The position numbers and the translations under genes were made by a program. Source: Patescibacteria group bacterium (lineage in GTDB: Bacteria > Patescibacteriota > Minisyncoccia > Phycocordibacterales > Phycocordibacteraceae). From it: a DNA stretch of 64,000 nt. Numbering within the stretch: position 1 is the first letter of the stretch; every line of letters begins with the position of its first letter. The stretch spans positions 163,698-227,697 of the forward strand of contig JAZJYZ010000001.1 of NCBI GenBank assembly GCA_040390125.1, in the 5' to 3' direction. Shown here piece after piece: positions 1 through 64,000 of this stretch. Below the pieces are notes generated by a model. It saw only the letters and a list, made by a program, of their open reading frames with translations, was not told where the DNA came from and did no database searches.

Positions 1-341
1 TCACGGATGTCTTCACGAACGTCAGCACGTCCGGTAGTAGTTGCTGCGTCCCTCTTGTCTTCTCGCACATCCCTCCTGTCCTCTGCACGATCTTTCACAT
101 CTTCTCGCTTATCGGCGGGGAGGAGTGCTCGTATCGGCTGAGGAATAAGAGATTTTATTCGGGGTGCTGGTTTTGGTGGTACGGGTCTTTCTGTGGTTAC
201 GGTGGCATCAGCCTCTGCTGTAACTGTTGCTTCCTCGGCGGATACACTGCCTGCCCATAGGAATAGGGCAAGAAGGATGGAAAGAAAAGCACTCTGTGCA
301 ATAAGGCGTGGAATGTTATTGGGTACTGCAATTGATTTCAT
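1..341 (-). CDS. Partial CDS running off the window start. Hypothetical secreted protein with an N-terminal signal peptide, followed by charged REDV/KDR-type repeats
   Basis: Manual reverse translation from ATG at 339-341 gives MKSIAVPNNIPRLIAQSAFLSILLALFLWAGSVSA... with no stop before the window edge; hydrophobic signal-like N-terminus. Confidence 0.4.
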   Translation of the reverse strand, partial: MKSIAVPNNIPRLIAQSAFLSILLALFLWAGSVSAEEATVTAEADATVTTERPVPPKPAPRIKSLIPQPIRALLPADKREDVKDRAEDRRDVREDKRDAATTTGRADVREDIR

Positions 342-437
342 AACGATATAGATAAGTTAATAAAAATGCCACAGCGAATGTAGGGCATCTTTCTGTTACC
401 AGTATATATGACGTTTGAGTGAGGTTTTTCTTTCCAA

Positions 438-477
438 CCCAACACAAAACCCGCCTTTTGGCGGGTTTTGTGTTGGG
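438..477. terminator. Bidirectional rho-independent terminator; perfect 18-bp palindrome cccaacacaaaacccgcc/ggcgggttttgtgttggg with a T-rich loop
   Basis: Perfect inverted repeat seen directly, just downstream of the ppa stop on the minus strand. Confidence 0.7.
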
Positions 478-496
478 TAGCATTGATTATTTTAGG

Positions 497-1021
497 TTAT
501 TTTTTGAATTTTTCCTGGTAGAGCTTTCTTCCTCGCTCGAACGCTGCTTTTGCGTCTGCTGCACTCTTGAAGCCAGGGACGGTTACTTTCTCACCTTTTA
601 AATCTTTATATGTTTCAAAGAAGTTCTGAATTTCTTTGAGTGTGTGCTTGTTTATGTCAGCAAGGTCGTGCACATCATCCCAACGCTTGTCTTTTACTGG
701 AACACCTATGACCTTGTAGTCCTCCTCTCCTGCGTCAATCATTTCCATGAATGCTACAGGGCGAATACGGACGAGCATTCCAGAAGGGATTGGAAATGTT
801 GCGAGTACCACAACATCCAAGGCATCACCGTCGTCCCAGTACGTTTTCGGGATGAAGCCATACTCAAAAGGATACGGTGCTGAGCCATAGTTTGCACGAT
901 CAAGTGCGAGCATTCCGGTTTCCTTATCTATTTCGTACTTGTTGTGCGATCCTTTTGGAATTTCAATAACCGCATTCATCTCATCTGCGGTGCCTGGGTC
1001 GATGTCGTGCCAAAGATTCAT
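497..1021 (-). CDS. ppa: Inorganic pyrophosphatase (family I)
   Basis: 174-aa ORF of typical family I pyrophosphatase length; the translated sequence reads as this family throughout. Confidence 0.93.
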   Translation of the reverse strand: MNLWHDIDPGTADEMNAVIEIPKGSHNKYEIDKETGMLALDRANYGSAPYPFEYGFIPKTYWDDGDALDVVVLATFPIPSGMLVRIRPVAFMEMIDAGEEDYKVIGVPVKDKRWDDVHDLADINKHTLKEIQNFFETYKDLKGEKVTVPGFKSAADAKAAFERGRKLYQEKFKK

Positions 1022-1059
1022 AGTGAACAGTTTACAGCTAACAGTTTACAGAAACAACT

Positions 1060-2310
1060 TTATTCGTCTGCTTTTTCTACTGATTGCTCAAGGGGAGCTT
1101 CTTCAATTGCTTCGGCTTCTGCCTCGCCAACCTCCTTATCTTCAGGGGAAGAGAGTTCTTCTTCGGCGGAGAGTTTTGCAGTATCGCCTTCGTTCTCGCT
1201 CACCGCTGCCACTGTTCCGCCAATTGGGCGGATGTCTATTGACCAGCCAGTAAGCTTTGCAGCGAGACGCACATTTTGACCGCCACGGCCGATTGCCAAC
1301 GATTGCTGATCTTCAGAGACTTCAGCAACTGCACGATGTGTTTCTTCATCAAGCTCGATTGAGAGTACTTGAGCAGGGGAGAGTGCGTCTTCAATAAATT
1401 GCTTTGTTTCTTCTGACCATTCAATGATGTCGATGCGTTCACCGCCGAGCTCGCTCATGACAGTTGAGACACGAACACCTCGCTGACCTACGAGTGCACC
1501 CACTGGGTCAATGCGTGAATCGGTTGCATGCACAGCAACTTTGGAGCGACCGCCCGCTTCACGAGCGATAGCTTTTATGACAACTGCACCGCTTGCGATT
1601 TCAGGCACTTCAAGTTCGAAAAGTTTTTCCAAGAATTTTGGATGTGCACGTGACAAGCGCAAGAATACGCCACGAACTCCTTCCTCCACTGAAAAGAGGT
1701 ATGCACGTACACGCTCACCTGCACGGTAGCGCTCACCTGGAATTTGCTCGTGGTACGGCATGATGCCTGTTGCACGACCCAAGTCCACGTAGAGGTTCCC
1801 ACGTTCAATGCGTTGCACGATGCCGTGAACGATGTCTCCTTCTTTACCGCCGTATTCTTCAACAACTGAAGCACGTTCTGCTTCACGAATTTTCTGCATG
1901 ATGACCTGCTTTGCGGTTTGTGCGGCGATGCGTCCGAAGTCAGTCTTTTGCTCTAAGGGAAAGATAAGTTCATCACCTACGGCGACATCTCTTTTAATAC
2001 GCTTTGCGTCTTCAACAAAGAGGAATCGCTCTTCGTTGTAGTGAGGACGTTCATCGCCTTCTTCTACGGGCGATTCATCGCCGTCCATGCGAACTTCTGA
2101 AGGATCAACAACCATCTTTACTTGGAAGAAATTCACACCTCCGGTTGAAATATCAAATTGCGCACGGACTATTTGGTCACGCTTGCCGTATTCACGCTTG
2201 TAGGCAGTTGCAAGAGCACCTTCTATGGCTTCTATCATCTTGTCACGTGGGATGCCCCGCTCTTCAGAGAATTGATCGATGACGAGGTTTATTGTTTTGA
2301 GGTCGAACAT
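1060..2310 (-). CDS. nusA: Transcription termination/antitermination factor NusA with an acidic C-terminal tail
   Basis: 416-aa ORF whose N-terminal, S1 and KH regions read as NusA; Glu/Asp-rich C-terminus. Confidence 0.93.
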   Translation of the reverse strand: MFDLKTINLVIDQFSEERGIPRDKMIEAIEGALATAYKREYGKRDQIVRAQFDISTGGVNFFQVKMVVDPSEVRMDGDESPVEEGDERPHYNEERFLFVEDAKRIKRDVAVGDELIFPLEQKTDFGRIAAQTAKQVIMQKIREAERASVVEEYGGKEGDIVHGIVQRIERGNLYVDLGRATGIMPYHEQIPGERYRAGERVRAYLFSVEEGVRGVFLRLSRAHPKFLEKLFELEVPEIASGAVVIKAIAREAGGRSKVAVHATDSRIDPVGALVGQRGVRVSTVMSELGGERIDIIEWSEETKQFIEDALSPAQVLSIELDEETHRAVAEVSEDQQSLAIGRGGQNVRLAAKLTGWSIDIRPIGGTVAAVSENEGDTAKLSAEEELSSPEDKEVGEAEAEAIEEAPLEQSVEKADE

Positions 2311-2556
2311 GGTTAGATTTTATTAGCGAGTGATAACGAGTTTAGAAAATCTTCCACCCCGTTAAATCCCCGGAACGGGGACGCTTCGTATTCGAAGCGT
2401 ATTTAACAGGGTTAACGAAAATATAGTCGAGTGGCTCTCCTTGTTTTCCTAAAAAAACAGGCCCGCTACGCGGACCCGTGGAGGGAAACTGACTCAAAAA
2501 GTATAGCTTAGAGGAGCAAACGTGTCAACGCTCCAAATGCATCAGCGTTACCACTT

Positions 2557-2925
2557 CTAATTATAGGGAGAAGTCCACTCGTCCAATTTACGTTTCATAG
2601 CACCTCCAATTTGTCGTATCTTACCTATCCCAAAAAGAGTGCCTATCAATCCAGCAAGGAACTTACCGTGTTGTATAATCACTTGTAAAAAATCTTGTCC
2701 CGTTCGTGCTCCTTCAGCAAGCACTTCGCCTCCGTAATAGACTCCAGCTTGTGCCAGCTCCTCTACCGATACGTTCTTTACCTTCGCATTTTCACCTGGT
2801 CCTCTAAAAACATTAGCTACGTCAACAGGAACAGAAAGATCCTCTCGTCTTATAACAGATTTACCACCGCTTGCAGGGTGAGATTCAAAAGCAGAATGAG
2901 TCAATTTTTCAGCAGCAAAAGCCAT
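2557..2925 (-). CDS. Hypothetical 122-aa protein with a C-terminal glycine-zipper amphipathic segment (GKFLAGLIGTLFGIGKI)
   Basis: ORF with a TTGACA-containing upstream region; its C-terminal motif resembles that of the divergent neighbour at 3318-3626. Confidence 0.5.
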   Translation of the reverse strand: MAFAAEKLTHSAFESHPASGGKSVIRREDLSVPVDVANVFRGPGENAKVKNVSVEELAQAGVYYGGEVLAEGARTGQDFLQVIIQHGKFLAGLIGTLFGIGKIRQIGGAMKRKLDEWTSPYN

Positions 2926-3317
2926 ATGTAATTTTGTTCAATAAATTTCTCGGATTTCTAATATCAGTAGGGTACTACACTTAAACCATTCTGTCAAGTA
3001 CTTCTTTCCGAGCATTTTTTAGCCGTATTTTTGGTATTTTCTCGCTTCTATTTTTAATGTTTTCTTTTATTTTTTATTTCTAATGTTTCGCCCTCCTACC
3101 GCCTGTTTCGCTTCCGCTCAACATCGGCGGTTCCCGAAACGGGATCGGAGGAAAATTGAAGCAGTTCAATTTTCCTCCCCAAAAGCCAAAAGCCAAAAGC
3201 TCAACGCTTCCCTGATGTTAGCCTGTATACAGAATGCGCGTACCTTGACAAGTAGTTATATTGCATGTAGGATGACCACCATTAGATTGGGTTTATTAAT
3301 TCCCAGATTTAATTCTA

Positions 3318-3626
3318 TTGCATAAATTTATGAACAATGAAGGTATAGGTATGACTTCCGGCCTCTCAAGACGTGGGAAAATCCGACGTGGAGGTTTAGT
3401 GCAAGCTGGTGGATTCACGGCTGGAGCTGCAGTTGTGGGAGTCATCGGTGAACGTATTTTGGCCGCTCATTCTGGCTTTAGTTTTGACAGTAGCTTTAGA
3501 GACAATCTACCTGCAATTATAGGGGAAGTCACAAACAATTTTGCTGGCCTTCTTGGTATTCTTGGTATTAAGGGAATGGCGGAATTACTTCTTGGGAAAA
3601 AAATTGTTTTAAGGACAGAAAAATAA
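3318..3626 (+). CDS. Hypothetical 102-aa glycine-rich protein (GxxxG zippers; C-terminal FAGLLGILGIKGM), a possible paralog of 2557-2925
   Basis: ORF followed by a clean terminator; upstream TTGACAagtag...TAGGAT promoter-like sequence at 3247-3275. Confidence 0.5.
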   Translation: MHKFMNNEGIGMTSGLSRRGKIRRGGLVQAGGFTAGAAVVGVIGERILAAHSGFSFDSSFRDNLPAIIGEVTNNFAGLLGILGIKGMAELLLGKKIVLRTEK

Positions 3627-3645
3627 AGTTACTTTTTGATTTCAT

Positions 3646-3677
3646 AAAAACCCGAAGTCTCGCTTCGGGTTTTTATT
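3646..3677 (+). terminator. Rho-independent terminator (cccgaag tctcg cttcggg then T-run)
   Basis: GC stem followed by TTTTTATTTT. Confidence 0.7.
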
Positions 3678-3749
3678 TTGTAATTTCCTCCACTAAACCC
3701 TAGCCACTAAACGCTAAACCCTGCTCTGTAATGTTATTCTTACCAAAGA

Positions 3750-5486
3750 ATGGTCGTTCCCGACGCACAATTAAAGACATTTGTGATTGATTCTGGGTTG
3801 GTATCCCGGAAAGATTTTGAATCTGCAGAGAAAACTGCAAAAGATACAGCACAGCCCTTGAGTGACACGCTGGTTTCTGCCGGTATTTTGAGCGAAGACG
3901 ATCTTCGCCGGATGCAGGCACACATACTCGGGATTCCGTTTATATCTCTTTCAGGAATCAAGATAGATTTTGAAGTACTCTCGCTCATTCCGGAGCCTAT
4001 TGCCCGCAAACACAATGTCATTGCATATAAGAAGACAGACGACTCTCTTGAAGTGGCAATGCTCTACACAAGCGACTTGGAGCCTTTGAATTTCATAAAG
4101 AAGAAAATAGGGTTGAAAATTCTACCTCGCCTGACCGACACTGCATCTCTAAAGAGTGCACTCTTGCAGTATCAGAAGTCTCTAAAGGAAGAATTTGGCG
4201 ACATTATTCAAGGTGCTTCGCAGTCGATTACAGATACTGAGAGTTTGGACACCGCAGGCTTAAAGAAGCTTGCTGATGATGTGCCGGTCATTAAGGTGGT
4301 GGACACTCTGCTTCGGCATGCGGTAGTGCAGGGTGCATCGGACATCCATATTGAGCCATTAGAAGAGATGCTCCTGGTGCGGTATCGAATCGACGGGGTA
4401 TTACATGATGCGATGGAGTTGCCAAAAAATATTGCAGCGGGTGTGACGGCACGCATTAAGGTGCTGGCAAACTTAAAACTTGATGAGAAACGTCTTCCGC
4501 AAGATGGTCGCTTTAAGATGGAAGCCGACAAAGAGAGAGTGTCGCTCCGTGTATCTGTGATGCCTACGTATTTTGGAGAAAAAACAGTGATGCGTCTTCT
4601 TCGTGAAGGCGGGGGAGGATTCACACTCGAATCGTTAGGGTTTCATGGTGTTGCACTTGAGCGTGTACATGCAGCATCAAAACAATCGACAGGTATGATT
4701 TTGATGACGGGACCAACGGGAAGTGGAAAGACGACGACCTTGTACACCATTTTGGATATTTTGAACACGCCCGACGTAAATATTTCAACCATTGAAGATC
4801 CTATTGAATATCAAATGCCACGTGTAAACCAGACACAAGTGAGGGCCGACATTGGTTTCACTTTTGCCTCAGGCTTACGCTCTCTTGTGCGTCAAGACCC
4901 GGACATCATCATGGTTGGAGAAATTCGTGACACTGAAACTGCGTCACTTGCAATCAACGCAGCCTTGACGGGACATCTTGTCCTCTCAACCCTTCATACT
5001 AATTCTGCAGCGGCGGCAATACCACGTCTCGTCGACATGGAGGCAGAGCCGTTTCTCTTGGTTTCATCACTTAGAGTGATTATCGGTCAGCGGTTAGTGC
5101 GACGGTTAGCTTCTGATCGTATTGAATACACATTGTCTGAAGAAGAGATTCAGCAGTTGAAAGCCACCATTGATATTGATCGTGTTCTTGCTGTTCTAAA
5201 AGAAGAAAAACACATCCCTACCGAGGCAACCATTAAAGAGATTCCATTCTTTAAGCCGAAAGAAAACGGAGTCTCCGTTGATGGGTACTCTGGGCGTATT
5301 GGTATCCACGAAGTTTTGCCGGTAACTCACGAAATACGAGAGCTTATTTTGAAGCGAGTGTCGGCGGATGACATTGAAGTGCAAGCAAAGCATGAAGGCA
5401 TGCTGACAATGGTGGAGGATGGAATTTTTAAGGCGGCGACAGGAATTACAACGATTGAAGAAGTCCTCCGAGTTATTAGCGAGTAG
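3750..5486 (+). CDS. pilB: Type IV pilus assembly ATPase PilB/GspE family
   Basis: Walker A GPTGSGKTTT; 578 aa; followed by pilC and pilin genes. Confidence 0.9.
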   Translation: MVVPDAQLKTFVIDSGLVSRKDFESAEKTAKDTAQPLSDTLVSAGILSEDDLRRMQAHILGIPFISLSGIKIDFEVLSLIPEPIARKHNVIAYKKTDDSLEVAMLYTSDLEPLNFIKKKIGLKILPRLTDTASLKSALLQYQKSLKEEFGDIIQGASQSITDTESLDTAGLKKLADDVPVIKVVDTLLRHAVVQGASDIHIEPLEEMLLVRYRIDGVLHDAMELPKNIAAGVTARIKVLANLKLDEKRLPQDGRFKMEADKERVSLRVSVMPTYFGEKTVMRLLREGGGGFTLESLGFHGVALERVHAASKQSTGMILMTGPTGSGKTTTLYTILDILNTPDVNISTIEDPIEYQMPRVNQTQVRADIGFTFASGLRSLVRQDPDIIMVGEIRDTETASLAINAALTGHLVLSTLHTNSAAAAIPRLVDMEAEPFLLVSSLRVIIGQRLVRRLASDRIEYTLSEEEIQQLKATIDIDRVLAVLKEEKHIPTEATIKEIPFFKPKENGVSVDGYSGRIGIHEVLPVTHEIRELILKRVSADDIEVQAKHEGMLTMVEDGIFKAATGITTIEEVLRVISE

Positions 5487-5576
5487 AATGTAGAAAGTAG
5501 AGAAGTAAACACACTATGCATATTCTTTCTACCTTCCACTTTCTACCTTCCACTTTCTACCTTCCATATACTCACT

Positions 5577-6791
5577 ATGAAATTCAAAGTTACTGCTATC
5601 ACTAAAAGCGGAGAAATGTACACGGACGTCGTCGATGTGGCGGATCGTTTTCAGGTATACCGCGATATACGCGAAAAAGGTGACACCGTTCTTGATTTAA
5701 AAGAGGAGGGGACAGGAAAATCCTTCTCACTCAATTTCTCCCTCGATATATTCAATCCTATTTCGCTTGATGAGAAGGTAGTGCTGGCACGCAATCTTGC
5801 TGCAATGCTTGAAGCAGGCCTCACTATTTCTCGTTCACTTGAAGTGATGAAGCGACAAACAAGAAACGTGCGAATGCAAAACACTCTGACTGCCATTATT
5901 GCTGATGTGAAGAAGGGCGAAACATTCTCCGCCGCTCTTGCCGGGTTCCCTAAGGTTTTTTCGCAGTTGATGATTGCTATGGTGCGTGCCGGAGAAGAAT
6001 CAGGAAAACTCACTGAGGCACTACGGGTCGTTTCCATTCAGATGGAGCGCTCTTCTAATCTGCAGAAAAAAATTAAAGGTGCGCTTATTTACCCAGGAAT
6101 AGTCTTGAGTGCAATGGTGGGCATTGGAATACTTATGCTCGTCTATGTTGTGCCGACGTTGTCTGGAACGTTCAAAGAATTGAAAGTGTCTCTCCCCCCA
6201 ACCACTCAGTTTATTATTGGTGCAAGCGATTTCTTGATTCACAACACACTCGTCGCTCTGCTGTGTTTTGGCGTTCTGGCGGTAGTATGTGTGTGGGCTA
6301 TGCGGTCAGTAAGAGGTAAGCATTTCTTAGGATGGCTTTTTTTGAAAATTCCCGTTATTGGTCCATTAATGGTGGAAATTAATGTTGCACGCACGACTCG
6401 AACACTCGCATCGTTATTTGCTTCGGGTGTTAATGCGATTTTGTCGGTGAAAATTACGTGCGATGTTCTTGAGAATGTTCAATATAAGAAGGTGCTCATT
6501 GAGGCAGAAAAAAGTCTCACTGAAGGTTCACCTTTGTCAGTAACTTTTGCAAAATATCCAAAACTTTTTCCGCCGTTGGTTTCTGAAATCATGGCGGTTG
6601 GCGAAGAAACGGGACGTTTGTCGGTTCTTCTTAAAGAGAATGCAGAATTTTATGAGGATTCGGTGGAACGTCAAACCAAGGACATGTCTACAATCATTGA
6701 GCCGTTCTTGATGATTATTATTGGTGTCATGGTTGGGTTTTTTGCGCTCTCAATGATCGCCCCAATCTATTCATTGTCGAGTGGAATTTAA
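5577..6791 (+). CDS. pilC: Type IV pilus inner-membrane platform protein PilC/GspF
   Basis: 404 aa polytopic membrane protein directly downstream of pilB. Confidence 0.88.
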   Translation: MKFKVTAITKSGEMYTDVVDVADRFQVYRDIREKGDTVLDLKEEGTGKSFSLNFSLDIFNPISLDEKVVLARNLAAMLEAGLTISRSLEVMKRQTRNVRMQNTLTAIIADVKKGETFSAALAGFPKVFSQLMIAMVRAGEESGKLTEALRVVSIQMERSSNLQKKIKGALIYPGIVLSAMVGIGILMLVYVVPTLSGTFKELKVSLPPTTQFIIGASDFLIHNTLVALLCFGVLAVVCVWAMRSVRGKHFLGWLFLKIPVIGPLMVEINVARTTRTLASLFASGVNAILSVKITCDVLENVQYKKVLIEAEKSLTEGSPLSVTFAKYPKLFPPLVSEIMAVGEETGRLSVLLKENAEFYEDSVERQTKDMSTIIEPFLMIIIGVMVGFFALSMIAPIYSLSSGI

Positions 6792-7274
6792 ATGAGGTGT
6801 CAGCTTTCAGCTTTCAGCTTTCAGGCGACGCCTCGTCGGATCCGAAGGGATCATAGGAGGAAAGAAAGCTTTTCGCGAGGGATGACACTTATTGAAGTAG
6901 TCGTCGCCGTCTCTTTGATGCTTATAATTTTCTTGGGATTTTTTGGTGCCTATGTGGCGTCTGCTGACTTGGTGCGGAGCACTTCTGCCCGAAGTGGAGC
7001 TCTCTTTCTTATGGCAAACAGAATGGAATACATAAGGGGGTTGGCGTATGGCTCTATAGGTACTGTGGGTGGAACGCCGTCAGGAAGTCTTGTGGCTAGT
7101 GAGCCAAGGATTTTGAATGGTATTACTTACACCATTCGTACAACGGTTGCATACATTGATGACGGAGCGAATGGTGCCGGTGCCGGCGATTATAAAACAG
7201 TGAAAGTTGAAGCAGATTGGAATTTTAGAAATGTCTCACAAAGTATCTCTACTGTTACCTATGTCGCACCGTAA
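6792..7274 (+). CDS. Type IV pilin / pseudopilin with a prepilin-type N-terminal methylation motif (SRG|MTLIEVVVAV); true start uncertain
   Basis: Class III signal hallmark G followed by xTLIE with E at +5 and a hydrophobic helix. The only in-frame ATG upstream gives a 30-aa leader overlapping the AGCTTTCAG repeats; ATG at 6882 would give no leader. Confidence 0.75.
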   Translation: MRCQLSAFSFQATPRRIRRDHRRKESFSRGMTLIEVVVAVSLMLIIFLGFFGAYVASADLVRSTSARSGALFLMANRMEYIRGLAYGSIGTVGGTPSGSLVASEPRILNGITYTIRTTVAYIDDGANGAGAGDYKTVKVEADWNFRNVSQSISTVTYVAP

Positions 7275-7857
7275 AAACAGCACTACACGTGGCATGACCT
7301 TAGTTGAAGTCTTGATGACAGTTGCGGTTGTTGCAGTGGTTATGGTGAGTGCGTCTGATGCAGTGCTCTCGCTCTATCGGGCAAATTCCACAGGGACACG
7401 CGGAGTGTCGCAGGTCGGAAGTGCGAGGCACGCACTAGATGCATTGATGGAAGAGCTTCGCCAAAGCTCGTATGGTAACGATGGGTCTTATCCAATTGTT
7501 TCGATTGCCACTTCTTCGATTACTTTTTTTAGTGCTATTCCAAATAGTTCAAGTGCCATGCGAGTTCAGTATCAACTTTCAAGCACAACACTAAATCGAA
7601 GTACGGTGAGCCCAGGTACTCCGCCAACATACACAAGCGCCCCGGTCACCTCGGTTGCCACCGCATACAGTAACAATGTTGCTATGGGTATTCCTATTTT
7701 TCGCTATTACGATAAAAATGGTTTAGAAATTACTGACATGACTCGGACTACTGATGTTCGGTCTGTATCGATTGCAATTAGTATTCTCAATCCTGGGATG
7801 ACTACTCCGTTTATGCTGACTGCAACAACGACGTTGCGTAATTTGAGAGGAATATGA
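7261..7857 (+). CDS. Second pilin/pseudopilin (leader MSHRKNSTTRG | MTLVEVLMTVAVVAVV)
   Basis: Prepilin motif with E at +5; the ORF track starts earlier at TTG 7207, and ATG 7261 gives an 11-aa basic leader. Confidence 0.75.
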   Translation: MSHRKNSTTRGMTLVEVLMTVAVVAVVMVSASDAVLSLYRANSTGTRGVSQVGSARHALDALMEELRQSSYGNDGSYPIVSIATSSITFFSAIPNSSSAMRVQYQLSSTTLNRSTVSPGTPPTYTSAPVTSVATAYSNNVAMGIPIFRYYDKNGLEITDMTRTTDVRSVSIAISILNPGMTTPFMLTATTTLRNLRGI

Positions 7858-9104
7858 AGAATCTACCTCAGGTTCCAGCTTTCAGGTTCCAGCTTTCAGC
7901 TACAGGCAACAGAAGGGTGCGGGGGTTTTTGACGATTTTTGTACTCGTTGCTTCCTCCGTGTTTTTATTTTTACTCTCTGAGCTTATGGGCTCACTGACG
8001 TTAGAGCGTTTAGGGGGAACAATAGAGGCCGACAGTGAAAAAGCTTTTCATATAGCCGAAGCCGGGCTTGAGTACTATCGTTGGCACTTTGCAGAGTTTC
8101 CAGGTGATCTACAAGACGGTACTGCAAGTGCGGGGCCCTATGAGCATGATGTAGCGGATCCAGAAACTAGTAACACAATTGGAACATTTTCTCTTGATAT
8201 CTCAGGCATAACTTCATGCGGTGTACTCACATCCGCCACAGTGAACTCAACTGGTTCCATGGCTAGTAGCTCAACACACCGAACTACGTTGATTGCTGAA
8301 TATGGAAAACCCACACTTTCCGCATCAACGAGTCCGGCGAAGTCCGATGCTACAGCAATTGCAACATCGCTCCCAAGTTTGAAGACGTACGCACAGTCGT
8401 CAGGCGTTTACATTGCGACATCCACAGGGTATGGATACAAAATTGTTTTCAAATCGAACGGAACATTTGATGCGTCGCCCGTTACTGGTGTCACGGAGGT
8501 ATGGGGGTATTCAACGGATGATGGGTGGCAACAAGAGGATACGATTATTTCTACAACAGGTGTTGCGGTGAACCATACTGTGCCTTCCGAATGTCCGGTG
8601 GTATTTGTTGAAGATACTGTCTGGCTTCAAGGCACTGTTTCGGGCAAAGTTACGTTAGTTTCCGCAAATATAACAAACGCTGGCGTCGATCCGAATATTG
8701 TACTTACCGGAAACATTACGTACGCCCACGCATACGATGATGGTTTTACGGCGATTGCTGAAGATTCAGTACTGATATCACTAGATTCTCCTGACGTCAT
8801 GCAACTCTCAGGAATCTATGTAGCCAGCAAGGGTCACTTTGGGCGGCATCGCTATGATGCATCCGGCACTCACGCTGTTCCCGTAAGCCTTCAGTCGTCA
8901 GTGCTCCGCTCCACCCTCAACACATTTGGGACATTTGCTTCAATGGAGACAGTTGATACTAAATGGCTCTCTTCCGGTGCGTTTATTTCAGGCTATAGCA
9001 CAAGGACTGATGTCCATGATCCTTTCTTAGGAAAGCTACCTCCGCCGTTCACTCCGGTTACTTCAAATGACTTCCGTTTCACAGACTGGAGAATACAGGA
9101 GTAG
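7854..9104 (+). CDS. PilX-like minor pilin / pilus-associated protein (N-terminal TM helix, then an AFHIAEAGLEY motif typical of the PilX N domain)
   Basis: TM helix LTIFVLVASSVFLFLL followed by an A.AEAG motif; a GTG at 7917 is an alternative start, because the first 60 nt are AGCTTTCAG repeats. Confidence 0.6.
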   Translation: MKNLPQVPAFRFQLSATGNRRVRGFLTIFVLVASSVFLFLLSELMGSLTLERLGGTIEADSEKAFHIAEAGLEYYRWHFAEFPGDLQDGTASAGPYEHDVADPETSNTIGTFSLDISGITSCGVLTSATVNSTGSMASSSTHRTTLIAEYGKPTLSASTSPAKSDATAIATSLPSLKTYAQSSGVYIATSTGYGYKIVFKSNGTFDASPVTGVTEVWGYSTDDGWQQEDTIISTTGVAVNHTVPSECPVVFVEDTVWLQGTVSGKVTLVSANITNAGVDPNIVLTGNITYAHAYDDGFTAIAEDSVLISLDSPDVMQLSGIYVASKGHFGRHRYDASGTHAVPVSLQSSVLRSTLNTFGTFASMETVDTKWLSSGAFISGYSTRTDVHDPFLGKLPPPFTPVTSNDFRFTDWRIQE

Positions 9105-9163
9105 TTGTTAGTGAACAGTGGACAGTGTTTAGGGAAAAGAAACAGCACTATTTTTGAATTCTT

Positions 9164-9733
9164 TTAGCGAGTACTTCTTAGTTTTTCTATAACTTTCACA
9201 ACCAAATCTTTTGGGTTCGTGTCATATGCTATCACTGCACCATGATCAGTCGGACATACTTTCATAATGTCTCTGATTTTGTCACTGACTCCGCCCGACC
9301 CTTCGAGTACGCCAATTACTTTACCTTCGTAGTTTGCAATGCAAAATTCTTCTAGCGTTCCAGTTTCACCACCGATGAAGATAGCCCCATCGCAATTGCG
9401 GATATTCAAATAGTTTCTTCCCGTGTATCCGCTTCCAGTCCACATAATTACCGAAGCTCCATCGAGAGGTCTCTCATACCTTTCTACATGCTCCCTAGGA
9501 TCATGTGCTGGTGAAATTCCCAATACAAACCCTCCTTTTTTAATCGCTGTTTTCCCTGCAATACCTGGCAAGCCTGCAGTGGCACCTGTAACTACTATTG
9601 CCTCGCACTCGATGATTGTTTCGCCGATTATAGCCGCCTGTTGTTCAGAATCTTTATTCCAAGTGAAAGCGCCCCCGAACACACCGATTCGTAGAGTCTT
9701 TTCGCTCAAAGAGTGTATTGAGTTACTTTTCAT
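9164..9733 (-). CDS. TIGR00725/LOG-family Rossmann-fold protein (SLOG / lysine-decarboxylase-like)
   Basis: IGVFGG...VVTGATAGLPGIAGKTAIKKGGFVLGISP pattern. Confidence 0.7.
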   Translation of the reverse strand: MKSNSIHSLSEKTLRIGVFGGAFTWNKDSEQQAAIIGETIIECEAIVVTGATAGLPGIAGKTAIKKGGFVLGISPAHDPREHVERYERPLDGASVIMWTGSGYTGRNYLNIRNCDGAIFIGGETGTLEEFCIANYEGKVIGVLEGSGGVSDKIRDIMKVCPTDHGAVIAYDTNPKDLVVKVIEKLRSTR

Positions 9734-10685
9734 GTCTTTTGTTTAGTTTCTTATTTTTGGTCGACTGGAGTGATTTTTGTGTTTCTTCAATGAGAACCGC
9801 ATTTTCTTCAATTTCCTTCATGGTTCTGTTGCCTACGACAATGGCACTCACCCCAGACTCTTTGAGTATGTGTTCGAAAGCCGACCTTCTGAGTCCTTTT
9901 GGTGAAGTATTTTTTTCTAGCAATACCAAAACCTTCTTCAAAACTTGCTCGACCTTGCCTCTGTTATGTTGTAGGTTCCATTTCCAATAATCGTCAATAA
10001 GAGGTAGGTCTTCTATTTTCTTAAAGTTTCCCGTGAGGTAGCCTCTTTTTAATGGGCCTCCAACGAGAACTCCTATGCCGTATTCTTCGGCTTCTTTAAT
10101 AGCCTCTTTGCACTCAGTATCAATTAAATTGTACTGAAGCATGATGACATCAATGTCTTGCGTCAGAGCCGCTCTCACGTGTTCTGGTTCATTTTCAAAG
10201 CTGTACCCAATAGCTTTAACCAAACCTAATGCTTGGAGTGTTTTAGCGACAGCGATAGCCTTGCCATTTTTAACTTTTTCCAATGACGGTGCATGAATGA
10301 GTAGTATGTCGACATAATCCGTTTGGAGACGTCTCAAGCTTTGTTTGAATTGATCAACGATTCGTTCTGGTTCGAAATTGCTTCGGTGTGAATATTCATC
10401 GAATTGCCCAAGCTTGAGGCAATAAAATACCTCACTGCGTTTGTTTTTAAATGCTTTGCCCAATAACTCTTGGGCACGGCTCTGCAAATAGCCACGCTCG
10501 TCTTTATATTGTCCATAGACTACAGCGGCATCGAAAATATTGATGCCGAGTTTTTGTGCTGCTTGCAGGATCTCAATATTCTCTTTCTCAGAATTTGAAT
10601 GCCATCTGCCACCGCCTATCTGCCAGACACCAAAACCCAAGAGGGAAACGTCAAAACCTGTATTGCCGAGTTTTCTATAAAGCAT
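9723..10685 (-). CDS. Aldo/keto reductase family oxidoreductase
   Basis: N-terminal LGNTGFDVSLLGFGVWQIGG motif, then the AKR barrel. Confidence 0.85.
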   Translation of the reverse strand: MLYRKLGNTGFDVSLLGFGVWQIGGGRWHSNSEKENIEILQAAQKLGINIFDAAVVYGQYKDERGYLQSRAQELLGKAFKNKRSEVFYCLKLGQFDEYSHRSNFEPERIVDQFKQSLRRLQTDYVDILLIHAPSLEKVKNGKAIAVAKTLQALGLVKAIGYSFENEPEHVRAALTQDIDVIMLQYNLIDTECKEAIKEAEEYGIGVLVGGPLKRGYLTGNFKKIEDLPLIDDYWKWNLQHNRGKVEQVLKKVLVLLEKNTSPKGLRRSAFEHILKESGVSAIVVGNRTMKEIEENAVLIEETQKSLQSTKNKKLNKRHEK

Positions 10686-10831
10686 GCTTAGTATTATTGA
10701 CTTGAGTTGAGAAAGTTGTCAAAATATAAATGACATATCTTGAAAATAACTATATTTATATTGAATAAAATAGCTTAAAACTGTTGTTATTTATTTGACA
10801 AAAATATTCAATTCAGCTTAACTGTTCGTAT

Positions 10832-11611
10832 ATGAAGGAGATAGATGAGCTATTACGTGATTTCGGTTTGTCCTCAAAAGAAATCCAAGTCTTGATGGCT
10901 GTTTTTCAAGCAGGCAAAATATCTCCGGCAGCTATTGCAAAACTGACAAAACTTAAAAGACCCACGGTGTATGTTCTTGCAAAAGAGCTCGCAAAACGGG
11001 GGTTTCTTCTGGAGGACACTACAGGAAAGACTATCAATTATCTTCCTACACAGCCTGAATATTTGTCTGAAGTTATCGAACGGGAACATTCAGTTCTTGC
11101 TGAAAAGGAGCGAATCATCAAAAATATTACCGAAAGCTTAAAAAGCTTACCTCGATCTTCCACCTACGCAGTACCAAAGATTCGTTTCGTTGAAGGAGAG
11201 AAGGAGGTCGAGCAGTTTCTGTACCGTCAGATTCCTGAGTGGTTTGCGAGTATGGAGGTAGCTCATACCAGAACGTGGTGGGGGTTTCAAGATAGCTCCT
11301 TCGTTCAATCGGCTCGCTATCGCAAGTGGATAGAGTGGCACTGGAAACAGATGCCAAATGACTTTGACCTTAGATTACTTTCTAATATTTCAGACACAGA
11401 AACCGCCATGCAAGGGAAAATCAGCGAACGACGGAGAATACGCTTCTGGGAAGATGCTGATTTTACAGCCACTCAGTGGTTTATGGGTGAATACTCAGTG
11501 ATGATAATGACATCTGCTACACCGCATTATCTTGTCGAGACGAAAGATGCGGTGTATGCAAGAAATATGCGTGCATTATTCAAACATTTATGGCAGGAAG
11601 TTTCAAAATAA
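10832..11611 (+). CDS. TrmB/MarR-like winged-helix transcriptional regulator
   Basis: N-terminal HTH region LSSKEIQVLMAVFQAGKISPAAIAKLTKLKRPTVYVLAKELAKRGFL. Confidence 0.65.
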   Translation: MKEIDELLRDFGLSSKEIQVLMAVFQAGKISPAAIAKLTKLKRPTVYVLAKELAKRGFLLEDTTGKTINYLPTQPEYLSEVIEREHSVLAEKERIIKNITESLKSLPRSSTYAVPKIRFVEGEKEVEQFLYRQIPEWFASMEVAHTRTWWGFQDSSFVQSARYRKWIEWHWKQMPNDFDLRLLSNISDTETAMQGKISERRRIRFWEDADFTATQWFMGEYSVMIMTSATPHYLVETKDAVYARNMRALFKHLWQEVSK

Positions 11612-11731
11612 GTGCAGAAGGACTGAAGCCCGACAGCTGACCCCCACGGGGACTGAGATTTATAGCCAATCGTTGAACTCTTGGACAAATCGGGAGCCTG
11701 CAAGCTTCTGTGTTAGGATTTCTGCATGAAT

Positions 11732-11846
11732 CCCGTTAGAAATTGCGAATGCGAAACAGATAGAAATGGACTGCTGAGGTCGATGTTTAGTATTTTAAAT
11801 ATAGGTAGGTGCGAGGCACAGGCATTCGCATTCTATTTCTAACGGG
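11732..11846. repeat. Long imperfect inverted repeat (21-25-nt arms cccgttagaaattgcgaatgc / gcattcgcattctatttctaacggg) enclosing about 70 nt; it ends exactly at the tpiA start codon
   Basis: Arms are reverse complements with one 4-nt bulge. Confidence 0.55.
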
Positions 11847-12599
11847 ATGAAAAAACTCATCGTCGGTAACTGGAAACTGTATGTGAATACTCCTGCTGAA
11901 GGCAAAAAGCTCATTCGTGACATTGATAAGAAACTGCCCCGTGGACTCAAAGTGGAAGTAGCACTATGTCCGCAAGTGTCGCTCGCACCTCTTTTGAAGA
12001 GTGAGTATAAAGGGAAACGAATGTCTTTTGGTACGCAGGATGTTTTTTTCGAAGGGGGTGGAGCTCATACGGGGCAGACGTCTCCAAAAGCTCTTGTCGC
12101 ATCTGGAATTAAGTATGTAATTGTGGGGCACGCAGAAAGAAGAGCAGAGGGGGACACTGATGAAATTGTTGCAAAAAAAGCAGTCACGGCAATTAAGGCA
12201 AAATTGCACCCAATCGTGTGTGTTGGTGAACCATCTCGTGACTCTGAGGGTGTGTATTTAACATATCTTGCGAACAGCGTGATTTCTTCACTCGCTCGTA
12301 TTGAAGCTACGGACGCTTCAAAATTTACTATTGCGTATGACCCACTGTGGGCCATTGGTGCCCCGCTCGCTCCATCGCCTCGCATTGTTGCGGAGGCGGT
12401 TATGTTCATCAGAAAAACTATTGCAGATATGTGGGGACGAGAACGTGCGCTGAAAGTTCGTATTATTTATGGAGGCTCAGTCAATGCAGAAAGTGCTGCA
12501 TTGTTTGCAGCAACTCCTGGTATACAAGGCCTTCTTCCGGGACGTGCAAGTGTTGACGCAGAAGAATTTACAGGAATCATTCGGGCTTTCAATTCGTAA
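11847..12599 (+). CDS. tpiA: Triosephosphate isomerase
   Basis: 250-aa ORF that reads as triosephosphate isomerase; directly upstream of pgk, the usual glycolytic pairing. Confidence 0.93.
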   Translation: MKKLIVGNWKLYVNTPAEGKKLIRDIDKKLPRGLKVEVALCPQVSLAPLLKSEYKGKRMSFGTQDVFFEGGGAHTGQTSPKALVASGIKYVIVGHAERRAEGDTDEIVAKKAVTAIKAKLHPIVCVGEPSRDSEGVYLTYLANSVISSLARIEATDASKFTIAYDPLWAIGAPLAPSPRIVAEAVMFIRKTIADMWGRERALKVRIIYGGSVNAESAALFAATPGIQGLLPGRASVDAEEFTGIIRAFNS

Positions 12600-12612
12600 A
12601 TCCAATTTGTTC

Positions 12613-13725
12613 ATGCACTCTATTGAAACAGTAACGAATTTGAGTGGTGTGCGAGTACTCGTGCGTTGTTCCTATGATGTGCCGGTAAAGGATGAAGTCG
12701 TTGTCGATACCATCCGACTGGACAACGGTTTACAGACGGTGGAGTATTTAATACGTAAAGGTGCACGTATTATTCTCATTGGGCACATTGGGCGAGATCC
12801 AAAAAATTCTTTGAAGCCCGTGTATGAATATCTGAAACAAAAAATAAATCTTACATTCGTTGATGATATTACTGGCGATGTAGCGCACAGGGCAGTTGAA
12901 GCTCTTGAGGACGGCGGAGTACTGTTGCTCGAGAATTTGCGTCGTGACCCTGGTGAGAAAGGTAATGATGAAAATTTCGCTCATTCGCTTGCATCTCTTG
13001 CGGACATATACGTGGATGATGCATTTACAAATGCACATCGCCATCATGCGTCCATGGTGGGAGTGACGAAGTTGTTGCCTTCGTATGCAGGATTTCAGTT
13101 TCTTGCTGAGGTGGAAGGGTTGAAGTCAGCTCTTGCCCCTTCGAGCCCGTCTCTAGCAATCGTAGGCGGAGCAAAATTTGAAACTAAAGTAGTATTGGTA
13201 CATACGCTTTTAGAAAAATACGACTTTGTGTTTGTAGGTGGTGCGGTTGTAAATGATTTTTTTGTCGCAAAAGGATACAGCGTAGGTAAGTCGCTTGTTT
13301 CAAAAACGCCGGTGGACAAGGACATTTTACAGAGTCCAAAAATACTTCTTCCAGAAATAGTAACAGTTGAGGGCTCAGGTGGTCGACGTGATGTATTGGT
13401 GCGTGATGTTCTAGAGGACGACGTTATTTTAGATATTGCTCCCGCATCTATTTTGGCACTCCAGCCAACTATTAATTCGGCACGCTCTATTTTATGGAAC
13501 GGTCCGATGGGTAATTTTGAAAAAGGATTTACTGCAGGGACTGACGCACTTGCCATTGCTATTGCTGGGTCGTCCGCAAAATCCATTGTTGGTGGCGGGG
13601 ACACCCTTTCCTCAATTCAAAATCTTGGGCTCATGGATAAATTTACGTTCGTTTCAACAGCGGGGGGCGCCATGCTCGACTTTCTTGCAAACGGCACGTT
13701 GCCGGGGATTGAAGCGCTTGACTAG
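12613..13725 (+). CDS. pgk: Phosphoglycerate kinase (start at ATG 12613 or TTG 12607; the track ORF begins earlier inside tpiA)
   Basis: PGK N- and C-domain sequence; gene order tpiA-pgk. Confidence 0.92.
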   Translation: MHSIETVTNLSGVRVLVRCSYDVPVKDEVVVDTIRLDNGLQTVEYLIRKGARIILIGHIGRDPKNSLKPVYEYLKQKINLTFVDDITGDVAHRAVEALEDGGVLLLENLRRDPGEKGNDENFAHSLASLADIYVDDAFTNAHRHHASMVGVTKLLPSYAGFQFLAEVEGLKSALAPSSPSLAIVGGAKFETKVVLVHTLLEKYDFVFVGGAVVNDFFVAKGYSVGKSLVSKTPVDKDILQSPKILLPEIVTVEGSGGRRDVLVRDVLEDDVILDIAPASILALQPTINSARSILWNGPMGNFEKGFTAGTDALAIAIAGSSAKSIVGGGDTLSSIQNLGLMDKFTFVSTAGGAMLDFLANGTLPGIEALD

Positions 13726-13781
13726 GCTTAATTGTTGTAGTTCTATAGACTAAATACATAGTTAATTTTTAATCAAAGAAT

Positions 13782-14030
13782 ATGCCTGGACCTCGTTTGG
13801 AACGTTTTTTATTAAAGCTTGTACCACGAAGAAGCTTAGAAAGGGAATCAGATAGACTGTACGGTTTAGTATATAAGCATGCAGCGTTTGAGCACCATGA
13901 CGCTCGATTAAAGATAGTGGATGACGAGATTGGGGATCGTAATTTTAAAAAATACGGAACCAGGGTGCACCTTGAACCAAGACGTAAACCGGTAAGACTA
14001 GGAAAACCAAAGAAAGGATGGTTTGGTTAG
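13782..14030 (+). CDS. Hypothetical basic 82-aa ORF
   Basis: ORF only. Confidence 0.2.
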   Translation: MPGPRLERFLLKLVPRRSLERESDRLYGLVYKHAAFEHHDARLKIVDDEIGDRNFKKYGTRVHLEPRRKPVRLGKPKKGWFG

Positions 14031-14091
14031 TTTAAAAAAGAGATCCCCCCTAAACACTAGATGATTCCTGCGGATCCGATGAAACTGGTCC

Positions 14092-14520
14092 CTACGGACA
14101 CGACGAAGCGTCGCCTAAACCCTGCTTAATTTTCTCCGCCACTTCTTTTGCTCCTCCTTCTTTATATTCAGTTCCTATCCACGGCTTATGGGGGTCTCCT
14201 TCAATGCGGGGGATGATGTGCATGTGTGCATGAAATACTAGCTGATGTGCGGCAGGTTCGTTGTTCATTGTTATGTTAATGCCGTCTGCTCCGACGGCAT
14301 TTTTTATGACGGGTGCAAGATAGTACACTGTTTTCATTACTTCTAGCCAAACACTTTCCGGCATGTCCAGCATATTTCTATAATGAACTTTTGGAACTAC
14401 GAGTGTGTGGCCTGCATTATTAGGACGGATATCAAGAAATGCGAACGTATGCTCGTTTTCAAATAGCATTTCTGCCGGGATTTCTTTGGCAATTATTTTA
14501 CAAAATAGACAATCAGTCAT
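14092..14520 (-). CDS. HIT-family (histidine triad) nucleotide hydrolase
   Basis: HAHMHIIP histidine triad motif. Confidence 0.9.
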   Translation of the reverse strand: MTDCLFCKIIAKEIPAEMLFENEHTFAFLDIRPNNAGHTLVVPKVHYRNMLDMPESVWLEVMKTVYYLAPVIKNAVGADGINITMNNEPAAHQLVFHAHMHIIPRIEGDPHKPWIGTEYKEGGAKEVAEKIKQGLGDASSCP

Positions 14521-14623
14521 AGGTTAGGTGTCAGCTGCCAGCTTTCAGGTTCCAGCTTCTCTTAATTCAAAGCTGAAAGCTGGAACCTGAAAGCTTCCTC
14601 TCTAAAATGTTACCATGTCCTAA

Positions 14624-16309
14624 ATGCAGATACTCCACCCGTTAGTCGAGCGAATACTTGAAAATAGAAAGATTGAAGACCGAGAGTTGTTCTTGAATCC
14701 TCTGTATGACGCAAGACACGACCCATTTCTTTTGAAGGGGATGGATGTGTCAGTTGCACGGATTCTCGAAGCAATAAAAAAAGGAGAAAAGATATGCGTA
14801 TGGCACGACTATGATTGTGATGGCATTCCCGGTGGAGCACTTCTTTTTGATTTTTTTCGTCGCATTGGATATGAGATCGAAACATACGTGCCCGAGCGAA
14901 GTGAAGGATATGGGCTCAATGTTCCCGGCATTGATTCTCTGAAAGAAAAAGGAATCTCTCTTATCATCACTGTTGATTGTGGAATCACTGATGTTCTAGA
15001 AGTGGCACATGCAAACAGTCTTGGAATTGAAACAATTGTTACTGACCATCACCTTCCGCAGGCAACACTTCCACCAGCACTTGCAGTTATCAATGCGCAC
15101 CAATCGGATGATGTGTATCCGTTCAAGGGGCTGTGTGGCACTGGTGTTGCATTTAAGTTAGTAGAAGCTCTCATTCAAAAAGGTTCGTTCAATATACCCG
15201 AAGGATCTGAAAAGTGGCTATTGGATTTGGTAGCAGTTGCAACAGTTGCGGACATGGTGCCGTTAACTGGTGAGAATCGTACTCTTGTAAAATATGGGCT
15301 CACGGTTCTGAGAAAAGGCAGACGTCCTGGCTTGAAGGCATTGCTGGAAGCTGAACGCATTCCGCTTATGACCGTTGCTGAGGATGATATCGCTTTTTCT
15401 ATTGCACCAAAAATAAATGCGGCGTCACGTATGAAGAGTCCGAAACTTTCCTTCGAGCTTCTCACAACCGAGTCAGAAACACGAGCACGGGAAATTGCAA
15501 AAGAGTTAGTGCAGTTAAATCAAGCACGGAAAATCGAAGGTATGCATGTAGCCAAAGATGTGAAGAAACGAATGGAAATGATGCCGAGCATTGATTCTGT
15601 AGTGGTTATGGGGAGTCAATCATGGCGACCCTCACTTTTAGGCATAGCGGCAACGAATATTGTTGAAACGTATCAGCGTACCGTGTGCTTGTGGGGAATG
15701 GACCCTTCGACCGACTCAGGGCAAGTGGGTCTTATTAAAGGATCATGCAGGTCAAACGGCACCGTGAATATTGTTTCCTTAATGGTAGAAGCCAAAGATG
15801 CCTTTTTGGATTTTGGTGGGCATGAGCTTGCGGGCGGGTTTTCTGTCTCGCCTGAAAAAATTCATGATTTACCTCTGAAGCTTCAGCAAGCACTCGAGTC
15901 GCTTACGTCGAGAGGGGGCGGAGAAATAGATTCAGGGGCCAGAAATAAAGGCGTAGTTGAAAGTTCATTAACACTCGCTGAAGTAAATGACATTGCATTT
16001 GATGCGCTTCGTTCTCTTGCTCCCTTTGGTATGGAAAATCCAAAGCCTTTTTTCAAATTCAACAACGTTTCAGTTCTCGGGATTAATCGTTTTGGTAAAG
16101 CAAAAGAACACATTCGGCTTACTTTTTCCGATGATTCGGGACGGAAAACAGACGGCATCGTTTTCTTCGTTCCACGTTCCTCATTCAAAGATACGCTCGA
16201 GCTTCTCTCGGTAGGGGATATGTGTACCATTGAGGCATCTATTGAGCGTTCGTATTTTGCTGGTAGGAAAGAATTACGTTTACGAATAGAAAACATGCTT
16301 GTGTCTTAG
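14624..16309 (+). CDS. recJ: Single-stranded-DNA-specific 5'-3' exonuclease RecJ (DHH/DHHA1)
   Basis: 561-aa ORF carrying a DHH motif (TDHH at the VTDHHLP stretch), consistent with DHH/DHHA1 architecture. Confidence 0.9.
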   Translation: MQILHPLVERILENRKIEDRELFLNPLYDARHDPFLLKGMDVSVARILEAIKKGEKICVWHDYDCDGIPGGALLFDFFRRIGYEIETYVPERSEGYGLNVPGIDSLKEKGISLIITVDCGITDVLEVAHANSLGIETIVTDHHLPQATLPPALAVINAHQSDDVYPFKGLCGTGVAFKLVEALIQKGSFNIPEGSEKWLLDLVAVATVADMVPLTGENRTLVKYGLTVLRKGRRPGLKALLEAERIPLMTVAEDDIAFSIAPKINAASRMKSPKLSFELLTTESETRAREIAKELVQLNQARKIEGMHVAKDVKKRMEMMPSIDSVVVMGSQSWRPSLLGIAATNIVETYQRTVCLWGMDPSTDSGQVGLIKGSCRSNGTVNIVSLMVEAKDAFLDFGGHELAGGFSVSPEKIHDLPLKLQQALESLTSRGGGEIDSGARNKGVVESSLTLAEVNDIAFDALRSLAPFGMENPKPFFKFNNVSVLGINRFGKAKEHIRLTFSDDSGRKTDGIVFFVPRSSFKDTLELLSVGDMCTIEASIERSYFAGRKELRLRIENMLVS

Positions 16310-16315
16310 ATCTCT

Positions 16316-17023
16316 ATGAAAAAAGTTATACATCGAAGTGATGAGCGAGGGAGAGGAGAATACGGCTGGCTTACTACTCGCTACAGTTTTAGTTTTGCAG
16401 ATTGGCATGAGCCGACACGTATGGGTTTTGGCGCACTTCGAGTTATTAACGACGACGTGATTTCAGCAAGCTCCGGTTTTGGTATGCACCATCATCGAGA
16501 TATGGAAATAATTACTATAGTCACTAAAGGTACGGTGACCCATAAAGACAGTATGGGAAACGTCGGGGCAGTTCCCGCAGGTGACGTGCAGGTTATGTCG
16601 GCGGGAACTGGTGTTACTCACTCCGAATATAATGACTCGAAAGAAGAAGTGCTTTCTTTATTTCAAATATGGATACAGCCAAAAGAGTTTGGTATTAAAC
16701 CCAAGTACGCTCAAAAATCTTTTAATCTTGCTGAAGTAAAGAATGGACTGACACTTCTTGTTGCACCTATTGGAATGGGAGATGGTTTGCCTATCAATCA
16801 GGACGCATATATTTCGTATGCAGTGTTGGACAAAAATACTCCGTGCAACTACACGTTGAGAGAGAAAGGTAATGGTGTGTATCTCTTTGTGGTGAACGGC
16901 GATGTCACTTTTGACGGGGAAATTCTAAACTCAAGGGATGCCGTGGGTGTGTCGGGTGCAGATGAGTTGCTGATGACCTCTTCTCTTTCAGCACGAGTAC
17001 TTGTTATTGAGGCTCCTGTCTAA
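16316..17023 (+). CDS. Pirin-family cupin protein
   Basis: GFGMHHHRDMEIITIV motif (pirin HPHRGFE-like). Confidence 0.82.
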   Translation: MKKVIHRSDERGRGEYGWLTTRYSFSFADWHEPTRMGFGALRVINDDVISASSGFGMHHHRDMEIITIVTKGTVTHKDSMGNVGAVPAGDVQVMSAGTGVTHSEYNDSKEEVLSLFQIWIQPKEFGIKPKYAQKSFNLAEVKNGLTLLVAPIGMGDGLPINQDAYISYAVLDKNTPCNYTLREKGNGVYLFVVNGDVTFDGEILNSRDAVGVSGADELLMTSSLSARVLVIEAPV

Positions 17024-17052
17024 AAGGTTTTTTGAAAATTGGTCTAACGTAT

Positions 17053-17328
17053 CTATATTCTTCCGCTTCCACCACAGGTGGAACATTTTCTGTATGCCCA
17101 TCTTTTTTGTGGGACTCGAAATCTACCCGCTAGTTCAGTTTTCCAATACCCTAACCTCTTTTGTCCCTTGCACACTGGACACTTCTGCTTTCTTTTTTCG
17201 GGTGGACGAGAACCCGCAGTTTTTGATCCGATCATGGGGTCAAGTTTCACATCGGGATAGTTTTCTTTTCGCGCCTTCAGTCTTTCTTGACGTTTTTCTC
17301 TGGGTCTTTCTATCCGGTTCCTTGACAT
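17053..17328 (-). CDS. Hypothetical small basic zinc-ribbon protein (CPVCKG ... CSTCGG)
   Basis: Two CxxC pairs; lysine/arginine-rich. Confidence 0.35.
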   Translation of the reverse strand: MSRNRIERPREKRQERLKARKENYPDVKLDPMIGSKTAGSRPPEKRKQKCPVCKGQKRLGYWKTELAGRFRVPQKRWAYRKCSTCGGSGRI

Positions 17329-17437
17329 ATTCTTATTGTATTCAATATATAATTTTTTATAAATATGTCAAAAAAGCATCTCCTGAATTCAACCTCTCCC
17401 TGCGTATCTACATTCAAGCGTAGGATACAATACCCCA

Positions 17438-17857
17438 ATGTCTCAGATAATTATTTATACCGATGGAGGGTCTCGGGGGAATCCAGGGCCGTCGGGTTCG
17501 GGCGCTGTGGTAAAGGGTTTGAATGGAAAGAACGTCGCAAGTATCTCGGCGTTTTTGGGAGTACGCACTAACAACTGGGCGGAATATGAAGCACTCATTT
17601 TGGCACTTCGTGCTGCTGTTGATGCATTTGGAACACCAGTACCACATGGAGTGGTTGTGAGAATGGATTCAGAATTAATTGTTCGACAGATGAAAGGCGA
17701 ATATAAAGTAAAACATCCAGTGCTTAAGGAGCAATACACAAAGGTCCGTGTACTTATTGCAGAATCATTTCCTCAAATAAAATTTACACATATACCACGT
17801 GAAGAAAACAGCGAAGCAGACGCTCTTGCAAACGAAGCAATGGATCGAGGGGTTTAA
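17438..17857 (+). CDS. rnhA: Ribonuclease HI
   Basis: IYTDGGSRGNPGPSG motif. Confidence 0.9.
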   Translation: MSQIIIYTDGGSRGNPGPSGSGAVVKGLNGKNVASISAFLGVRTNNWAEYEALILALRAAVDAFGTPVPHGVVVRMDSELIVRQMKGEYKVKHPVLKEQYTKVRVLIAESFPQIKFTHIPREENSEADALANEAMDRGV

Positions 17858-17859
17858 AC

Positions 17860-19224
17860 ATGCGTGCCGATTGGCTACTTCGTTTCATTGTCCCCGTACT
17901 CTGTATCGGGACGGTCATTGGTGCGGGAGCATATTCGGTATTTGCACCTGAAAAACTTTCCTCGCTTTTTGAGGATTCCATTGGTAGTACCTCTGTCATT
18001 GAAGGTGTGGTTATTAGAGATCCTGATCAACGTGAACGCACGACGCATCTTGCAGTGGAGGTGCAAAAGTTGAATGGCGTTTCTGTTACAGAGAAGGTGC
18101 GAGTGCTTATTTTCTCAGATACGTTTGAGACTGCCGTCTATGGCGACCGCATTAGTGTGAAAGGAAAAATTAAAAAGCCCGAACCATTTGAAACTGATTC
18201 AGGGCGAACATTTAATTATCCAAAATATCTTCGTGCGCACGGCATTCTTTACACGATGTCTTCACCGAGTGTTGCGAAACTAGCGACGGGAGAAGGGAAC
18301 CCTATTGTTGCAGAGCTTCTCTCAATAAAGCACTCGTTTATCAAGGGTATCGAGCGTGCGGTGCCAGAACCTGAATCAGCCTTGCTTGCAGGGTTACTTC
18401 TTGGCGAGAAGCAGTCGCTCGGCGAAAAGCTCACGGAAGCATTCCGCAATGCTGGCGTGGTGCACATCATCGTGCTCTCTGGCTACAACGTGGCACTCGT
18501 TATTCAATGGATTTCGTTCGTATTTTTAAAAATATTTTCACAGAGGGTGGCGTATATTTTTTCCGCACTTTTTGTCGTTGGCTTTGCGATAATGACCGGC
18601 GGATCTGAAACGACTATTCGCGCCCTCATCATGGCGCTTCTCATGATGGTTGCAACCGTTTTGCATCGACCAAAGGCAGCACTTCGCATGCTCGCCATTG
18701 CTGCCGCCACAATGGCAGTCATGAATCCGTTTATCGTTTTGTATGATCTCTCGTTCCAGCTCTCCATTCTTGCAACGCTCGGGCTCATACTATTTTCTGA
18801 AACACTCGCGAGTCGTTTAACGTTCATTCCTAATTTTAAATACTTCCCATTTCGGGAAATTGTATCGACGACTCTGGCAACGCAGGTAACCGTGTTGCCA
18901 CTTCTTATATTTTCTATTGGAGCAGTATCTCTTGTATTTTTGCCCGCGAATGTTCTGGTTCTTCCGGCAGTTCCTGTTGCAATGTTTGTTGGATTCTTTG
19001 CATCGATTACTGCACTTCTCTCGCCGATACTCGCTTTTCCATTAAGTATTGTTGCGTATGGAATTCTTTCCTACATTATTTCTATCGCAACATTTTTTGG
19101 GTCACTGCCATTTGCATCGCTCCCTATTCCACGGGAGTGGATGTGGCCACTGTTAATGGTGCTCGGGTTTGCGTATGCGACCATTGGATGGTTACTGTTT
19201 CACCTAAGGCAGAAATTTTTCTAG
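17860..19224 (+). CDS. comEC: ComEC/Rec2 DNA-internalization channel protein (N-terminal OB-type domain plus the polytopic competence domain); it lacks the C-terminal metallo-beta-lactamase domain
   Basis: LLGEKQSLGEKLTEAFRNAGVVHIIVLSGYNVALV competence-domain signature; 454 aa, ending after the membrane domain. Confidence 0.85.
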   Translation: MRADWLLRFIVPVLCIGTVIGAGAYSVFAPEKLSSLFEDSIGSTSVIEGVVIRDPDQRERTTHLAVEVQKLNGVSVTEKVRVLIFSDTFETAVYGDRISVKGKIKKPEPFETDSGRTFNYPKYLRAHGILYTMSSPSVAKLATGEGNPIVAELLSIKHSFIKGIERAVPEPESALLAGLLLGEKQSLGEKLTEAFRNAGVVHIIVLSGYNVALVIQWISFVFLKIFSQRVAYIFSALFVVGFAIMTGGSETTIRALIMALLMMVATVLHRPKAALRMLAIAAATMAVMNPFIVLYDLSFQLSILATLGLILFSETLASRLTFIPNFKYFPFREIVSTTLATQVTVLPLLIFSIGAVSLVFLPANVLVLPAVPVAMFVGFFASITALLSPILAFPLSIVAYGILSYIISIATFFGSLPFASLPIPREWMWPLLMVLGFAYATIGWLLFHLRQKFF

Positions 19225-19235
19225 CGTGCATATAT

Positions 19236-19265
19236 AAAAAGCCCTCAAATGAAGGCTTTTTATAA
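19236..19265. terminator. Hairpin agccctc aaatg aaggct with flanking A/T runs; a likely bidirectional terminator between convergent comEC and sod
   Basis: Imperfect 7-bp stem with a T-run. Confidence 0.45.
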
Positions 19266-19431
19266 AGCAATTGTCTACGCTCTTATTATTTATACATGCG
19301 ATTGCCTCTGGGCTCGCTTTGCGTTACGCCTCTGTGCACGTTCCCGGCGCAACATGTTAAAGTAATGCCGGAACCGCCATGATGCTGGCATTGCATTGGT
19401 ATATCTTTCATCCATATTTTAGTATAGTACA

Positions 19432-20016
19432 CTAACTAGTTGCCTTTGTCAAGCACTTACTAACAACTACGCCGTTCAGGTTTTTAAAGAAGGCCTCTAT
19501 ATATTGTTTTTTCTCAGCCGGAGTGTAATCCACCATGTAGGCGTGCTCCCACATATCGAGTGCAAGAATTGTTTTTGTGTCGTTGAGTTGTCCTAACTCG
19601 TGGTCAGCAACAAAGTGAGTGAGGAAGTTTTTAGTTGTTGCATCATATGAAAGCAATGCCCAGCCGATGCCTCGCATCATTCCGACGGCTTTAAATTCAT
19701 TTTCCCATGATTCATATGAGCCGTACTGCGATACGAGTGCATCCTTGAGAGAGCCTTCGATAGGGGCGGGCGTTCCCTCCCACTGTGAGAAGTAGTGTTC
19801 GTGCATGCGCATGCCGTTCCACTCAAATCCGATGCGTCGAGTTACTTCAGCGAGGGCGTATGCGTTTTTTTCTGAATCTTTTTTCAGATCCAGAGCGGTT
19901 TCCTCAAGTGTGTTTAAAAATTTCACATAGCCCTCATATAGCTTGATGTGTATCTCAAGTTGCTTTGGTGAAATACCGTCCAAGTTTCCAAAGGTGAATT
20001 TTTTTGCAGTGTACAT
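19432..20016 (-). CDS. Fe/Mn superoxide dismutase
   Basis: DMWEHAYMVDY motif. Confidence 0.93.
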   Translation of the reverse strand: MYTAKKFTFGNLDGISPKQLEIHIKLYEGYVKFLNTLEETALDLKKDSEKNAYALAEVTRRIGFEWNGMRMHEHYFSQWEGTPAPIEGSLKDALVSQYGSYESWENEFKAVGMMRGIGWALLSYDATTKNFLTHFVADHELGQLNDTKTILALDMWEHAYMVDYTPAEKKQYIEAFFKNLNGVVVSKCLTKATS

Positions 20017-20193
20017 ATGAATTAGTGATCAGTGTACAGGGTTCAGTGTTTAGAGAAAAATCTTCTGAGTGGCTATTTGGGCCTTGGGAGCATTATATCA
20101 TTGTGGGTGTGGCGAGAATCCCAGTGAGCAGACTTTTGGTGTTACGACGCTTCGTATGGAAATATTTAAATTTTAAAGCGAATAGCTATTTGA

Positions 20194-21087
20194 TTGCACT
20201 GCATGAGTAATCTTAAAACGAGTCGCACTACAGGATACCAAAAGGTCGCTACCGGGCAGGTGTTCCTCATCGGCATCCTTGTTTTTGGGAATATTTTTGT
20301 ATGGACTATTCCTGTTCCGCACGGGCTTAAAGTTTCATTCCTCAACATTGGACAAGGGGATTCTATTTTTATAGAAGGGCCTACTGGCATACAAATGCTT
20401 GTCGATGCGGGACCTCCAGACAAGTCAGTACTGCGAGAACTTGGAAGCGTAATGCCTCTTTTTGATCGCTCCATCGATGCAGTAGTAGAGACGCATCCCG
20501 ACCAAGATCACCTTGGAGGTATTCCTGATGTGTTTGACCGCTATCAGGTCGGGACATTTTTAGAGCCAGGAATTCCAAATGACACAAAAGCAACGAAGGC
20601 TGTTGTGCTCGCAGTAGAGAAGTCAGGAGTAAAAGATATTGTTGCGAGGCGGGGTATGCGGTTAATTCTTGGCGGTGGGGCATACGCGGATATTCTTTTC
20701 CCTGATAGGGATCTACCAAAGATTGAAACGAACACTGGCTCAATAGTAATGCGTGTTGTGTATGGAAACACATCGTTTTTATTAAACGGGGATTCTCCGC
20801 AGGTAATTGAAAAATATTTGGTGTCAATTGATGGCAAACAACTTCAAAGCACTGTGCTTAAAGCAGGGCACCATGGCTCGAAAAGTTCGAGTACTTCTGA
20901 ATTTGTGAAAGTAGTGAACCCGAAGTACGGAATTTTCTCGAGAGGGTGTGACAATAAATACGGACATCCAGCACCTATCGTCGCTCAATTGTTTTCGAAT
21001 CTGCAGATCCCGATCTTTGATACGTGCACTGATGGGCGTATTACGTTTATCTCTGACGGGGAGAGTCTTGCTATAAAAAGGCAATAA
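20194..21087 (+). CDS. Stand-alone ComEC/Rec2-type metallo-beta-lactamase domain protein with one N-terminal TM anchor
   Basis: HPDQDHLGG MBL motif and KAGHHGSKSS typical of the ComEC C-terminal nuclease domain. Confidence 0.8.
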   Translation: MHCMSNLKTSRTTGYQKVATGQVFLIGILVFGNIFVWTIPVPHGLKVSFLNIGQGDSIFIEGPTGIQMLVDAGPPDKSVLRELGSVMPLFDRSIDAVVETHPDQDHLGGIPDVFDRYQVGTFLEPGIPNDTKATKAVVLAVEKSGVKDIVARRGMRLILGGGAYADILFPDRDLPKIETNTGSIVMRVVYGNTSFLLNGDSPQVIEKYLVSIDGKQLQSTVLKAGHHGSKSSSTSEFVKVVNPKYGIFSRGCDNKYGHPAPIVAQLFSNLQIPIFDTCTDGRITFISDGESLAIKRQ

Positions 21088-21124
21088 TGAATCGTGTGCA
21101 ATCGGGCGCTGTAGAGGTACTATT

Positions 21125-21328
21125 TTATCTGAAGCTACCTGTCAAACAGAAACCGCATTTATCAAACATTATTGGGGCCCTCTTCGCACATGCAGAACAT
21201 GTTTCAACAGCCTCTTCACCTCGAGCTGCTTTAAGGGCATGTTCGACTAGATCGAGGTCGATGGTATGGCGATCCCCCCTGAAAGGAGGGACGAGTCTTA
21301 ATTTTGATTCTGTTTTTGGTTCGCCCAT
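21125..21328 (-). CDS. Hypothetical 67-aa zinc-ribbon ORF (CSAC-x10-CGFC) downstream of rpmB
   Basis: ORF only; overlaps an alternative plus-strand ORF. Confidence 0.25.
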   Translation of the reverse strand: MGEPKTESKLRLVPPFRGDRHTIDLDLVEHALKAARGEEAVETCSACAKRAPIMFDKCGFCLTGSFR

Positions 21329-21378
21329 ATCAATAGTACAGAGATGAATCTGCAGGTAACGTACAAGTGTATTAGTGA

Positions 21379-21621
21379 CTAAATGACGTTTGCTTTTCTG
21401 AGGGTCTTGAATGCACCACGTTTTGCAATGGTTTTTACTGCACGAGCAGAGAGGAGAACAGAGATGTGTTTATTCAATTCTGGTACGAATATCTTGTGCT
21501 TTTGGAGGTTAGCTTTGCGTCGAACTTTTCCGCATGGGTTGTACTGCGTAGCACGGGTACGGTTTGAATACCGACCTCCTACGAGAGATGATTTACCAGT
21601 TACAGCGCATGCTCTAGCCAT
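21379..21621 (-). CDS. rpmB: 50S ribosomal protein L28
   Basis: MARACAVTGKSSLVGGRYSNRTRATQYN... matches the L28 pattern. Confidence 0.85.
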   Translation of the reverse strand: MARACAVTGKSSLVGGRYSNRTRATQYNPCGKVRRKANLQKHKIFVPELNKHISVLLSARAVKTIAKRGAFKTLRKANVI

Positions 21622-21677
21622 AGTTTTTAGAGGATACCATGGAGGGATTCAAGATTCAAGAATTTAAAAGCTAGCAC

Positions 21678-22400
21678 CTAGAAGCTAGAACCTTTTTCAA
21701 GGTATGCAACAATCGTGCGACGCTTCCATGCAGAGCCGTCAGCATGCTTGTGCTTGAATGATTTTTCGATCTTGTGAATGGTGAAATAGGGCTCGAAGAA
21801 CCCTCGTACTGACTCTTCTGTCCACACATACTCAGCAGTGTGTATTTCTGGATGAATATACATGCCCATCTCATCTCCCGGGCTTTCACGAAGCAGGCGT
21901 TTTGCATGGGAATCATCGTCAAGGAGAAATGATTTGAAAAAGAGCCACCCACCTGGTTTTAAAACACGAAGAATTTCTTGTCGGAGATTTTCACGCCCGG
22001 CTTGTTTCAAGACATGCGAGCTCATCATGTCGAGTGCGATGGTAACGGAATTGTCAGGCAAAGGAATTGGTTTTTCCATGTCTTGTACAAAAAATTTGAT
22101 AGGCAATCCTTCGCCAGCTTTTTTAGCAACAGTGATGGCGACTTCTGAAAGATCGTACCCAACACCACGCATGCCGAATGCATTTGCAAGGTAAATGAGG
22201 TTACGTCCGTTACCACATCCAACGTCGAGCGCTTGTGCCGTAACGTTCAGAAATTTCTTTCCATGTTCACGTATTAAATAGCGTGAGAATTTTTCAAGAT
22301 CTTCCGAAGGCTCGGTCGAGAGTGCAAGATGAGGATTTGCCCCACCGGTGCGGTTTGATTTACCGTATTCCTTATTCCAGAAATTGTTTTGTTTGGACAT
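21678..22400 (-). CDS. Class I SAM-dependent methyltransferase
   Basis: LDVGCGNGRNLIYLA motif I. Confidence 0.8.
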   Translation of the reverse strand: MSKQNNFWNKEYGKSNRTGGANPHLALSTEPSEDLEKFSRYLIREHGKKFLNVTAQALDVGCGNGRNLIYLANAFGMRGVGYDLSEVAITVAKKAGEGLPIKFFVQDMEKPIPLPDNSVTIALDMMSSHVLKQAGRENLRQEILRVLKPGGWLFFKSFLLDDDSHAKRLLRESPGDEMGMYIHPEIHTAEYVWTEESVRGFFEPYFTIHKIEKSFKHKHADGSAWKRRTIVAYLEKGSSF

Positions 22401-22460
22401 ACAGGTAGCTGTCAGCTTTCAGGTGTCAGCTTTCAGCTTTAAATCTAGAACTTCATAATT

Positions 22461-23201
22461 CTATTTGAGGGCTCCTTGGTGGCTTCGGCTCCACTCATAA
22501 AAAACGATTGCGGCTGAAGCGGCGGCGTTTAATGACTCTGTGCGTGGATGTACGGGAATGCGGAGCAGTATGTCACAAAGCTCTTCAGTTTTTTCACGAA
22601 TTCCTTTTCCTTCGTTGCCTACAATAAATAGTGATGGCTCGCTGAAAGATTCATCGATGAGAGATTGTGCCCCTTTACCTGCGAGCCCATATGTCCAAAA
22701 TCCTTTATCTTTTAGAAGTCGAATTGTTTGATTTACATTGCCAATCGTAACGAGTGGAATTCGGAATGCCATGCCCGCTGAAGTTTTTACCACGGCTCCT
22801 GTTATTGGGGCAGTGCGATGTTCAGGAATAAGGACAGCAGAGAGTCCCATTGCGGCGGCAGAGCGAATGATTGCACCGACGTTGTGCGGGTCTTGGAGTT
22901 CTCCTAAAAGCACGAGTGCGGGTTTTTTAGCAATGTTGAGTGTTTGTATGAATGTTTCAAATGGTACCAACAAAGCTTCGGTGTCGATGATAGCGACGAT
23001 ACCTTGATGAACCGCATCGTTTCCCACCATGTCGCTCCCTTTGAGTGTTGCAATGGTTATTTTTTTCTTCTCTAAAAGATTTTTTATTTTCTCATCATCA
23101 AAGACTGGGGAAAGGAAAACTTTCTTTACCACGTGCGTAGCGTGTTCGACCGCCTCAGCGACTGCGTGCTTTCCATAGATGTAGACCTTTTCTCGTTGCA
23201 T
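22461..23201 (-). CDS. SpoU/TrmH-family RNA 2'-O-methyltransferase (RlmB-like)
   Basis: 246-aa ORF reading as a SpoU/TrmH-class RNA methyltransferase (NVGAIIRSAAAMG stretch). Confidence 0.85.
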   Translation of the reverse strand: MQREKVYIYGKHAVAEAVEHATHVVKKVFLSPVFDDEKIKNLLEKKKITIATLKGSDMVGNDAVHQGIVAIIDTEALLVPFETFIQTLNIAKKPALVLLGELQDPHNVGAIIRSAAAMGLSAVLIPEHRTAPITGAVVKTSAGMAFRIPLVTIGNVNQTIRLLKDKGFWTYGLAGKGAQSLIDESFSEPSLFIVGNEGKGIREKTEELCDILLRIPVHPRTESLNAAASAAIVFYEWSRSHQGALK

Positions 23202-23395
23202 ATTTTTTAGCTTTCAGCTGTTAGCTTACCGCCTAGCGAGGTGAGAGGAAAGCGAATTCTTGCTTTCCCGAGGGAGCGACGGCGGAAAACCCTTTTAGGG
23301 TTTATAAGCTTATAGCTTTAAACAGCAAAGTTTCAAAAGACTTTCTTCTCCTCCCTGAAAGCTGTAAGCTATAACCTGAAAGCTGGTAGTTCAAT

Positions 23396-24025
23396 ATGGA
23401 ATTTCTCATCGGCATCGTAATAGTCATTCTTTCAATCATCTTCCACGAAGTGGCACATGGATATGTGGCTGATTGGCTAGGCGACCCTACTGCTCGCTAC
23501 GCAGGAAGGCTTACCTTGAACCCTGTACCACACGTAGACCCAATAGGTTCTATAGCTATTCCCGGTATTCTTGCCTTGACTGGCTCCCCGTTTTTGATTG
23601 GTTGGGCAAAACCTGTTCCGTATAACCCCTACAATTTAAAGAACCAGCGTTGGGGCGAGGCACTCGTTGGTTTAGCAGGTCCAGCGACCAACATCCTTAT
23701 CGCCCTTATATTTGGGCTTATTTTGAGATTTTCTGCCCCCCTGGGCATTTCCGGTGCCTTGCTCGGGGTATTTGTAATGGTTATTTATACCAACCTGGTA
23801 CTCGCTATATACAACATGATTCCGATACCACCCCTTGATGGGTCAAAAGTGCTTTCTGCAATACTTCCGCTCCAATTGCGTATGGGGTACAAGCGGTTAG
23901 AGGCTTCTATGTATGCCCTCGGTCCCTTTGGTCTTATTGGGGTGAGCTTAGTTGCCATATACCTCTTATGGCCGGTGCTTTCAGGTTTTGTGCAGGCTCT
24001 TTTCTCCTTGATCGTAGGGACATGA
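23396..24025 (+). CDS. Site-2-protease-like (M50 family) membrane Zn metalloprotease
   Basis: HEVAH (HExxH) inside the first TM helix; polytopic. Confidence 0.8.
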   Translation: MEFLIGIVIVILSIIFHEVAHGYVADWLGDPTARYAGRLTLNPVPHVDPIGSIAIPGILALTGSPFLIGWAKPVPYNPYNLKNQRWGEALVGLAGPATNILIALIFGLILRFSAPLGISGALLGVFVMVIYTNLVLAIYNMIPIPPLDGSKVLSAILPLQLRMGYKRLEASMYALGPFGLIGVSLVAIYLLWPVLSGFVQALFSLIVGT

Positions 24026-24099
24026 GGCCTTGTCTGTTGCGTTTTTAAGCCTTGCCTTGTATAGTATCCGAACTGCCCTTGCGCAGTTTTTTCGTAACA

Positions 24100-24513
24100 A
24101 TGGCTACCATAAATCAACTGAGGAAGAATCCTCGCCGAAAAGCATCTCGAAAGACGAAAACCGTTGCGTTGTCTCGTGGTTTCAACGTTCTCAAAAATCG
24201 CCCTACATTCTACCCATCGCCTTTCAAGCGTGGTGTTTGTACAAAAGTAACAACAAAGACACCAAGAAAGCCTAACTCAGCTGTCCGAAAGATTGCTCGT
24301 GTCCGCCTTACAAACGGCATGGAGGTGACCGCCTACATTCCTGGCGAGGGTCACAATTTGCAGGAACACTCCGTTGTTATGCTTCGTGGTGGCCGTACTA
24401 AAGACCTTTCACTCCGTTACAAAGTGGTCCGTGGACGCCTTGACGCAGCCGGTCTTGAAAAACGTCGTCGTGGACGAAGCCGTTACGGAAGTAAACGCCC
24501 AAAGGCAAAATAA
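24100..24513 (+). CDS. rpsL: 30S ribosomal protein S12
   Basis: [14 protein letters not shown]...PNSAVRK; start at ATG 24100 within the longer track ORF. Confidence 0.95.
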
Positions 24514-24516
24514 TAT

Positions 24517-24987
24517 ATGCGTAGACGACTCAAAAAACAGAACGTCATTGCTCCTGATTCAAAATATGAATCAGAGTTTTTGGCACGATTCATCAATACC
24601 GTTATGTGGGATGGAAAGAAAAGCATCGCACAGACGATTGTTTACGATGCCCTCGACGAAATAAAGAAGCGTGATGACACACTCGATCCAATAGTTGTTT
24701 TTGATACAGCCATTTCAAATGTAAGCCCAACAATTGAAGTTCGTTCACGTCGTGTTGGTGGTGCAAACTATCAAGTTCCTCGTGAAGTACGGCCTGAACG
24801 TCGTCGCTCGCTCGCATTCAGATGGATTGTTACTGCTGCTCGTGCAAAGAAAGGAAAGCCAATGGCTTTGAAGCTTGCTGATGAGCTCATGGCAGCGTCA
24901 AAAAATGAAGGAAGTGCAGTGAAGAAGCGTGAAGACGTACACCGCATGGCAGAATCCAACCGTGCCTTTGCTCACTTGGCTTGGTAA
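24517..24987 (+). CDS. rpsG: 30S ribosomal protein S7
   Basis: S7 sequence, immediately after rpsL. Confidence 0.95.
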
Positions 24988-24992
24988 ATAGT

Positions 24993-25247
24993 ATGAGTGA
25001 GCGTGAAGTGAGAGAGGGTTTTATACGAGGTGCACTAGAGGAGATTTTGACGACACCCGATAGAGCGGCACGTTTGTTAAGTGCTTTACCTAAGGGGGAG
25101 CGTACTGCGGTTGCTTCTGGAGCTTTTGATAGGATAGAAGCTGCTTTAGGTAGTCGAGATCCTCAAGATGTTGAAGCTCTCGGAACCACAGGAGGAATTA
25201 TTGATGCTTATATGGATGTGCATGTAAGAGGAAATCGTCCGAAATAA
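24993..25247 (+). CDS. Hypothetical 84-aa protein inserted between rpsG and fusA
   Basis: ORF with locally elevated GC; unusual position inside the str operon. Confidence 0.35.
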   Translation: MSEREVREGFIRGALEEILTTPDRAARLLSALPKGERTAVASGAFDRIEAALGSRDPQDVEALGTTGGIIDAYMDVHVRGNRPK

Positions 25248-25249
25248 GT

Positions 25250-25501
25250 ATGGTTCGTGAAAATAGTCCGATTGCAGGCAGAATCGGCAGGCGCAGTACG
25301 CCAGCAGAAATAGAAGCCGAAATTGAAAGACTCAGGGAAGACTTGCGGGCAAGTGACGGAGACCCAGCATCCAACCAACCGCTCGTATCGAATATAAAAA
25401 TTCTTCAGGAAATGTTGAACAAAAGAAGAAGCAAGGAACGAAAGCAAGAGAAAAAACCAAAAGCAACTATTACCACATTAAAACCGAGGTCAAAGAAATA
25501 A
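25250..25501 (+). CDS. Hypothetical 83-aa protein with a coiled-coil-like N-terminal half and a lysine-rich C-terminus
   Basis: ORF starting right after the previous stop; EIEAEIERLREDL heptads. Confidence 0.35.
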   Translation: MVRENSPIAGRIGRRSTPAEIEAEIERLREDLRASDGDPASNQPLVSNIKILQEMLNKRRSKERKQEKKPKATITTLKPRSKK

Positions 25502-25513
25502 TTTTTTAATACT

Positions 25514-27667
25514 ATGGGCAAAAGAGACTATCCATTGGACAGAGTTCGAAACTTCGGCATCATTGCGCACATTGATGCAGGTAAGACGACAACCTCTGAG
25601 CGTGTTTTGTACTACACGGGCTCTCAACACAAAATCGGCGAAGTGCACGAAGGAGAGACGACGACCGACTGGATGGAGCAAGAGCGTGAGCGTGGTATCA
25701 CCATTACCTCCGCTGCTATTACGTGTTTCTGGACACCCACTGAAGAGACAGATAAGAAAGACACGAGCAAAAAAATTCGCTTTAACGTCATCGACACTCC
25801 TGGACACATCGACTTCACCATTGAAGTGAAGCGCTCGCTTCGTGTGCTTGACGGCGCTGTGGTGGTTTTTGATGGCGTTGCAGGGGTTGAGCCACAATCA
25901 GAAACAAACTGGCGTTACGCTGACGAAGGAAAAGTTCCTCGCATTTGTTTCATCAATAAACTCGACCGAACTGGCGCATCATTTGAGCGTTCCTACGCAT
26001 CTATTTTAGACCGCCTCACCAAGGACGCTGTTCGCATGCAGGTTCCGATTGGTGAAGAAGGAGATCATGTGGGTGTTGTAGAGCTGTTGACTCGTGAAGC
26101 AGTGTATTTCGATGGTGACATGGGTGAGATTGTTCGTCGTGAAAAAGAAATTCCAGAAAATTTGAAAGCAGATGTTGAAAAGTATCGTGGTGAGCTCATT
26201 GAGAAAATTGTTTCTGAGGATGACGCCATGATGTCGAGCTACCTCGACGGTGTTGAACCATCTCTTGCTGATTTGAAAAAGACGCTCCGCAAAGCAGTCA
26301 TTGATAACAAAATTGTTCCTGTATATGCAGGCTCAGCACTGAAGAACAAAGGTGTTCAGCTTGTGCTCGATGCTGTGGTGGAATACCTCCCATCACCACT
26401 CGATTTGCCACCAACCAAAGGTATTAATCCAGACACAGGTGAAGAAGTATTCCGCAATGCTTCAGACGATGAGCCATTCTGTGCACTCGTCTTTAAACTC
26501 CAGACTGACCCATTCGTGGGGGCACTTTCATTTTTCCGTGTGTACTCAGGAAAAATTGAAGCAGGTTCGTATGTATACAACGCATCAACTGGCGTAAAGG
26601 AACGCCTTGGACGTATTGTGCGTCTTCAGGCTGACAAGCGTGAAGAAGTGAAAGAAGTTTTCACTGGGGAAATTGCAGCAGCAGTGGGCCTCAAAGAAGC
26701 AAAGACTTCTAACACGCTTGCTGACGAAGCAAACCCAATGATTCTTGAAATCATTAAGGCACCAGACCCAGTGGTTTCGATGCGTATTGAACCAAAAACA
26801 AAGGGTGACCAAGAAAGAATGGGTATGGCACTCAAAAAACTTTCTGATGAAGACCCAAGCTTCCGTGTCACCTCAGACGCTGAAACTATGGAAACAATTA
26901 TTGCAGGCATGGGTGAGCTTCACCTTGAAATTCTTGTTGACCGTATGAAACGTGAGTTCAATGTGGATGCAACCACAGGCAAACCACAAGTTGCGTACCG
27001 AGAAACAATTCAGAAAGAAGCAGAAGCAAATCATAAATACATTAAGCAAACTGGAGGTAAGGGTCAGTACGGTCACGTGGCAATTAAAATCAGGCCAATG
27101 GAACCGCTTGACCCTGGTGCAAAAGTAAAGAACAACGTGAAGCGTGAAGCGCACTTCGAGTTCATAAACAACATTAAGGGGGGTGTTATTCCACAAGAAT
27201 TTATTCCTGCAGTTGAGAAGGGTATTCGTGAAGCGATGGAGCGAGGTATTGTTGCAGGATTTAAAATGGAAGACATTTCAGTCGATCTCTTTGACGGTTC
27301 ATCTCACGATGTCGACTCATCAGAAATCGCATTCAAAATTGCGGCATCAATGGCATTCAAAGAGGCTGCTGAGCGTGCACGGCCAGTCTTGCTCGAGCCA
27401 GTCATGAAAGTTGAAGTCGTGGTACCGGAGAAATTCATGGGTGATATCACAGGGCACGTGACTTCAAAGCGAGGTGCGATTGATTCAATAGAAGAGCGAG
27501 GTATGGCAAAGGTAGTGAACGCAAAAGTGCCACTTTCAGAAATGTTCGGCTACACAACAGCGCTTCGTTCCATGACCGAGGGTCGTGGCGTTATGGCAAT
27601 GGAATTCGATCACTACGAAGTCGTTCCGCAAAACGTTGCTGAGACTATCAAGGCTGCACGGAAGTGA
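25514..27667 (+). CDS. fusA: Elongation factor G
   Basis: 717-aa ORF reading as EF-G throughout (G motifs AHIDAGKTT and DTPGH plus the domain IV-V region). Confidence 0.97.
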   Translation: MGKRDYPLDRVRNFGIIAHIDAGKTTTSERVLYYTGSQHKIGEVHEGETTTDWMEQERERGITITSAAITCFWTPTEETDKKDTSKKIRFNVIDTPGHIDFTIEVKRSLRVLDGAVVVFDGVAGVEPQSETNWRYADEGKVPRICFINKLDRTGASFERSYASILDRLTKDAVRMQVPIGEEGDHVGVVELLTREAVYFDGDMGEIVRREKEIPENLKADVEKYRGELIEKIVSEDDAMMSSYLDGVEPSLADLKKTLRKAVIDNKIVPVYAGSALKNKGVQLVLDAVVEYLPSPLDLPPTKGINPDTGEEVFRNASDDEPFCALVFKLQTDPFVGALSFFRVYSGKIEAGSYVYNASTGVKERLGRIVRLQADKREEVKEVFTGEIAAAVGLKEAKTSNTLADEANPMILEIIKAPDPVVSMRIEPKTKGDQERMGMALKKLSDEDPSFRVTSDAETMETIIAGMGELHLEILVDRMKREFNVDATTGKPQVAYRETIQKEAEANHKYIKQTGGKGQYGHVAIKIRPMEPLDPGAKVKNNVKREAHFEFINNIKGGVIPQEFIPAVEKGIREAMERGIVAGFKMEDISVDLFDGSSHDVDSSEIAFKIAASMAFKEAAERARPVLLEPVMKVEVVVPEKFMGDITGHVTSKRGAIDSIEERGMAKVVNAKVPLSEMFGYTTALRSMTEGRGVMAMEFDHYEVVPQNVAETIKAARK

Positions 27668-27704
27668 TTAACGTGCGTTCTTGTAGGTAGGAAGCGTAGG
27701 GTGT

Positions 27705-28031
27705 ATGACCTCAAGAGCCTCGGAAAAAATTAAAACTCAAAGAGAAATTGTTAGGCTAAAATTTGTTCGACCTAAAACTTTTAAAGAAGCCAATCTACGA
27801 TTGGCGGATCTAAAAAAGACACTGGGGAAAATTGATTCGCAACTGAGTAGCGAGTTGTTTCGTAATCGTTTTCCTGATGCAGTAAGTTACGCACGATGGC
27901 GACGCAGTGCCTATAAGGCTAAAGCTTTTTGTGGAATTGAAATGGCATTCATCAAAGGTGTGTTGAAACAGTTCAAGAAAAATAACTCTAGACAAAAAGG
28001 GGCTCTACCAATAATCGCTCCTCATTCTTAA
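27705..28031 (+). CDS. Hypothetical 108-aa basic ORF in the fusA-tuf spacer
   Basis: ORF only. Confidence 0.2.
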   Translation: MTSRASEKIKTQREIVRLKFVRPKTFKEANLRLADLKKTLGKIDSQLSSELFRNRFPDAVSYARWRRSAYKAKAFCGIEMAFIKGVLKQFKKNNSRQKGALPIIAPHS

Positions 28032-28722
28032 AAATCCTTAAAGTGTTTTTGATTGTTTTTTATGGCACACGGTTTTAGAGAGGGAACTTCTGCTGTTAAC
28101 ACTACGTGCCCTTTTTGTTTAAAAACTATTATGGTCATTAGAGATGGCCTTAGGAGGAAGATATTGCCACATTTCTCCACGAATACGAAGGGTGCTACTG
28201 AAGGTTGCGAGGGTAACGGGCGTGCAATCGAGGATTCGGATTAGTATTCCACAACACTCCGAACATTCTCTTGCGTAGTGAAACTAAGCGGAATACTATA
28301 GGTCTTATATGGAGGGTAGTACCCATCGGTTAGTGAGCTTTGGTAGGTCTTTTGTTGTAAGCAAAGGAGCAGATGTGAAACATAGGGGGATGAAGCGCCT
28401 TCCAGAAGACAGAAGCGTGCAAGGCCAGGATGGCTCAGCAGACAGGCATAATCGTACTCGTTTGAGGGGAAAGCGGGTTCGTTTCGATCCGAACGCACCA
28501 TTCCCAACTTTGATGTAATTGTGCTTGAAATTCGAACCTGATTCTTGACTCTTTTTAAGCTTTCAGATACAGTACCCCGTAACGCTTCACGCGTTCTTTT
28601 CGTCTACGATTCCTGGTTGTGCGGGCTTTCGGAGCGAAGCAAGGGCTCGGTGGTTTTTCTTAGCTCTTTGATTTAGAATTTACTAGTCCCTATACACTAA
28701 ACACTAATCACTAATTTATAAT

Positions 28723-29919
28723 ATGGTAGATTTCGCACGCACTAAGCCTCACGTCAACGTCGGTACTATCGGCCACGTCGACCACGGCAAGACTACCCTC
28801 ACTGCGGCTATCCTTTCCGTTCTTGCAAAGGCAGGAAATGGATACAGCGCATCAGTGAAGGACGTCGCTCAGATCGACAATGCACCTGAAGAAAAGGCTC
28901 GTGGTATTACCATCTCCCTTTCGCACTCCGAGTACGAATCACCAGCTCGCCACTACGCACACATCGATGCTCCTGGCCACGCTGACTACATCAAGAACAT
29001 GATTACTGGTGCCGCCCAAATGGACGGTGCAATTCTCGTTGTTGCTGCAACGGACGGTGTGATGCCTCAAACGCGTGAACACATTCTCCTCGCTAAGCAA
29101 GTTGGTGTACCAAAGGTCATTGTTTTCTTGAACAAGGTTGACATGGTTGACGATAAAGACCTCGTTGAGCTCGTTGAAGAAGAAGTTCGTGAGCTCCTCA
29201 CCAAGCAAGGCTTTGATGGTGCTGCAACTCCGGTTATCCGTGGTTCAGGCTTGAAGGCTCTTGAGAATCCAGCACCAGGCAACGAATGGTCTGAGAAGAT
29301 CATGGAGCTTGTAAAGGCACTCGATGATTACATTCCACAGCCAGAGAGAGACGTTTCTAAGCCATTCCTTATGCCAATTGAGGACATTTTCTCGATTGAA
29401 GGACGTGGCACCGTGGTTACTGGCCGTATTGAGCGTGGTCAGATAAAAGTAGGTGAAGAAGTTGAAATTGTCGGCCTCCAGCCAACAGTTAAGACCACTA
29501 TCACTGGTATTGAAATGTTCAACAAGTCCTTGCAAGAAGGTATGGCAGGCGACAACGCAGGCATCTTGCTCCGTGGTACGAAGAAAGAAGACGTACACCG
29601 TGGACAAGTTCTCGGAAAGACTGGCACCGTTACTCCGCACACTGACTTTGAAGCAGAAGTCTACATTCTCTCAAAGGAAGAAGGAGGTCGTCACACACCG
29701 TTCTTTACAGGCTACAAGCCACAGTTCTACGTCCGCACTACTGACGTCACTGGCGATGTAACCTTGCCTGAAGGAGTTGAAATGGTTATGCCAGGAGATA
29801 CCGTGAAGTTTAAAGTGAAACTTGTAGCACCAGTTGCCCTTGAAGAACAACAGCGCTTTGCTATCCGTGAAGGAGGTAAGACTGTCGGTGCTGGCGTGGT
29901 AACGAAGATAGTTGCGTAA
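28723..29919 (+). CDS. tuf: Elongation factor Tu
   Basis: [10 protein letters not shown] and DAPGHADY motifs; 398 aa. Confidence 0.97.
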
Positions 29920-30016
29920 ATTAGAACGTAGAAAGTTGTAGGTAGAATGTAGAAAACATTTCAGCAAAGAAAGTTCTTTAAAAAACTACATACTACCTGC
30001 TACTTACTACCCACTT

Positions 30017-30406
30017 GTGCATATGGCTGAAGAAACAACAACAAAAGCAAAAACGAAGCGTGTAACAAAAAAGAGCGTGGGTGCTGTGGCACCTGCAACT
30101 ACTTCGAAGTTGCGCCTTCGTGTGCGAGCCTATGATCACAAGGTCTTGGATGCTTCAGTGAAGCAGATTATCGACACCGCACTCCGTTTTGATGCGGAGG
30201 TTGTAGGTCCTATCCCGCTTCCAACTGACATCAAGAAGTTCACCGTGAACGCTTCGTCGTTCGTCTACAAAGATGCTCGTGAGCAGTTCGAGATTCGTAC
30301 ACATAAGCGAATTTTGGACATCGTAAACCCAACACCAAAAATCATTGATGCTTTGACGAACCTTTCGTTGCCATCAGGTGTCTCGGTTGATGTAAGGATG
30401 ATGTAG
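30017..30406 (+). CDS. rpsJ: 30S ribosomal protein S10 with a basic N-terminal extension
   Basis: [14 protein letters not shown]...FEIRTHKR S10 core. Confidence 0.93.
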
Positions 30407-30537
30407 TCGTTTGACGAGAATCGCAATCTGCTTTGTTGCAGGTTGCGGTGCTCTCTCGCCGTACGTAAGAGTACGGCTCGGTTTGCTCCTCGCCTGCGCC
30501 TCGCATCTCATCGATTCTCTCCAAACTCCAAATTAAA

Positions 30538-30566
30538 AACCGCCCGAAAGGGCGTTTTTTAATTTG
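30538..30566. terminator. Bidirectional rho-independent terminator aaaaaccgcccgaaagggcgtttttt
   Basis: GC-rich hairpin with A-run upstream and T-run downstream. Confidence 0.75.
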
Positions 30567-30597
30567 TGTTGCGTACAAGTTCTACGTTCCCCTGCTC

Positions 30598-30741
30598 TTA
30601 GGCTCTTTTATACCATTCTTTGGTAAGTTTATTGTATACATAATCGAATGGCATAGAAAAAGGATGAGGGTGGTGTTTAAAACCTGGACCAGTCGTTTCA
30701 TAACCACCTCGTCGTGAAATTAATTTTAGTCTCTCTTTCAT
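30598..30741 (-). CDS. Hypothetical 47-aa basic protein (MKERLKLISRRGGYETTGPGFKHHPHPFSMPFDYVYNKLTKEWYKRA), antisense to the S10 operon. The 61-aa track ORF starts inside the promoter, so the downstream ATG is preferred
   Basis: Consensus promoter immediately upstream and terminator immediately downstream on the minus strand. Confidence 0.3.
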   Translation of the reverse strand: MKERLKLISRRGGYETTGPGFKHHPHPFSMPFDYVYNKLTKEWYKRA

Positions 30742-30773
30742 AGATAAAATATAAGTTTTTAAGTGATACGTAA

Positions 30774-30802
30774 ATAATAGCATATTAGAAACCTTCTGTC
30801 AA
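30774..30802 (-). promoter_or_regulatory. Near-consensus sigma70-type promoter on the minus strand: TTGACA, 17-nt spacer, TATTAT
   Basis: -35 at 30797-30802 and -10 at 30774-30779 (read as the reverse complement); exact 17-nt spacer. Confidence 0.5.
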
Positions 30803-30906
30803 GTATTTCTATAGTGAGTTCAACAAGTAAGTGTACCACTCCAGACTTCTAAGGGGGGGCACCTTTGGTAAAATACCGAGGTTTCGTCGTGGTATTTTTA
30901 GGTTTC

Positions 30907-30935
30907 TTGCATCTTTTAGGTGCTTTGTGTATAGT
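30907..30935 (+). promoter_or_regulatory. Candidate promoter for the rplC operon: TTGCAT, 17-nt spacer, TATAGT
   Basis: Hexamers with an exact 17-nt spacer, about 120 nt upstream of rplC. Confidence 0.45.
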
Positions 30936-31014
30936 AGCTGAAACGCTACGTTTGCCTCCGAAACATCGAAAGGGTTGGACCCTTCGACAAGCTCAGGGTA
31001 AACCAATGGTATAT

Positions 31015-31047
31015 CGCACACTGCGAATACCGGTGTGCGTTTTTCTT
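31015..31047 (+). terminator. Leader hairpin cgcacac..gtgtgcg followed by TTTTTCTTT, 10 nt upstream of the rplC start; a candidate attenuator
   Basis: 7-bp GC-rich stem with a T-run; an alternative upstream hairpin cgaaaggg/cccttcg lies at 30967-30986. Confidence 0.45.
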
Positions 31048-31056
31048 TAAACAAAA

Positions 31057-31665
31057 ATGAAATTTCTTATCGGTACAAAACAGGGAATGACACAGGTCTT
31101 CAATTCAGCAGGTCACGCTGTGCCTGTTACCGTTATACATGCGCCAAAGGTTACAGTGACCCAAGTAAAGAACGTGGAGACTGATGGCTACAAGGCAGTG
31201 CAGGTAGGGTACGGTGAACAAAAGCAATCACGCATTGCAAAACCACAGCAACCTAAAGGAAATGTTCGTGGGCTTCGTGAGTTTCGTTTCGACGGAGCTG
31301 AGGCTCTTGAGGTCGGTGCCACATTTGATGTCACTGCTTTCTCAGAAGGTGAAAGCGTCGTTGTTTCAGGAATTTCAAAAGGAAAAGGTTTCCAGGGCGT
31401 CGTAAAGCGATACGGTTTCAAAGGAGGTCCTCGTACACATGGTCAGAAACATTCTGAAAGAGAGCGTGGTTCTTCAGGAGGAGGCCCAGGCCGAGCAGGT
31501 GGTCGCGTCGTGAAGGGTATGCGCATGGCAGGCCGAATGGGTTCTGACCGTGTGACTGTTCCAAATCTCGAGGTCATTCGAGTGGACAGTGTAAAAAATG
31601 AGATTTTTGTTCGTGGAGCAGTTCCAGGACGAAAGGGAACAGTAATTGAGATTCGTGGCAAATAA
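31057..31665 (+). CDS. rplC: 50S ribosomal protein L3
   Basis: 202-aa ORF reading as L3 (MKFLIGTKQGMTQVF... N-terminus, Gly/Arg-rich middle region). Confidence 0.95.
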   Translation: MKFLIGTKQGMTQVFNSAGHAVPVTVIHAPKVTVTQVKNVETDGYKAVQVGYGEQKQSRIAKPQQPKGNVRGLREFRFDGAEALEVGATFDVTAFSEGESVVVSGISKGKGFQGVVKRYGFKGGPRTHGQKHSERERGSSGGGPGRAGGRVVKGMRMAGRMGSDRVTVPNLEVIRVDSVKNEIFVRGAVPGRKGTVIEIRGK

Positions 31666-31666
31666 T

Positions 31667-32347
31667 ATGAAAGCATCTATATACAACACAAGTGCAAAAG
31701 AAGTAGGGGAAATCGAACTCCCAGATAGCATTTTCGGTGTAAAGCGAAATGATGCCTTGGTGCATCAGGTTGTTCTTGCCATGCAGGCAAACGCTCGCAC
31801 ACCAGTGGCTCACACGAAGGGTCGTGGTGAAGTACGAGGAGGAGGTAAGAAGCCATGGAAGCAAAAAGGCACTGGACGAGCTCGTCATGGTTCTATTCGT
31901 TCTCCTATTTGGAGAGGAGGAGGCACCACACATGGTCCTGTAAAGGAACGTGATTTCTCGCAGAAGATAAATAAGAAGATGCGCGCAAAAGCAGTTGCAA
32001 CAGTTCTTTCAGAAAAACTCCGCAAAGGAAAAATGATTTTTGTTGACTCGCTTTCCTTCAAGGCTCCAAAGACAAAAGATGCAAAGGCAACCCTCGGAGG
32101 TCTTGCTAAGATTGCAGGATTTGCAGAGCTTGCTACCCGAAGAAATAATGCAGCGCTCATTCTTCTTTCGAAGCATGATGTTGCTGCAGTAAAGAGTTTC
32201 CGCAACATGAAGAATGTGATGGTTGATGAAGCAAGAAATGCAAACCCTGTTGACTTGCTTACCTACCGATATATCCTCATTGTAGATCCACAGGTTGCTG
32301 TTAAAACCCTCTCATCCCGCCTTTCTGATATTAAAGCTAAAAGCTAA
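31667..32347 (+). CDS. rplD: 50S ribosomal protein L4 (start at ATG 31667; C-terminus ...IKAKS encoded by AAAGCTAAAAGC repeats)
   Basis: 227-aa ORF reading as L4 (RGEVRGGGKKPWKQKGTGRARHGS... central region); position between rplC and rplW. Confidence 0.9.
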   Translation: MKASIYNTSAKEVGEIELPDSIFGVKRNDALVHQVVLAMQANARTPVAHTKGRGEVRGGGKKPWKQKGTGRARHGSIRSPIWRGGGTTHGPVKERDFSQKINKKMRAKAVATVLSEKLRKGKMIFVDSLSFKAPKTKDAKATLGGLAKIAGFAELATRRNNAALILLSKHDVAAVKSFRNMKNVMVDEARNANPVDLLTYRYILIVDPQVAVKTLSSRLSDIKAKS

Positions 32348-32374
32348 AAGCTATAACCTAAAAGCTGACTATAT

Positions 32375-32782
32375 ATGGCACTTTTCAACACAAAAAAGAA
32401 TACGAAGAAGGCGAAGGAATCGATTCCAGAATCGAAGTCTGTTCTCCCTGAAAGCTCTAAGCCAAAAGCCAAAAGCTCTTCTGAACGTCCTTCTGCTCTC
32501 GCTGAGTATGCCAATGTTTTGGTACGCCCTCGCATTACCGAGAAAGCAGCAAACATGACCGCACAAGGTGTGTATACATTTGATATTCGCAAGACCGCAA
32601 CAAAGAAGGATGTTGCTAAGGCGGTACACGCACTCTACAAAGTGATGCCAATTAAAGTGAATGTCGTAAATACACCAGCAAAACGTGTGCAGATGAGAAA
32701 GAAGCGTGGTTTTGGTAAGACTGCTGCATCAAGAAAAGCTCTTGTATTTTTAAAGAAAGGTGACACTATCCGTTTCTCATAA
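32375..32782 (+). CDS. rplW: 50S ribosomal protein L23 with a roughly 40-aa K/S/P-rich N-terminal extension
   Basis: L23 core VLVRPRITEKA...; position between rplD and rplB. Confidence 0.88.
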   Translation: MALFNTKKNTKKAKESIPESKSVLPESSKPKAKSSSERPSALAEYANVLVRPRITEKAANMTAQGVYTFDIRKTATKKDVAKAVHALYKVMPIKVNVVNTPAKRVQMRKKRGFGKTAASRKALVFLKKGDTIRFS

Positions 32783-32800
32783 ATTTTTTACTATACGCAT

Positions 32801-33664
32801 ATGTCTTCTACACGAAATTACAAAGCACGCACCGCATCTACTCGTCACATGAGTGTGATTCGTTACCGGGGTGTTGTGACGACCAGCAAGCCTCTAAAGT
32901 CTTTGACGAAGGGTAAGAAAAACCGTGCAGGCCGAAACTCTTTTGGTCGTATTACAACTCGCCACCAAGGAGGCGGACACAAACAGCAGGTGCGCATGGT
33001 TGATTTTATGTTCGCTAAAAAGAACATCTGGGGCAAGGTTGAGCACATTGAATACGATCCCACTCGCTCAGGTTTCATTGCTCGCATTGTAGACATAGAC
33101 GGAGAGCGCCGATACATACTTGCACCGAAGTCTTTGAAAGTTGACGATAAAGTCATCACTTCTGAAACTGCCCCAATCACTCCTGGAAATCGTCTTCCTT
33201 TGAAGAATATTCCAATTGGAACATTCATCTACAACATTGAGATTCATGCAAACGGGGGTGCGAAGATTGCTCGAAGTGCTGGCAATCATGCCGAGCTTAT
33301 TGCACTTGACGCTGGGTACGCTCAAATCAAGCTCCCTTCAACTGAAGTTCGCAAGGTGGTAGACACTGCATGGGCATCCATTGGCGAGGTTTCAAACGAT
33401 GCACATCATCTTGTCATCATTGGTAAAGCAGGTCGTTCTAGACACATGGGTATCCGCCCAACGGTACGTGGTACTGCTATGAACCCAGTTGACCATCCAC
33501 ACGGAGGAGGTGAAGGCCGTCAGGGTCGTGGACACAGAAGGCAACGCACTATGTGGGGTAAGCCATCAGGAAAGGGTCAAAAGACACGAACTCCAAAGAA
33601 ATACTCCAATCCGTTCATTGTTTCTCGTCGCCGTGTTGGAAAGAAGAGAACAAAGGGAGCGTAA
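32801..33664 (+). CDS. rplB: 50S ribosomal protein L2
   Basis: 287-aa ORF reading as L2 (Gly/His/Arg-rich C-terminal half ...GRNSFGRITTRHQGGGHKQ... and ...DHPHGGGEGRQGRGHRRQ...). Confidence 0.95.
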   Translation: MSSTRNYKARTASTRHMSVIRYRGVVTTSKPLKSLTKGKKNRAGRNSFGRITTRHQGGGHKQQVRMVDFMFAKKNIWGKVEHIEYDPTRSGFIARIVDIDGERRYILAPKSLKVDDKVITSETAPITPGNRLPLKNIPIGTFIYNIEIHANGGAKIARSAGNHAELIALDAGYAQIKLPSTEVRKVVDTAWASIGEVSNDAHHLVIIGKAGRSRHMGIRPTVRGTAMNPVDHPHGGGEGRQGRGHRRQRTMWGKPSGKGQKTRTPKKYSNPFIVSRRRVGKKRTKGA

Positions 33665-33673
33665 ATTTCAGAA

Positions 33674-33709
33674 TAAAAAATCCCCCGCCATATATGGCGG
33701 GGGATTTTT
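33674..33709. terminator. Strong palindromic terminator aaaaaatcccccgcca tatatggcgggggatttttta, right after rplB
   Basis: 12-bp GC-rich stem flanked by A/T runs. Confidence 0.7.
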
Positions 33710-33727
33710 AGTTGTACAATATAGGAC

Positions 33728-36700
33728 ATGAACGTTATTTCTCGAAGTGTCAATTTTTCGTTTCTTTTTTTCGGGATCTCTTTTGCTTTGGTAGCAGTGC
33801 TTTTTGTTGCATTGCCAACGCCTGTTCATGCTGGTCCTCAAACTGGTGGTTGCGGAGAATCTTGGGGATATGAGTATACCGTAGTAGTAAACCCGTATAC
33901 GCCATTTACTCCTGCTCATGATGCCTGGCACTCACTTCACGGCGGTGATAGCTACACGGTACAGAGTGCATATCAAATAGCTAGCGTTGGTGATGAGGGA
34001 TGTCCTGTTAGTGATCCACCATACATAGCCCCTACTGTTGGCGTTGTCGTAGTTCCTTTAACTATTACTGCGGGTGAATCTTCCCAGCTTGCGTGGGGGG
34101 CCGAGAATACACTTTCTTGTACGGGCACGAACTTTTCAACTGGCTCGGCCACTCAAGGTGTAGTCACTGTTTCTCCAACAGTGACTACAACCTATTCTGT
34201 TAGTTGTACTGACGGTGCTACTACTGTATCGTCGAGTGCTACGCTATTTGTTAATCCACCACCTGTACCCACAGCATCTCTAAGCGCAAGTACAAATTCT
34301 ATTGTCTCAGGGAGCCCCTCAACGCTCACGTGGAATTCCACGAACGCCACTTCGTGTGCAGGTACTAATTTTTCAACCGGCGGAGCAACGGCAGGATCTG
34401 TGAGCGTTTCGCCAGTGAGTAGCACTTCATACCTTGTATCTTGCACAGGGCTTAGTGGATCGGCTTCAGCTTCTGTTACTGTCACCGTAACGCCTCCAGT
34501 CCTCCAAGCAAGTTGTTCAGTTTCATCCACGTCTGCCATTGTTGGGCAAGCAGTCACGTGGACTGCCGTACCTTCCGGTGGTACCGGCTCCTACACGTAT
34601 TCCTGGAGTGGAAGTGATAGTCTTTCAGGTACAGGAAGTTCAGTTTCGAAATCATACTCATCGACGGGTACCAAAACTGGCTCTGTTAGTGTCACCTCTG
34701 GATCGCAAACAACTTCGGTGACTTGCTCGAACAGTGTGTCGATAAGTAATGCTCCAGTTGCTGTTTCTTGTTCAGTATCTCCAACCTCTGCCACCGTCGG
34801 TAGCTCTGCTACGTGGAGCGCAAGTGCCTCAGGTGGCACCGGCTCCTACACGTATTCGTGGACTGGTACTGACAGTCTTTCCGGCACGGGTGCGTCTGTA
34901 TCCAAAACATATTCCACGACGGGAACAAAAACTGGATCGGTAACGGCAACCTCCGGCGGACAATCGGCTACAGCAAATTGTTCAAACAGTGTAGTGGTGA
35001 GTAACACTCCAGTAACTGGTTCTTGTTCGGTGTCGCCATCTTCTCAAACAACAGGCAGTGCCGTCACGTGGAGCGCAAGTGCTTCCGGTGGCACCGGCTC
35101 GTACAGCTATGTATGGAGTGGCACCGATAGTCTTTCAGGCAGTGCCAGTTCCGTTTCGAAGACGTATTCAAGCACTGGCACGAAGAGTGGCTCAGTAATA
35201 ATTACTTCAGGGGGAAATTCTACGAGCGTGACCTGTGCAAACTCGGTATCAGTAAGTTATCCGGCAATTACCGGCTCGTGCTCTGTGTCGCCTACAACTA
35301 TCACCGCAGGTGGTTCTGCAACGTGGAGTGCAAGTGCTTCTGGTGGCTCCGGTTCCTACACGTATTCTTGGAGTGGTACGGACAGCCTTTCTGGCACAGG
35401 CACATCAGTCACAAAAACCTACTCCAGTTCGGGTGCGAAGACTGCCTCGATTACTATTACTTCAGGCGGAAGTTCCGAGGTAATTAACTGCTCTAATGCA
35501 CTCACGGTAGGTAATGTGCCGGTAGGTGGTTCCTGCTCTGTAACGCCAACCAGTATGTATGCCGGTAGTTCTGCAACATGGACTGCTGTACCTTCAGGTG
35601 GCACCGGCTCGTACACGTATGTATGGAGTGGCACTGACAGTCTTTCAGGTACTGCTAGCTCGGTTTCAAAAACGTATTCAGGAAGCGGTATTAAGACGGG
35701 TTCCGTCGCAATCACTTCAGGAGGAAATTCTGCTACTGTGACGTGTTCGAATTCTGTTGCAGTGAGTGTGACGTTGTCGGATCTCATTACTGGTGCTGTG
35801 TCTCCAACTTCTGCCGTTGCAGGTGTTGCACAAATGTTTTCTGCAACAATCACCAACATTGGGCAGTCTGGGACGAATGGTGCTTTCACGAGTTTATTCC
35901 AGCGAGCAACATCTGCAGGTGGTGCAAATACGACCGATATTGGCACCGATGGCTCTCCGAGTGTGTCTGCAAATGGTACAGACGTGGCTGGGCTTTCGTA
36001 TGCGTTTCCCTCAGGAGGTATTTGGTACTTACGTGTTTGGGCCGACAAAAGCGGAACGGCGGATTCGGGGGCCATTAATGAGTCGAGTGAAAGCAATAAC
36101 TCAGGTGCATGGACTGCAATCTCTGTGTCGAGCCCAACATTGAGTGCGTACTGTAATGTCGCACCTGCCTCGGGATATTCTGGAGATACATTTACGTGGA
36201 CGGCATACCCATCTGGTGGCACCGGCTCCTACACCTATTCGTGGACTGGCAGTGACGGACTCTCCGGCACCACGCAAAGTGTTGCAAAATCATATTCGAC
36301 TTCTGGCACTAAGACTGGTTCCGTGACGGTGGTTTCTGGCGGGCAATCGGTAGGTGCCACATGTGCATCTGCAAATCTATCGAATGTTCCAAGTGCGCTC
36401 ATAACCGCAACTCCAAATTCTATTATTCTTGGCAACACGTCTCGTCTTGACTGGACTTCTTCAAACGCATCTTCCTGTAACAGTTCTGCTTTCTCGACCG
36501 GCGGGGCACCATCGGGTTCCGTAACCGTTACCCCTTTAACTACAAAAACCTATGACCTGACCTGTACTGATGGCACACGAACAGGTGTCTCTAGCGCAAC
36601 GGTGACCGTCGTTCCTGTTGGACTCACGCTTTCAATCAATCCTTCAACGACAGTTCGTCAAGGGGATCCTGCAACAGTTAACTGGTCAGTGAGTGGAAGT

Positions 36701-36871
36701 CCTGATTCTTGTTCAATTCAGGGTCCTGGTCTCTCATCAACCGCTCTCTCTGGGTCACGGGTAGTGACTATTACTGCGGAGAGCACTTACGTCCTCACGT
36801 GTACCTCAGGAGGTTCTTCGATAACCACTTCAGTCACTATAGGCCTGACCCCCCACTTTGAAGAGTTTTAA
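33728..36871 (+). CDS. Giant 1047-aa secreted Ser/Thr/Gly-rich tandem-repeat protein. It has a signal peptide, 6 copies of an 85-aa Cys-bracketed module (CSVSPTS..TW.A.ASGGTGSYTYSW.GTDSLSGTG.SVSKTYS.TGTKTGSV...C.NSV.VSN) and 4 copies of a second roughly 70-aa module (L.W.S.NA.SC....FSTGGA..GSV.V.P....Y.L.CT). It is inserted between rplB and rpsS
   Basis: Uninterrupted 3144-nt ORF; about 255-bp nucleotide-level tandem repeats (ggtggcaccggctcctacacgtattcgtgg recurs at 34576, 34830, 35088, 35342, 35596, 36212); hydrophobic N-terminus ending ...PTPVHA. Confidence 0.8.
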   Translation: MNVISRSVNFSFLFFGISFALVAVLFVALPTPVHAGPQTGGCGESWGYEYTVVVNPYTPFTPAHDAWHSLHGGDSYTVQSAYQIASVGDEGCPVSDPPYIAPTVGVVVVPLTITAGESSQLAWGAENTLSCTGTNFSTGSATQGVVTVSPTVTTTYSVSCTDGATTVSSSATLFVNPPPVPTASLSASTNSIVSGSPSTLTWNSTNATSCAGTNFSTGGATAGSVSVSPVSSTSYLVSCTGLSGSASASVTVTVTPPVLQASCSVSSTSAIVGQAVTWTAVPSGGTGSYTYSWSGSDSLSGTGSSVSKSYSSTGTKTGSVSVTSGSQTTSVTCSNSVSISNAPVAVSCSVSPTSATVGSSATWSASASGGTGSYTYSWTGTDSLSGTGASVSKTYSTTGTKTGSVTATSGGQSATANCSNSVVVSNTPVTGSCSVSPSSQTTGSAVTWSASASGGTGSYSYVWSGTDSLSGSASSVSKTYSSTGTKSGSVIITSGGNSTSVTCANSVSVSYPAITGSCSVSPTTITAGGSATWSASASGGSGSYTYSWSGTDSLSGTGTSVTKTYSSSGAKTASITITSGGSSEVINCSNALTVGNVPVGGSCSVTPTSMYAGSSATWTAVPSGGTGSYTYVWSGTDSLSGTASSVSKTYSGSGIKTGSVAITSGGNSATVTCSNSVAVSVTLSDLITGAVSPTSAVAGVAQMFSATITNIGQSGTNGAFTSLFQRATSAGGANTTDIGTDGSPSVSANGTDVAGLSYAFPSGGIWYLRVWADKSGTADSGAINESSESNNSGAWTAISVSSPTLSAYCNVAPASGYSGDTFTWTAYPSGGTGSYTYSWTGSDGLSGTTQSVAKSYSTSGTKTGSVTVVSGGQSVGATCASANLSNVPSALITATPNSIILGNTSRLDWTSSNASSCNSSAFSTGGAPSGSVTVTPLTTKTYDLTCTDGTRTGVSSATVTVVPVGLTLSINPSTTVRQGDPATVNWSVSGSPDSCSIQGPGLSSTALSGSRVVTITAESTYVLTCTSGGSSITTSVTIGLTPHFEEF

Positions 36872-36896
36872 TTTAGCCGTTTAGTGCTATTGGACC

Positions 36897-36926
36897 CTTT
36901 GTGCAACCTCCGGAGGTTGCACAAAG
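36897..36926. repeat. REP-like perfect palindrome ctttgtgcaacctcc|ggaggttgcacaaag (left flank of the transposase gene)
   Basis: The exact palindrome is shared with 37648-37689. Confidence 0.65.
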
Positions 36927-36945
36927 AGTGTGGTAGCCTAAATTG

Positions 36946-37638
36946 ATGCCTAAAGCATTACCAAAGTCGCGAGAAGGAATTGCTCCGGGGGAGTATTATC
37001 ATATTGTTAATCGTGGCGCTCATCGACAGACGATCTTTAAAGAAAAAAGCGACTGGCGCCGATTTCTTTTTAATGTGTTGTTTCTTCAATCTCCACATCA
37101 ATTTAAAAACATACATCGGATTACGGAAAGCTTTCTTCCAGATATTGGCTTTGCTGTCCCTAACGAAGATATCGAGGCTATCATAGAGAGTCGTTTTGTA
37201 GAAGTGGTTTGTTTTTGTCTCATGTCAAACCATTTTCACTTACTGGTCAAAGAAACTACTGAAGGCGGAATCGCACGCTATATGCAGCGTGTCTCTGACG
37301 GATACACAAAATATTACAATGTTAAATATGAAGCTACTGGGCATGTATTTCAGGGTCCATACAAAGCGGTGCATGTAAAAACAGACTCTCAGCTTCTCTA
37401 CACATCCGCCTATATTCATAGAAATCCTCGTGACATACGAGAGTGGTCAGGGAAGGAGTTTGAATACCCGTGGTCGTCACTCCAAGATTTTACTGACGCA
37501 AATCGATGGGGAGGACTCATAGTGCCCGAGATTGTTACGGGTCAGTTTTCCGTCACACCTAAAAGTAATTATGCTGATTTTGTTAAAACAACAACCGCCA
37601 AACTTTTAGCTGAGGAGCTTGAAGGCATCATTCTATAA
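36946..37638 (+). CDS. IS200-like / REP-associated tyrosine (Y1, HuH) transposase
   Basis: YHIVNRG..., HuH motif CLMSNHFHLLVKE, catalytic-Tyr region YTSAYIHRNP; 230 aa. Confidence 0.75.
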   Translation: MPKALPKSREGIAPGEYYHIVNRGAHRQTIFKEKSDWRRFLFNVLFLQSPHQFKNIHRITESFLPDIGFAVPNEDIEAIIESRFVEVVCFCLMSNHFHLLVKETTEGGIARYMQRVSDGYTKYYNVKYEATGHVFQGPYKAVHVKTDSQLLYTSAYIHRNPRDIREWSGKEFEYPWSSLQDFTDANRWGGLIVPEIVTGQFSVTPKSNYADFVKTTTAKLLAEELEGIIL

Positions 37639-37647
37639 ATTTCCTAC

Positions 37648-37689
37648 AACGCCATTTGTGCAACCTCCGGAGGTTGCACAAATGGCGTT
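37648..37689. repeat. REP-like perfect 42-nt palindrome aacgccatttgtgcaacctcc|ggaggttgcacaaatggcgtt (right flank)
   Basis: Perfect 21-bp arms; the core is identical to 36897-36926. Confidence 0.65.
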
Positions 37690-37781
37690 GACAGGAGGCG
37701 GGTGATTGGGATAGTATGCCCAAAGCTCGTGAGGGCGCATTTTTCTTAGTGCGTACCTGTTTGGGTAATACATACAACACA

Positions 37782-38141
37782 ATGGCTCGCTCACTTAAAA
37801 AAGGTCCCTATGTTGCACACAAGCTTCTAAAGAAGATTGATGGCAAGAAGCCTGCAACGACAGCCCCTATAAAGACATGGGCACGTGCATCTGAAATCAG
37901 CCCTGAAATGGTTGGCTTTGTTTTTCTTGTTCATAACGGTAAGGATTTTCCAGAAGTATTTGTTACAGAGGAAATGGTAGGACACCGTCTTGGTGAATTT
38001 TCGGCGACAACGAAATTCACTCGTCACGGAGGTAAGATGCAGAAAGAACTTGAGCAGAAGAAGAAAGAGTCTGAAATTGCAGCAGCACAAGCAGCCAAGG
38101 CTCCAGCAGACGGAAAAACTAAAGCTCCGGCAAAAAAGTAA
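37782..38141 (+). CDS. rpsS: 30S ribosomal protein S19 with a lysine/alanine-rich C-terminal extension
   Basis: [19 protein letters not shown]...; start at ATG 37782 within the longer track ORF. Confidence 0.9.
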
Positions 38142-38166
38142 TTTTTTGATACATAGCATTTAGAAT

Positions 38167-38511
38167 ATGAAGGCGACACTTTCCAACTACAAGCAGACTC
38201 CACGTAAAACAAGGCTCGTTACTGAACTTGTAAAAGGTAAGAGCATTGACGCAGCGCTTCTTGCGTTGAAGTTCTTGGACAAGCGTGCGGCTACGCCAGT
38301 TGCAAAACTTATTGCATCCGCCGTTGCAAACGCCGAGAAGCAAGGAGAAGACGCTCGCACCCTCGTGGTACAAAACATCACTGTTAACAAAGGACTCGTT
38401 GCTATGCGTTCTATGCCACGTGCATTTGGTCGTTCGTCCCCAATTCGTCATCGTATGAGCCACGTAACCGTTACTTTGGGTAAAGCTAAAGTCGCCAAGA
38501 AAAAGAAATAA
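38167..38511 (+). CDS. rplV: 50S ribosomal protein L22
   Basis: L22 sequence; operon position. Confidence 0.93.
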   Translation: MKATLSNYKQTPRKTRLVTELVKGKSIDAALLALKFLDKRAATPVAKLIASAVANAEKQGEDARTLVVQNITVNKGLVAMRSMPRAFGRSSPIRHRMSHVTVTLGKAKVAKKKK

Positions 38512-38512
38512 T

Positions 38513-39193
38513 ATGACAAAAATTGTACATCCATACGCACACCGCCTTGGCATTCTTCGTGACTGGCAGAGTCGCTGGTTTGCAGGTTCTGCAAAGAAGA
38601 ACCGTGAATTCATTCGCACCGACGCAATGATTAGGCAGTTTTTGAGCAAGCGTCTTCGTGGTTCTTACGTGTCGCATGTAGAAATCGAACGTTCCCAAAA
38701 AGATTTGCGTGTACAGATTCATACCGCACGCCCTGGTATGGTCATTGGACGCTCGGGTGAGGGAGCAACAAAACTCAAAAAAGACTTACATCAAATGTTG
38801 AAGAGCATGCAACTTGCATCAGTGCCTTCACTCCACCTCGATATCATTGAAGTACGCTCGCCTGAATCAAATGCTGCCATTGTTGCTGGTATGGTTGTGG
38901 AAAGTCTTGAAAAAAGATTGCCATTTCGTCGAGTGTTGAAGCAGACCATCGATAAAGTGATGGCGAACCGAGATGTGAAAGGTGTACGTATTGGCGTTTC
39001 CGGCATGCTCGGCTCTGGCTCAATGTCACGCACCGAAGAATTGAAGAGGGGGCGCATTCCTCTTCAGACATTTCGTGCAGACATCGACTATGCGCAGGTT
39101 GCGGCTAATCTTCCTTTGGGCAAAATCGGTGTAAAGGTATGGATTTATCGTGGCGATGTATTCGCTGACGACACGATGCGACCAAAAGTATAA
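38513..39193 (+). CDS. rpsC: 30S ribosomal protein S3
   Basis: 226-aa ORF reading as S3; position between rplV and rplP. Confidence 0.95.
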   Translation: MTKIVHPYAHRLGILRDWQSRWFAGSAKKNREFIRTDAMIRQFLSKRLRGSYVSHVEIERSQKDLRVQIHTARPGMVIGRSGEGATKLKKDLHQMLKSMQLASVPSLHLDIIEVRSPESNAAIVAGMVVESLEKRLPFRRVLKQTIDKVMANRDVKGVRIGVSGMLGSGSMSRTEELKRGRIPLQTFRADIDYAQVAANLPLGKIGVKVWIYRGDVFADDTMRPKV

Positions 39194-39202
39194 TTTTTCT
39201 AT

Positions 39203-39622
39203 ATGTTGTTCCCAAAAAAAGTAAAATACAGAAAGTGGCAACGCTCACGCGTGAACCCAAAAAAGAAACAGGTGGCAACACGTGGTATTACGCTTGCGTT
39301 CGGTTCCCACGGATTGAAAGCTATTTCTTCTGATCGTATTTCATCAAATCAGCTTGAGGCTGCTCGTAGAGCAGGAGCAAGACTCTTGGGTAAAACTGGT
39401 CGTGTGTGGATTCGTGTATTTCCTGATCGTCCTGACACAAAGAAGGGAGGGGAGTTGCCGATGGGTAAAGGTAAAGGCGACCCGTACCGCTTTGTTGTGG
39501 AGGTAAAGCCAGGCAGAATTCTTTTTGAGATTGATGGCGTTACTGATGCAATTGCTCGGGAGGCACTCCGTAAAGCTGCGACGAAATTGTCAGTTAAGAC
39601 GACCGTAATTGCTCGCCACTAA
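39203..39622 (+). CDS. rplP: 50S ribosomal protein L16
   Basis: L16 sequence. Confidence 0.95.
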   Translation: MLFPKKVKYRKWQRSRVNPKKKQVATRGITLAFGSHGLKAISSDRISSNQLEAARRAGARLLGKTGRVWIRVFPDRPDTKKGGELPMGKGKGDPYRFVVEVKPGRILFEIDGVTDAIAREALRKAATKLSVKTTVIARH

Positions 39623-39624
39623 AT

Positions 39625-39819
39625 TTGCATATGAAAGCTATAGATGTTAGGAAGAAGAACGACAGTGAACTAATGAAGCTCCTTGGAGATCTCGAAATTG
39701 AGCTCCGTGAATTTCGTTTCGGTATGTCGGGAGGACGCACGAAAAATGTTCGCAAAGCTCGAGGAATACGTGCCGATATTGCCCGCATTAAAGCAATTAT
39801 GACCGAGAGAAGCGCATAA
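39625..39819 (+). CDS. rpmC: 50S ribosomal protein L29
   Basis: 64-aa ORF reading as L29 (...ELMKLLGDLEIELREFRF...); position between rplP and rpsQ. Confidence 0.88.
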   Translation: MHMKAIDVRKKNDSELMKLLGDLEIELREFRFGMSGGRTKNVRKARGIRADIARIKAIMTERSA

Positions 39820-39824
39820 TCTAT

Positions 39825-40064
39825 ATGGAACCAACTACAAAACACAAAAAGACATTGAACGGCACGGTTGTGTCGACAAAAATGAAAGACACTATTACCG
39901 TGGCGGTGAATCGCTACGTTAAAGACTCGAAGTATAAGAAGTACGTTCGTCAGACCAAGAAGTATCTTGCGCATGATCCAGGCAACACCAAAGTAGAAGG
40001 TGAGCGAGTCACCATTGAAGAGTGTCGCCCTATGTCGAAGAATAAGCATTTCATAGTTATATGA
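39825..40064 (+). CDS. rpsQ: 30S ribosomal protein S17
   Basis: 79-aa ORF reading as S17 (...TLNGTVVSTKMKDTITVAVNRYV...); position between rpmC and rplN. Confidence 0.9.
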   Translation: MEPTTKHKKTLNGTVVSTKMKDTITVAVNRYVKDSKYKKYVRQTKKYLAHDPGNTKVEGERVTIEECRPMSKNKHFIVI

Positions 40065-40441
40065 TTCAAGATCGCTCACTCGTCATCATTGCAGATAACA
40101 CCGGCGGTAAGGTTGGACGCATTTTCAAAGTGCTTGGTGGTTCAAAAAAGACCATTGCACAAATTGGTGACCGAGTAGTGCTTTCAGTGCAATCTGCGGA
40201 ACCTCGTAAGATGGTTAAGAAGAAAGAAGTTTTGACTGCGGTTGTTGTTCGTCAGCGAAAGTCATTCCGTCGAGTTGATGGTTCGTACATTCGTTTTGAT
40301 GACAACGCTGTCGTGATTCTTTCAAAGAATGCAAAAGATCCGTTTGAGCCAAAAGCAAACCGTGTCTTCGGGCCTATCCCTCGAGAAATCGTAGACTTGG
40401 GGTACCAGAAGATTGGATCGCTGGCACCGGAGGTAGTATAA
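40061..40441 (+). CDS. rplN: 50S ribosomal protein L14
   Basis: MIQDRSLVIIADNTGGK... Confidence 0.95.
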   Translation: MIQDRSLVIIADNTGGKVGRIFKVLGGSKKTIAQIGDRVVLSVQSAEPRKMVKKKEVLTAVVVRQRKSFRRVDGSYIRFDDNAVVILSKNAKDPFEPKANRVFGPIPREIVDLGYQKIGSLAPEVV

Positions 40442-40507
40442 GGAGCTTTTAGGCAACGCTTCGTTGGATCCGTAGGGATCATAGGAAAAAGAAAAAACAA
40501 AAACAAC

Positions 40508-40810
40508 ATGAAAATAAAAAAAGGAGACAAAATAATTATCATCACCGGCAAGGACAAAGGCAAGACGGGGACGGTGACACGTGCACTTCCAGCAGTGAGT
40601 AAAATTATTGTTGAGGGTTTGAACCTCAAAAAGAAGCATCAGAAGCCACGAGGAAACCGCAAAGGTCAGATTGTTGATATGGCGATGCCATTCCATGTAT
40701 CAAACGCCATGCTTGTTGATCCAAAATCAGGCAAAGGTACACGCATTTCTATTTCAATGAAGGGTGATAAGCGAGTCCGTATCGCAGTTAAGAGTGGATC
40801 AGAAGTGTAA
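40508..40810 (+). CDS. rplX: 50S ribosomal protein L24
   Basis: MKIKKGDKIIIITGKDKGK... KOW motif. Confidence 0.9.
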   Translation: MKIKKGDKIIIITGKDKGKTGTVTRALPAVSKIIVEGLNLKKKHQKPRGNRKGQIVDMAMPFHVSNAMLVDPKSGKGTRISISMKGDKRVRIAVKSGSEV

Positions 40811-40860
40811 TTAGGCTTAGAGCTTCTAGCTTTCAGCTTTTAGGGAGGAAAAACAAAAAT

Positions 40861-41406
40861 ATGAAAACAACACTAGTACGAGAATTAGAAAAATCAGCAT
40901 TCAAGACTCTGAAGGGAGATTTTGGTTACAAAAATACTTTTCAGGCTCCACACTTAGTAAAGGTGGTTATTTCGACAGGCATCGGAAAAATAAAGGATAA
41001 GAAGAAGGTTGAACTTATTGAAAATAGACTTGCTTTGATTACTGGCCAAAAAGCAGCTGTGCGTGGTGCTAAGAAGTCAGTCGCATCCTTCAAGGTGCGT
41101 CAGGGTGACCCAGTAGGGTATCAAGTAACGCTCCGTGGGGCTCGCATGTATGATTTTTTGGACAAACTCGTACACATCTCACTCCCTCGAACTCGTGACT
41201 TTCGTGGACTTTCCGCAAAAGCGATTGATTCTTTGGGTAACATAACCCTCGGCATTAAGGAGCACACGATTTTCCCTGAAACTTCAGACGAAGAATTGAA
41301 GGATGTGTTCGGTCTCGCCATCACCATTGTGACGACGGCAAAAGATGAGAAACAAGCAGAGGCATTCTTCCGCCACATTGGGGTCCCACTTCAGGAAGCC
41401 GTGTAA
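40861..41406 (+). CDS. rplE: 50S ribosomal protein L5
   Basis: L5 sequence; operon position. Confidence 0.95.
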   Translation: MKTTLVRELEKSAFKTLKGDFGYKNTFQAPHLVKVVISTGIGKIKDKKKVELIENRLALITGQKAAVRGAKKSVASFKVRQGDPVGYQVTLRGARMYDFLDKLVHISLPRTRDFRGLSAKAIDSLGNITLGIKEHTIFPETSDEELKDVFGLAITIVTTAKDEKQAEAFFRHIGVPLQEAV

Positions 41407-41424
41407 GTATCCACTCAAATTTTT

Positions 41425-41571
41425 ATGGGACACGAAGATCAAGGTACTTCTTTTCCAATTCCCCCAGCAGAATCCATACCAGGACTGCTCGAAAGCCTCG
41501 GGCTTACCGGTAAAGCACTTCCCGGACCCTTGTTTGGTCAAAAACCATCATCAAAGCCTGAGGCAGATTAA
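41425..41571 (+). CDS. Unlisted 48-aa ORF (MGHEDQGTSFPIPPAESIPGLLESLGLTGKALPGPLFGQKPSSKPEAD) in the rplE-aroK spacer
   Basis: ORF found manually; below the track length cutoff. Confidence 0.15.
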   Translation: MGHEDQGTSFPIPPAESIPGLLESLGLTGKALPGPLFGQKPSSKPEAD

Positions 41572-41638
41572 ACATAGCTAGATTTCGTCTCTTAATGTTT
41601 TGGTAAGATAAGGTTTCTTACGTCTTGATTCACAAAAC

Positions 41639-42169
41639 ATGAAAGGTATTACTTTTATAGGAATGTCAGGAAGTGGTAAATCAAGCGTAGGCGCAAGATT
41701 GGCAATGCAGATTGGATGGAAGTTTGTTGATCTTGATAAACTGATTTTGGAAAAACAATCTGCTACTCATCACGAAATAATGCAAAGGTTTGGTGAGGAA
41801 GGGCTTAAAGCTCTTGAGGAGCAGTACACACTAGAACTAGATTTTGCTAATACAGTTTTTGCACCTGGGGGGAGCTTAGTATATTCACAGCTCGCAATGG
41901 AAAAAGCGAAAGATGAATCTACGCTTATTTATCTTCGGGTTCCACCAAGGATCATTGAGAGTAGGTTAGGTGATCGCCTGCACCGAAATGGCATCGTTGG
42001 CCTTGAGGAGAAAGGCCTTGCTGGAGTTATGGCGGAACGCATTCCGCTCTATGAAGGCTATGCGGACTATGTGTTTGATTCAGAAATGCAGAGTGTTCAA
42101 GAGATGGCAGAAAAAATTATTACTACACTGCGAAGTCGTGGTTTAGATTTTCCCTATGCGGTTTCATAG
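41639..42169 (+). CDS. aroK: Shikimate kinase
   Basis: P-loop GMSGSGKSSVG; about 176 aa. Confidence 0.8.
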   Translation: MKGITFIGMSGSGKSSVGARLAMQIGWKFVDLDKLILEKQSATHHEIMQRFGEEGLKALEEQYTLELDFANTVFAPGGSLVYSQLAMEKAKDESTLIYLRVPPRIIESRLGDRLHRNGIVGLEEKGLAGVMAERIPLYEGYADYVFDSEMQSVQEMAEKIITTLRSRGLDFPYAVS

Positions 42170-43466
42170 CACTAACAAGCATTCAAAAGGCTTTTCTTTT
42201 TCTCAGGCAATTCTTGCAGGTCTTGCTCCTGACGGAGGGTTGTTCATGCCGGATCGCTGGCCATCTTTACCAAAACGTTTTTTTTTAGATTTAAAAGAGT
42301 CAACGTTCGCTGACAGTGCATTCTCAATAGCTAAGCATTTTGTGCCTCAAATCTCAGACAGAGACCTTCGTCGCCTAACAAAAGATGCCTTCAATTTTCC
42401 TGTACCCCTTGTTCCCCTTGGGGATGGGGTATTTTTGTTAGAACTTTTTCATGGTCCAACCATGGCTTTTAAAGACTTCGGTGCACGTTTTTTGTCTCGT
42501 ATTTCAAGTTTTTTCCTCCGCCAATCAAAAAAGAAGATGACGATTATTGTTGCCACGTCGGGTGACACTGGCTCGGCAGTTGCAAGCGGGTTTTTCAAGG
42601 TTCCTCATGTGCGAATATTTATTTTGTATCCAAGTGGAAAGGTAAGTCCACTACAAGAAAAACAGCTAACGACGTACGGAGGGAATATTACCGCTATCGA
42701 AGTGAAGGGCACATTCGATGACTGCCAAAAGCTTGCAAAACAAGCACTTGCTGACAGAGAGCTTGTGGAAGCCCTCAACCTCTCTTCTGCAAATTCAATT
42801 AATTTCGGACGATTGTTACCGCAGTCGTTTTATTATTTTTGGGCATGGAAGCAATTGCAAGAGAAAGGAATTTACAAAGATCCTGTATTCGTCGTGCCGA
42901 GCGGAAATTTTGGTAATGGGTTTGCTGGTTTAATGGCAAAACGAATGGGACTCCCTGTCTCGAAGTTTGTTTTTGCAACAAATGCGAATGCAATTGTGCC
43001 TAGTTACCTAAAGACAGGGAAATTTCTAGCTCAAAAATCAAAAAATACTATTTCAAACGCAATGGACGTGGGCAATCCGAGTAACTTTGCTCGTATTCTA
43101 GCTCTATATGACGGGAAGAGAGTGAAAATGAAAGAGGATATATGGAGCGAGAGTGTATCTGATGGGGTGACAAAAAAAACTATCCGTCGAGTTTTTGAAG
43201 AGTATGGGTACACGCTTGACCCACATACAGCAGTTGGCGTTGCAGCTGCATGGCGATTTCGAAAAGAAACAAAAAATGAAAATCCGATCGTAGTTCTCTC
43301 AACGGCACATCCGGCAAAATTTCGTGAAGTTGTGGAACCTGTCATCGGGAAGAAAATCACGCTGCCGTTGCAATTACGTGCTCCAATGAAAAAGAAAAAA
43401 CACTCACACCTGATTCCTGCTTCGTACGGCATCCTCAAGAAATTTTTATTGACTCACGAAGATTGA
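42156..43466 (+). CDS. thrC: Threonine synthase
   Basis: N-terminal ...LAGLAPDGGLFMP... and PLP-lysine region FHGPTMAFKDFG. Confidence 0.85.
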   Translation: MRFHSTNKHSKGFSFSQAILAGLAPDGGLFMPDRWPSLPKRFFLDLKESTFADSAFSIAKHFVPQISDRDLRRLTKDAFNFPVPLVPLGDGVFLLELFHGPTMAFKDFGARFLSRISSFFLRQSKKKMTIIVATSGDTGSAVASGFFKVPHVRIFILYPSGKVSPLQEKQLTTYGGNITAIEVKGTFDDCQKLAKQALADRELVEALNLSSANSINFGRLLPQSFYYFWAWKQLQEKGIYKDPVFVVPSGNFGNGFAGLMAKRMGLPVSKFVFATNANAIVPSYLKTGKFLAQKSKNTISNAMDVGNPSNFARILALYDGKRVKMKEDIWSESVSDGVTKKTIRRVFEEYGYTLDPHTAVGVAAAWRFRKETKNENPIVVLSTAHPAKFREVVEPVIGKKITLPLQLRAPMKKKKHSHLIPASYGILKKFLLTHED

Positions 43467-43502
43467 CACGTACTTTCCCACTGGTAGAGTTGCATTGCAT
43501 AT

Positions 43503-43688
43503 ATGCCAAAAGACCCAGAATCAGCACCCTTGAATCGAACATCTGTGAAGCATGTGCCTAGGTTTGGGAAAGGTTTTAGACTGATTCGAGAAATAGATGT
43601 GCCTGTGGGCGGGGGACAGGGAACAGAGAGAGTTTTTACTTTTATGGAGTTTCCGGATGGTCGTCGTCAGTGGTTAGGACGTCGTTAA
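43503..43688 (+). CDS. Hypothetical 61-aa ORF
   Basis: ORF only. Confidence 0.15.
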   Translation: MPKDPESAPLNRTSVKHVPRFGKGFRLIREIDVPVGGGQGTERVFTFMEFPDGRRQWLGRR

Positions 43689-43718
43689 TATTTTCTGGGT
43701 TTATTTTTCGTAGTTTAC

Positions 43719-44003
43719 ATGTTTGAGCGAGGCGTGAGATCTGTGAAAGGCTCCAGTAGACCATGGGTCGCACTTGGGATGGTGGCGGCGCTTTTTTCTC
43801 CGGATAAATATCCTGATCCTGTACAGCGAGGTGTAGATGCCGGCTTTCGTTTGGCGGAAAGTGGCGATTGCAGGGGATCCATAAGAGATGAGTATATTGA
43901 GGTGCTTGCACAAGAGCATCGTCCTCTGCGTTACGTCCTGCCGTTCGTCAAGGCACGCAATGATACCTGTGCACGAGCGGAGTCCATGGTTGATTTTCGC
44001 TAG
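43719..44003 (+). CDS. Hypothetical 94-aa ORF
   Basis: ORF only; GC-rich. Confidence 0.2.
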   Translation: MFERGVRSVKGSSRPWVALGMVAALFSPDKYPDPVQRGVDAGFRLAESGDCRGSIRDEYIEVLAQEHRPLRYVLPFVKARNDTCARAESMVDFR

Positions 44004-44184
44004 TTTGACCTCTTAGTTCGTTTCTGCTATCCTAGCAATAGCTTTTCGAAGCGCTTTTTCTTTACCCTTCAACTTCGTTCAGGGTGAAAGGCCTCTTCCC
44101 GAAAGGGTGAGGTACGGAAAAGGGCTCTAAAAGGCGAATACCCTTCATCTCAGCACAGGCTGAATGAATACGGTTCCCTAAAAA

Positions 44185-44454
44185 ATGGCTAAAAAGTCAC
44201 AATTGGCTCGCAATTCCAAGCGTATCAAAACGGTCGCTCGTTTTGCTGTTAAACGTGCTGCGTTAAAGAAGGCGGGAGATTGGGAAGGTCTACAGAAGCT
44301 TCCTAAGAACGCTTCACCAATTCGTGTGAAGAATCGCTGTGCAGTTACTGGTCGTGGTCAGGGCTATATGCGTCATTTCGGACTTTCTCGTATCCAGTTT
44401 CGTGAGATGGCACGCCGTGGCGAGATCCCAGGCGTTAAGAAGTCTTCTTGGTAA
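44185..44454 (+). CDS. rpsN: 30S ribosomal protein S14 (long, non-zinc-ribbon type)
   Basis: [17 protein letters not shown]...[27 protein letters not shown]. Confidence 0.9.
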
Positions 44455-44478
44455 TTCTGTTCACTTTTCACTATATTT

Positions 44479-44874
44479 ATGATTACAGATCCTATTGGAG
44501 ATTTCATAGTTCGACTCAAGAACGCCACAGCGGTGCGCAAAGCATCAGTCGCTGTTCCGTTTTCCAAGTTGAAACTCGCCGTAGCACTTGCATTGAAGAA
44601 ATCAGGCTATCTTGGTGAAATTTCTGAAGAAGGCTCCGGTGTTCAAAAGACCCTTGTTGTTGAGCTTATCTATGGAGCCGACGGACTGCCAAAAATCAAC
44701 GGTGTAAAGCGAATTTCAAAGCCTGGGCGCCGTCTCTATGCAAAGGCACGTGAAGTTTTCCCAGTTAAATATGGCAAAGGACTCCTGGTGCTTTCAACTC
44801 CGCAGGGCATTGTTACTGACCGTGAGGCTCGCCAAAATAGACTTGGAGGAGAGACGCTTTTCAAGATTTGGTAG
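44479..44874 (+). CDS. rpsH: 30S ribosomal protein S8
   Basis: MITDPIGDFIVRLKNA... Confidence 0.95.
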   Translation: MITDPIGDFIVRLKNATAVRKASVAVPFSKLKLAVALALKKSGYLGEISEEGSGVQKTLVVELIYGADGLPKINGVKRISKPGRRLYAKAREVFPVKYGKGLLVLSTPQGIVTDREARQNRLGGETLFKIW

Positions 44875-44899
44875 TCGCGCTCACTATAAATAATTCACT

Positions 44900-45436
44900 A
44901 TGTCACGCATCGGTAAAAACCCAATTACACTTCCAGCAAACACGCACGTTTCAGTTGCGGAAGGTGTTTTGACTGTGAAGGGGCCTTTGGGTTCCATCAC
45001 AAAGCCTGTGCACTCGATGGTAGCGATTGCTGTCGATGGCTCTTCCGTGACCGTTACACCAGCCAACACCTCAAAGCTCGCACGATCTCTCTGGGGTACC
45101 TTCGCATCTCACATCAAGAACATGGTTGCCGGTGTGAATAAGAAATATGAGAAGAAGTTGACGCTTGAAGGTATCGGGTACCGTGTGGAAGTACAAGGTA
45201 AGAACATGAAATTTGCTGTTGGTTTTTCTCATCCAGTTATCCTTCCTATTCCTGCCGGTATTGAAGTAGCAGTTGAGAAGAATCAGATAACCGTTTCAGG
45301 TATCGACAAAGACGAAGTGGGGCAGTTTTCAGCAGTTGTTCGTGCGGTGAAGAAGCCTGAACCATACAAAGGCAAGGGCATTCGCTACGAAGGTGAGTAC
45401 GTACGTCGTAAGCAAGGTAAGAAAGCATCTGCATAA
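44900..45436 (+). CDS. rplF: 50S ribosomal protein L6
   Basis: [12 protein letters not shown]... Confidence 0.95.
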
Positions 45437-45444
45437 TTTTTCAT

Positions 45445-45801
45445 ATGTCTAAACTCACTCCAAAAACTCAATCAGCACTTCGCGCTCGCAGACACCGCCG
45501 TATTCGTGGAAAGGTGAAGGGTACTGCTACCTGTCCACGCCTTGCGATTTTTCGCTCAAACAAATATTTCTACGCTCAGCTCATTGATGACGACAAGCAG
45601 GTGACTCTTGCGAGCGCTTCATCTATGGATGTGAAGGGTAAGTCAATGATGGAAGATGCAAAAATTGTTGGTGAGCGTGTTGCGAAAGCGGGTATCGAAA
45701 AAGGCGTTAAGAAAGTAGTCTTTGATCGTGGAGGCTTTACGTACACAGGACGTGTGCGTGCACTTGCCGAAGCTGCACGAGCCGGAGGTCTTGAATTTTA
45801 G
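45445..45801 (+). CDS. rplR: 50S ribosomal protein L18
   Basis: L18 sequence; operon position. Confidence 0.9.
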
Positions 45802-45834
45802 TGAACAGTGTACAGTGAATAGTAAATAACAATT

Positions 45835-46470
45835 ATGAATGATGAACAAAACATGACCCCTTCAGACGGAAACACACCAGAAGCTGTATCTGTACCTACA
45901 GTGGTGGCTGACGCAAAAGGTGGAGCACCGAGAGGCTCTGGTAGCCCTCAGCGTGGAGGACGCCGTCCTCAGCGTGGAGGCCCGGGCGGAGACAGGAGAC
46001 CTTCTCGTGGAGGAGATCGCAAGCGTGAGCCTCGTGAACGAGCAGAATTTGATCAACGCACCATTCTTATTCGCCGTGTTGCTCGTGTTATGGCTGGCGG
46101 TAGACGCTTCTCATTCTCAGCTGCTATTGCAGCGGGTGACAGGAAGGGCAGGGTAGGTATTGGCGTCGGCAAGGGTGGCGACACAGCGCTTGCAATTGAA
46201 AAGGCACTTCGAGATGCAAAGAAAAATATGATTACCGTTAAAATGACGAAGACCATGAGCATTGCGCATGACGTGATGGCAAAAACTTCTTCAGGTATCG
46301 TTTCGATTCGTCCTTCCCCTGAACGTGGTATCGTTGCCGGTTCCGCAGTGAAGATTGTATTGGAACTTGCTGGCGTTAAAGATGTGACCGCAAAAGTACT
46401 TTCGTCTTCAAAAAATAAACTCAACATTGCCCGTGCGACAATTAAAGCACTTTCGACTCTCAAGAAATAA
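45835..46470 (+). CDS. rpsE: 30S ribosomal protein S5 with an RGG-rich N-terminal extension
   Basis: S5 core ...ARVMAGGRRFSFSAAIAAGD... Confidence 0.9.
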   Translation: MNDEQNMTPSDGNTPEAVSVPTVVADAKGGAPRGSGSPQRGGRRPQRGGPGGDRRPSRGGDRKREPRERAEFDQRTILIRRVARVMAGGRRFSFSAAIAAGDRKGRVGIGVGKGGDTALAIEKALRDAKKNMITVKMTKTMSIAHDVMAKTSSGIVSIRPSPERGIVAGSAVKIVLELAGVKDVTAKVLSSSKNKLNIARATIKALSTLKK

Positions 46471-46471
46471 C

Positions 46472-46999
46472 ATGGAACTCCACACACTTACACGCACAAA
46501 GAGTAACAAAGCAACCCGCCGTGTTGGCCGTGGAGGTAAGCGTGGCAAGACGTCTGGCCGTGGTTCAAAGGGTCAGAAGTCACGTGCTGGTGCAAAATTT
46601 CGTCCTGAATGGCGTGACATCATCAAAAAAATTCCAAAGCGACGTGGATACGGCAGAAACCGTTCTCGAACAGCCGTGCCACGCATCCGTTTTGCAACCG
46701 TGAATTTTGATACTCTCTCGAGACAGTTCAAGGCGGGGGACATCATTACTCCGATTGCATTGGTTAAGGCTGGAGCTGTACGCCGTATTTCTGGCAAAGT
46801 TCCTCCGATAAAGATTCTTGCTCGAGGAGAGATCAGCATGAAGCTCGCTTTTGAGGACGTTCTCATTTCAGAAGTAGCTAAGACACTAATTGAAAAAGCT
46901 GGTGGCACTGTCCGTGCTCCTATTTCAAAGAAGGTACTGCCTTCTAAAAAAGACACTTCTCCTAAAAAAGCTGCTTCCTCCCTAAAAGCTAAAAGCTAA
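46472..46999 (+). CDS. rplO: 50S ribosomal protein L15, directly after rpsE (no L30 gene), with a K/S-rich C-terminal tail
   Basis: MELHTLTRTKSNKATRRVGRGGKRGKTSGRG... Confidence 0.9.
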   Translation: MELHTLTRTKSNKATRRVGRGGKRGKTSGRGSKGQKSRAGAKFRPEWRDIIKKIPKRRGYGRNRSRTAVPRIRFATVNFDTLSRQFKAGDIITPIALVKAGAVRRISGKVPPIKILARGEISMKLAFEDVLISEVAKTLIEKAGGTVRAPISKKVLPSKKDTSPKKAASSLKAKS

Positions 47000-47011
47000 A
47001 AGCTGGTTACT

Positions 47012-48283
47012 ATGTCTGGATTTTTCACAAAACTCAAACTCATACTGAGCGACGGCACGCTTTTGAAGCGAATCGGTTTTGTCATTGCGGCACTCGCAGT
47101 ATTCAGGCTTCTTGCTACGATACCGATTCCAGGCATTGATCCAGACCGTCTTTCACAGTTTTTCTCAGGCAATCAATTCTTGGGTCTTTTAAATATTTTC
47201 TCCGGAGGAGGTCTTTCAAATCTCTCTATCGTTATGCTCGGTGTTGCTCCATACATCACTGCGTCAATCATCATGCAGGTTTTGACCATCATGTTCCCAA
47301 AATTGAAGACGATGTATCAGGAAGAAGGAGATCAGGGTCGCAAGAAGTTCAGTCAGTATTCTCGTCTCTTATCTGTCCCACTCGCATTCATCCAAGGGTA
47401 TGCATACCTCTCTCTGTTTGAGAGTCAGGGAGTTATTGATCAACTTCCGTTCATGGCGTTCATGTTGAACGTACTTATCGTAGCTGCAGGATCAGTCCTG
47501 TTGATGTGGATTGGCGAGCTCATGACTGAGTTCGGTATAGGTAATGGTGTCTCGCTCATCATTTTTGCAGGCATTGTGGCATCTGTTCCCCAGAATTTTG
47601 CTCAACTCTTATTTTCATTTAATCCCGCACAGATTCCTCTCTACATTGGTTTCATCGTCGCAGCCTTGGCGATTATCTACGGAGTGGTTGTCATGACTGA
47701 AGCTGAACGTCCAGTGCCAGTGACCTACGCAAAGCGTGTTCGTGGGAACAAACTCTACGGAGGTGTTTCTACCTACTTACCACTTCGCTTGAACCAAGCT
47801 GGCGTCATTCCAATTATTTTCGCTCTCTCTATTCTTCTTTTTCCTCAACTCCTTCTGAACTTCGCAGCGAAATCTTCTGTTCTCTGGCTTTCAGGGATCG
47901 CATCAGCGCTTCTTTCGTGGAATGGTGGTGCTGTGGTGTACGCTCTGTTCTATTTCCTCCTAGTCTTCCTCTTTACGTATTTCTACACCGCAGTCACGTT
48001 TGATCCAAACATGCTTGCCACAAACCTTCAGAAAAATGGTGCATTCGTTCCTGGTGTTCGTCCTGGGCTGCAGACCGCAGAGTATTTAGGGAAGGTTATT
48101 ACTCGTATCACTATGGTCGGAGCACTCTTTCTTGGTGTTGTTGCCGTGTTGCCACTTATTATGCAGTCCGTTACCGGCTTAACGACTCTCGCTATCGGTG
48201 GTACCGCACTCCTCATTGTGGTGTCAGTGGTATTGGATTTGGTGCGTAAAATCGAAGGGCAGATTTCTTTGCGGGAATATTAA
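47012..48283 (+). CDS. secY: Preprotein translocase SecY
   Basis: 423-aa polytopic membrane protein; conserved position after rplO. Confidence 0.95.
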   Translation: MSGFFTKLKLILSDGTLLKRIGFVIAALAVFRLLATIPIPGIDPDRLSQFFSGNQFLGLLNIFSGGGLSNLSIVMLGVAPYITASIIMQVLTIMFPKLKTMYQEEGDQGRKKFSQYSRLLSVPLAFIQGYAYLSLFESQGVIDQLPFMAFMLNVLIVAAGSVLLMWIGELMTEFGIGNGVSLIIFAGIVASVPQNFAQLLFSFNPAQIPLYIGFIVAALAIIYGVVVMTEAERPVPVTYAKRVRGNKLYGGVSTYLPLRLNQAGVIPIIFALSILLFPQLLLNFAAKSSVLWLSGIASALLSWNGGAVVYALFYFLLVFLFTYFYTAVTFDPNMLATNLQKNGAFVPGVRPGLQTAEYLGKVITRITMVGALFLGVVAVLPLIMQSVTGLTTLAIGGTALLIVVSVVLDLVRKIEGQISLREY

Positions 48284-48336
48284 AATCAAAGCTGTCAGCT
48301 TCCGGCTGTCAGCTTACAGCTTTAAATAGCAAAAGC

Positions 48337-48909
48337 ATGAAAGGAAAATTCATACTCGTTATTGGTCCATCCGGTTCCGGAAAAGGGACGCTCATAAATC
48401 ATATTCGGCCTTTGTTTCCGGAACTTATGTATCCGAAGTCTTCAACAACTCGCTCCATGCGTGCAAATGAAAAACATGGTGAGCACTATTATTTTCTTTC
48501 TCGTGAGGAATTTCAAACCCGTATTGATAACAATGATTTTCTTGAATGGGCAGAGTATGGCGGACACTTTTACGGTACGCTTGCCTCTGAAGTTATACCT
48601 CTTCTCGATGTTGGAAAAACTGCCTTGAAGGAGCTTGAGGTACAAGGCGTTCGTCAACTGCAAGGGAAGATCCCGAAAGAGGAACTTGCTATCATTTTTG
48701 TGAATGCAGGTTCTTGGTCCGAAATGGAGACCCGCATTCGTGCACGTGCGCCAATATCGGAAACCGAACTAGAAAAACGAAAAGCACGCTATCAAGATGA
48801 GATGAGTTTCATGTCAGAGGCGGATTTTGTTGTTGAAAATCATTCAGGCGAGGTGGATTCTGCAAAGAAACGATTTGAAGAAGTCGTACGTTCTCTTATT
48901 GCAGGTTAA
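48337..48909 (+). CDS. gmk: Guanylate kinase
   Basis: GPSGSGKGT P-loop, ...STTRSMR...YYFLSREEF... Confidence 0.85.
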   Translation: MKGKFILVIGPSGSGKGTLINHIRPLFPELMYPKSSTTRSMRANEKHGEHYYFLSREEFQTRIDNNDFLEWAEYGGHFYGTLASEVIPLLDVGKTALKELEVQGVRQLQGKIPKEELAIIFVNAGSWSEMETRIRARAPISETELEKRKARYQDEMSFMSEADFVVENHSGEVDSAKKRFEEVVRSLIAG

Positions 48910-48919
48910 TATAGTATTT

Positions 48920-49501
48920 ATGGACACCGAACAAAAACATCTATTTTTCTTTGTAGGACGCATCGCCTCTGGTAAAGAAACACAGTGTGTACAGCTTGCT
49001 GAGAAGCTTGGATATACGGTTTTTAGTACCGGCGGAAAATTTCGTGAAATTGTTGCGTCAAATTCATTGTTAGGCAATCGTATCAAAGCCGACTACGAGA
49101 AAGGACTTCTCATGCCTTCCTGGGTTGCAAACTACATGTTTCAGGAATTTCTTTTCAATCTTCCTCCTCAAAACGGGGCAATTTTTGAAGGTTCAGGTCG
49201 GGACGTTGATCAAGCCAAGGTGATAGAAGAGGTTACCAGTTGGCTGGGTCGTTCATACACTGTTTTGAATTTGGACGTAAGTGAAGAAGAGGTAATCAAG
49301 CGTTCGCTTCTTCGAGGACGTGATTCTACTGACAAGGATGAATCAGTAATCCGCATGCGTCTTGCTGAATACAACCGTCTCACAAAACCTGCAATTGAAT
49401 ATTTCCAGTCTTTAGGAAAGTGTATGAATATCAATGGTGAACAGACACCTGAACAAGTGCACGAAGAGGTGATGCAAAAAGTGAGCGAGGTTTTGAAATA
49501 A
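48920..49501 (+). CDS. adk: Adenylate kinase-like nucleoside monophosphate kinase (divergent)
   Basis: P-loop GRIASGKETQ; LID-like RGRDSTD..DESVIRMRLAEY; conserved position between secY and map. Confidence 0.7.
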   Translation: MDTEQKHLFFFVGRIASGKETQCVQLAEKLGYTVFSTGGKFREIVASNSLLGNRIKADYEKGLLMPSWVANYMFQEFLFNLPPQNGAIFEGSGRDVDQAKVIEEVTSWLGRSYTVLNLDVSEEEVIKRSLLRGRDSTDKDESVIRMRLAEYNRLTKPAIEYFQSLGKCMNINGEQTPEQVHEEVMQKVSEVLK

Positions 49502-49511
49502 CCCACAGAGG

Positions 49512-50276
49512 ATGATTGCAACAGAAAAAGATATTCCGATTCTTCGAGAGGGCGGAAAACATCTCGCAAGTGTGCTTAACGCAGTTGCGAAAGCTACTGT
49601 ACCCGGTGTTTCAACCGACGAGCTCAATACTCTTGCAGAAAAACTAATACGGGACTTTGGGGACACGCCATCGTTAGTCGGATACACGCCTCGAGGAGCT
49701 TCACGTCCATACCCTGCAACTATCTGTATTTCAATAAACGAGGAAGTGGTACACGGCATTCCAAATGAAAACCCGAGCATTATTAAAGAAGGAGACGTTG
49801 TTGGGCTTGATTGTGTCCTCTCGCATGGTGGTCTCTTGGTGGATAGCGCACTCACCGTAATTGCAGGTAAGGGCGACATAGAGGCAAAGGCACTCCTTAA
49901 AGCAACCGAAGAAGCACTTATGGCTGGCATTCGTTCCGCAAAAGGAGGTGCACGCATAGGTGACATTAGTTCCGCCATTGAGGCGGTTGGTGTGAAGTGT
50001 GGATACGGTATTGTTTTTGAACTTGGAGGGCACGGAGTGGGGAATACAGTACATGAAGAGCCGTATGTGCCGAACGTTGGAGACGCTGGCACTGGCACAC
50101 TTTTAACTCCAGGTCTTGTCATTGCTATTGAGCCAATGTTTACGGAAGGTACGCCCCGTGTGAAGCTTTTGAAAGATGGATATACATTCGTGACGACAGA
50201 CGGTTCTCGTGCCGCACACTTTGAGCACACCATCCTCATCACTGAAGGAAAACCTGAAATACTTACGAGACTGTAA
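49512..50276 (+). CDS. map: Methionine aminopeptidase type I
   Basis: Pita-bread fold sequence; operon position. Confidence 0.9.
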   Translation: MIATEKDIPILREGGKHLASVLNAVAKATVPGVSTDELNTLAEKLIRDFGDTPSLVGYTPRGASRPYPATICISINEEVVHGIPNENPSIIKEGDVVGLDCVLSHGGLLVDSALTVIAGKGDIEAKALLKATEEALMAGIRSAKGGARIGDISSAIEAVGVKCGYGIVFELGGHGVGNTVHEEPYVPNVGDAGTGTLLTPGLVIAIEPMFTEGTPRVKLLKDGYTFVTTDGSRAAHFEHTILITEGKPEILTRL

Positions 50277-50331
50277 GGGCACAATTTCCCCAGTTTGCGC
50301 AAGGGAGAGGCTTGCTGGTATAACTGCATCA

Positions 50332-50598
50332 ATGGCATTTGACTCACGTGGTCCGGAAGGATCTCATGACAGAAAACCAATCAAGTCGCTTGTACTTATG
50401 CAGTACCCTCCTCCATTAATATTTCCGATCAAGCCCACTACTCCAGCACGAGAGCAATATTTTGGTTCTGACCAATGTAAGGGTTGTTCTGGATGGGGAG
50501 AGCAATATCAGGGATATACGAATGAAAGAGGGGTGTCTGTGTCTACGTTGTTGCTCCCATGCAAAGTGTGCGGTGGAACGAAGAAAAAGCCAGCCTAA
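50332..50598 (+). CDS. Hypothetical small protein with DnaJ-type zinc-finger motifs CKGCSGWG ... CKVCGGTK (start uncertain; the track ORF begins inside map)
   Basis: CxxCxGxG repeats; occupies the position where infA/rpmJ would be expected. Confidence 0.3.
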   Translation: MAFDSRGPEGSHDRKPIKSLVLMQYPPPLIFPIKPTTPAREQYFGSDQCKGCSGWGEQYQGYTNERGVSVSTLLLPCKVCGGTKKKPA

Positions 50599-50642
50599 AT
50601 ATAATCTTGACAAAATAATTTTCAAAAGGCACAGTAGCTTCC

Positions 50643-50813
50643 ATGACTGTTTTTGGTGCAGAGGCGTTGGATACTACAGAATGTGGGCCTGTGAAGGCGA
50701 GAGAAGTCTGGTGTGTTGCCTGTGAGGCAACTGGAAAATTAAAGGGAGAAGAATGCCCGCATTGTGAGGGAAGGAAAAAAGTGAAAGTTGCTGTTTCATC
50801 GAGAAAGTTTTAA
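50643..50813 (+). CDS. Unlisted 56-aa zinc-ribbon protein MTVFGAEALDTTECGPVKAREVWCVACEATGKLKGEECPHCEGRKKVKVAVSSRKF
   Basis: Manual translation; CxxC-x10-CxxC of the CxxCxG type; below the track cutoff. Confidence 0.35.
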   Translation: MTVFGAEALDTTECGPVKAREVWCVACEATGKLKGEECPHCEGRKKVKVAVSSRKF

Positions 50814-50881
50814 GTGGAGGCATTTGTAGCGTGGTCACTTTGATTGTTGTCTGTTAGCATAAGAAACCCTTTAGGGGTTTT

Positions 50882-51598
50882 ATGAATACAGGAAACATTC
50901 GCTCCAACACTTTTCCCACAAGTGTCACTTTCCCTGAAGTAACTATAGAGCTAGTTCGTACAAGGTTTGAATACGGCGACATCTCCACTTTTATTTTCAA
51001 ATCCGAAGAATCTATTTCTTTTAAAGCAGGTCAGTACGTACACCTCCGTCTTTCAAATGTAGCCTCAGGGCATAAGGCAGTACGTGAGTTTTCCTTCGCC
51101 TCTGTACCAGGAGAAAAGGAAATCTGGTTTTCAGTAAATACTCGTTCCGGCAGTCCATATCAGGTAGCGTTGCGGGCACTCGTGCCTGGCAACAAAGCGT
51201 CTCTCTTCAAGATTAAAGGTGAGATGGTTGTGCCGGAAGACTTGGGTGCACACATAGTGTTAATTGCACACGGCGTCGGTATGGCGCCGTTTCGTGCAAT
51301 TCTTCATGATGCTCATGCCCGAGACCTGAATGTAGATTTCACACTGGTACAAGTAGACAAAGAAAAGTACCTCTATGAAGAGGAGATTAGAGAGTTGTCT
51401 TATGAGCAGCATCGAATTACTCGTGTGCAATTAGGAGAAACACTCGAAGGTGTCATTCAAAAACACCCGGGAGCGTATTTTTTCTTAGCCGGCTCTCTGT
51501 CGTTTGTGGAAAGTATCAAAGGCAAGCTTATCGGGAGAGGTGTGAGTGTTGAAAAAATAAAAACTGACATCTTTAAAGGTCTTACTGATGATTTTTAG
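50882..51598 (+). CDS. FNR-type FAD/NAD(P)-binding oxidoreductase (ferredoxin-reductase-like electron transfer protein)
   Basis: REFSFAS (RxYS-type FAD motif) and HGVGMAPF NAD-binding motif. Confidence 0.7.
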   Translation: MNTGNIRSNTFPTSVTFPEVTIELVRTRFEYGDISTFIFKSEESISFKAGQYVHLRLSNVASGHKAVREFSFASVPGEKEIWFSVNTRSGSPYQVALRALVPGNKASLFKIKGEMVVPEDLGAHIVLIAHGVGMAPFRAILHDAHARDLNVDFTLVQVDKEKYLYEEEIRELSYEQHRITRVQLGETLEGVIQKHPGAYFFLAGSLSFVESIKGKLIGRGVSVEKIKTDIFKGLTDDF

Positions 51599-51683
51599 GA
51601 TTCCATGGCAGGTTCTACGAAAATTTTAAACTTTAAATGGTATGTTAGACTAACGATGTTATTTAAAAATATTTTGGTGTTCT

Positions 51684-51749
51684 ATGGCAAAAGGAAATCA
51701 CTCGCAGAAAAAAGAGATGAAGAAGCCGAAGAAAGATAAGAAGAAGTAA
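51684..51749 (+). CDS. Unlisted 21-aa lysine-rich micro-ORF MAKGNHSQKKEMKKPKKDKKK, followed by a strong terminator
   Basis: Manual translation; terminator aaaaggcaccc gta gggtgcctttt at 51755-51780. Confidence 0.25.
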   Translation: MAKGNHSQKKEMKKPKKDKKK

Positions 51750-51754
51750 GTAGC

Positions 51755-51780
51755 AAAAGGCACCCGTAGGGTGCCTTTTC
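51755..51780 (+). terminator. Rho-independent terminator ggcaccc-gta-gggtgcc then TTTTCTCTTC
   Basis: 7-bp GC stem with a T-run. Confidence 0.6.
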
Positions 51781-51813
51781 TCTTCTCCAATCGGTAGCGT
51801 TACAATATGCACT

Positions 51814-52338
51814 ATGTCGCCTAAAGCGTATTGGAGCTTTTTTGTACTAGCGGTAAGCATGTGTGCCATCGGGGCTTGGATTTTTTTTGAATCTCCGCAT
51901 TCGCCAGCGTCTCAAGTGGCTTCTTGTACTGAGGAGGCAAAAATTTGTCCTGATGGTAGAGCGGTGATGCGTGGGGGGCCCGCATGTGAATTTGCGCCCT
52001 GCTTAGCGCCTGTCTACAACTGGATTGTGAGTGATACAGAAACAAAGAGTCGCTCCGGTGCGCCTCTCATTAACGTGGCGCTTTCCTTGAACGGTAAAGA
52101 ATACCAAGCAGGAACATACGAGGGTGCATGTGCGGAAATTGGCGATGCCGAGTGGCCACTTCTCATTGGCGAAGAAGCAGGAGCGGCTTGTTGGTTTGGA
52201 GCTACCGGCATTGAGCTTGGTGTGTTTGAGGAGCAGGGGCGGTTGGTTTTGAAAAGGGCAGTGCTCAAAGAGGGTACAAATTCCGAAATCGTTCGAGATA
52301 ATTTTGAAACATTGATGAAACTTGGGTCAAATATCTGA
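51814..52338 (+). CDS. Hypothetical membrane-anchored Cys-containing protein
   Basis: N-terminal TM helix; 8 Cys in the predicted extracytoplasmic part. Confidence 0.45.
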   Translation: MSPKAYWSFFVLAVSMCAIGAWIFFESPHSPASQVASCTEEAKICPDGRAVMRGGPACEFAPCLAPVYNWIVSDTETKSRSGAPLINVALSLNGKEYQAGTYEGACAEIGDAEWPLLIGEEAGAACWFGATGIELGVFEEQGRLVLKRAVLKEGTNSEIVRDNFETLMKLGSNI

Positions 52339-52382
52339 TTGCCCGCAGGTGCGTGCGAGCGACACGTTATACTACTTGATAC

Positions 52383-55265
52383 ATGCCAGGATTTAATCCC
52401 AACAAAGGAATCGATACAAAAGCGGCAAAGCTCTCACCTGAGCATCAGCTTACGAAGCTTCGTGAGACTGCACGCTCAGGTGGTGGTGGCAGGGGTCAGC
52501 GAGGAGGTCCGGCATTGCCCGTTGAAACCTCTGTCCTTCCGGCTGTTTCGCAAGCTCTTGATGGCACCGAACAGGAAGAGAAGAGTGGCATCATTCTTGA
52601 ACTCACACCAGACTCAAATGACAAGGACATGGAAGAGCTTTTGGGGATTCTCCACGCTAGAGGATTCAAAGCGGTGATGAAAGAGCTCGACCGCATAGAT
52701 AATCCGCACCTTGAAGACGATTTTCATCGTTTACTTGTTCAATACCGAACGGCAGGGCACTCGATTCCGGGTCTTGATCCTAACGACCCTCTAGCAAAGG
52801 CACTCGATTTTGTACTTTTGGATGTTGCAGTTCCTGAGGCAGCACCGGGAAAACCAGGAGGCTCTTTGAAAGATATCTGTACGCAAATGGAGCAGTTTTA
52901 TTTGAGTATGATTCCGTTTGTTGCCCTGCCGGATACTGTGTTTTTGAAGGATTGGCAAAAACGACGGAGAATTCATCTCCAACATTTCACATTGGAAATC
53001 GCTGTTTCGCACACAAAAGAAGAGGCAGTCTTTTACCTATCAGTGCCTCGTGCGAAACGGGAGACTTTCGAAAAGCAGATTTTTGCGATGTTTCCTCGTG
53101 CGCGTGTCGTTGAAAAGAAGGATGACTACAATATCTTTAACCAGTTTGGTGCAACTGTGGGTGCTTCTGCGTACTATCATCGTCCGCCACCAATCCCCTT
53201 GAAGACCTCTGAGGAGTTTACCCACGATCCTTTGAACGTCACCCTAGCTGCACTATCGAAAATTACAAAAGAAGGGGAGGGAGCTGCAATTCAGATTGCG
53301 GTTGCTCCTGCGGGCGATTATCACTCGAAGCGTATCCGCTATGTGCTCGATGAGCTCAATAAAGGAAAGAGCGGGGCGAACGATGTGTTCCGAAAGAATA
53401 TGTATATGGAGCATTATTCGCCGATGCGTCGATTTTTCCAGAACCTCGGGAAAGGTTTCAAACTATTTCTTGAAAGTTCCGAGGAAAAAAAGAAGGACGA
53501 TAAGCATATTGATGCCTTTGCGACAGAGGCAGTGTCCAAAAAACTGAAGAGCGTTATTGTGGGTGTGAATTTACGCATCGTTGCTTCGGCTCGAACAAAA
53601 GAACGGGCTCATGCGATTCTCACTGAGATCGAAAATACGTTCGGGCAGTACGAAGATGCAAAGGCAAACCGACTTCGCTTTAAGCATTTAAAAAAGAAAG
53701 AACTCCGAGATTTCCTACGTGCATTTATCTTTCGAACGTTCGATCGCCAAGCACACGAGGGCTTTTTCTATCAGCTTTGGCTTGAGTGGACACGCAAAGC
53801 TGCGCCAACGCCTTTAATGCATAAGATTCCTTTGATGCCTATGAACTTGGCAGAACTTTCAACCATTTTTCACCTCACCATTGCTGGTGGTACGGCGTCT
53901 CGTGAAGCGAAGACTGCAAGCGCTAAGCTTGCACCTGCACCACCAGGGCTTCCAGACAAAGGAATTGTCATTGGTAATAATCGCTACTCGAATATTGCAA
54001 CACCCATTCATTTCACGCCGGACGACAGGCTCCGTCACATGTACACCATCGGACAGACCGGTACCGGTAAAACAAACTTCTTGAAGAATATGATTATTCA
54101 AGACATCGAAAATGGGGAAGGAGTGTGCTTCATCGACCCGCACGGCGTGGATGTATTGGAGATACTCTCACGCATTCCGAAAGAACGTTATGACGATCTC
54201 ATTTACTTCGACCCGGCCTATACCGCACGGCCCATGGGCCTCAACATGCTTGAGTATGATCCACGGTTTCCTGAGCAAAAGACATTCGTGGTGGATGAGA
54301 TGTTTAAGATTTTCAAAAAATTGTACGGCGATGTGCCGGAAGCTTTTGGTCCTATCTTCGAGCAGTACTTCCGTAATGCCACCATGCTTGTGCTTGAGGA
54401 CCCTGACACTGGTTCCACGTTGATGGATATTTCACGAGTACTCGCTGACGATGAATTCCGTGCGTTGAAACTTTCTCGTTGCAGAAATCCCGTCGTGACG
54501 CATTTCTGGGAAGACATTGCGGAAAATGTGCGTGGCGAAGGAGACTTGCGTAACGTCGTGCCGTACATCACGTCAAAGTTCGACATCTTCATCGCAAACG
54601 AAATTATGCGTCCAATCATAGGTCAGCAACGTTCCGCCTTCAATTTCAAGGACATCATGGACAATAAGAAGATACTTTTAGTGAACCTCTCCAAGGGTCG
54701 ACTTGGTGATGTGAATGCCAACCTCATTGGTCTTGTGATTGTCGGCAAGATTATGATGACCGCACTTGCACGCACGGAATATCTACATTTGAATCCGCCG
54801 AACTTCTATCTATATATCGACGAATTCCAAAATATCACCACCAACACTATTTCAACGATTCTCTCTGAAGCACGTAAATTCCGTCTCTCTATGACCATGG
54901 CACACCAGTATGTCGCACAGCTTGGCAAAGAAATCAAAGAGGCTGTTTTCGGTAACGTGGGCACCATGGCGGTGTTCCGTGTTGGGCCAGACGATGCTGA
55001 ATATATTTCAAAACAATTTCAGCCAACATTTGAAGTCACTGATTTCCTTAAAATCGATAATTACCATGCATACTTGAAGCTTCTTGCAGGAGGAAAGCCA
55101 GCACCACCGTTTAGTATAGAAACTATTCCATTCCAGCCGGGCGATTTCCTTAACATTGATGCTCTGAAGCAGATTTCATATCAGCGCTATGGACGAGCAC
55201 GAGAAGCGGTTGAAGCTGATATCCGTCAGAAATACGACCAGATGCGGGAAAACCAGAAAGACTAG
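52383..55265 (+). CDS. 960-aa protein. The C-terminal half is a VirD4/TraD/TrwB-like type IV coupling-protein P-loop ATPase; the N-terminal ~450 aa has no recognisable domain
   Basis: Walker A GQTGTGKTN followed by FIDPHG, Walker B YLYIDEFQNI, and an SEARKFRLSMTMAHQ TraD/VirD4-type motif. Confidence 0.7.
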   Translation: MPGFNPNKGIDTKAAKLSPEHQLTKLRETARSGGGGRGQRGGPALPVETSVLPAVSQALDGTEQEEKSGIILELTPDSNDKDMEELLGILHARGFKAVMKELDRIDNPHLEDDFHRLLVQYRTAGHSIPGLDPNDPLAKALDFVLLDVAVPEAAPGKPGGSLKDICTQMEQFYLSMIPFVALPDTVFLKDWQKRRRIHLQHFTLEIAVSHTKEEAVFYLSVPRAKRETFEKQIFAMFPRARVVEKKDDYNIFNQFGATVGASAYYHRPPPIPLKTSEEFTHDPLNVTLAALSKITKEGEGAAIQIAVAPAGDYHSKRIRYVLDELNKGKSGANDVFRKNMYMEHYSPMRRFFQNLGKGFKLFLESSEEKKKDDKHIDAFATEAVSKKLKSVIVGVNLRIVASARTKERAHAILTEIENTFGQYEDAKANRLRFKHLKKKELRDFLRAFIFRTFDRQAHEGFFYQLWLEWTRKAAPTPLMHKIPLMPMNLAELSTIFHLTIAGGTASREAKTASAKLAPAPPGLPDKGIVIGNNRYSNIATPIHFTPDDRLRHMYTIGQTGTGKTNFLKNMIIQDIENGEGVCFIDPHGVDVLEILSRIPKERYDDLIYFDPAYTARPMGLNMLEYDPRFPEQKTFVVDEMFKIFKKLYGDVPEAFGPIFEQYFRNATMLVLEDPDTGSTLMDISRVLADDEFRALKLSRCRNPVVTHFWEDIAENVRGEGDLRNVVPYITSKFDIFIANEIMRPIIGQQRSAFNFKDIMDNKKILLVNLSKGRLGDVNANLIGLVIVGKIMMTALARTEYLHLNPPNFYLYIDEFQNITTNTISTILSEARKFRLSMTMAHQYVAQLGKEIKEAVFGNVGTMAVFRVGPDDAEYISKQFQPTFEVTDFLKIDNYHAYLKLLAGGKPAPPFSIETIPFQPGDFLNIDALKQISYQRYGRAREAVEADIRQKYDQMRENQKD

Positions 55266-55391
55266 GCGACGCTTCGTCGGATCCGTAGGGATCACTTAGT
55301 GTTTATAGAAACTTCTTATAATTTCTGAGCTCGCCCTCCCCTAAACACTAAACGCTAGCCCCTAACCCCTCTTAGTGGTATAGTCGCTTCA

Positions 55392-56003
55392 ATGAATACA
55401 GATGCAAAATTTGAGAATGAGCGCACGCTAGTCATATTGAAGCCTGACGCTGTGCAACGCTCTCTCGTGGGCGAGATAATGAAGCGTATTGAAAGGACGG
55501 GACTAAAGTTTGTGGCCTTCAAGTTTGGTATCGCTACGGAAGATCAACTTGTTCGTCACTACAATAAGGACGAAAAGTGGTTTCTTGAGAAAGGAACTCG
55601 AATATTGAATGACCGAACCACCCATAACTTGCCAATAGAGAAGGATGCGCTTGGGTACGGTAAAGAAATAATAGATTCAATAGTGAAATTCATGACTGCA
55701 GGTCCTGTATTAATGATGGTGATTGAAGGAAATGAGTCAGTAGCCGTTGTGAAGAAGCTTGTGGGTGCCACAGAGCCAAAGACATCGGATGTCGGGACTA
55801 TTCGAGGTGACTACACTGTGGATTCGTATGACCACTCATCGGTACAGAGTCGTGCCGTCAGAAACCTCGTCCACTGCTCTGAATCTCCTGAAGAAGCATC
55901 ACGTGAAATTGCCGTGTGGTTTAAGCCCGAAGAAATTTTGAAATATCGTATCGTTCAGGAGCAGATCCTCTACGATGTGAACCTTGACGGGATAATGGAG
56001 TAG
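55392..56003 (+). CDS. ndk: Nucleoside diphosphate kinase (with an internal insertion)
   Basis: LVILKPDAVQR..., ...NLVHCSESPEEASREIAVWF. Confidence 0.88.
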   Translation: MNTDAKFENERTLVILKPDAVQRSLVGEIMKRIERTGLKFVAFKFGIATEDQLVRHYNKDEKWFLEKGTRILNDRTTHNLPIEKDALGYGKEIIDSIVKFMTAGPVLMMVIEGNESVAVVKKLVGATEPKTSDVGTIRGDYTVDSYDHSSVQSRAVRNLVHCSESPEEASREIAVWFKPEEILKYRIVQEQILYDVNLDGIME

Positions 56004-56041
56004 CTTCCAGCTTCCAGCTTCCAGCTTCCAGAGAAAATTGT

Positions 56042-56350
56042 ATGTTTTTAGGAAGGCAAGATGATGCAGTAACAGTAGCCCCTGAGGTACATTCTGTTGT
56101 ATTTGAGAATGAAAAAATTAGAGTTTTAGATGTTGTTGTTCCTGTGGGTTATAAAAGTGGATTGCATTGGCATCCCCAGAATATGGGATATGTTCTCACT
56201 CCGGGCACTTTGCGGTTCACTTTGCCTGATGGGGCAGTAAAAGATGTAGTGTTGTCTCTGAATCAGGTTACACAAGGGGAAGGTGCACATATCGTTGAAA
56301 ATATAGGCACTGAGACCGTAAGAGTGATGCAAATTGAATTCAAGAATTAA
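56042..56350 (+). CDS. Small cupin-domain protein
   Basis: GLHWHPQN...GEGAHIVEN cupin motifs. Confidence 0.65.
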   Translation: MFLGRQDDAVTVAPEVHSVVFENEKIRVLDVVVPVGYKSGLHWHPQNMGYVLTPGTLRFTLPDGAVKDVVLSLNQVTQGEGAHIVENIGTETVRVMQIEFKN

Positions 56351-56411
56351 AGTTTTTTAAGCTGGAACCTGACAGCTGGCACCTGAAAGCTGAAAGGCAT
56401 GGTACGCTTTT

Positions 56412-56612
56412 AGAGGGGTTAGTGACGGAGTATTAACCTCGTTGAAAAACTTTAGGGAGCTTTACATCGTTATGTGCTGGTGACTCCCTTTGGGGGATTC
56501 CGAAGCCCATTAACTGCGAGCACCCACCTGGAGCTTCGGCTCTAAGGTTAATACTCCGTCAGTGACCCTTTCAAATTCCGCCGTACGAGCAGAGTCTTGT
56601 GGCGGTTTTTTT
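56412..56612 (+). ncRNA. Candidate structured ncRNA (6S-like or regulatory leader). A roughly 23-bp closing helix pairs 56415-56438 with 56545-56567, internal hairpins lie between them, and an intrinsic terminator sits at 56578-56612
   Basis: Long-range complementarity gggttagtgacggagtattaacc / ggttaatactccgtcagtgaccc seen directly; internal gggag...ctccc and gagcttcggctc (UUCG loop) hairpins; T-run. Confidence 0.35.
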
Positions 56613-56655
56613 ATTTTTGCCTAATTACAGACCTGCGTTTGCTACTATAGAGACT

Positions 56656-58032
56656 ATGGAAAAATCTATTTCTATTATGTTTGCACGTGGCGCAAGGCGG
56701 GTCACGGGCTCTAACTTTCTTGTTGAAGCCAAGAGCGGTGACACTACTACACGCATTCTTATTGATTGCGGACTTGCTCAAGGGGAGCGTTTCTGTGAAT
56801 CAACAAACAAGGATACATTTTCCTATGAGCCAGCATCTGTTGATGTTGTGCTGTTTACACATGCACATGCTGACCACATTGGACTATTCCCCAAACTTGT
56901 TAAAGATGGGTTTAAGGGGCGAGCTTTCGCAACAGCTCCTACCAAAGCACTCACTCCCATAATGCTCGAGGACTCCGTAAAGATAATCGCACTCGAAGCA
57001 AAGAGGTGCAACGATGAGCCACCATACGGCACGGAGGACGTGCTTCGGGCAGTAGAGTACATTGATGAAGCGGTCTATGAAAAACCTATCAATCTCGCAC
57101 CTGGCATTACTGCAACGTTCAATAATGCAGGGCACATACTAGGCTCCGCTACGATTCTTCTTGATATCTTTGGAAAGAGAATTCTTTTTACAGGAGATCT
57201 AGGTCGTGTGCCCGCAGCTATTGTTCCAGATAGAGATGTCCCGGAAGGGGTAGAATTTCTCGTGACTGAGAGTGTGTATGGTAATAAGACGCACGGCTCG
57301 CTCCAAGAGAGTGAGGCAGTACTCCTCTCGGCAGTGAGGGGAGTTGTTGCAAACGAAGGAACGCTTTTAATTCCTGCTTTTTCACTTGAGCGCACACAAA
57401 TTATTCTTGCGTCTCTTGATAAGGCAATTACAAGCGGGGCCATCCCGCCAGTTGCTGTATTTATGGATTCTCCTCTCGCCGCAAAAGTGACCGATGTATA
57501 TCGGAAGTATCCAAAATTTCTTCGTGCTGATATCAGAGCACGATTAGAGAGTGGAGATGACCCTTTTTCATTTCCAAGCCTCAAAGTGAGCGTGCATCCG
57601 GATGAATCAGACGCCATTGATCGGCATCCTGGCCCTAAGATAATCATTGCGGGTGCTGGCATGAGTCACGGTGGGCGTATACGGAGGCACGAAGCGAAGT
57701 ATCTACCCCAGAAATCAACCACACTTCTCCTGGCAGGCTATCAAGTGCCGGGAAGTTTAGGGCGAAGACTCAAGGACGGTGCAAAAAGCGTGGATATTGA
57801 TGGTGTACGGGTCGCTGTGCGAGCGTCCATTGCCTCTACTGATGGTTTTTCGGCGCATGCTGATAAAGATGACCTCATGACATTTGCTGAGGCGGTGAGT
57901 CCAAAGCGTGTGTTTGTAGTATTAGGAGAAACTGAAGCTTCGGCATTTTTAGCTCAGCGTATCGCAGGGTTCTTGAACATCCCCGTTGATGTACCGAGGG
58001 AAGGGGAAACATACGAAATCCCTCTTGTTTGA
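56656..58032 (+). CDS. Beta-CASP MBL-fold RNA-metabolising hydrolase (RNase J / CPSF-like)
   Basis: HAHADH motif; about 458 aa; start at ATG 56656 downstream of the terminator. Confidence 0.8.
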   Translation: MEKSISIMFARGARRVTGSNFLVEAKSGDTTTRILIDCGLAQGERFCESTNKDTFSYEPASVDVVLFTHAHADHIGLFPKLVKDGFKGRAFATAPTKALTPIMLEDSVKIIALEAKRCNDEPPYGTEDVLRAVEYIDEAVYEKPINLAPGITATFNNAGHILGSATILLDIFGKRILFTGDLGRVPAAIVPDRDVPEGVEFLVTESVYGNKTHGSLQESEAVLLSAVRGVVANEGTLLIPAFSLERTQIILASLDKAITSGAIPPVAVFMDSPLAAKVTDVYRKYPKFLRADIRARLESGDDPFSFPSLKVSVHPDESDAIDRHPGPKIIIAGAGMSHGGRIRRHEAKYLPQKSTTLLLAGYQVPGSLGRRLKDGAKSVDIDGVRVAVRASIASTDGFSAHADKDDLMTFAEAVSPKRVFVVLGETEASAFLAQRIAGFLNIPVDVPREGETYEIPLV

Positions 58033-58088
58033 CAAAGTAGAGGTTTTTTATAGACTCTCTGTATTAACGTAAAAAATAGTTATTTTCT

Positions 58089-58268
58089 ATGGCGAGGGAT
58101 GGTGCAGAAAGTGTTCATAAAAAAGATCCAGTCGATGCCATTTTAGCTGGTGCCGCTCGTGTGAGGGCCAGCAGAGCAAAACTTCACAGAGACATAAGTA
58201 GATTGACCCCAGCACAGCGTGAAGAATATAAACGAAGAGCCGAAGCGCTACCTAATAGCTATTTCTGA
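58089..58268 (+). CDS. Unlisted 59-aa hypothetical ORF (MARDGAESVHKKDPVDAILAGAARV...)
   Basis: Manual translation; followed by a bidirectional terminator. Confidence 0.25.
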   Translation: MARDGAESVHKKDPVDAILAGAARVRASRAKLHRDISRLTPAQREEYKRRAEALPNSYF

Positions 58269-58270
58269 AT

Positions 58271-58300
58271 AAAAAATCCCCGCATAAGCGGGGATTTTTG
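58271..58300. terminator. Bidirectional terminator aaaaaatccccgc ataa gcggggattttt (also terminates rplT on the minus strand)
   Basis: Palindromic GC stem flanked by A and T runs. Confidence 0.75.
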
Positions 58301-58312
58301 TTAGACAGGTTC

Positions 58313-58660
58313 TTAGGCGATTTTCTTCACTACACGGTCGAATGCTTCTGGGTAGGCGACAGCAATTTCTGAAAGTACTTTGCGGTCGAGCTCGATGTTT
58401 GCTTTTTTGAGTGCACCCATGAAGGTGCTGTAGTTTTTGAAACCACGCTCACGGAGTGCCGCATTGATGCGGACAATTGCGAGTCCTCGCATCGTTCTTT
58501 TCTTAGCTCTACGGTCACGGAATGCGTACTTACCAGCGTGCTTCAAAGCTTCAAGCGCTTGTTTTGTTTTTGTTGAACGTCCAAAACGATAACCTTTTGC
58601 GGCTTTCAATATATTGCGACGGCGCTTCATTGCTTTCGGTCCTCCTTTTACTCGTGACAT
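58313..58660 (-). CDS. rplT: 50S ribosomal protein L20
   Basis: 115-aa basic ORF reading as L20; infC-rpmI-rplT gene order. Confidence 0.95.
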
Positions 58661-58709
58661 ATGAAATTAGGGATTAGTGTTTAGTGGATAGTGTTTAGGG
58701 AAAGAAAAT

Positions 58710-58901
58710 CTAGGCGCCGTTTCCAGGAAGGAAGCGGGCACGCACCCCCGGACTCATTGTTACCAATTTGGCCCGTGCTTTGACGGTGCGAGTCTTTCGG
58801 CTGTCACGAGCATTGAAATGGTCTTGCCCACCCTTGCGAGCAACAATCTTGCCGGTTCGAGTAACCCTGAGTCGCTTTGTATAAGATTTGTTAGTTTTCA
58901 T
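58710..58901 (-). CDS. rpmI: 50S ribosomal protein L35
   Basis: Small basic protein between infC and rplT. Confidence 0.9.
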   Translation of the reverse strand: MKTNKSYTKRLRVTRTGKIVARKGGQDHFNARDSRKTRTVKARAKLVTMSPGVRARFLPGNGA

Positions 58902-58905
58902 TTTA

Positions 58906-59439
58906 TTATTTTACTGCCTTCTGTTTGCCTGCTTTTTCGATAATCATATTAAATCCTTTCGGACCTTTCTGAATATCTTCAGCGATGCGGTAGTCCTCGG
59001 GAACCAAGAGCACGAAACGCTTCAGTCGCTCCTTAAGGAACGCTGGATCCATGTATTTGTAGCGTCCCTTGAGGAATAACTCTACACGTACCCGGTGTCC
59101 TTCTTTGAGCCAGCCAGCTGCTTGTCGAGCCTTACGGAGAAGGTCATTCTCCCCAGTGCCCACCTCTACCTGGACTGCCTTTGTCTCTGTAATGTGCGAT
59201 TTAGCCCTTATTTCCCGGTCTTTTTTCTGCTGCTCGTATTGAAATTTACCATAATCCATTATTTTCGCAACCGGCGGGGTGGCACTCGGCGAAACCTCAA
59301 TTAAATCAAGTTCAGCCTCTTTGGCTTGAGCCATTGCGTCGGCCAGTGTGATAACGCCGATATTTTCGCCGTTAGGACCTATGACCCGAAGTTCGGGTGC
59401 GCGTATCTGCGCATTGATGCGTGTTTTTAGAGTAGCCAA
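58906..59439 (-). CDS. infC: Translation initiation factor IF-3
   Basis: ...RAPELRVIGPNGENIGVI...; infC-rpmI-rplT order. Confidence 0.9.
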   Translation of the reverse strand: MATLKTRINAQIRAPELRVIGPNGENIGVITLADAMAQAKEAELDLIEVSPSATPPVAKIMDYGKFQYEQQKKDREIRAKSHITETKAVQVEVGTGENDLLRKARQAAGWLKEGHRVRVELFLKGRYKYMDPAFLKERLKRFVLLVPEDYRIAEDIQKGPKGFNMIIEKAGKQKAVK

Positions 59440-59511
59440 GGTTTTGTAGGTTGACTTATCAACGTAGAATAGCGTTTTTAGTGGGTTTGTGCAATGACCT
59501 TTCGGCTTATT

Positions 59512-61275
59512 TTACGACACATCACCTCCATACTGAAAGCGTTTCCATGACGGCATGAAGACTCGTATTGCTTCTTCAGATTTTGTAAAGACGCACTGCT
59601 CATCATAGAGGGTTTGTATGGTGGGGAATTTTTTAAGCCGTTCAAGCAGCTTAGTGTTTCCCGAAGTGAGAAATACTTTCTTACCGTGTCCTCTGAGGTT
59701 TTCTATCGCTTCGACTAGCATATTTTCACCTTCGTAGTCGATGCCGAAAAGATTTCGAAGGCGGAGCATAACGATAGGAATGCTTTTCGTTCGTGCCATG
59801 TGTCGAAGATTCGCCGCATGCTGTCCGCTGTCGATATATCCCAAGAAGCCCGCAATACTGTACGTAACAAAAGCGAATTCTTTTCCTTCTGGAATTTTCA
59901 GAATCTTTGCCCGGCGGTTTTCGTCTTTCGTGCCGTCGCAGAAATTAAAAATGACATCGAAGTATCCATGGCTCACGCGGTCGGCAAAGAAAAGGAGCGA
60001 GAGCACTGCACCGATGAGGACTGCGATTCCTGCGTCCTCAAGAATCGTAATCAGAAGCACCAGAACTGCAATGAGGAATCCCTGCTTCTCTCGTTTGAAG
60101 AATTCAATAAAAACACTCACTTCAATTAGGCCAAGTGCCGTATTGACGAGGATGGCCGCAATAACGGCCATCGGGATAAAAACGAAATAGGGGAGTGCAA
60201 TGAGTGCGATCAGTCCGGTTACGGCGGCGGCGATTATAGAGGAAGTCCGATGTGTGGCACCAGCTTTGATATTTGCACCTGCACGGATGAATACTCCAGT
60301 TGCTGGCAAGCCGCCCATAACGCCCGATCCGATATTTGCAAGGGCAAGTCCGAATAATTCACGTCTGCTTGATGACTGAGTCTTCGTAATTTTGTCTCCG
60401 ATTTTTGCCGTAATGAGGGTTTCAAGGACGGCGATGAGTGCTACGGTCCCGCCTGTTCCGAGAAGGAACATGAATGTTTCGCGCGTTGAAAATAATTGTG
60501 GAAATTTTTCCCATGGAACTTGTGCGATAAGGGATGCCGAAAAGGATCCGAATTTATCACCGAGTGTGAATATGTCAGCTGCGGGAAAGTATGTTTTGCC
60601 GATCCATCCGCTCAGGATGCCGAGTATGGCCGCAGGAATGACAGCGGGAAGTCGTGGCATCCACCGCTTCCATAAAAGGATGAATGCGAGGAATGCGAAA
60701 AAAAAGAAGGCGGCAGTGACATGCGTTTCTCCGGCGTGTTTCATGTAGAGTCCGATGTCGCCGAGGAACGACCCTGTGCGTTTCAAGGCAGACAGGCCTG
60801 TCGCATCGAAAAGCTGAGAGGCTGCAATAAGGAGTGCAACGCCTGCCGCAAATCCGTGCATGACACTTGAGGGGATGTAATAGAGAAAACGGTCAGCGCC
60901 GATTGCCCAGACGATGAATATGAGAATGCCACAGACTATCGCAATAACAGGCAGGATGAGTGCACCAAGTCCCAAAGGAGCCGCAAGTGTTGCGGCGAAC
61001 AGGACAGTGGTGAGGGCACCGGCTGCACCGACGACGTTATAATTGCTGCCACCGAAAAATCCTGCAATAAGTGTTGCCCAAATACCAGTGATGACGCCAG
61101 GAATCGGTCCTGCACCTGAAGCGACAGAGAGTGCTATTGAAAGCGGAACAGAAATCAACGCAACGGTAATGCCCGATTTCCAGTTCTTTTTTAAATGACT
61201 GAAAACATGATTCATAATCGGACAAGTATACATCCGTTCGCAGTAGGTCAAAATAATACTCTTAGAAAAATACAA
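59512..61275 (-). CDS. SulP-family anion transporter with a C-terminal STAS domain
   Basis: Polytopic; SulP signature region ...GAAGALTTVLFAAT...; STAS-like C-terminus. Confidence 0.88.
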   Translation of the reverse strand: MYFSKSIILTYCERMYTCPIMNHVFSHLKKNWKSGITVALISVPLSIALSVASGAGPIPGVITGIWATLIAGFFGGSNYNVVGAAGALTTVLFAATLAAPLGLGALILPVIAIVCGILIFIVWAIGADRFLYYIPSSVMHGFAAGVALLIAASQLFDATGLSALKRTGSFLGDIGLYMKHAGETHVTAAFFFFAFLAFILLWKRWMPRLPAVIPAAILGILSGWIGKTYFPAADIFTLGDKFGSFSASLIAQVPWEKFPQLFSTRETFMFLLGTGGTVALIAVLETLITAKIGDKITKTQSSSRRELFGLALANIGSGVMGGLPATGVFIRAGANIKAGATHRTSSIIAAAVTGLIALIALPYFVFIPMAVIAAILVNTALGLIEVSVFIEFFKREKQGFLIAVLVLLITILEDAGIAVLIGAVLSLLFFADRVSHGYFDVIFNFCDGTKDENRRAKILKIPEGKEFAFVTYSIAGFLGYIDSGQHAANLRHMARTKSIPIVMLRLRNLFGIDYEGENMLVEAIENLRGHGKKVFLTSGNTKLLERLKKFPTIQTLYDEQCVFTKSEEAIRVFMPSWKRFQYGGDVS

Positions 61276-61457
61276 AAATACCTAGCTGAAGCTAGGTATT
61301 TTTGTACTGGTGGAGATGGAGGGTAATGGTCACGAGTAGAATACTCACCTTCGTTCGCATTCTCTCTCGACCCCGTCTCGCAGTCTCGAGCGAGACGTCG
61401 AGACATAGCTCCGACTCTCATTACTCCACGTGCATACAGCAGTGTATGCACTCCACG

Positions 61458-61499
61458 CCACAAATACAAAAGCCCGCCTAAGCGGGTTTGTATTTGTGG
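61458..61499 (-). terminator. Long palindromic hairpin ccacaaatacaaa-agcccgc-ctaa-gcgggtt-tgtatttgtgg overlapping the tmRNA 3' end; presumed ssrA terminator
   Basis: About 19-bp inverted repeat seen directly. Confidence 0.55.
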
Positions 61500-61900
61500 A
61501 GGTGGGGAGAGTCGAACTCCCGTACGAAGAGGGTCTCCGAAATGTTTCTACAAGACATAGTTCGTTTCAAGATTTAAGACAGGTGGGTAGAGAACGAACA
61601 AAATGACACCTATCCGAGCTCTCCAATTTCATTCTTTTCTACGAGCAGTAGAGAAGAATATAGCCTGATGTTATGGCACTAGAAACTTCGTATCAGACGT
61701 CAGAAGTCTAGCGCCGTCCCGACCGAAGTGAGGACGGAAGAGGTAGCTTACGCTAATGCCAACGCGAAGTCAGCACGAGTGAAGTAGCCCTTTATAGTAG
61801 AAGCGTTTGCACGTTTCAGTGCTCGAGGTTTAAGGTGTTCTCCAGCATTCACCGTCTTGCGCACAACAGAGGAAATTCTCCGTCGAAACCAGTCACCCCC
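61497..61900 (-). ncRNA. ssrA: tmRNA (SsrA), about 404 nt. The 5' end is GGGGGUGACUGGUUUCGACGG; the 3' tRNA-like end is GGGAGUUCGACUCUCCCCACCUCCA with CCA not encoded. The predicted tag reading frame ends ...ADFALALA*
   Basis: The 5' end matches the conserved tmRNA start GGGGCUGAUUCUGGAUUCGACGGG; the T-arm UUCGA and acceptor pairing GGGGGUG/CACCUCC include a G3:U pair; an alanine-rich tag ORF stop lies at 61748; smpB is adjacent. Confidence 0.8.
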
Positions 61901-61941
61901 CGGGACAACAGGCATGCCTGTGATTTCGGGGACTGGCTAAT

Positions 61942-62393
61942 TTAGTATTCAGTTTTCAAAGTACGTTCAATCTCACGTTTTGCGTCACGGCCCTTGAGGG
62001 TATCACGCTTGTCGTGCTTATTCTTATGACGCACAACTGCCACTTGAACTTTCAACTTACCGCTTTTATTATATACCATAATAGGTATAATTGTCAAACC
62101 CTTCTGTCCTTCTTTCAGAGCAAGTTCTCCAATTTCCTTCTTGCTCAAGAGGAGCCTTCTCGTTCGCTCAGTATCGTAGCTCTTCGGTGTATTGCTCACC
62201 TGGTACGCCGAGATAGTGGCGCCAGAGAGAAACGCTTCTCCACCTCGGACTACCACACGTGAACCTGCAAGCGAGGCTTTGCCTGTGCGGAGTGATTTCA
62301 CCTCTAGTCCAATCAACTGAAGCCCCGCCTCGTATGAGTCGAGGATTTCATATTCAAGACGTGCTTTTTTATTTTCTACTAGGGCTTTCATAC
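61942..62393 (-). CDS. smpB: SsrA-binding protein SmpB (start at the internal Met MKALVENKKARLEYEIL...)
   Basis: SmpB pattern ...YEAGLQLIGLEVKSLRTGKASL...; about 150 aa; adjacent to ssrA. Confidence 0.88.
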
Positions 62394-62410
62394 CAGGCTT
62401 TAGCATACCG

Positions 62411-63808
62411 CTATTTTTCTTTTTCACACGCCACATACCAGAGGTCTGTCGCAATTTCTTCGACGCACAGTGGAGCTGTGCCGAGAAGGGTATCGAGGCC
62501 GTAGATGGTGCTGATATACAAGGGTTTTTGAAAATCATATAAGAAAGCGATCTTCTCTTCTGTGGATGTTCCAGCCCACAGATGTGTCCACGTTTCGAGG
62601 TTGTGAGTATCATTGAGCATTCCAGGCGCTGCGATGTGTGCCGTGGTCCATCCCTCAAACCACGGAGCTTCGTTTGAAGTGGTGAGGATGGTTGCTTCGA
62701 CGGGTACTATTTTTCCAATTTCCTCAATTCTTACAATCTGTGCATCGGGCATGAGCGGTAGAGTGGTGGTGATCTGATTCCACAGGTTCCCGAAAAAGAG
62801 GCCAACGATAAGAGAGAGTCCCATGAGCGGTAGAAGAACATTGCGTGTGCCCCACGATGAACGCAGGGAGGAGCATAGGTGTCGTATCCCGTATGCTGAA
62901 AGTGCCACGAGTGCAATATCTGAAAAGAGGAATATTCTTTCATAAAAGGGAAGTCGCAAGAGCACGAATAAAAAACTTACAGACGCAAAGGCAATAAGAG
63001 TTTTTGGAACTATAGAGTGGCGAAATGCTCCTCGCCCTAAAAGAATGGCAAGAATGAGTGGAAAAGAAAAAATAGTATACGTTCTCCAATCGAGAAATAC
63101 TGCCGATGGAACTATGACAGTGAGCTCATGTACGGTGGGTGCATTCACGAGTGCAAAGAGCAGGCCTGCAAGTGCGATATGTATGCCGTACTCTTTTCTA
63201 CGACCATGCGAGAACACAAAAAGTACGATAAGTGTGAGGATATAGATAATGGCCGTAGTTTTATGAGTGAGCACTAATGCGATGTCGAGTGCGAGCCATG
63301 CGAGTAGCCACTTCCGCTCAATTGCAATAAATGCGAGCAACATGAAATCAAGAGCCAGTGCATTTTTGAGAAGGAAATACCAGTATCCGCTGTAGGCTAT
63401 CGATGAGCCGATTAAGAGCATTCCCGCAACAAATGCACCCCACGTGTGTAGATAGGGTTTGAGAAAGAGAAAGAGTAGTGCTGGCAGTATTGCCCAAAAG
63501 GCGAAATAGGTACCGTAGAGGATGAAGTCGGTTGGAAGATGAAGAAAGCGAAGTAGGTCGAGCAGTATTCTCACGATAAGTGCGTCATCGCCAAGACCGG
63601 GCACTGGGGTGTTGGGGAATGACGTAAACGGTTCAATCAAATAACGTCTATAAAAGCCGGTGTCGTAGCCAAGGGGGTGCCGGCCGAATAGAAGGAAGGG
63701 GAGGGCGTGCAGTAGTAGTGAAGAAAGTCCCAGGAGGAAACTCCAGAAGATAGTCTGCTTATTTTCGGAAAGGGCAGATATCTGCATCTTCGTCGTAGTG
63801 TATCTCAT
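62411..63808 (-). CDS. Polytopic membrane protein, GT-C-fold glycosyltransferase-like (ArnT/PMT-family-like)
   Basis: More than 10 predicted TM helices; overall resemblance to GT39/ArnT-type proteins; weak. Confidence 0.5.
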   Translation of the reverse strand: MRYTTTKMQISALSENKQTIFWSFLLGLSSLLLHALPFLLFGRHPLGYDTGFYRRYLIEPFTSFPNTPVPGLGDDALIVRILLDLLRFLHLPTDFILYGTYFAFWAILPALLFLFLKPYLHTWGAFVAGMLLIGSSIAYSGYWYFLLKNALALDFMLLAFIAIERKWLLAWLALDIALVLTHKTTAIIYILTLIVLFVFSHGRRKEYGIHIALAGLLFALVNAPTVHELTVIVPSAVFLDWRTYTIFSFPLILAILLGRGAFRHSIVPKTLIAFASVSFLFVLLRLPFYERIFLFSDIALVALSAYGIRHLCSSLRSSWGTRNVLLPLMGLSLIVGLFFGNLWNQITTTLPLMPDAQIVRIEEIGKIVPVEATILTTSNEAPWFEGWTTAHIAAPGMLNDTHNLETWTHLWAGTSTEEKIAFLYDFQKPLYISTIYGLDTLLGTAPLCVEEIATDLWYVACEKEK

Positions 63809-63895
63809 CCCCAGCGTGCGAAGGGCGTCTATGGTCTTGTGCTACGCTTTCTTCTATTAGGCGACTTTTATATAATTTATAGGTATTTTTTTATA

Positions 63896-64000
63896 TGGCG
63901 TCAAAAAATAAAAATGGTCAGACCGCAAAGATGGTGTTTTCTCTCCTCGCTGCCGTAGTAATTACTGGCGGTGCTTTTTTTGTGGCGTCTGGCACGGTAC
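63896..64000 (+). CDS. Partial 5' end of a hypothetical membrane protein (MASKNKNGQTAKMVFSLLAAVVITGGAFFVASGTV...)
   Basis: ORF runs off the window end. Confidence 0.3.

Follow-up and report, generated by a model that had tools for sequence, protein, structure and literature searches.

We have identified a ComEC that is divided over two separate genes in a Patescibacteria group bacterium with a tiny genome, and these two genes probably encode a two-subunit ComEC. Natural transformation universally relies on ComEC as the channel for DNA import. In the window, the stretch of 64,000 nucleotides that was analysed, the channel gene lies at 17860..19224 on the forward strand and encodes 454 amino acids (MES2134810.1, publicly annotated as 'ComEC/Rec2 family competence protein'). 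[quoted passage not shown] The first-pass annotation had described a transmembrane (TM)-anchored ComEC-type MBL gene 1 kb from the channel gene across an antisense sod. This arrangement was confirmed, with the start at the publicly annotated ATG 20203 rather than at the alternative TTG at 20194, which gives 297 aa.

The channel half is composed, in order, of one N-terminal TM helix, an OB fold (DUF4131) and the Competence domain up to the equivalent of TM10. The Competence match (PF03772) covers profile positions 1-266 of 270 (E 1.1e-45, 156.6 bits against a Pfam cutoff of 23), DUF4131 (PF13567) lies N-terminal to it (E 6e-17, 62.3 bits against a cutoff of 31.6), and Pfam found no Lactamase_B in this ORF, which ends at 19224. 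The protein also passes the subfamily domain model TIGR00360 (ComEC_N-term; 67.4 bits against 36.5). In an AF2 model, for which the halves were joined covalently in one chain with an unpaired (block-diagonal) alignment, the pLDDT of the channel half was mostly >85, and beta-strands were seen at its residues 44-142. The MBL half consists of a Lys/Arg-rich N-terminus, a single TM helix equivalent to TM11 (its one hydrophobic helix, residues ~20-38) and a beta-lactamase-like nuclease domain. Domain searches thus gave DUF4131 and Competence on one protein and the MBL on the other, and the split that had been proposed is genuine.

The two halves tile complete ComEC. Residues 74-451 of the channel half align to residues 121-495 of the solved full-length ComEC 30bt_A (E 2.2e-30), and the MBL half follows without overlap at residues 512-789. 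The same tiling is seen in TIGR00361, in which the channel half covers positions 39-358 of 663 (82.0 bits) and the C-terminal part, positions 421-663, is the best NCBIfam match of the MBL half (E 6.2e-28, 97.3 bits); each half spans just part of this model and alone scores below its 190.05-bit equivalog cutoff. In the cryo-EM structure of ComEC, a cytoplasmic helix lies between TM10 and TM11 (PMC13539106). Based on the tiling of 30bt_A, we place the break in the cytoplasmic TM10-TM11 loop.

On the one hand, the pair shows the same three modules, in the same order and with the same catalytic residues, as canonical ComEC/Rec2 from Bacillus subtilis and Neomoorella carbonis (cryo-EM, PDB 30bt, PMC13539106). 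On the other hand, the modules here are carried on two polypeptides that part at the TM10-TM11 loop and are encoded 1 kb apart with the antisense sod between them, and the channel half of the host lineage has a single TM helix ahead of the OB fold where three are usual. A single N-terminal TM helix is likewise predicted for Helicobacter pylori ComEC (PMC13539106). That ComEC ends in the MBL domain in most bacteria is true of a narrow majority only: 52.3% of Competence-domain proteins have a C-terminal MBL (PMC6299819). Because about half of the accepted ComECs lack it, a nuclease domain on the same chain is typical of ComEC/Rec2 but not obligatory (PMC6299819).

In terms of sequence, the PDB matches of the MBL half are ComEC proteins only, with 118.7 bits to 9ic4 and 115.6 bits to 30bt_A (TM helix included), and its nuclease domain shares roughly 30-40% identity with canonical ComEC. 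The active site residues H98-P-D100-Q-D102-H103, D197 and H223-H224-G-S226 align to H598/D600/D602/H603/D700/H725/S728 of 9ic4. By mutagenesis, ComEC was shown to require H598, D600, D602, H603, D700, H725 and S728 for nuclease activity and for transformation (PMC12455585). The ComEC catalytic residues are invariant, or present in 24 of 25 members, across the stand-alone MBL family; the metal-binding motif of member P0051 is degenerate. We consider it very improbable that the gene encodes a generic MBL hydrolase, a beta-lactamase or an anti-phage MBL nuclease of the Avs1a, Lamassu or DRT type that lies near comEC incidentally. The matches that would favour such an identity are sub-threshold or partial: the best one to an antibiotic-hydrolysing beta-lactamase, blaAHM, reached 64.3 bits against a cutoff of 590, Avs1a reached 40.1 bits against 420, and DRT RTasMBL and LmuA (PADLOC) reached ~63 bits each over partial stretches only (residues 43-116 and 175-257). 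The ComEC matches, including that to TIGR00361, are stronger and full-length, the structural ranking (ComEC > Pce > RNase J) agrees with the order of Pce and RNase J that has been published for genuine ComEC domains, and the synteny with the channel gene is clade-wide. Moreover, no defence partner genes, such as an Avs1a, Lamassu, DRT or 6A-MBL system would have, were found beside the MBL gene, its neighbours being sod, L28 and a methyltransferase. Considering the strongest and full-length matches and the catalytic residues, the gene is a member of the ComEC family, as the first-pass annotation had it.

The same division was found in relatives. Across 56 informative species-representative Patescibacteria loci, the channel and MBL genes are separate, co-directional and linked in 51, with the channel gene upstream and within 8 kb; at the remaining 5, no channel gene was found within ~4-10 kb upstream of the MBL gene. 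The linked genes abut or overlap at 13 loci, have an orthologous sod between them at 30 and other genes between them at 8. The abutting or overlapping pairs include ATGA overlaps, and all three relative frames are represented among them; in the basal lineages the genes share an ATGA overlap or have 1-12 nt between them. The nearest ComEC-linked homologues outside Patescibacteria, mostly from Chloroflexota, are fused in 10 of 10 loci (721-861 aa). Channel-MBL order, orientation and linkage are maintained between lineages whose proteins are about 35-55% identical, and the pair stays together while the neighbour genes vary from clade to clade. These results suggest that the split is typical of Patescibacteria, and they point to where the nuclease of their 'nuclease-less' ComEC channels is encoded. 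That the ComEC-MBL fusion is missing from CPR bacteria has already been noted in the literature searched. A separate, linked, TM-anchored MBL gene is not mentioned in the accessible portions of the CPR ComEC literature searched, including Meheust et al. 2019 (PMC6744442) and Wang et al. 2023 (PMC10633639).

The source is a metagenome-assembled genome, in which a frameshift, a nonsense mutation or a mis-assembly could break a fused comEC and leave an artefact or pseudogene. We give this explanation next to no weight. An intact sod of 585 nt, with all four metal ligands in its translation, lies between the halves, and this layout is shared by 50 other species-level genomes and is also seen in a Logan assembly that covers the locus independently. 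Both halves show conserved motifs and obvious purifying selection. The best 120 homologues of each half are all single-half proteins, and a junction-spanning chimeric query returned no fused relative among 5.8 billion protein clusters (maximum coverage 53%), which also argues against a broken gene. Because the split recurs in dozens of independent genomes, it is far beyond chance.

In an unbootstrapped NJ tree, the stand-alone MBLs form one clade beside the fused Chloroflexota domains, with Firmicutes sequences outside, and the abutting forms are basal while the sod-interrupted forms are in the crown. From this tree, and from the placement of Patescibacteria as sister to Chloroflexota, on which the polarity also rests, the gene would have broken in the TM10-TM11 loop in an ancestor of the sampled Patescibacteria. 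The break would first have left two abutting genes, probably translationally coupled. Later, in the Paceibacteria-type clade that includes the host, an antisense sod would have been inserted between the halves, giving separate transcription units. The opposite direction, in which the two-gene state is ancestral and kept in Patescibacteria as a primitive arrangement while fused ComECs elsewhere arose by gene fusion, seems doubtful to us. It would agree with the Competence-only ancestor and multiple Lactamase_B gains inferred by Pimentel & Zhang (PMC6299819), and the polarity becomes ambiguous if Patescibacteria branch deeply. However, the nesting of the stand-alone MBLs beside fused Chloroflexota domains in the tree speaks for fission, and the helix of the MBL half is homologous to TM11 of fused ComEC, for which cutting a multi-TM protein is the simpler account.

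The gene between the halves encodes an Fe/Mn superoxide dismutase (19432..20016, reverse strand; Pfam Sod_Fe_C E 4.2e-20, and NCBIfam SOD models). Between it and the convergent channel gene lies a palindromic hairpin with A-run and T-run flanks (19233..19264; inverted repeat, 15-nt arms, 93% complementary), whose RNA fold has -15.7 kcal/mol (z = -4.39, 0/200 shuffles fold as well). This hairpin looks like a bidirectional intrinsic terminator. On the other side, sod and the MBL gene are divergent, and their intergenic region (20017..20202) is presumed from gene geometry alone to carry the predicted promoter of the MBL gene; a consensus scan of this region for a sigma-70 promoter gave nothing convincing. 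In relatives, the sod-to-MBL spacing has a median of ~64 nt (19 loci). With this terminator-like hairpin behind the channel gene and the antisense sod in between, the two halves are likely to be transcribed as units of their own in the host lineage. In this respect the suggestion that the split allows independent regulation is plausible here. As an origin of the split it fails: the split was not born as regulatory uncoupling, since the basal pairs overlap or nearly abut.

We propose that subunit 1 (17860-19224) would form the ssDNA channel together with an extracytoplasmic OB-fold DNA-binding domain, and that subunit 2 (20203-21087) would supply the last ComEC TM helix (TM11) and an extracytoplasmic metal-dependent beta-lactamase-like nuclease. 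The positively charged N-terminus of the MBL protein would stay in the cytoplasm, and its single helix would hold the nuclease at the outer face of the membrane, where it may dock non-covalently beside the OB fold and the channel entrance. When type IV pili deliver DNA, the nuclease would degrade the non-transported strand and the channel would import the other strand. A ComEC nuclease that shares its polypeptide with the OB fold has higher activity in vitro (PMC12455585), so separation of the halves might carry a cost. In the cultivated patescibacterium Southlakia epibionticum, natural transformation depends on comEC (Wang et al. 2023, PMC10633639); together with homology, this supports a putative DNA-uptake role of the host ComEC.

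The MBL protein might instead be a free-standing membrane-anchored surface nuclease or phosphodiesterase of ComEC descent that is now independent of the channel, for example digesting extracellular DNA or RNA for nucleotide salvage in an organism unable to make nucleotides, with the channel half acting alone or with another nuclease. We regard this as unlikely, although it has several points in its favour. The halves appear to be separate transcription units here, 5 of the 56 loci are unlinked, the ComEC nuclease domain shows in vitro activity in isolation (PMC8579336, PMC12455585), and CPR bacteria are thought to scavenge nucleotides (PMC6744442). Such a role of the MBL fold is possible because Firmicutes have stand-alone ComEC-like MBLs of 294-526 aa (L072 from Paenibacillus, L075 and L077) with no comEC channel gene within 10 kb; these lie outside the Patescibacteria clade in the tree and are probably paralogues rather than fission products. 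What speaks for a two-subunit ComEC is that order, orientation and linkage are kept across lineages, that the pair stays together while its neighbours change, that overlapping start and stop codons suggest coupled expression, and that the MBL protein keeps the TM11-equivalent helix and not a cleavable signal peptide.

Streptococcus pneumoniae has, besides ComEC, EndA, a nuclease of a family other than the ComEC MBL. As predicted here, strand degradation in that species relies on a separately encoded membrane-bound nuclease, but in the present case it is ComEC's own nuclease domain that stands apart, together with its TM helix. The S. pneumoniae ComEC keeps an MBL domain, which is probably inactive (PMC12455585). 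The CTD-less ComECs ('DC' and 'C' profiles, such as that of H. pylori) are also channel proteins without an MBL domain, and strand degradation with them has been called 'an open and interesting question' (PMC8579336); in our case an obvious candidate nuclease is encoded next door. In a large part of Patescibacteria the predicted nuclease is not lost but encoded as a separate, linked, membrane-anchored protein, and presence/absence surveys that count such genomes under 'Lactamase_B lost' or assign them to another ComEC family should be corrected. The TM10-TM11 loop is a naturally marked permissive split site, useful for producing and dissecting the hard-to-express ComEC, and nuclease action in trans becomes directly testable. 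The accepted view of what ComEC does is unchanged by the split. As a long shot, the detached TM11-nuclease could be the strand-degrading partner of 'nuclease-less' ComEC channels phylum-wide, and CTD-less ComECs outside Patescibacteria could likewise rely on ComEC-type nucleases encoded in trans. In the Paceibacteria-type loci, where the nuclease gene is back-to-back with sod, the expression of a possibly Mn-dependent nuclease might be uncoupled from that of the channel, perhaps in step with metal or oxidative-stress responses, and the enzyme might also act at the surface as a DNase that scavenges nucleotides.

Upstream in the window lie genes for HIT (14092-14520, reverse strand; PF01230, E 2.5e-24), RecJ (14624-16309, forward; TIGR00644, 475.7 bits against a cutoff of 396.9), pirin (16316-17023, forward; Pfam/NCBIfam) and an RNase HI-type protein (17438-17857, forward; RVT_3/RNase_H), the last three (14624..17857) being co-directional with the channel gene. 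The identities and coordinates first given to these genes, ComEC and sod agree with the ORFs, Pfam and NCBIfam. Their reading as a functional DNA-uptake/processing neighbourhood was not borne out. The RecJ/RNase HI/HIT adjacency is conserved only within a Paceibacteria synteny block that also holds glycolysis and ribosomal genes (TIM, PGK, ribosomal protein L28), and it is absent from the basal split loci, where the neighbours are GlmS, SPFH, NusB, ADK and NDK. Pirin is next to the locus in the host lineage only, with no counterpart in any related locus, and comEA, dprA and comF were not found among the window ORFs scanned.

The type IV pilus is the usual partner machinery of ComEC. Based on this and on PMC10633639, the pilus genes of the window may be tied to DNA uptake. 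The cluster reported at 3750-9104 stands in part: the 'pilX' ORF (7854-9104, 416 aa) has no Pfam match, but Pfam supports, all on the forward strand, a T2SSE/PilB-like ATPase (3750-5486; T2SSE E 2.8e-117), a T2SSF/PilC-like platform protein (5577-6791; T2SSF E 2.3e-52) and two N_methyl prepilins (6792-7274 and 7207-7857).

We find that ComEC is encoded by two separate genes in the window, which comes from a metagenome-assembled 'Patescibacteria group bacterium', and that this split is real and conserved. ORF calling, together with Pfam and NCBIfam searches, recovered every gene named by the first-pass annotation in its place. A HIT gene on the minus strand (14092-14520; PF01230, E 2.5e-24) is followed on the plus strand by genes for RecJ (14624-16309; TIGR00644, 475.7 bits against a cutoff of 396.9), a pirin (16316-17023; PF02678, E 2.2e-33), an RNase HI-type protein (17438-17857; RVT_3/RNase_H) and the 454-aa channel half of ComEC (17860-19224), which carries DUF4131 and Competence and no other domain. 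An Fe/Mn superoxide dismutase gene, sod, lies on the minus strand (19432-20016; Sod_Fe_C, E 4.2e-20), and beyond it the metallo-beta-lactamase (MBL) gene returns to the plus strand, starting at 20194 or 20203 and ending at 21087. The two ComEC-half proteins have the accessions MES2134810.1 and MES2134813.1.

The proposal that the MBL protein is a detached part of ComEC was confirmed in several ways. Among curated families it matches best to the C-terminal portion of the ComEC/Rec2 model TIGR00361 (positions 421-663, E 6.2e-28), and the channel half matches positions 39-358 of the same 663-position model. When the whole PDB was searched by sequence with the MBL protein, all six matches were ComEC, headed by the crystallised nuclease domain 9ic4 (E 3e-33) and the full-length ComEC 30bt_A (E 2.6e-32). 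The channel half aligns with residues 121-495 of 30bt_A, and MBL residues 21-287 align with residues 512-789, the alignment beginning within the N-terminal hydrophobic helix; accordingly, the two products tile an intact ComEC without overlap, leaving a gap of about 16 residues. In the cryo-EM structure, which has 11 TM helices, a short cytoplasmic helix joins TM10 and TM11, TM11 runs into the periplasmic nuclease domain, and TM11 is 'entirely absent' from one protomer (PMC13539106). Considering this topology together with the tiling, the break falls between TM10 and TM11, in their cytoplasmic loop, so that TM11 and the nuclease domain are the product of the second gene. A generic MBL or beta-lactamase was rejected as the identity of the 20203 gene, since the PDB matches are all ComEC. 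An anti-phage MBL was also considered and rejected, as was an assembly artefact or pseudogene as the cause of the split.

By mutagenesis, H598, D600, D602, H603, D700, H725 and S728 of ComEC are required for nuclease activity and transformation (PMC12455585). The equivalents in the MBL protein of the window are H98, D100, D102, H103, D197, H223/H224 and S226, and these positions are invariant or kept in 24 of 25 members of the stand-alone MBL family. One stand-alone homologue, P0051 ('bacterium' Q7R74_01540), has a degenerate active site, with ESTPNADD for ETHPDQDH and YGFP for YGHP; this nuclease half has probably lost catalytic activity and yet been kept.

The split extends far beyond the window. 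Only single-half proteins occur among the 120 best homologues of each half, with lengths of 230-346 aa for the stand-alone MBL proteins and 377-481 aa for the channel proteins, every one of which lacks Lactamase_B. When a chimera across the junction was used as the query, no match extended over both sides (maximum coverage 53%, longest match 463 aa). A scan of species-representative genomes gave 80 loci, which we classified by HMMs made from both families. In 51 of the 56 Patescibacteria-type loci with sufficient upstream sequence, the channel gene precedes the MBL gene on the same strand; in the other five it is absent over a distance of about 4-10 kb. By contrast, outside Patescibacteria all ten ComEC-linked homologues (Dehalococcoidia, Anaerolineae, other Chloroflexota, Ignavibacteriae and Longimicrobium) have the halves fused in one protein of 721-861 aa. 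Many loci labelled 'uncultured Candidatus Saccharibacteria' group with Paceibacteria and match their synteny, and these labels look unreliable.

The 51 linked loci differ in what lies between the halves. In 13 the two genes abut or overlap, some through ATGA stop/start overlaps and others with 1-12 nt between them; each of the three relative frames is represented, and in these loci every MBL protein begins with a Lys/Arg-rich stretch ahead of a TM helix. An antisense sod gene separates the halves in 30 loci, as in the window, and the remaining eight have other genes in the slot, with the gap reaching 7.9 kb. In four of these eight, which are Yonathbacteria-type (L010, L012, L015, L021), a different antisense gene takes the place of sod; its product is a predicted membrane protein of 196 aa, conserved with 82-89% identity across the four. 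The slot between the halves appears to be a recurrent insertion site. In a neighbour-joining tree of the MBL domains, which is unbootstrapped and hence indicative, the Patescibacteria stand-alone forms make up one clade beside the fused Chloroflexota domains, the abutting forms are basal and the sod-interrupted forms are the crown group. The simplest history is one fission, followed by the insertion of sod and by occasional later insertions.

Structure prediction treated the halves as one protein. With the concatenated halves as a single sequence, AF2 gave a mean pLDDT of 39.9. With a block-diagonal alignment, in which the concatenation was joined by 40 channel-half and 20 MBL-half homologues left unpaired, the single covalent chain reached a mean pLDDT of 87.9 and a pTM of 0.69, and pLDDT fell below 50 only at residues 452-469, the artificial junction. 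The predicted model shows each half folding like its counterpart part of ComEC, with the joint as a disordered linker. It lends weak support to docking, because the chain was covalent and the alignment unpaired. At the N-terminus, a single TM helix precedes the OB fold in the channel protein of the window (17860-17950 region) and in its closest relatives, an arrangement otherwise noted for Helicobacter pylori ComEC (PMC13539106). In most related Patescibacteria channel proteins the N-terminal region is hydrophobic over about 70-85 aa, which by a crude hydropathy count is roughly consistent with the usual three TM helices.

Two readings of the separated nuclease have to be weighed. We consider a two-subunit ComEC to be the best-supported one, and a likely one: the channel/OB-fold subunit would bring in one strand, and the TM11-anchored nuclease on the outer face of the membrane would degrade the other. 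The main rival, which we regard as rather unlikely, is that the detached nuclease now acts independently of the channel, for example as a surface DNase for nucleotide salvage. The likely separate transcription unit in the window agrees with such an independent nuclease, as do the few unlinked loci; however, it explains less well why the order and orientation of the two genes are conserved to the depth of the phylum, and why stop and start codons overlap in the basal lineages.

Nine bases past the stop codon of the channel gene lies a palindrome (19233-19264, 15+15 nt) flanked by an A-run and a T-run, whose hairpin folds at -15.7 kcal/mol (z = -4.4; none of 200 shuffles as good). It has the look of a bidirectional terminator for the channel and sod genes, which converge on it. 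The hairpin was detected by repeat search and folding and not by the consensus promoter/terminator scan of 17300-21500, where matches were no more numerous than in shuffled sequence. The MBL gene starts 186 nt past the sod start on the opposite strand and very probably has a promoter of its own in this divergent region; consensus scans identified none there, and in both intergenic regions flanking sod the Rfam matches were at chance level (E at least 0.69). In the 19 loci whose slot contains nothing but sod, this gene and the MBL gene are a median of about 64 nt apart, and the 3' ends of the channel and sod genes often overlap. In L009, L014, L019, L026, L035, L080 and others this convergent overlap is as long as 73 nt, and only about 30-80 nt separate the start of sod from that of the MBL gene. 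Three genes on alternating strands are packed unusually tightly in these loci.

The sole partnership kept throughout the loci is that of the channel and MBL genes. Many Paceibacteria-type loci have RecJ, HIT and RNase HI ahead of the channel gene, in a conserved block that also includes triose-phosphate isomerase, phosphoglycerate kinase and ribosomal protein L28; basal split loci have as neighbours GlmS, an SPFH protein, NusB, adenylate kinase or NDK. Apart from the pair itself the neighbourhood is lineage synteny, and the functional DNA-processing cluster is not supported in the form suggested by the first-pass annotation. None of the 80 related loci has an equivalent of the pirin gene that separates RecJ from RNase HI; in a block that is otherwise conserved, this gene looks like an insertion specific to the lineage. 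The window ORFs scanned included no comEA, dprA or comF. In the proposed pilus cluster the PilB-like and PilC-like proteins and two prepilins are real, but the last ORF, called 'pilX' (7854-9104, 416 aa), had no match in a Pfam search.

Published statements, as far as the portions available to us go, hold that the ComEC-MBL fusion is absent from CPR bacteria (Meheust et al. 2019, PMC6744442), score such proteins as lacking Lactamase_B (Pimentel & Zhang 2018, PMC6299819) and call strand degradation in CTD-less ComECs 'an open and interesting question' (Silale et al. 2021, PMC8579336). Within those portions of the searched literature we found no account of the MBL kept as a separate linked gene, the absence of the fusion alone being stated (PMC6744442). 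Annotation pipelines sometimes name the MBL half 'competence protein ComEC'; this lineage-wide two-gene form of a well-known machine is visible in annotations and, in the sources as seen, apparently lacks an explicit description. For one large bacterial group, the split gives the question of the missing nuclease a concrete answer that can be tested.

Elsewhere in the window, a second MBL protein (56599-58032) with Beta-Casp and RMMBL domains, an RNase J/CPSF-like ribonuclease, is unrelated to the ComEC nuclease half and is not to be confused with it. A 1047-aa PKD/CARDB surface-type protein (33728-36871) and the IS200-like Y1 transposase that follows (36943-37638) lie amid ribosomal-protein and translation genes with raised GC (0.508 versus about 0.45), and the pair is probably a mobile insertion into a ribosomal-protein region. 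ARAGORN reported no tRNA or tmRNA across the 64 kb, despite the tmRNA that Rfam places on the minus strand at 61494-61900 (103.7 bits), adjoining SmpB (61942-62658). A 960-aa protein (52383-55265) with TraG-D_C and TrwB_AAD_bind matches resembles, by these domains, a VirD4-like type IV secretion coupling protein, and it may be part of the conjugation-type T4SS described for Patescibacteria (PMC12102498).

Follow-up and report, generated by a model that had tools for sequence, protein, structure and literature searches.

The 64-kb stretch of DNA analysed here (the window) belongs to the genome of an ultra-small bacterium of the Patescibacteria (Paceibacteria-type) and holds part of the S10 ribosomal protein gene cluster. 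The gene for S10, rpsJ (30023–30406, plus strand; Pfam Ribosomal_S10, E = 1.4e-30), is the last gene of a tuf-rpsJ transcription unit, and a consensus scan from the tuf stop at 29919 to rpsJ returned no terminator-like or promoter-like site. A gap of 650 nt separates it from rplC (31057–31665), which opens the plus-strand block rplC-rplD-rplW-rplB (31057–33664; open reading frames with a Pfam L3 match). Relatives have these four genes in the same order, and in the window a gene for a 1047-aa PKD/CARDB protein (Pfam PKD_4) interrupts the cluster a second time, after rplB. In one relative (L206, 74% rplC identity), rpsJ and rplC lie 4 nt apart, and the leader described below is absent. The features named in a preliminary description of the locus, including a hairpin at 30967–30986, are all present where it placed them.

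The sequence just downstream of rpsJ (30407–30530, plus strand) is a variable structured 3' region with terminal inverted repeats GAGAATCG and CGATTCTC, and lies outside the leader. It is 88% identical to the corresponding region of L214 only; the related locus L001 has unrelated sequence there, and L221 has nothing. The segment 30407–30566 has a predicted folding energy of −68.6 kcal/mol (z = −8.5), and its distal part holds a putative bidirectional intrinsic terminator (30535–30560), called on both strands, with the form A5-C-CGCCC-GAAA-GGGCG-T6, in which a CGCCC/GGGCG stem (30541–30554) is flanked by the A5 and T6 runs. This terminator is kept in L001, and similar CCGCCC hairpins occur 3' of rpsJ in L202, L203, L205, L208 and L211. 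It is predicted to end both the rpsJ transcript and a unit on the minus strand that faces it. The proposal that a terminator splits rpsJ from rplC is supported, and we conclude that the S10 operon is cut after rpsJ by this predicted terminator and that rplC-rplD-rplW-rplB restart from a putative promoter of their own.

That promoter, TTGCAT-17-TATAGT (30907–30935, plus strand; TTGCAT at 30907–30912, TATAGT at 30930–30935), matches the −35 consensus at three of six positions and was missed by the promoter scan. CTTGCAT and TATAGT recur at equal spacing in L202, L205, L208, L209 and L211, with TTGCCC replacing TTGCAT in L203; the search that gave these loci relied on rplC protein identity and made no use of the promoter. 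Bare consensus matches are not above chance (7 promoter-like sites with 9.1 expected, 12 terminator-like sites with 8.2 expected), and the promoter and terminator elements rise above chance because they are conserved in L001 and across 34 loci.

Between the promoter and rplC lies a leader of roughly 105 nt (30936–31045, plus strand), which a covariance model, R1, recovers at 44 bits (E = 5.7e-8) as the sole copy in the 64-kb window. Its invariant flanks, AACGCUAC and ACCAAUGG, enclose a covarying hairpin, P2, and are followed by a predicted terminator. The 5' flank GAAACGCUAC (30940–30949) can serve either as a strand of an operator helix, helix 1 (GCUA:UGGY), or as a strand of an alternative helix, P1, formed with the 3' half of the terminator. 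P2 is present in the window in a lineage-specific long version (30950–31003, tip 30966–30987). The downstream element ACCAAUGG(UA) (31002–31011) would form the 3' strand of helix 1 or the 5' strand of an anti-terminator; it does not vary among the 29 unique leaders, although for the 20 taken from a pattern scan this is in part built into the search, and its complement sits in the terminator loop or strand. The leader terminator, CGCACAC-loop-GUGUGCG followed by U5 (31015–31044), has a 9-bp stem (31015–31039) with six G-C pairs and stops 12 nt short of the rplC ATG. As a tRNA, SRP or RNase P RNA, the 105-nt RNA finds no match with ARAGORN or Rfam. A kink-turn reading of its C/CAA internal loop was set aside by reasoning, as the strand polarity and G·A pairs misfit.

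A covariance-model search places the leader in 34 loci, one copy each and always directly upstream of rplC. It is found in L202, L203/L204, L205, L208, L209/L210 and L211, which were fetched by rplC protein identity (71–85%), and also in L005, L012, L014, L017, L019, L025 and L033. A further 20 metagenome contigs were retrieved with a leader pattern that contained no part of rplC, and all 20 have rplC 90–240 nt downstream; in these hits AACRCTACGT, ACCAATGG and TATAGT are invariant by construction, as parts of the search pattern. The block 30898–31047 is 98% identical between the window and L001, while four-fold sites differ by 27–54%. Rfam release 15 yields nothing relevant at E ≤ 10 across 27600–31200 or at E ≤ 1 in L205, L221, L005, L012 and L225, and its sole match at gathering score in the window is the tmRNA at 61494–61900. 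As in ribosomal protein autoregulatory leaders generally, a conserved, structured 5' UTR RNA is syntenic across species here. The earlier suggestion of a new promoter and an attenuator-like leader before rplC is strongly backed by this conservation and by the covariation described below, and the comparison of sequences shows the leader to be a genuine conserved cis element, previously undescribed.

The unit from promoter to terminator could also be read as an independent sRNA gene of about 105 nt that merely adjoins rplC. In favour of this are a promoter of its own, a 3' end that resembles a terminator, its first detection as a discrete 150-nt, 98%-identical block, and the 120 nt that lie between it and rplC in L001. 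We consider this reading very unlikely, as the unit is never met away from rplC, the essential genes downstream have no other promoter, and an anti-terminator design would be purposeless in a stand-alone sRNA. The insertion in L001, which carries a further hairpin and T-run between the leader terminator and rplC, does imply that tight spacing between terminator and ATG is not essential, and that any read-through in that strain must pass a second hairpin.

The operator fold is well supported by covariation. An alignment of 33 sequences (A6) has 93% paired cells and compensatory changes in 15 of its 22 pairs. Its covariation score is 0.323; shuffles give 0.092, with none of 500 attaining the real value, and slid controls do not exceed 0.07. 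This alignment was fitted to the covariance model and is biased accordingly, and the shuffle statistics overstate significance because the sequences are phylogenetically related. Helix 1 is paired in 100% of the 33 sequences, its outer pair occurring as GC, GU, CG or AU, and P2 is paired in 98–100%, with compensatory changes in four to six of its eight pairs. An independent MAFFT alignment of an 11-sequence subfamily (A5) gives P2 as 100% paired with four covarying pairs; a MAFFT alignment of all 28 leaders rendered P2 and the terminator too poorly for pairs to be counted, and A5 and A6 were used instead. The leader terminator has compensatory changes at eight of eight pairs across the family.

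The leader can also be folded in a second way, in which invariant bases pair with the terminator. The preliminary description had taken the hairpin at 30967–30986 as the alternative, anti-terminator structure, and this has to be given up, as that hairpin is the tip of the variable P2, where a repeat-bearing hairpin has replaced the usual sequence. The real alternative pairings are predicted to be those of the invariant 5' AAACGC and of CCAAUGGUAU with the terminator. Predicted terminator and anti-terminator conformers lie 0–6 kcal/mol apart in 29 of 29 leaders, and in the window they come to −34.3 and −37.4 kcal/mol, respectively. Tested with a structure-preserving shuffle, whose controls are matched to terminator shape and composition, the anti-terminator is supported at p ≤ 0.05 in 15 of 29 leaders (about 1.5 expected by chance) and in the window leader at p = 0.005; 11 of the 29, among them L217, L226 and L229, are not significant at p ≤ 0.1. 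Mononucleotide shuffles were uninformative on the complementarity (median p 0.31), and a 6-nt complementary run is not rare in one sequence (p about 0.1). Terminator loops keep C[CU][AG]UUG, the complement of the invariant CAAUGG, and in P1 L208 has the compensatory pair AAACAC:GUGUUU; variation in the anti-terminator helices is otherwise mostly one-sided (wobble). Taken together, the modelling lends statistical support to an alternative anti-terminator fold that is nearly isoenergetic with the terminator and specifically encoded. An H-type pseudoknot in place of the alternative hairpin was dismissed by reasoning, as its loop 3 would span a 5-bp stem with 1 nt, which is sterically implausible.

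These features suggest how the leader might work. In what appears to be an old arrangement of the Paceibacteria-type lineage, rpsJ would be transcribed with tuf and stop at the strong terminator. The region between the leader and rplC leaves no room for a promoter, and the downstream genes have no other; with a strong terminator after rpsJ, it follows that these essential genes are transcribed through the leader. The operator would consist of helix 1 (GCUA:UGGY), a conserved 1x3 internal loop (C/CAA) and the hairpin P2, and the terminator of a G+C-rich hairpin and U-run just before the rplC ATG. Pairing of AACGC with GCGUU (P1) and of CCAAUGG(UAU) with the terminator loop or strand (P3) would produce a three-way-junction anti-terminator, which by default would form during transcription and allow RNA polymerase to read through. 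A ribosomal protein encoded in the operon would, once in surplus, bind the operator and trap the flanks, acting as an anti-anti-terminator, so that the terminator forms and transcription stops, and the outcome would be negative feedback of the type seen in the B. subtilis L20/infC leader. Termination, switching and the identity of the ligand are inferred here; the presumed regulator is uL4 or another protein of the operon, with uL4 the candidate by precedent and uL3, uL23 and uL2 further candidates on an equal footing. A search for mimicry of 23S rRNA helix 97 did not help, as CCAAUGG occurs once in E. coli 23S rRNA, the only one considered, at nt 2703 in a hairpin tip and a non-operator context.

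In the B. subtilis infC-rpmI-rplT leader, transcription attenuation depends on L20 and read-through is the default (PMC1865079). An operator is followed by a terminator, long-range pairing between the two makes an anti-terminator that is slightly more stable and kinetically favoured, and the protein acts as an anti-anti-terminator. The proposed logic of the rplC leader matches this, and an intrinsic terminator between the promoter and the first gene, with a mutually exclusive anti-terminator of comparable predicted stability, is found here as well. The two share no sequence or structural homology, however, and belong to different operons and phyla; the rplC leader is much shorter (about 80–105 nt vs about 200).

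The E. coli S10 leader, by contrast, lies upstream of rpsJ, comprises five hairpins, HA-HG, one of which overlaps the S10 start, and is restricted to Gammaproteobacteria; its HD-HG portion is required for L4-dependent termination (PMC3616713). It serves the same gene block (rplC, rplD, rplW, rplB) and likewise has a terminator hairpin and U-run, and its autogenous control, marked by L4 binding and NusA-dependent stimulation of termination, is the obvious precedent. The rplC leader differs from it in lying 3' of rpsJ, in having one operator hairpin and a terminator, and in sequence. The corresponding position in the window, 29920–30022 upstream of rpsJ, has no terminator-like hairpin, and the family consensus has helix 1, P2 and one terminator in place of the five-hairpin architecture, with no Rfam match. 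The idea that the E. coli L4 leader had been relocated in front of rplC therefore does not hold, as position and architecture differ; on present comparisons the rplC leader is an analogue of the E. coli S10/L4 leader, with a logic nearest to that of B. subtilis L20/infC. A candidate L4 leader in Archaeoglobi, which came out of comparative genomics and is presumed to bind L4, also lies directly upstream of rplC-rplD-rplW-rplB (Eckert & Weinberg 2020, PMC7247131); it shares the position of the rplC leader, but is archaeal and has an unrelated motif. None of the ribosomal protein leaders in Rfam 15 matches the window or the canonical members of the family, the leaders given by Eckert & Weinberg 2020 include none from Patescibacteria (PMC7247131), and the literature searched held nothing relevant on a Patescibacteria S10 or rplC leader.

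The position of the 3' hairpin bears on a different mode of action, in which the leader, as an operator in the 5' UTR, would affect translation or the stability of the mRNA. The hairpin and U-run would then not terminate transcription, and ribosomes would load less readily at the nearby AUG, in an organism that makes no use of Shine-Dalgarno sites, owing to the bound protein or to the 3' hairpin. The hairpin ends 5–15 nt before the AUG in most members, Shine-Dalgarno sites precede only 2 of 28 genes of the organism, so that structure near the AUG could matter, and E. coli L4 acts on translation too (PMC3616713). Subfamily C (L012, L017, L019 and L025) has poor U-runs after the hairpin, with rplC 60–70 nt further on, and may be controlled otherwise than by termination. 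For the family as a whole we regard this mode as unlikely: U-runs of 4–7 directly follow the G+C stem in nearly all members of subfamilies A and B, the terminator-specific complementarity to upstream invariant bases is of the kind that an anti-terminator requires, and the hairpin lies 40–140 nt from the AUG in several members and in L001.

The leader might instead sense another ligand, either a small molecule, as a riboswitch, or a transcription factor such as an antitermination complex of the NusB/NusE(S10) type. Its invariant single-stranded flanks and internal loop do look like a compact aptamer, rpsJ (NusE) lies directly upstream, and the leader contains CGCUACGUA, which may be loosely boxA-like. 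Such a sensor of a metabolite or general factor would be expected at further genes, yet the leader was met solely before rplC-rplD-rplW-rplB, in each of 34 loci, and the window contains it just once; known leaders of these four genes have been assigned to L4 (PMC7247131, PMC3616713); we give this reading little chance. On balance, we think it probable, though far from assured, that the rplC leader is a feedback attenuator of the L20/infC type acting on rplC-rplD-rplW-rplB, with a recent change in P2 and a cargo slot upstream, so that the gap would combine three layers that differ in age.

The change in P2 becomes apparent when the window is compared with its relatives, in which the standard hairpin measures 26 nt, including in the equally close L214 and L221. 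The window P2 contains a 19-mer, CCCTTCGACAAGCTCAGGG (30980–30998), which occurs exactly in a widespread palindromic repeat of environmental and IMG/VR contigs, CCGTTCG-TGGTGAGCCTGTCGAACCA...GCCCTTCGACAAGCTCAGGG-CGAACGG; the 16-mer core of CCCTTCGACAAGCTCAGGG has at least 120 matches in IMG/VR. Some copies of the repeat share the GAAGGG..CCCTTC tip of the window P2. The window differs in having a single copy, within a regulatory hairpin, whose 5' arm mismatches the canonical partner arm. The repeat belongs to no Rfam family, and neither its sequence nor its peptide translations returned anything relevant in the literature searched. From these matches, the P2 tip of the window and L001 is most readily explained as a recent replacement bearing the widespread repeat 19-mer, in which distal P2 would have been swapped for a 50-nt hairpin. 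As the P2 flanks and closing pairs are kept, the leader with the replaced P2 probably still works.

Between the rpsJ terminator and the rplC promoter lies a unit on the minus strand. It is headed by a near-consensus putative promoter, TTGACA-17-TATTAT with a TG element (30774–30802), which matches 11 of 12 consensus positions, is the top match in the 8 kb scanned, and sits inside a 41-nt block shared with L001 at 100% identity; the scan calls it again in that locus. Downstream is a putative 47-aa orphan ORF (30598–30741, minus strand; MKERLKLISRRGGYETTGPGFKHHPHPFSMPFDYVYNKLTKEWYKRA), at which GC drops to 0.32 and which is intact in L001 with 64% amino acid identity. By codon position the differences from L001 number 9, 10 and 6, and 3 of the changed codons are synonymous and 17 non-synonymous; the comparison thus gives no coding-type substitution pattern, and purifying selection on the frame was not found. 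The ORF has no Pfam (E ≤ 1) or PHROG family and matches only itself among 5.8 billion proteins, as also among 1.84 billion representatives. Two long repetitive proteins that matched 20–27 of its residues in an exhaustive HMMER search were judged spurious, and a suspected resemblance to ribosomal protein L33 was discarded, as Pfam Ribosomal_L33 is not matched at E ≤ 1.

The unit had been described as antisense and as encoding a small protein or an sRNA. It is antisense to nothing, it is common to the window and L001 only and missing from the equally close L214 and L221, and signs of translation, RNA covariation and homologues did not emerge in these searches; the expected conservation among relatives came out for the leader (34 loci) and failed for the 47-aa ORF (L001 only). 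A real, fast-evolving, basic accessory or cargo protein, as opposed to an sRNA or decaying DNA, would account for the retention in L001 of both ends and the length of the ORF through 25 substitutions and flanking indels, for the perfectly kept promoter and for the conservation of the N- and C-terminal thirds, and at the same spot other strains have other small ORFs with their own promoters. The even spread of substitutions over codon positions, the excess of non-synonymous changes, the want of a homologue in two exhaustive searches and of a domain match, and a rough estimate of about one in three for the frame remaining open by chance all speak against such a protein, and we hold it as a tentative, somewhat doubtful possibility. 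An RNA product has as little support, as comparison with L001 gives 0 compensatory pairs in the structure of the minus-strand transcript. As judged from sequence, the unit is best described as a strain-specific orphan insert, a convergent/divergent mini-gene in a putative cargo hot spot.

In relatives, the slot in which this unit lies is filled by unrelated ORFs or is empty. These cargo ORFs have no Pfam or PHROG family, and none resembles another apart from the near-identical pair in L219 and L225. The slot would be a strain-variable cargo site, and its contents in the window, a near-consensus promoter, the 47-aa orphan ORF and the shared terminator, would form a self-contained minus-strand unit. 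In a bolder version, which we think improbable as a whole, the rpsJ/rplC boundary of Paceibacteria would be a dedicated landing pad that time and again captures unrelated small genes, bracketed by a conserved insulating terminator on one side and the conserved rplC promoter and leader on the other, with P2 overwritten by a cross-phylum mobile palindrome and the leader sensing a CPR-specific factor or metabolite. If this were true, the leader would be a master switch of ribosome synthesis in reduced cells.

Patescibacteria (CPR) are mostly uncultured and have tiny genomes, and to our knowledge almost nothing is known of their gene regulation; neither Rfam release 15 nor the literature searched contains a cis-regulatory RNA for their ribosomal protein genes. 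In this lineage the otherwise very conserved S10 cluster is interrupted and takes up insertions, which matters where these genes serve as syntenic phylogenetic markers. At about 80 nt the leader is compact, its flanks are invariant and it is conserved across many Paceibacteria; it offers a concrete target for work in vitro, and answers on its ligand and on termination would show how ribosome synthesis is balanced in Patescibacteria. If borne out, the attenuator proposed here would mean that attenuation-type feedback by ribosomal proteins arose independently at a new point of the S10 cluster.

The gene series around the rpsJ–rplC gap begins with fusA (25514–27667), a 108-aa ORF, tuf (28723–29919) and rpsJ (30023–30406), and resumes after a gap of 650 nt with rplC (31057–31665), rplD, rplW and rplB, which ends at 33664. 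Sequence inspection and a motif scan located every element that the preliminary description had listed in this gap. A bidirectional terminator (stem 30541–30554) follows rpsJ and is shared by a minus-strand unit, in which a TTGACA-17-TATTAT promoter (30802..30774; 11 of 12 consensus positions plus TG) precedes a 47-aa ORF (30598–30741). On the plus strand, a TTGCAT-17-TATAGT promoter (30907–30935) precedes the leader, a predicted RNA that ends in a terminator made of a 9-bp hairpin and a T-run (31015–31044) before the rplC ATG at 31057. Counted simply as consensus matches, the promoter and terminator elements are not above shuffled expectation, and we therefore built the case on comparison with related genomes.

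The window is Patescibacteria DNA, and its best genome match is the MAG FW305_bin.14 (L001; L-numbers denote retrieved related loci), with 98% protein identity for tuf and rplC. Fourfold degenerate sites differ by 27% in tuf, 31% in rplC and 54% in rpsJ, and the 150-nt block spanning the plus-strand promoter, RNA and terminator (30898–31047) has only 3 differences (98% identity). The rpsJ terminator is also retained, identity in the small-ORF region is 84%, the minus-strand promoter lies within a 41-nt block of 100% identity, and the 125 nt 3' of rpsJ are unalignable. At this last position (30407–30530), terminal inverted repeats GAGAATCG..CGATTCTC enclose a set of hairpins in the window, giving an element of ~105 nt (fold z = -8.5 with the terminator), which is common only to L214 (11662–11790, 88% identity); L001 has another hairpin set in its place. 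Just upstream of the rplC promoter, a hairpin AAAATACC..GGTATTTT (30872–30897) followed by T-rich sequence is kept in L001 (3697–3720) with a compensatory change, GTACC..GGTAC, and may shield the promoter from transcription arriving from upstream. A 120-nt insertion separates the leader terminator from the rplC ATG in L001, which suggested at first that the leader is a stand-alone sRNA. This insertion (3868–3995) looks MITE-like: it has a branched hairpin AACCCTGTTAAAT..ATTTAACAGGGTT, then TTTTT, and is bordered by a direct repeat, TTTTTCTAGA, similar to a target-site duplication. At rplC fourfold sites the window differs by 28–31% from each of L001, L214 and L221, about equal distances, and the pairwise similarities of rpsJ and rplC are mosaic among these four, which suggests recombination. 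The S10 proteins carry a lysine/alanine-rich N-terminal extension of ~30 residues (window 30023–30110; L001 2743–2835) that is almost wholly different between genomes, while their cores are identical but for the last residue.

Sequence comparison marks the stretch that separates the rpsJ terminator from the rplC promoter as a cargo slot, with content that varies by genome. The window and L001 share the 47-aa unit. Other minus-strand ORFs occur in L214 (84 aa, unlike the 47-aa ORF and preceded by a TTGACA promoter of its own) and L203 (63 aa), and plus-strand ORFs in L202 and L211 (116 and 128 aa). The slot is empty in L205, L217, L218, L221 and L227, and gaps of ~0.9–3.6 kb with unrelated genes occur in L005, L014, L017, L019, L213, L219, L225, L228 and L230. 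Conservation of the 47-aa ORF in relatives extends to L001, where start, stop and length are unchanged, with other or no content elsewhere; the exact ORF is carried by an NCBI contig of 749 kb and by a Logan contig. Between the window and L001 it has 25 substitutions (9/10/6 by codon position), giving 3 synonymous and 17 non-synonymous codons, and the minus-strand transcript shows no compensatory pair outside the invariant terminator. The ORF has no Pfam or PHROG match and no homologue by word-indexed or exhaustive HMMER search. It lacks a Shine–Dalgarno site, which is uninformative, since only 2 of 28 long ORFs in the window have one (GGAG, GAGG, AGGA or AAGG ≤25 nt upstream of the start) and such sites are thus scarcely used in this organism. 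Because its near-consensus promoter is perfectly conserved along with the terminator, the unit is probably expressed. The label "antisense" is a misnomer, as it overlaps no gene; this mini-gene is a strain-variable orphan.

The leader is far more widely distributed. Homologues of rplC at 71–85% identity led us to contigs L202, L203/L204, L205, L208, L209/L210 and L211, all of which carry the leader unit directly before rplC: a CTTGCAT -35 hexamer (TTGCCC in L203), 17 nt and TATAGT, then the core ..RAACGCUAC-GU-[P2]-AC-CAAUGG..., where P2 is a hairpin between invariant flanks, and finally a G+C hairpin, U5–7 and 5–15 nt to the AUG. As the gaps of L205 and L221 have no content beyond terminator, promoter and leader, the basic arrangement runs from rpsJ through a terminator, a promoter and the leader to rplC. 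One relative, L206 (rplC identity 74%), is without the leader, and its rpsJ and rplC are 4 nt apart. A metagenome scan with the pattern TATAGT-N4-8-AACRCTACGT-N12-42-ACCAATGG, which does not include rplC, returned 20 contigs, and in 20/20 an rplC start lies 90–240 nt downstream. Divergent leaders around GGACCAAUGG were found upstream of rplC in L005, L012, L014, L017, L019, L024, L025, L027 and L033, from Kaiserbacteria, Nomurabacteria and other Paceibacteria MAGs. A covariance model trained on 11 sequences gave 34 matches in 594 kb, one per locus and always with rplC next downstream; its single match in the window is at 30936–31045 (44 bits, E = 5.7e-8).

The leader structure is supported by covariation. 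When 11 subfamily-A leaders are aligned with MAFFT, pairing in P2 is complete (100%), with compensatory changes at 4 of its pairs. Among 33 leaders, in an alignment that was itself fitted to the covariance-model structure, 93% of cells are paired, 15/22 pairs have changes on both sides, and the covariation score is 0.323, compared with 0.092 in shuffles (0/500 reach it) and ≤0.07 in slid controls. In the same model-fitted alignment, helix 1, which pairs the two invariant flanks (GCUA:UGGY), is 100% paired with an outer pair of GC, GU, CG or AU, and 8/8 terminator pairs covary. This pairing and covariation define an operator that joins helix 1, via a 1x3 internal loop (C / CAA), to the closing pairs G-C and U-A, beyond which the P2 stem is free in sequence and length. 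The standard P2 of 26 nt, as in L214 and L221, is replaced by 50 nt in the window and L001, and the tip of the replacement is what had been described as an alternative hairpin at 30967–30986. Despite the replacement, the window leader keeps the flanks and closing pairs and still scores 44 bits. The 3' arm of the replaced P2 carries an exact 19-mer, CCCTTCGACAAGCTCAGGG (30980–30998), whose 16-mer core matched at least 120 IMG/VR contigs (our rough chance estimate is ~30), usually within a palindromic element, CCGTTCG-TGGTGAGCCTGTCGAACCA..loop..GCCCTTCGACAAGCTCAGGG-CGAACGG. This repeat (loci L082–L201) occurs in many unrelated contigs across environments, at times in tandem (e.g. L082 230–300; L112 1170–1280 and 6240–6375); it has no Rfam family, only weak similarity to AaHKsRNA41, and a literature search with its sequence gave no match.

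The minimum free energy fold of the window leader (-37 kcal/mol, z = -3.75) differs from the terminator form and is instead a predicted three-way junction, with P2 between two alternative pairings: P1, of 5' GAAACGC(UAC) with the 3' half of the terminator and the U-run, and P3, of GGUAU-UCGCA with UGCGA-AUACC. This anti-terminator form and the terminator form are 0–6 kcal/mol apart in all 29 unique leaders. The anti-terminator register in subfamily A is GGUAU:AUACY; in subfamily B the terminator loop retains C[CU][AG]UUG, the complement of the invariant CAAUGG, and in L217, L224, L226 and L229 that complement is the 3' strand of the terminator. L208 has a compensatory P1 pair, AAACAC:GUGUUU. 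When each terminator was shuffled, base pairs and loop bases alike, with its shape preserved, the real sequence favoured the anti-terminator (p ≤ 0.05) in 15/29 leaders, with ~1.5 expected by chance, a count whose independence is overstated because the leaders are kin; in the window, ΔΔG was -3.1 compared with 0.0 ± 0.3 (p = 0.005). In subfamily C (L012, L017, L019, L025) the U-runs are weak, P1 encloses the hairpin, and control may be different.

Several further features lie around these genes. A 65-nt block at 28542–28606, ~120–180 nt upstream of tuf, is 70–95% identical in 12 relatives, and the DNA around it is not conserved; with a TTGACT-17-TACAGT promoter and a hairpin AACGCTTCACGCGTT then CTTTTCGTCT, this block may represent another conserved promoter/leader, serving tuf-rpsJ. 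The G-rich stretch between the 108-aa ORF and the tuf promoter (28032–28540; GC skew up to +0.3) has only short ORFs (63 and 69 aa), is found neither in L001 nor in other relatives, has no Rfam match (fold z = -1.4) and is probably another variable insert. The ribosomal cluster is broken a second time at the rplB/rpsS junction: there the window has, in place of rpsS, a 1047-aa PKD/CARDB surface-type protein (33728–36871), L208 has 219-aa and 959-aa PKD/CARDB proteins, and L205 (6704–7378), L206 (5529–6200), L209 (5567–6247) and L211 (5643–6329) have a minus-strand Y1_Tnp (IS200/IS605-type) gene. Short tandem heptamers, AGCTGAA / AGCTAAA, cluster intergenically beside gene starts and ends (6802–6819, 7877–7901, 14540–14595, 22407–22438, 23209–23226, 23360–23384, 32335–32366, 46987–47004, 56002–56026); AGCTRAAAGCT (≤1 mismatch) has 32 matches in the window, compared with 2.9 ± 1.6 expected, and a GTAGAA-type repeat of similar kind occupies 29925–29955, between tuf and rpsJ. 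No tRNA genes were found in the 64-kb window, in which only a tmRNA (61494–61900, minus strand) reaches the gathering score of an Rfam family.

Since the rpsJ terminator is strong and the interval from U-run to ATG is too short to hold a promoter, transcription of the essential rplC–rplB genes must pass through the leader, and its terminator must therefore be conditional or bypassed. We propose that the anti-terminator, being slightly more stable, would form first, and that excess of an operon-encoded protein could feed back on its own operon via the leader. The candidate regulator would be uL4, by precedent of E. coli (PMC3616713) and of a survey of r-protein leaders in which an L4 candidate before rplC is given only for Archaeoglobi (Eckert & Weinberg; PMC7247131). 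In the B. subtilis L20/infC leader, the bound r-protein was shown by experiment to trap the operator and force termination (PMC1865079), and the present leader, as read from its sequence, is similar in its logic of operator flanks, anti-terminator and terminator. It is an analogue of both the L4 and L20 leaders, not a homologue. The likeness to the E. coli L4 leader that was first proposed holds for an attenuator-like RNA before rplC and goes no further than analogy; Rfam 15 has no family for the leader in the window or in canonical members, and a literature search found no paper connecting Patescibacteria with an S10 or rplC leader. The original observation is confirmed and its interpretation was right in part, with the rplC leader as its valuable component. 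We consider it highly probable that the leader functions as a cis element, and protein-controlled termination, by analogy, is a reasonably plausible account of how it may work. The rplC leader is apparently a conserved, so far undescribed attenuator-like RNA of Paceibacteria.

Follow-up and report, generated by a model that had tools for sequence, protein, structure and literature searches.

The S-layer cassette and the capsule and O-antigen loci are variable loci for surface structures that lie between conserved genes. Surface proteins built, like the product described here, as strings of beta-sandwich modules include the secreted GhpA "grappling hook" of predatory Aureispira (PDB 9g8b and 9flx) and the PKD-bearing S-layer proteins of archaea (1l0q). 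Giant surface proteins with PKD and fibronectin domains occur in the CPR predator Vampirococcus, and a role in cell-cell contact in CPR has been proposed (PMC8080830). Among transposase-like proteins, the REP-associated tyrosine transposases (RAYTs; TnpA-REP) are placed in class 2 of the TnpA-Y1 proteins (Bertels et al. 2017, PMC5581495; Quentin et al. 2018, PMC6006769), whereas the IS200/IS605 TnpA proteins of subclass 1.1 measure about 150 aa, carry a Y...Q motif, and occur as multiple near-identical copies per genome. At the locus analyzed here, a gene for such a module string and a RAYT-like gene lie together between two ribosomal protein genes.

The canonical S10 operon runs rpsJ-rplC-rplD-rplW-rplB-rpsS-rplV-rpsC-rplP-rpmC-rpsQ. 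The same gene order is kept in the window (the whole 64-kb stretch of DNA that was analyzed), but this genome has terminators and new promoters after rpsJ, rplB, and rplE. A preliminary description of this DNA had taken the adjacency of rplB and rpsS as a bacterial rule and the locus as an exception to it, and a survey of 61 non-CPR genomes bears out both points, with a median gap of 5 nt between the two genes (range, -21 to 126 nt). Gaps of 165 to 1,093 nt, found in the 10 next-closest CPR genomes, are general in sister lineages. Here, rplB and rpsS are 4.1 kb apart, with a terminator, two genes, and a promoter between them, and the S10 cluster is not contiguous. The features of the locus are as follows.

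32801-33664, plus strand: rplB (ribosomal protein L2; Pfam Ribosomal_L2_N, E = 4e-28; Ribosomal_L2_C, E = 2.5e-47)
33674-33711, plus strand: intrinsic terminator of the bidirectional type (A-run, 15-bp GC-rich stem, 4-nt loop, T-run)
33713-33720, plus strand: TGTACAAT, a candidate extended -10 element with an ATG 7 nt downstream; possible leaderless start
33728-36871, plus strand: surface-protein gene, encoding a predicted secreted multidomain protein of 1,047 aa
36894-36929, no strand assigned: left palindrome, with its core, TTGTGCAACCTCCGGAGGTTGCACAA, at 36899-36924
36943-37638, plus strand: Y1/HUH transposase-like gene (231 aa from a TTG start, or 230 aa from the ATG at 36946)
37647-37690, no strand assigned: right palindrome, with 22-nt perfect arms and a core (37656-37681) identical to the left core
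37688-37717, plus strand: sigma-70-type promoter of the rpsS unit (TTGACA, a 16- to 18-nt spacer, GATAGT/TAGTAT)
37718-37781, plus strand: rpsS leader (conserved AAGCTCG..., small hairpin, T-run)
37782-38141, plus strand: rpsS (ribosomal protein S19; Pfam Ribosomal_S19, E = 1e-30), start placed by homology

The strong terminator that had been noted ahead of the surface-protein gene is evident, with a hairpin free energy of -27.4 kcal/mol (z = -6.9 versus shuffles). A hairpin with a T-run, differing in sequence, follows rplB in 5/5 syntenic loci, all of which also have the promoter before rpsS; both signals recur in several more distant relatives. The rpsS promoter, which is predicted from a consensus scan (10/12 consensus positions matched), adjoins the right palindrome in the window, and its TTGAC shows no variation, again with a palindrome adjoining, across nine aligned loci and four more. 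Leaders with a hairpin and T-run like that of rpsS are likewise present in more distant relatives, and a comparison of the rpsS leader with Rfam matched no family. As judged from these signals, rplB is the last gene of an upstream transcription unit, rpsS is the first of a downstream unit, and the surface-protein gene occupies an inter-operon island and not the interior of a running operon. The picture of a lone gene wedged into such an operon was thus mistaken, since a terminator follows rplB, a promoter precedes rpsS, and a second gene, Y1, shares the gap. Nor does a highly expressed locus follow from the position, because the S10 cluster is split by a terminator and promoter throughout the lineage; the codon adaptation index (CAI) of the surface-protein gene, 0.59, is that of ordinary genes (0.52 to 0.64) and not that of translation genes (0.68 to 0.77). 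The consensus suggests leaderless expression from the gene's own promoter at TGTACAAT. The arrangement TGTACAAT-N7-ATG recurs in L001 and L081, and the equivalent place holds TGTAGACT in L082 and L085 and TGCTACACT in L084.

The 3.1-kb open reading frame itself is real: it is intact, and its product matches exactly an NCBI protein, V4449_01140, annotated in a Patescibacteria MAG. Its third-position GC content (GC3) of 39% lies within the range of neighboring genes (34 to 47%), indicating a native composition. The protein is rich in Ser (22%), Thr (16%), and Gly (12%) and contains 22 Cys residues. Among 8,000 candidates scored, 644 homologs were found at an E value of ≤1e-3; those with a named source mostly carry the label Patescibacteria/Parcubacteria, with archaeal and other bacterial entries lower in the list. 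From the N to the C terminus, the order is signal peptide, small Cys-bridged head, a pair of Ig-like modules, a run of five PKD modules, the CARDB-like domain, the sixth PKD module, a second Ig-like pair, and the conserved tail, placed as follows.

33728-33832, plus strand: predicted signal peptide, aa 1-35, read from the sequence (basic n-region, 20-aa hydrophobic core, then PTPVHA/GP, the slash marking the predicted cleavage)
33833-34039, plus strand: head domain, aa 36-104, small alpha/beta, with conserved Cys42 and Cys92
34040-34513, plus strand: two B-type two-Cys Ig-like modules, aa 105-183 and 184-262
34514-35788, plus strand: five tandem PKD modules, aa 263-687, of 85 aa (255 nt) each; Pfam PKD_4
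35789-36151, plus strand: CARDB-like domain, aa 688-808; Pfam CARDB below cutoff
36152-36406, plus strand: sixth PKD module, aa 809-893; model pLDDT of >90
36407-36868, plus strand: two C-terminal B-type Ig-like modules, aa 894-972 and 973-1047, ending TPHFEEF-COOH; pLDDT of 84 to 96

The preliminary description had counted six 85-aa two-Cys modules of Ig-like or PKD-like character and four copies of a second Cys module, and both counts hold. The six are the five in tandem (aa 263-687) plus the one at aa 809-893, whereas the second modules (aa 105-262 and 894-1047), which also have two Cys each, are about 79 rather than about 70 aa long. Pfam PKD_4 (PF18911) scores 60.6 bits against a cutoff of 27 (E = 1.5e-16; four stretches matched), and the modules take the beta-sandwich fold of about 85 residues expected of PKD domains. 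The first reading had overlooked the CARDB-like domain (aa 688-808), as it had the Y1 gene with its palindromes and the rpsS promoter. This domain scores 20.7 bits against a cutoff of 22.7 for CARDB (PF07705) and is 58 to 67% identical to the CARDB domain of B-type paralogs, which lies above the cutoff (34.4 bits), and 26 to 30% identical to that of A-type proteins; it is modeled as a beta-sandwich (pLDDT of about 48 to 89). The AlphaFold model of the head is beta-alpha-beta (pLDDT of 62 to 74). The models have a mean pLDDT of 81 to 85 and are all of beta-sandwich type. The structures that match them best are Ig-like domain strings of extracellular fibers and adhesion molecules, namely GhpA (E = 1e-11), a mastigoneme, DSCAM, and an archaeal S-layer protein. 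All of these matches, S-layer proteins included, are generic Ig-like folds, so that a structural and not an adhesive function is conceivable.

The Pfam assignments, models, and structural matches support the earlier view of a secreted Ser/Thr/Gly-rich protein with modules arranged as in a surface fibril or adhesin, and we infer its surface location and binding function from this domain architecture and by analogy. The resemblance to described proteins has its bounds: sequence identity to solved Ig-like/PKD structures is only 10 to 18%, and several traits separate it from known Ig-like/PKD fibers. Pfam offers no model for the B-type two-Cys module, no counterpart of the C-terminal P-x-F-x-E-F tail is known, a known anchor motif is missing, and such a gene is not known to occupy a fixed site at the rplB-rpsS junction. 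Searches with Pfam and NCBIfam gave no match to LPXTG, SLH, lipobox, or CTERM anchoring motifs, and the C terminus (...TPHFEEF) has no transmembrane helix. The tail form [FYI].[ED][FILV]-COOH terminates 52/120 of the closest homologs.

The protein might alternatively be a major S-layer or envelope lattice coat, varying under phage or predator pressure in the manner of the S-layer cassette loci. Its length of about 1,000 aa, its Ser/Thr-rich composition (a possible sign of glycosylation), and its Ig-like strings would suit such a role, as would its occurrence once or twice at a constant locus as discrete diverged types, next to accessory genes for membrane and beta-propeller-like proteins. We nevertheless consider a coat protein unlikely: codon adaptation is average and not that of highly expressed genes, SLH and the other known domains for S-layer anchoring are missing, the island is missing in close relatives such as L171, which is at odds with an essential coat, and the layout of variable head, stalk, and conserved tail better suits an adhesin.

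Five other MAGs (rplB, 92 to 95% identical) share the layout of rplB, one to three envelope genes, Y1, and rpsS. Across the syntenic loci, rplB, rpsS, and rpsC are 92 to 96% identical (89% for rpsS in L084), and the big surface protein is about 47% identical, a value that may reflect old coexisting types and not rapid evolution. The big proteins of these loci are mosaic, with head and CARDB domains derived from different types and a clean swap of CARDB in P0002 and P0003 relative to P0011. Among syntenic proteins, the head of the 1,047-aa protein is common only to the A-type (49 to 53% identity), and B-type and L084-type proteins have different heads; it is also present in P0052, P0057, and P0112, homologs whose genomic context is not known. 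The number of PKD modules differs as well, being 5 + 1 in the protein of the window and about 2 in A-type proteins. On sequence comparison, the observed variation consists of exchanges of whole domains, and of modules gained or lost, between paralog types that have diverged. The locus shares with the S-layer cassette, capsule, and O-antigen loci its single site with discrete types of deep divergence, its highly conserved flanks, and its mosaic exchange of segments. In contrast to those loci, the flanks here are core S10 ribosomal protein genes, a Y1/HUH gene lies in the locus, and exchange through the flanks is presumed from the sequence.

The PKD modules had also been described as 255-bp nucleotide repeats that could support recombinational length variation. 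The period is indeed exactly 255 nt, but the proposed length variation did not stand. The copies are 56 to 72% identical in amino acids and 61 to 69% in nucleotides, their longest common exact run is ≤20 nt, their third codon positions are near saturation, and Tandem Repeats Finder reported no repeats at the locus. This makes recent slippage or unequal crossing-over unlikely; the DNA repeats appear to be ancient and degenerate, and length variation through recombination between them is unlikely. These results bear on a further explanation, in which an adhesin gene was recently acquired inside a highly expressed S10 operon, rides on its transcription, and varies in length through the repeats. 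It draws on the normally closed junction in bacteria, the exact period, the unequal PKD copy number among relatives, and the missing island in L171, where rplB is 91% identical, Y1 is antisense, and the big gene is absent. It is largely refuted, however, and in our judgment improbable, given the island in five other MAGs, the strong upstream terminator and separate rpsS promoter, the native GC3 and ordinary CAI, and the divergence of the repeats. Of the earlier reading of the locus as variable and acquired, the variability between relatives is confirmed and a recent acquisition is contradicted by the five MAGs and the GC3; the absence in L171 instead implies acquisition in the ancestor of the clade. 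A chimeric join or collapsed repeat that set an unrelated gene at the rplB-rpsS junction deserves hardly any weight, for although this is MAG sequence and repeat-rich genes are prone to misassembly, the same order of genes and intact open reading frames recur in six assemblies produced independently by different projects, and the repeats are too divergent for collapse.

The second gene of the island belongs to the Y1 superfamily (Y1_Tnp, PF01797, 39.1 bits against a cutoff of 23). Its HUH motif (NHFH) and tyrosine motif (AYIHRNP) are invariant or nearly so in 24 orthologs, with H97, H99, A156, Y157, I158, H159, and P162 invariant and R160 and N161 at least 90% conserved, and the family profile gave weak matches to ISDra2 TnpA (2XM3) and E. 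coli TnpA-REP (4ER8). In all 13 of the inspected loci with Y1 orthologs (≥55% identity), the gene lies at the rplB-rpsS junction, in lineages whose rplB identity falls to about 66%; six are co-oriented with the ribosomal genes and seven are divergent, and the latter lack the big protein. This single chromosomal site argues for vertical inheritance and not transposition, and on these comparisons Y1 is the most widely conserved element of the junction. The 80 more distant homologs all lie at other sites. The left and right palindromes have RNA fold energies of -36.1 (z = -7.3) and -40.3 kcal/mol (z = -9.1), respectively, and their 26-nt perfect core occurs only twice in 64 kb, bracketing Y1, where 0 copies are expected by chance. 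The Y1-flanking hairpins are matched inside each genome and unlike between genomes. In L081, they change together with Y1, whose third-position identity is about 40% compared with 70 to 91% for the flanking ribosomal genes, such that Y1 has been swapped for a divergent allele and the big protein has not.

Several features are RAYT-like: the NH[FY]H form of HUH, FQ in place of the W motif, Y-[IV]-H-x-N-P, an "SS" motif in the tail, and a size near 230 aa. The AYIHRNP motif has the class 2 form Y-x-x-x-N-P and not the Y-x-x-x-Q of IS200 class 1; and the gene is flanked by cognate palindromic hairpins, as in a REPtron. It occurs once in 64 kb and may be a single-copy gene with housekeeping-like vertical inheritance, although a divergent allele has replaced it in L081. 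Unlike RAYTs, Y1 is not surrounded by a dispersed REP population, further palindrome copies numbering zero in the 64-kb window (≤3 mismatches) and zero in the flanks of relatives, and it scores 30.1 bits against a cutoff of 80 for NCBIfam REP_Tyr_transpos (NF047646). By motifs, the closest subclass is 2.1, which is reported to occur without nearby REPs (PMC6006769), in contrast to the hairpin-flanked gene found here. Its fixed place in a ribosomal protein cluster, with a hairpin adjoining a promoter, also differs from described RAYTs. Assignment to IS200/IS605 TnpA subclass 1.1 was rejected on its 231-aa length, Y...NP motif, lack of a second copy in 64 kb, and fixed locus.

An insert that is, or recently was, an IS200/IS605-type transposon with the surface-protein gene as cargo would fit the IS200-like size of the hairpin-to-hairpin unit (about 790 bp), the hairpins around distant Y1 family members elsewhere in genomes, and the wholesale replacement of the Y1 module in L081. 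The hairpins enclose only Y1, however, leaving the big gene outside; this, the lack of a second Y1 or further palindrome in the 64 kb and in the flanks of relatives, the conserved site, and the class 2 motifs make such a transposon very improbable. The Y1 gene may have no functional tie to the surface protein, given that in L081 only Y1 was replaced and that in relatives lacking Y1 the rplB-rpsS gap holds assorted genes.

With moderate confidence, we favor a gene for a host- or substrate-binding surface fibril that resides with Y1 in an ancestral, recombination-prone inter-operon island and was diversified by domain exchange. Its product would be a secreted, all-beta "beads-on-a-string" protein with a cleavable signal peptide, a variable head, a stalk of Ig-like, PKD, and CARDB domains, and a C-terminal module ending in P-x-F-E-E-F. 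In this lineage of ultra-small Patescibacteria, transcription of the S10 cluster would halt at the intrinsic terminator after rplB and restart from the conserved promoter of rpsS. The gene longest established in the gap would be a domesticated RAYT-like Y1/HUH transposase gene, one hairpin of which always adjoins the -35 box of rpsS. In the ancestor of the window's clade, Y1 would have become co-oriented with the ribosomal genes, and one to three envelope genes, the surface-protein family included, would have taken up the interval from the rplB terminator to Y1. Later, the surface protein probably diversified as whole domains were exchanged between paralog or allele types that had diverged and as modules were gained or lost; for such exchange, the near-invariant ribosomal genes on either side may supply homology arms; we infer recombination through these flanks, and any activity of Y1, from sequence patterns. 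The most likely role would be that of an adhesin-like fibril that is subject to diversifying pressure and whose gene has a promoter of its own.

It is quite unlikely, though conceivable, that Y1 and the promoter-proximal palindrome form a domesticated single-stranded DNA processing system acting at the rplB-rpsS junction, with the hypervariable surface protein as its cargo. Such a system could direct capture, inversion, or exchange of envelope-gene cassettes at the hairpins, in an integron- or shufflon-like manner, or Y1 and the palindrome could assist the promoter of the rpsS operon in a structural or regulatory capacity.

The genes for ribosomal proteins L2 and S19, rplB and rpsS, are ordinarily neighbours: in 61 non-CPR genomes retrieved with the same L2 query, the spacer between them has a median length of 5 nt (range, -21 to 126), as the preliminary description had assumed. 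At the rplB–rpsS junction of the window we find the following:

32801-33664, + strand: rplB, L2 confirmed by Pfam
33674-33711: terminator-type hairpin; 15-bp GC-rich stem, A-run on one side, T-run on the other
33728-36871, + strand: ORF for a 1047-aa protein (the big protein)
36894-36929: left full palindrome, fold -36 kcal/mol; perfect 26-nt core TTGTGCAACCTCCGGAGGTTGCACAA at 36899-36924
36943-37638: Y1/HUH transposase-like gene (Y1), 231 aa; Pfam Y1_Tnp (IS200-like HUH transposases), 39.1 bits (cut-off, 23)
37647-37690: right full palindrome, fold -40 kcal/mol; same core at 37656-37681
37688-37717: predicted promoter TTGACA-N16-18-GATAGT/TAGTAT, adjoining the right palindrome
37718-37781: conserved rpsS leader, between promoter and start codon
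37782-38141, + strand: rpsS, S19 confirmed by Pfam

The ORF, its Pfam-confirmed flanking genes, the identity of its product to NCBI protein V4449_01140 ("Patescibacteria group bacterium"; found by homology search, on a 748,944-bp contig), and the folded hairpin all agree, and the coordinates and description first given for rplB, the 1047-aa ORF, the terminator hairpin, and rpsS are therefore correct. That account of the spacer stands for the big ORF and the terminator, while Y1, the palindromes, and the rpsS promoter had been overlooked.

The hairpin after rplB was missed by a consensus terminator scan but is evident on folding (-27.4 kcal/mol; z = -6.9 against shuffles). Since a terminator follows rplB and a promoter precedes rpsS, rplB would close one transcription unit and rpsS open the next, and the S10 cluster is split at this point. 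In every locus of a six-genome clade, made up of the window and five metagenome-assembled loci (L001, L081, L082, L084, and L085), a terminator hairpin with a T-run lies 3' of rplB, differing in sequence between loci, and the same promoter and leader precede rpsS. The leader carries an AAGCTCG motif and a small hairpin followed by a T-run in the window, in L001, L081, L082, and L085, and in the more distant L003, L005, L011, L013, and L014; it resembles either an attenuator or the kind of leader through which ribosomal proteins autoregulate. Rfam returned no family for the hairpins or the leader at gathering thresholds or at permissive E-values. In the ten next-closest CPR representatives without Y1, the spacer measures 165-1093 nt and contains unrelated small ORFs, and in several of these genomes rplB is followed by a hairpin of terminator type and rpsS is preceded by a TTGAC-type promoter and a leader with a small hairpin. 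Terminators and promoters cut the "universal" S10 operon into segments in this lineage, a point to bear in mind when genes are annotated by operon or their expression level is assumed.

The gene between rplB and Y1 is real and intact and encodes a secreted multi-Ig-like protein (S, 22%; T, 16%; G, 12%; 22 Cys) with the following parts:

aa 1-35: signal peptide (...PTPVHA/GP), read from the sequence
aa 36-104: small head with two conserved Cys, modelled as beta-alpha-beta (pLDDT 62-74)
aa 263-687: five tandem PKD modules of 85 aa each; Pfam PKD_4, 60.6 bits (cut-off, 27)
aa 688-808: CARDB-like domain; Pfam 20.7 bits, slightly below the 22.7 cut-off, with 58-67% identity to paralog domains that pass
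aa 809-893: sixth PKD module
aa 894-1047: two further B modules (two-Cys, Ig-like), ending in TPHFEEF-COOH; model of aa 688-1047, mean pLDDT 85

The B-type modules (34040-34513 and 36407-36868; ~75 aa each) are not matched by Pfam; in a library of 1.84 billion proteins, 8943 cluster representatives gave a match to the module, with at most 22 copies per protein. A sequence search of the PDB with the big protein gave marginal matches to Ig-like phage decoration proteins and nothing else. In Foldseek, the C-terminal model matched best to fragments of GhpA, the grappling-hook protein of Aureispira (E = 1e-11); next came mastigonemes, DSCAM, complement MG domains, and an archaeal S-layer. All of these are extracellular strings of Ig-like domains.

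Length variation driven by 255-bp DNA repeats, as originally suggested, is not borne out. Identity among the five tandem PKD modules is 56-72% at the protein and 61-69% at the DNA level, 47-56 of the 85 third codon positions differ, and the longest exact run between any two is at most 20 nt. Tandem Repeats Finder reported no repeats in 33000-38000, and the copies have diverged too far to qualify as tandem repeats at the DNA level. They are ancient duplications, ill suited to homologous recombination.

The closest GTDB representative is L001 (SCTS01000006.1; rplB 94% identical), and four further loci of the clade were found by genomic-context look-up of four additional homologs.

Gene order in the five loci that share the island layout of the window
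L001: rplB - big protein (1007 aa) - Y1 - rpsS
L081: rplB - 1003 aa - Y1 - rpsS
L082: rplB - 219 aa - 921 aa - 1004 aa - Y1 - rpsS
L084: rplB - 471 aa - 320 aa - 873 aa - Y1 - rpsS
L085: rplB - 220 aa - 825 aa - 1078 aa - Y1 - rpsS

Within the clade the island is conserved and its content is variable. Compared with the other five loci, the window shows 92-96% identity in rplB, rpsS, and rpsC (except rpsS in L084, 89%) and 57-92% in Y1, but only 47-49% in the big protein, counted over aligned positions. At least four types can be distinguished (window, A-type, B-type, and L084-type; mutual identity, 44-56%), and within the A-type the protein is 85-91% identical against 98-99% for rplB. The types are mosaic. 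Among the syntenic proteins, the head domain of the window is found only in the A-type (49-53% identity), whereas its CARDB domain is 58-67% identical to that of the B-type and 26-30% to that of the A-type. Homologs P0002 and P0003 match the A-type protein P0011 at 63-97% for most of their length and at 35-47% across aa 607-730, where P0002 is 75-80% identical to the B-type protein P0015. The A-type also has about two PKD modules plus Cys-rich inserts in the place occupied by five PKD modules in the window. Because of the head and CARDB mosaicism, the P0002/P0003 swap, and the differing PKD counts, we regard the variability among relatives expected in the preliminary description as real. It arises from the swapping of domains and the turnover of modules among old types, not from slippage of DNA repeats. 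Composition carries no sign of foreign origin, since the GC3 of the gene (39%) falls within the range of its neighbours (34-47%). The accessory island genes encode membrane-anchored or polytopic products of no firm Pfam family: a 219- to 220-aa single-TM protein in L082 (4526-5185) and L085 (5327-5989), and, in L084 (3592-5997), a polytopic membrane protein of 471 aa together with a TM protein of 320 aa that weakly matches the PD40 beta-propeller repeat.

Y1 belongs to a family of ~225- to 230-aa proteins (1484 database members at E<=1e-3). In 24 Y1 orthologs, the HUH motif N96-H97-x-H99-L100 is invariant, as are A156, Y157, I158, H159, and P162 of the tyrosine motif AYIHRNP (R160 and N161 are at least 90% conserved), and a long conserved C-terminal extension includes YPWSSLQD. 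Quentin et al. sort TnpA-Y1 proteins by motifs and length (PMC6006769); on these criteria, NH[FY]H, FQ, Y[IV]HxNP, and SS together with ~230 aa place Y1 in class 2 (RAYT-like), nearest to subclass 2.1, and rule out an IS200 TnpA. The family profile weakly matched ISDra2 TnpA and Escherichia coli TnpA-REP in the PDB, the single sequence gave spurious PDB matches, and the NCBIfam REP-transposase model scored Y1 under its cut-off.

In seven further loci (L086, L087, L090, and L171-L174), which hold zero to two small ORFs and no big protein, the Y1 ortholog (56-73% identical) again occupies the interval from rplB to rpsS but is encoded on the opposite strand and runs divergently from rpsS. The junction is therefore occupied by Y1 in 13/13 loci inspected, six co-oriented with the ribosomal genes (the clade of the window) and seven divergent, across lineages with L2 identity down to ~66%. 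This Y1/HUH gene, with its predicted catalytic motifs intact and its cognate palindromes, is thus fixed at the junction across a much wider lineage than the clade, and is an older and wider feature there than the big gene. In L171, whose rplB is 91% identical to that of the window, Y1 is antisense and 72 nt from rplB; the envelope-gene island and the inversion of Y1 therefore date to the ancestor of the six-genome clade. Not all Patescibacteria relatives of Y1 target the ribosomal cluster: none of 80 distant homologs from a metagenome scan (<=52% identity) is near rplB or rpsS. Between Y1 and the variability of the big protein the correlation is positional only.

Paired matching palindromes stand beside Y1 in every locus of the clade, with the core TGTGCAACCTCCGGAGGTTGCACA in four genomes, TGTGCTAAACCCGGGTTTAGCACA in L081, and TGTGCAAGGCCCGGGCCTTGCACA in L084; the 64 kb of the window hold no copies of the 26-nt palindrome beyond the two beside Y1. 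A palindrome directly touches the rpsS -35 box GTTGAC in 13/13 loci, and several of the 80 distant homologs also carry matched palindromes on both sides. A GTAG beside the left palindrome was considered as a REP guide tetranucleotide and rejected, as it is not conserved across loci; its position is that of a conserved -10-like element, TGnTAnnnT, which lies 6 nt ahead of the start of Y1. In L081, Y1 (9099-9779) has ~40% third-position identity to its counterparts, against 70-91% for the flanking ribosomal genes. It is a divergent allele, 65-68% identical in amino acids to Y1 of L001, L082, and L085, where flanking ribosomal proteins are 98-100% identical. The palindromes are altered along with it, and Y1 and its hairpins thus act as a single module replaceable in situ.

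Extended -10-like elements precede both inserted genes: TGTACAAT-N7-ATG at the big gene (window 33713-33730; also L001 and L081) and TGGTAGCCT-N6-ATG at Y1 (window 36930-36948). Their position 6-7 nt before the start codon is conserved in syntenic loci and suggests leaderless mRNAs for both. The big gene would accordingly be transcribed from its own element as a leaderless or near-leaderless mRNA. Its product would be a fibril on the cell surface, the distal head variable and the proximal tail conserved, and would most likely bind host or substrate. The ultra-conserved ribosomal genes on either side could serve as homology arms for cassette exchange. Insertion into a highly expressed operon, the setting initially proposed, is contradicted by the terminator, the separate rpsS promoter, and a codon adaptation index of 0.59 for the big gene (ordinary window genes, 0.52-0.64; translation genes, 0.68-0.77). 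This value leaves very high expression unsupported and weakly disfavours a role as a major S-layer protein.

After its last Ig-like module the protein ends in [VIL]P-x-[FY]-x-E-[FILV]-COOH (window 36848-36868), a tail also seen among homologs P0002-P0119; a looser ending, [FYI]-x-[ED]-[FILV], occurs in 52/120 closest homologs. No TM helix lies behind it, and no NCBIfam or Pfam model covers it. The tail may represent a signal, so far undescribed, for the sorting or anchoring of surface proteins in CPR. The idea that the last 78 aa form a specific C-terminal sorting domain was rejected, as a profile built from them picks up the widespread B-type module; the tail-specific part is the last 5-6 residues only.

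Many CPR have surface proteins with multiple PKD/Ig domains, which have been proposed to be attachment factors (PMC8080830); hypervariable surface genes have been described from other CPR (PMC6851277); and domesticated Y1 transposases of the RAYT-like kind form an established class (PMC5581495, PMC6006769). Our literature search brought up no report of an insertion between rplB and rpsS, of a sorting signal in CPR, or of a transposase within a ribosomal operon. Within the searched literature, the fixed address of both the big gene and Y1, the invariant contact between the rpsS promoter and a palindrome associated with Y1, the occurrence of Y1 in two orientations, and the widespread C-terminal tail appear to be new. 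Y1 represents an unusual domestication of a transposase, within a ribosomal protein cluster and in both orientations, and a family bound to one locus and one promoter offers a concrete, testable setting for the question of RAYT function. To our knowledge, host recognition in CPR/Patescibacteria is little understood apart from type IV pili, and a hypervariable secreted head-stalk-tail family at a fixed, easily assembled, and easily located address gives a handle on CPR surface biology. The products of rplB and rpsS are among the universal ribosomal markers for CPR phylogenies; the address between them makes the big protein a convenient candidate for typing strains, for relating its type to host or habitat, and for work on expression and binding.

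The ribosomal cluster of the window is interrupted elsewhere as well. Between rplE and rpsN (44185-44454), an insert (41639-44454) carries shikimate kinase (41639-42169), threonine synthase (42156-43466), and ~700 bp without an assigned gene; it is missing from the close relatives L081, L082, and L084 and constitutes a second, genome-specific break. The rpsJ–rplC gap is 650 bp long (30406-31057). Within it are a hairpin resembling a terminator (30535-30562) and, on the minus strand, an ORF of 61 aa (30598-30783); small unannotated ORFs occur in this gap in relatives too (84 aa in L081, 116 aa in L084). ARAGORN found zero tRNA genes in the 64-kb window and missed a tmRNA gene at 61494-61900 (minus strand; Rfam RF00023, 103.7 bits). 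A 960-aa protein encoded at 52383-55265 has weak matches to TraG/TrwB-type coupling proteins and HerA-like ATPases and may be a component of type IV secretion or DNA translocation.
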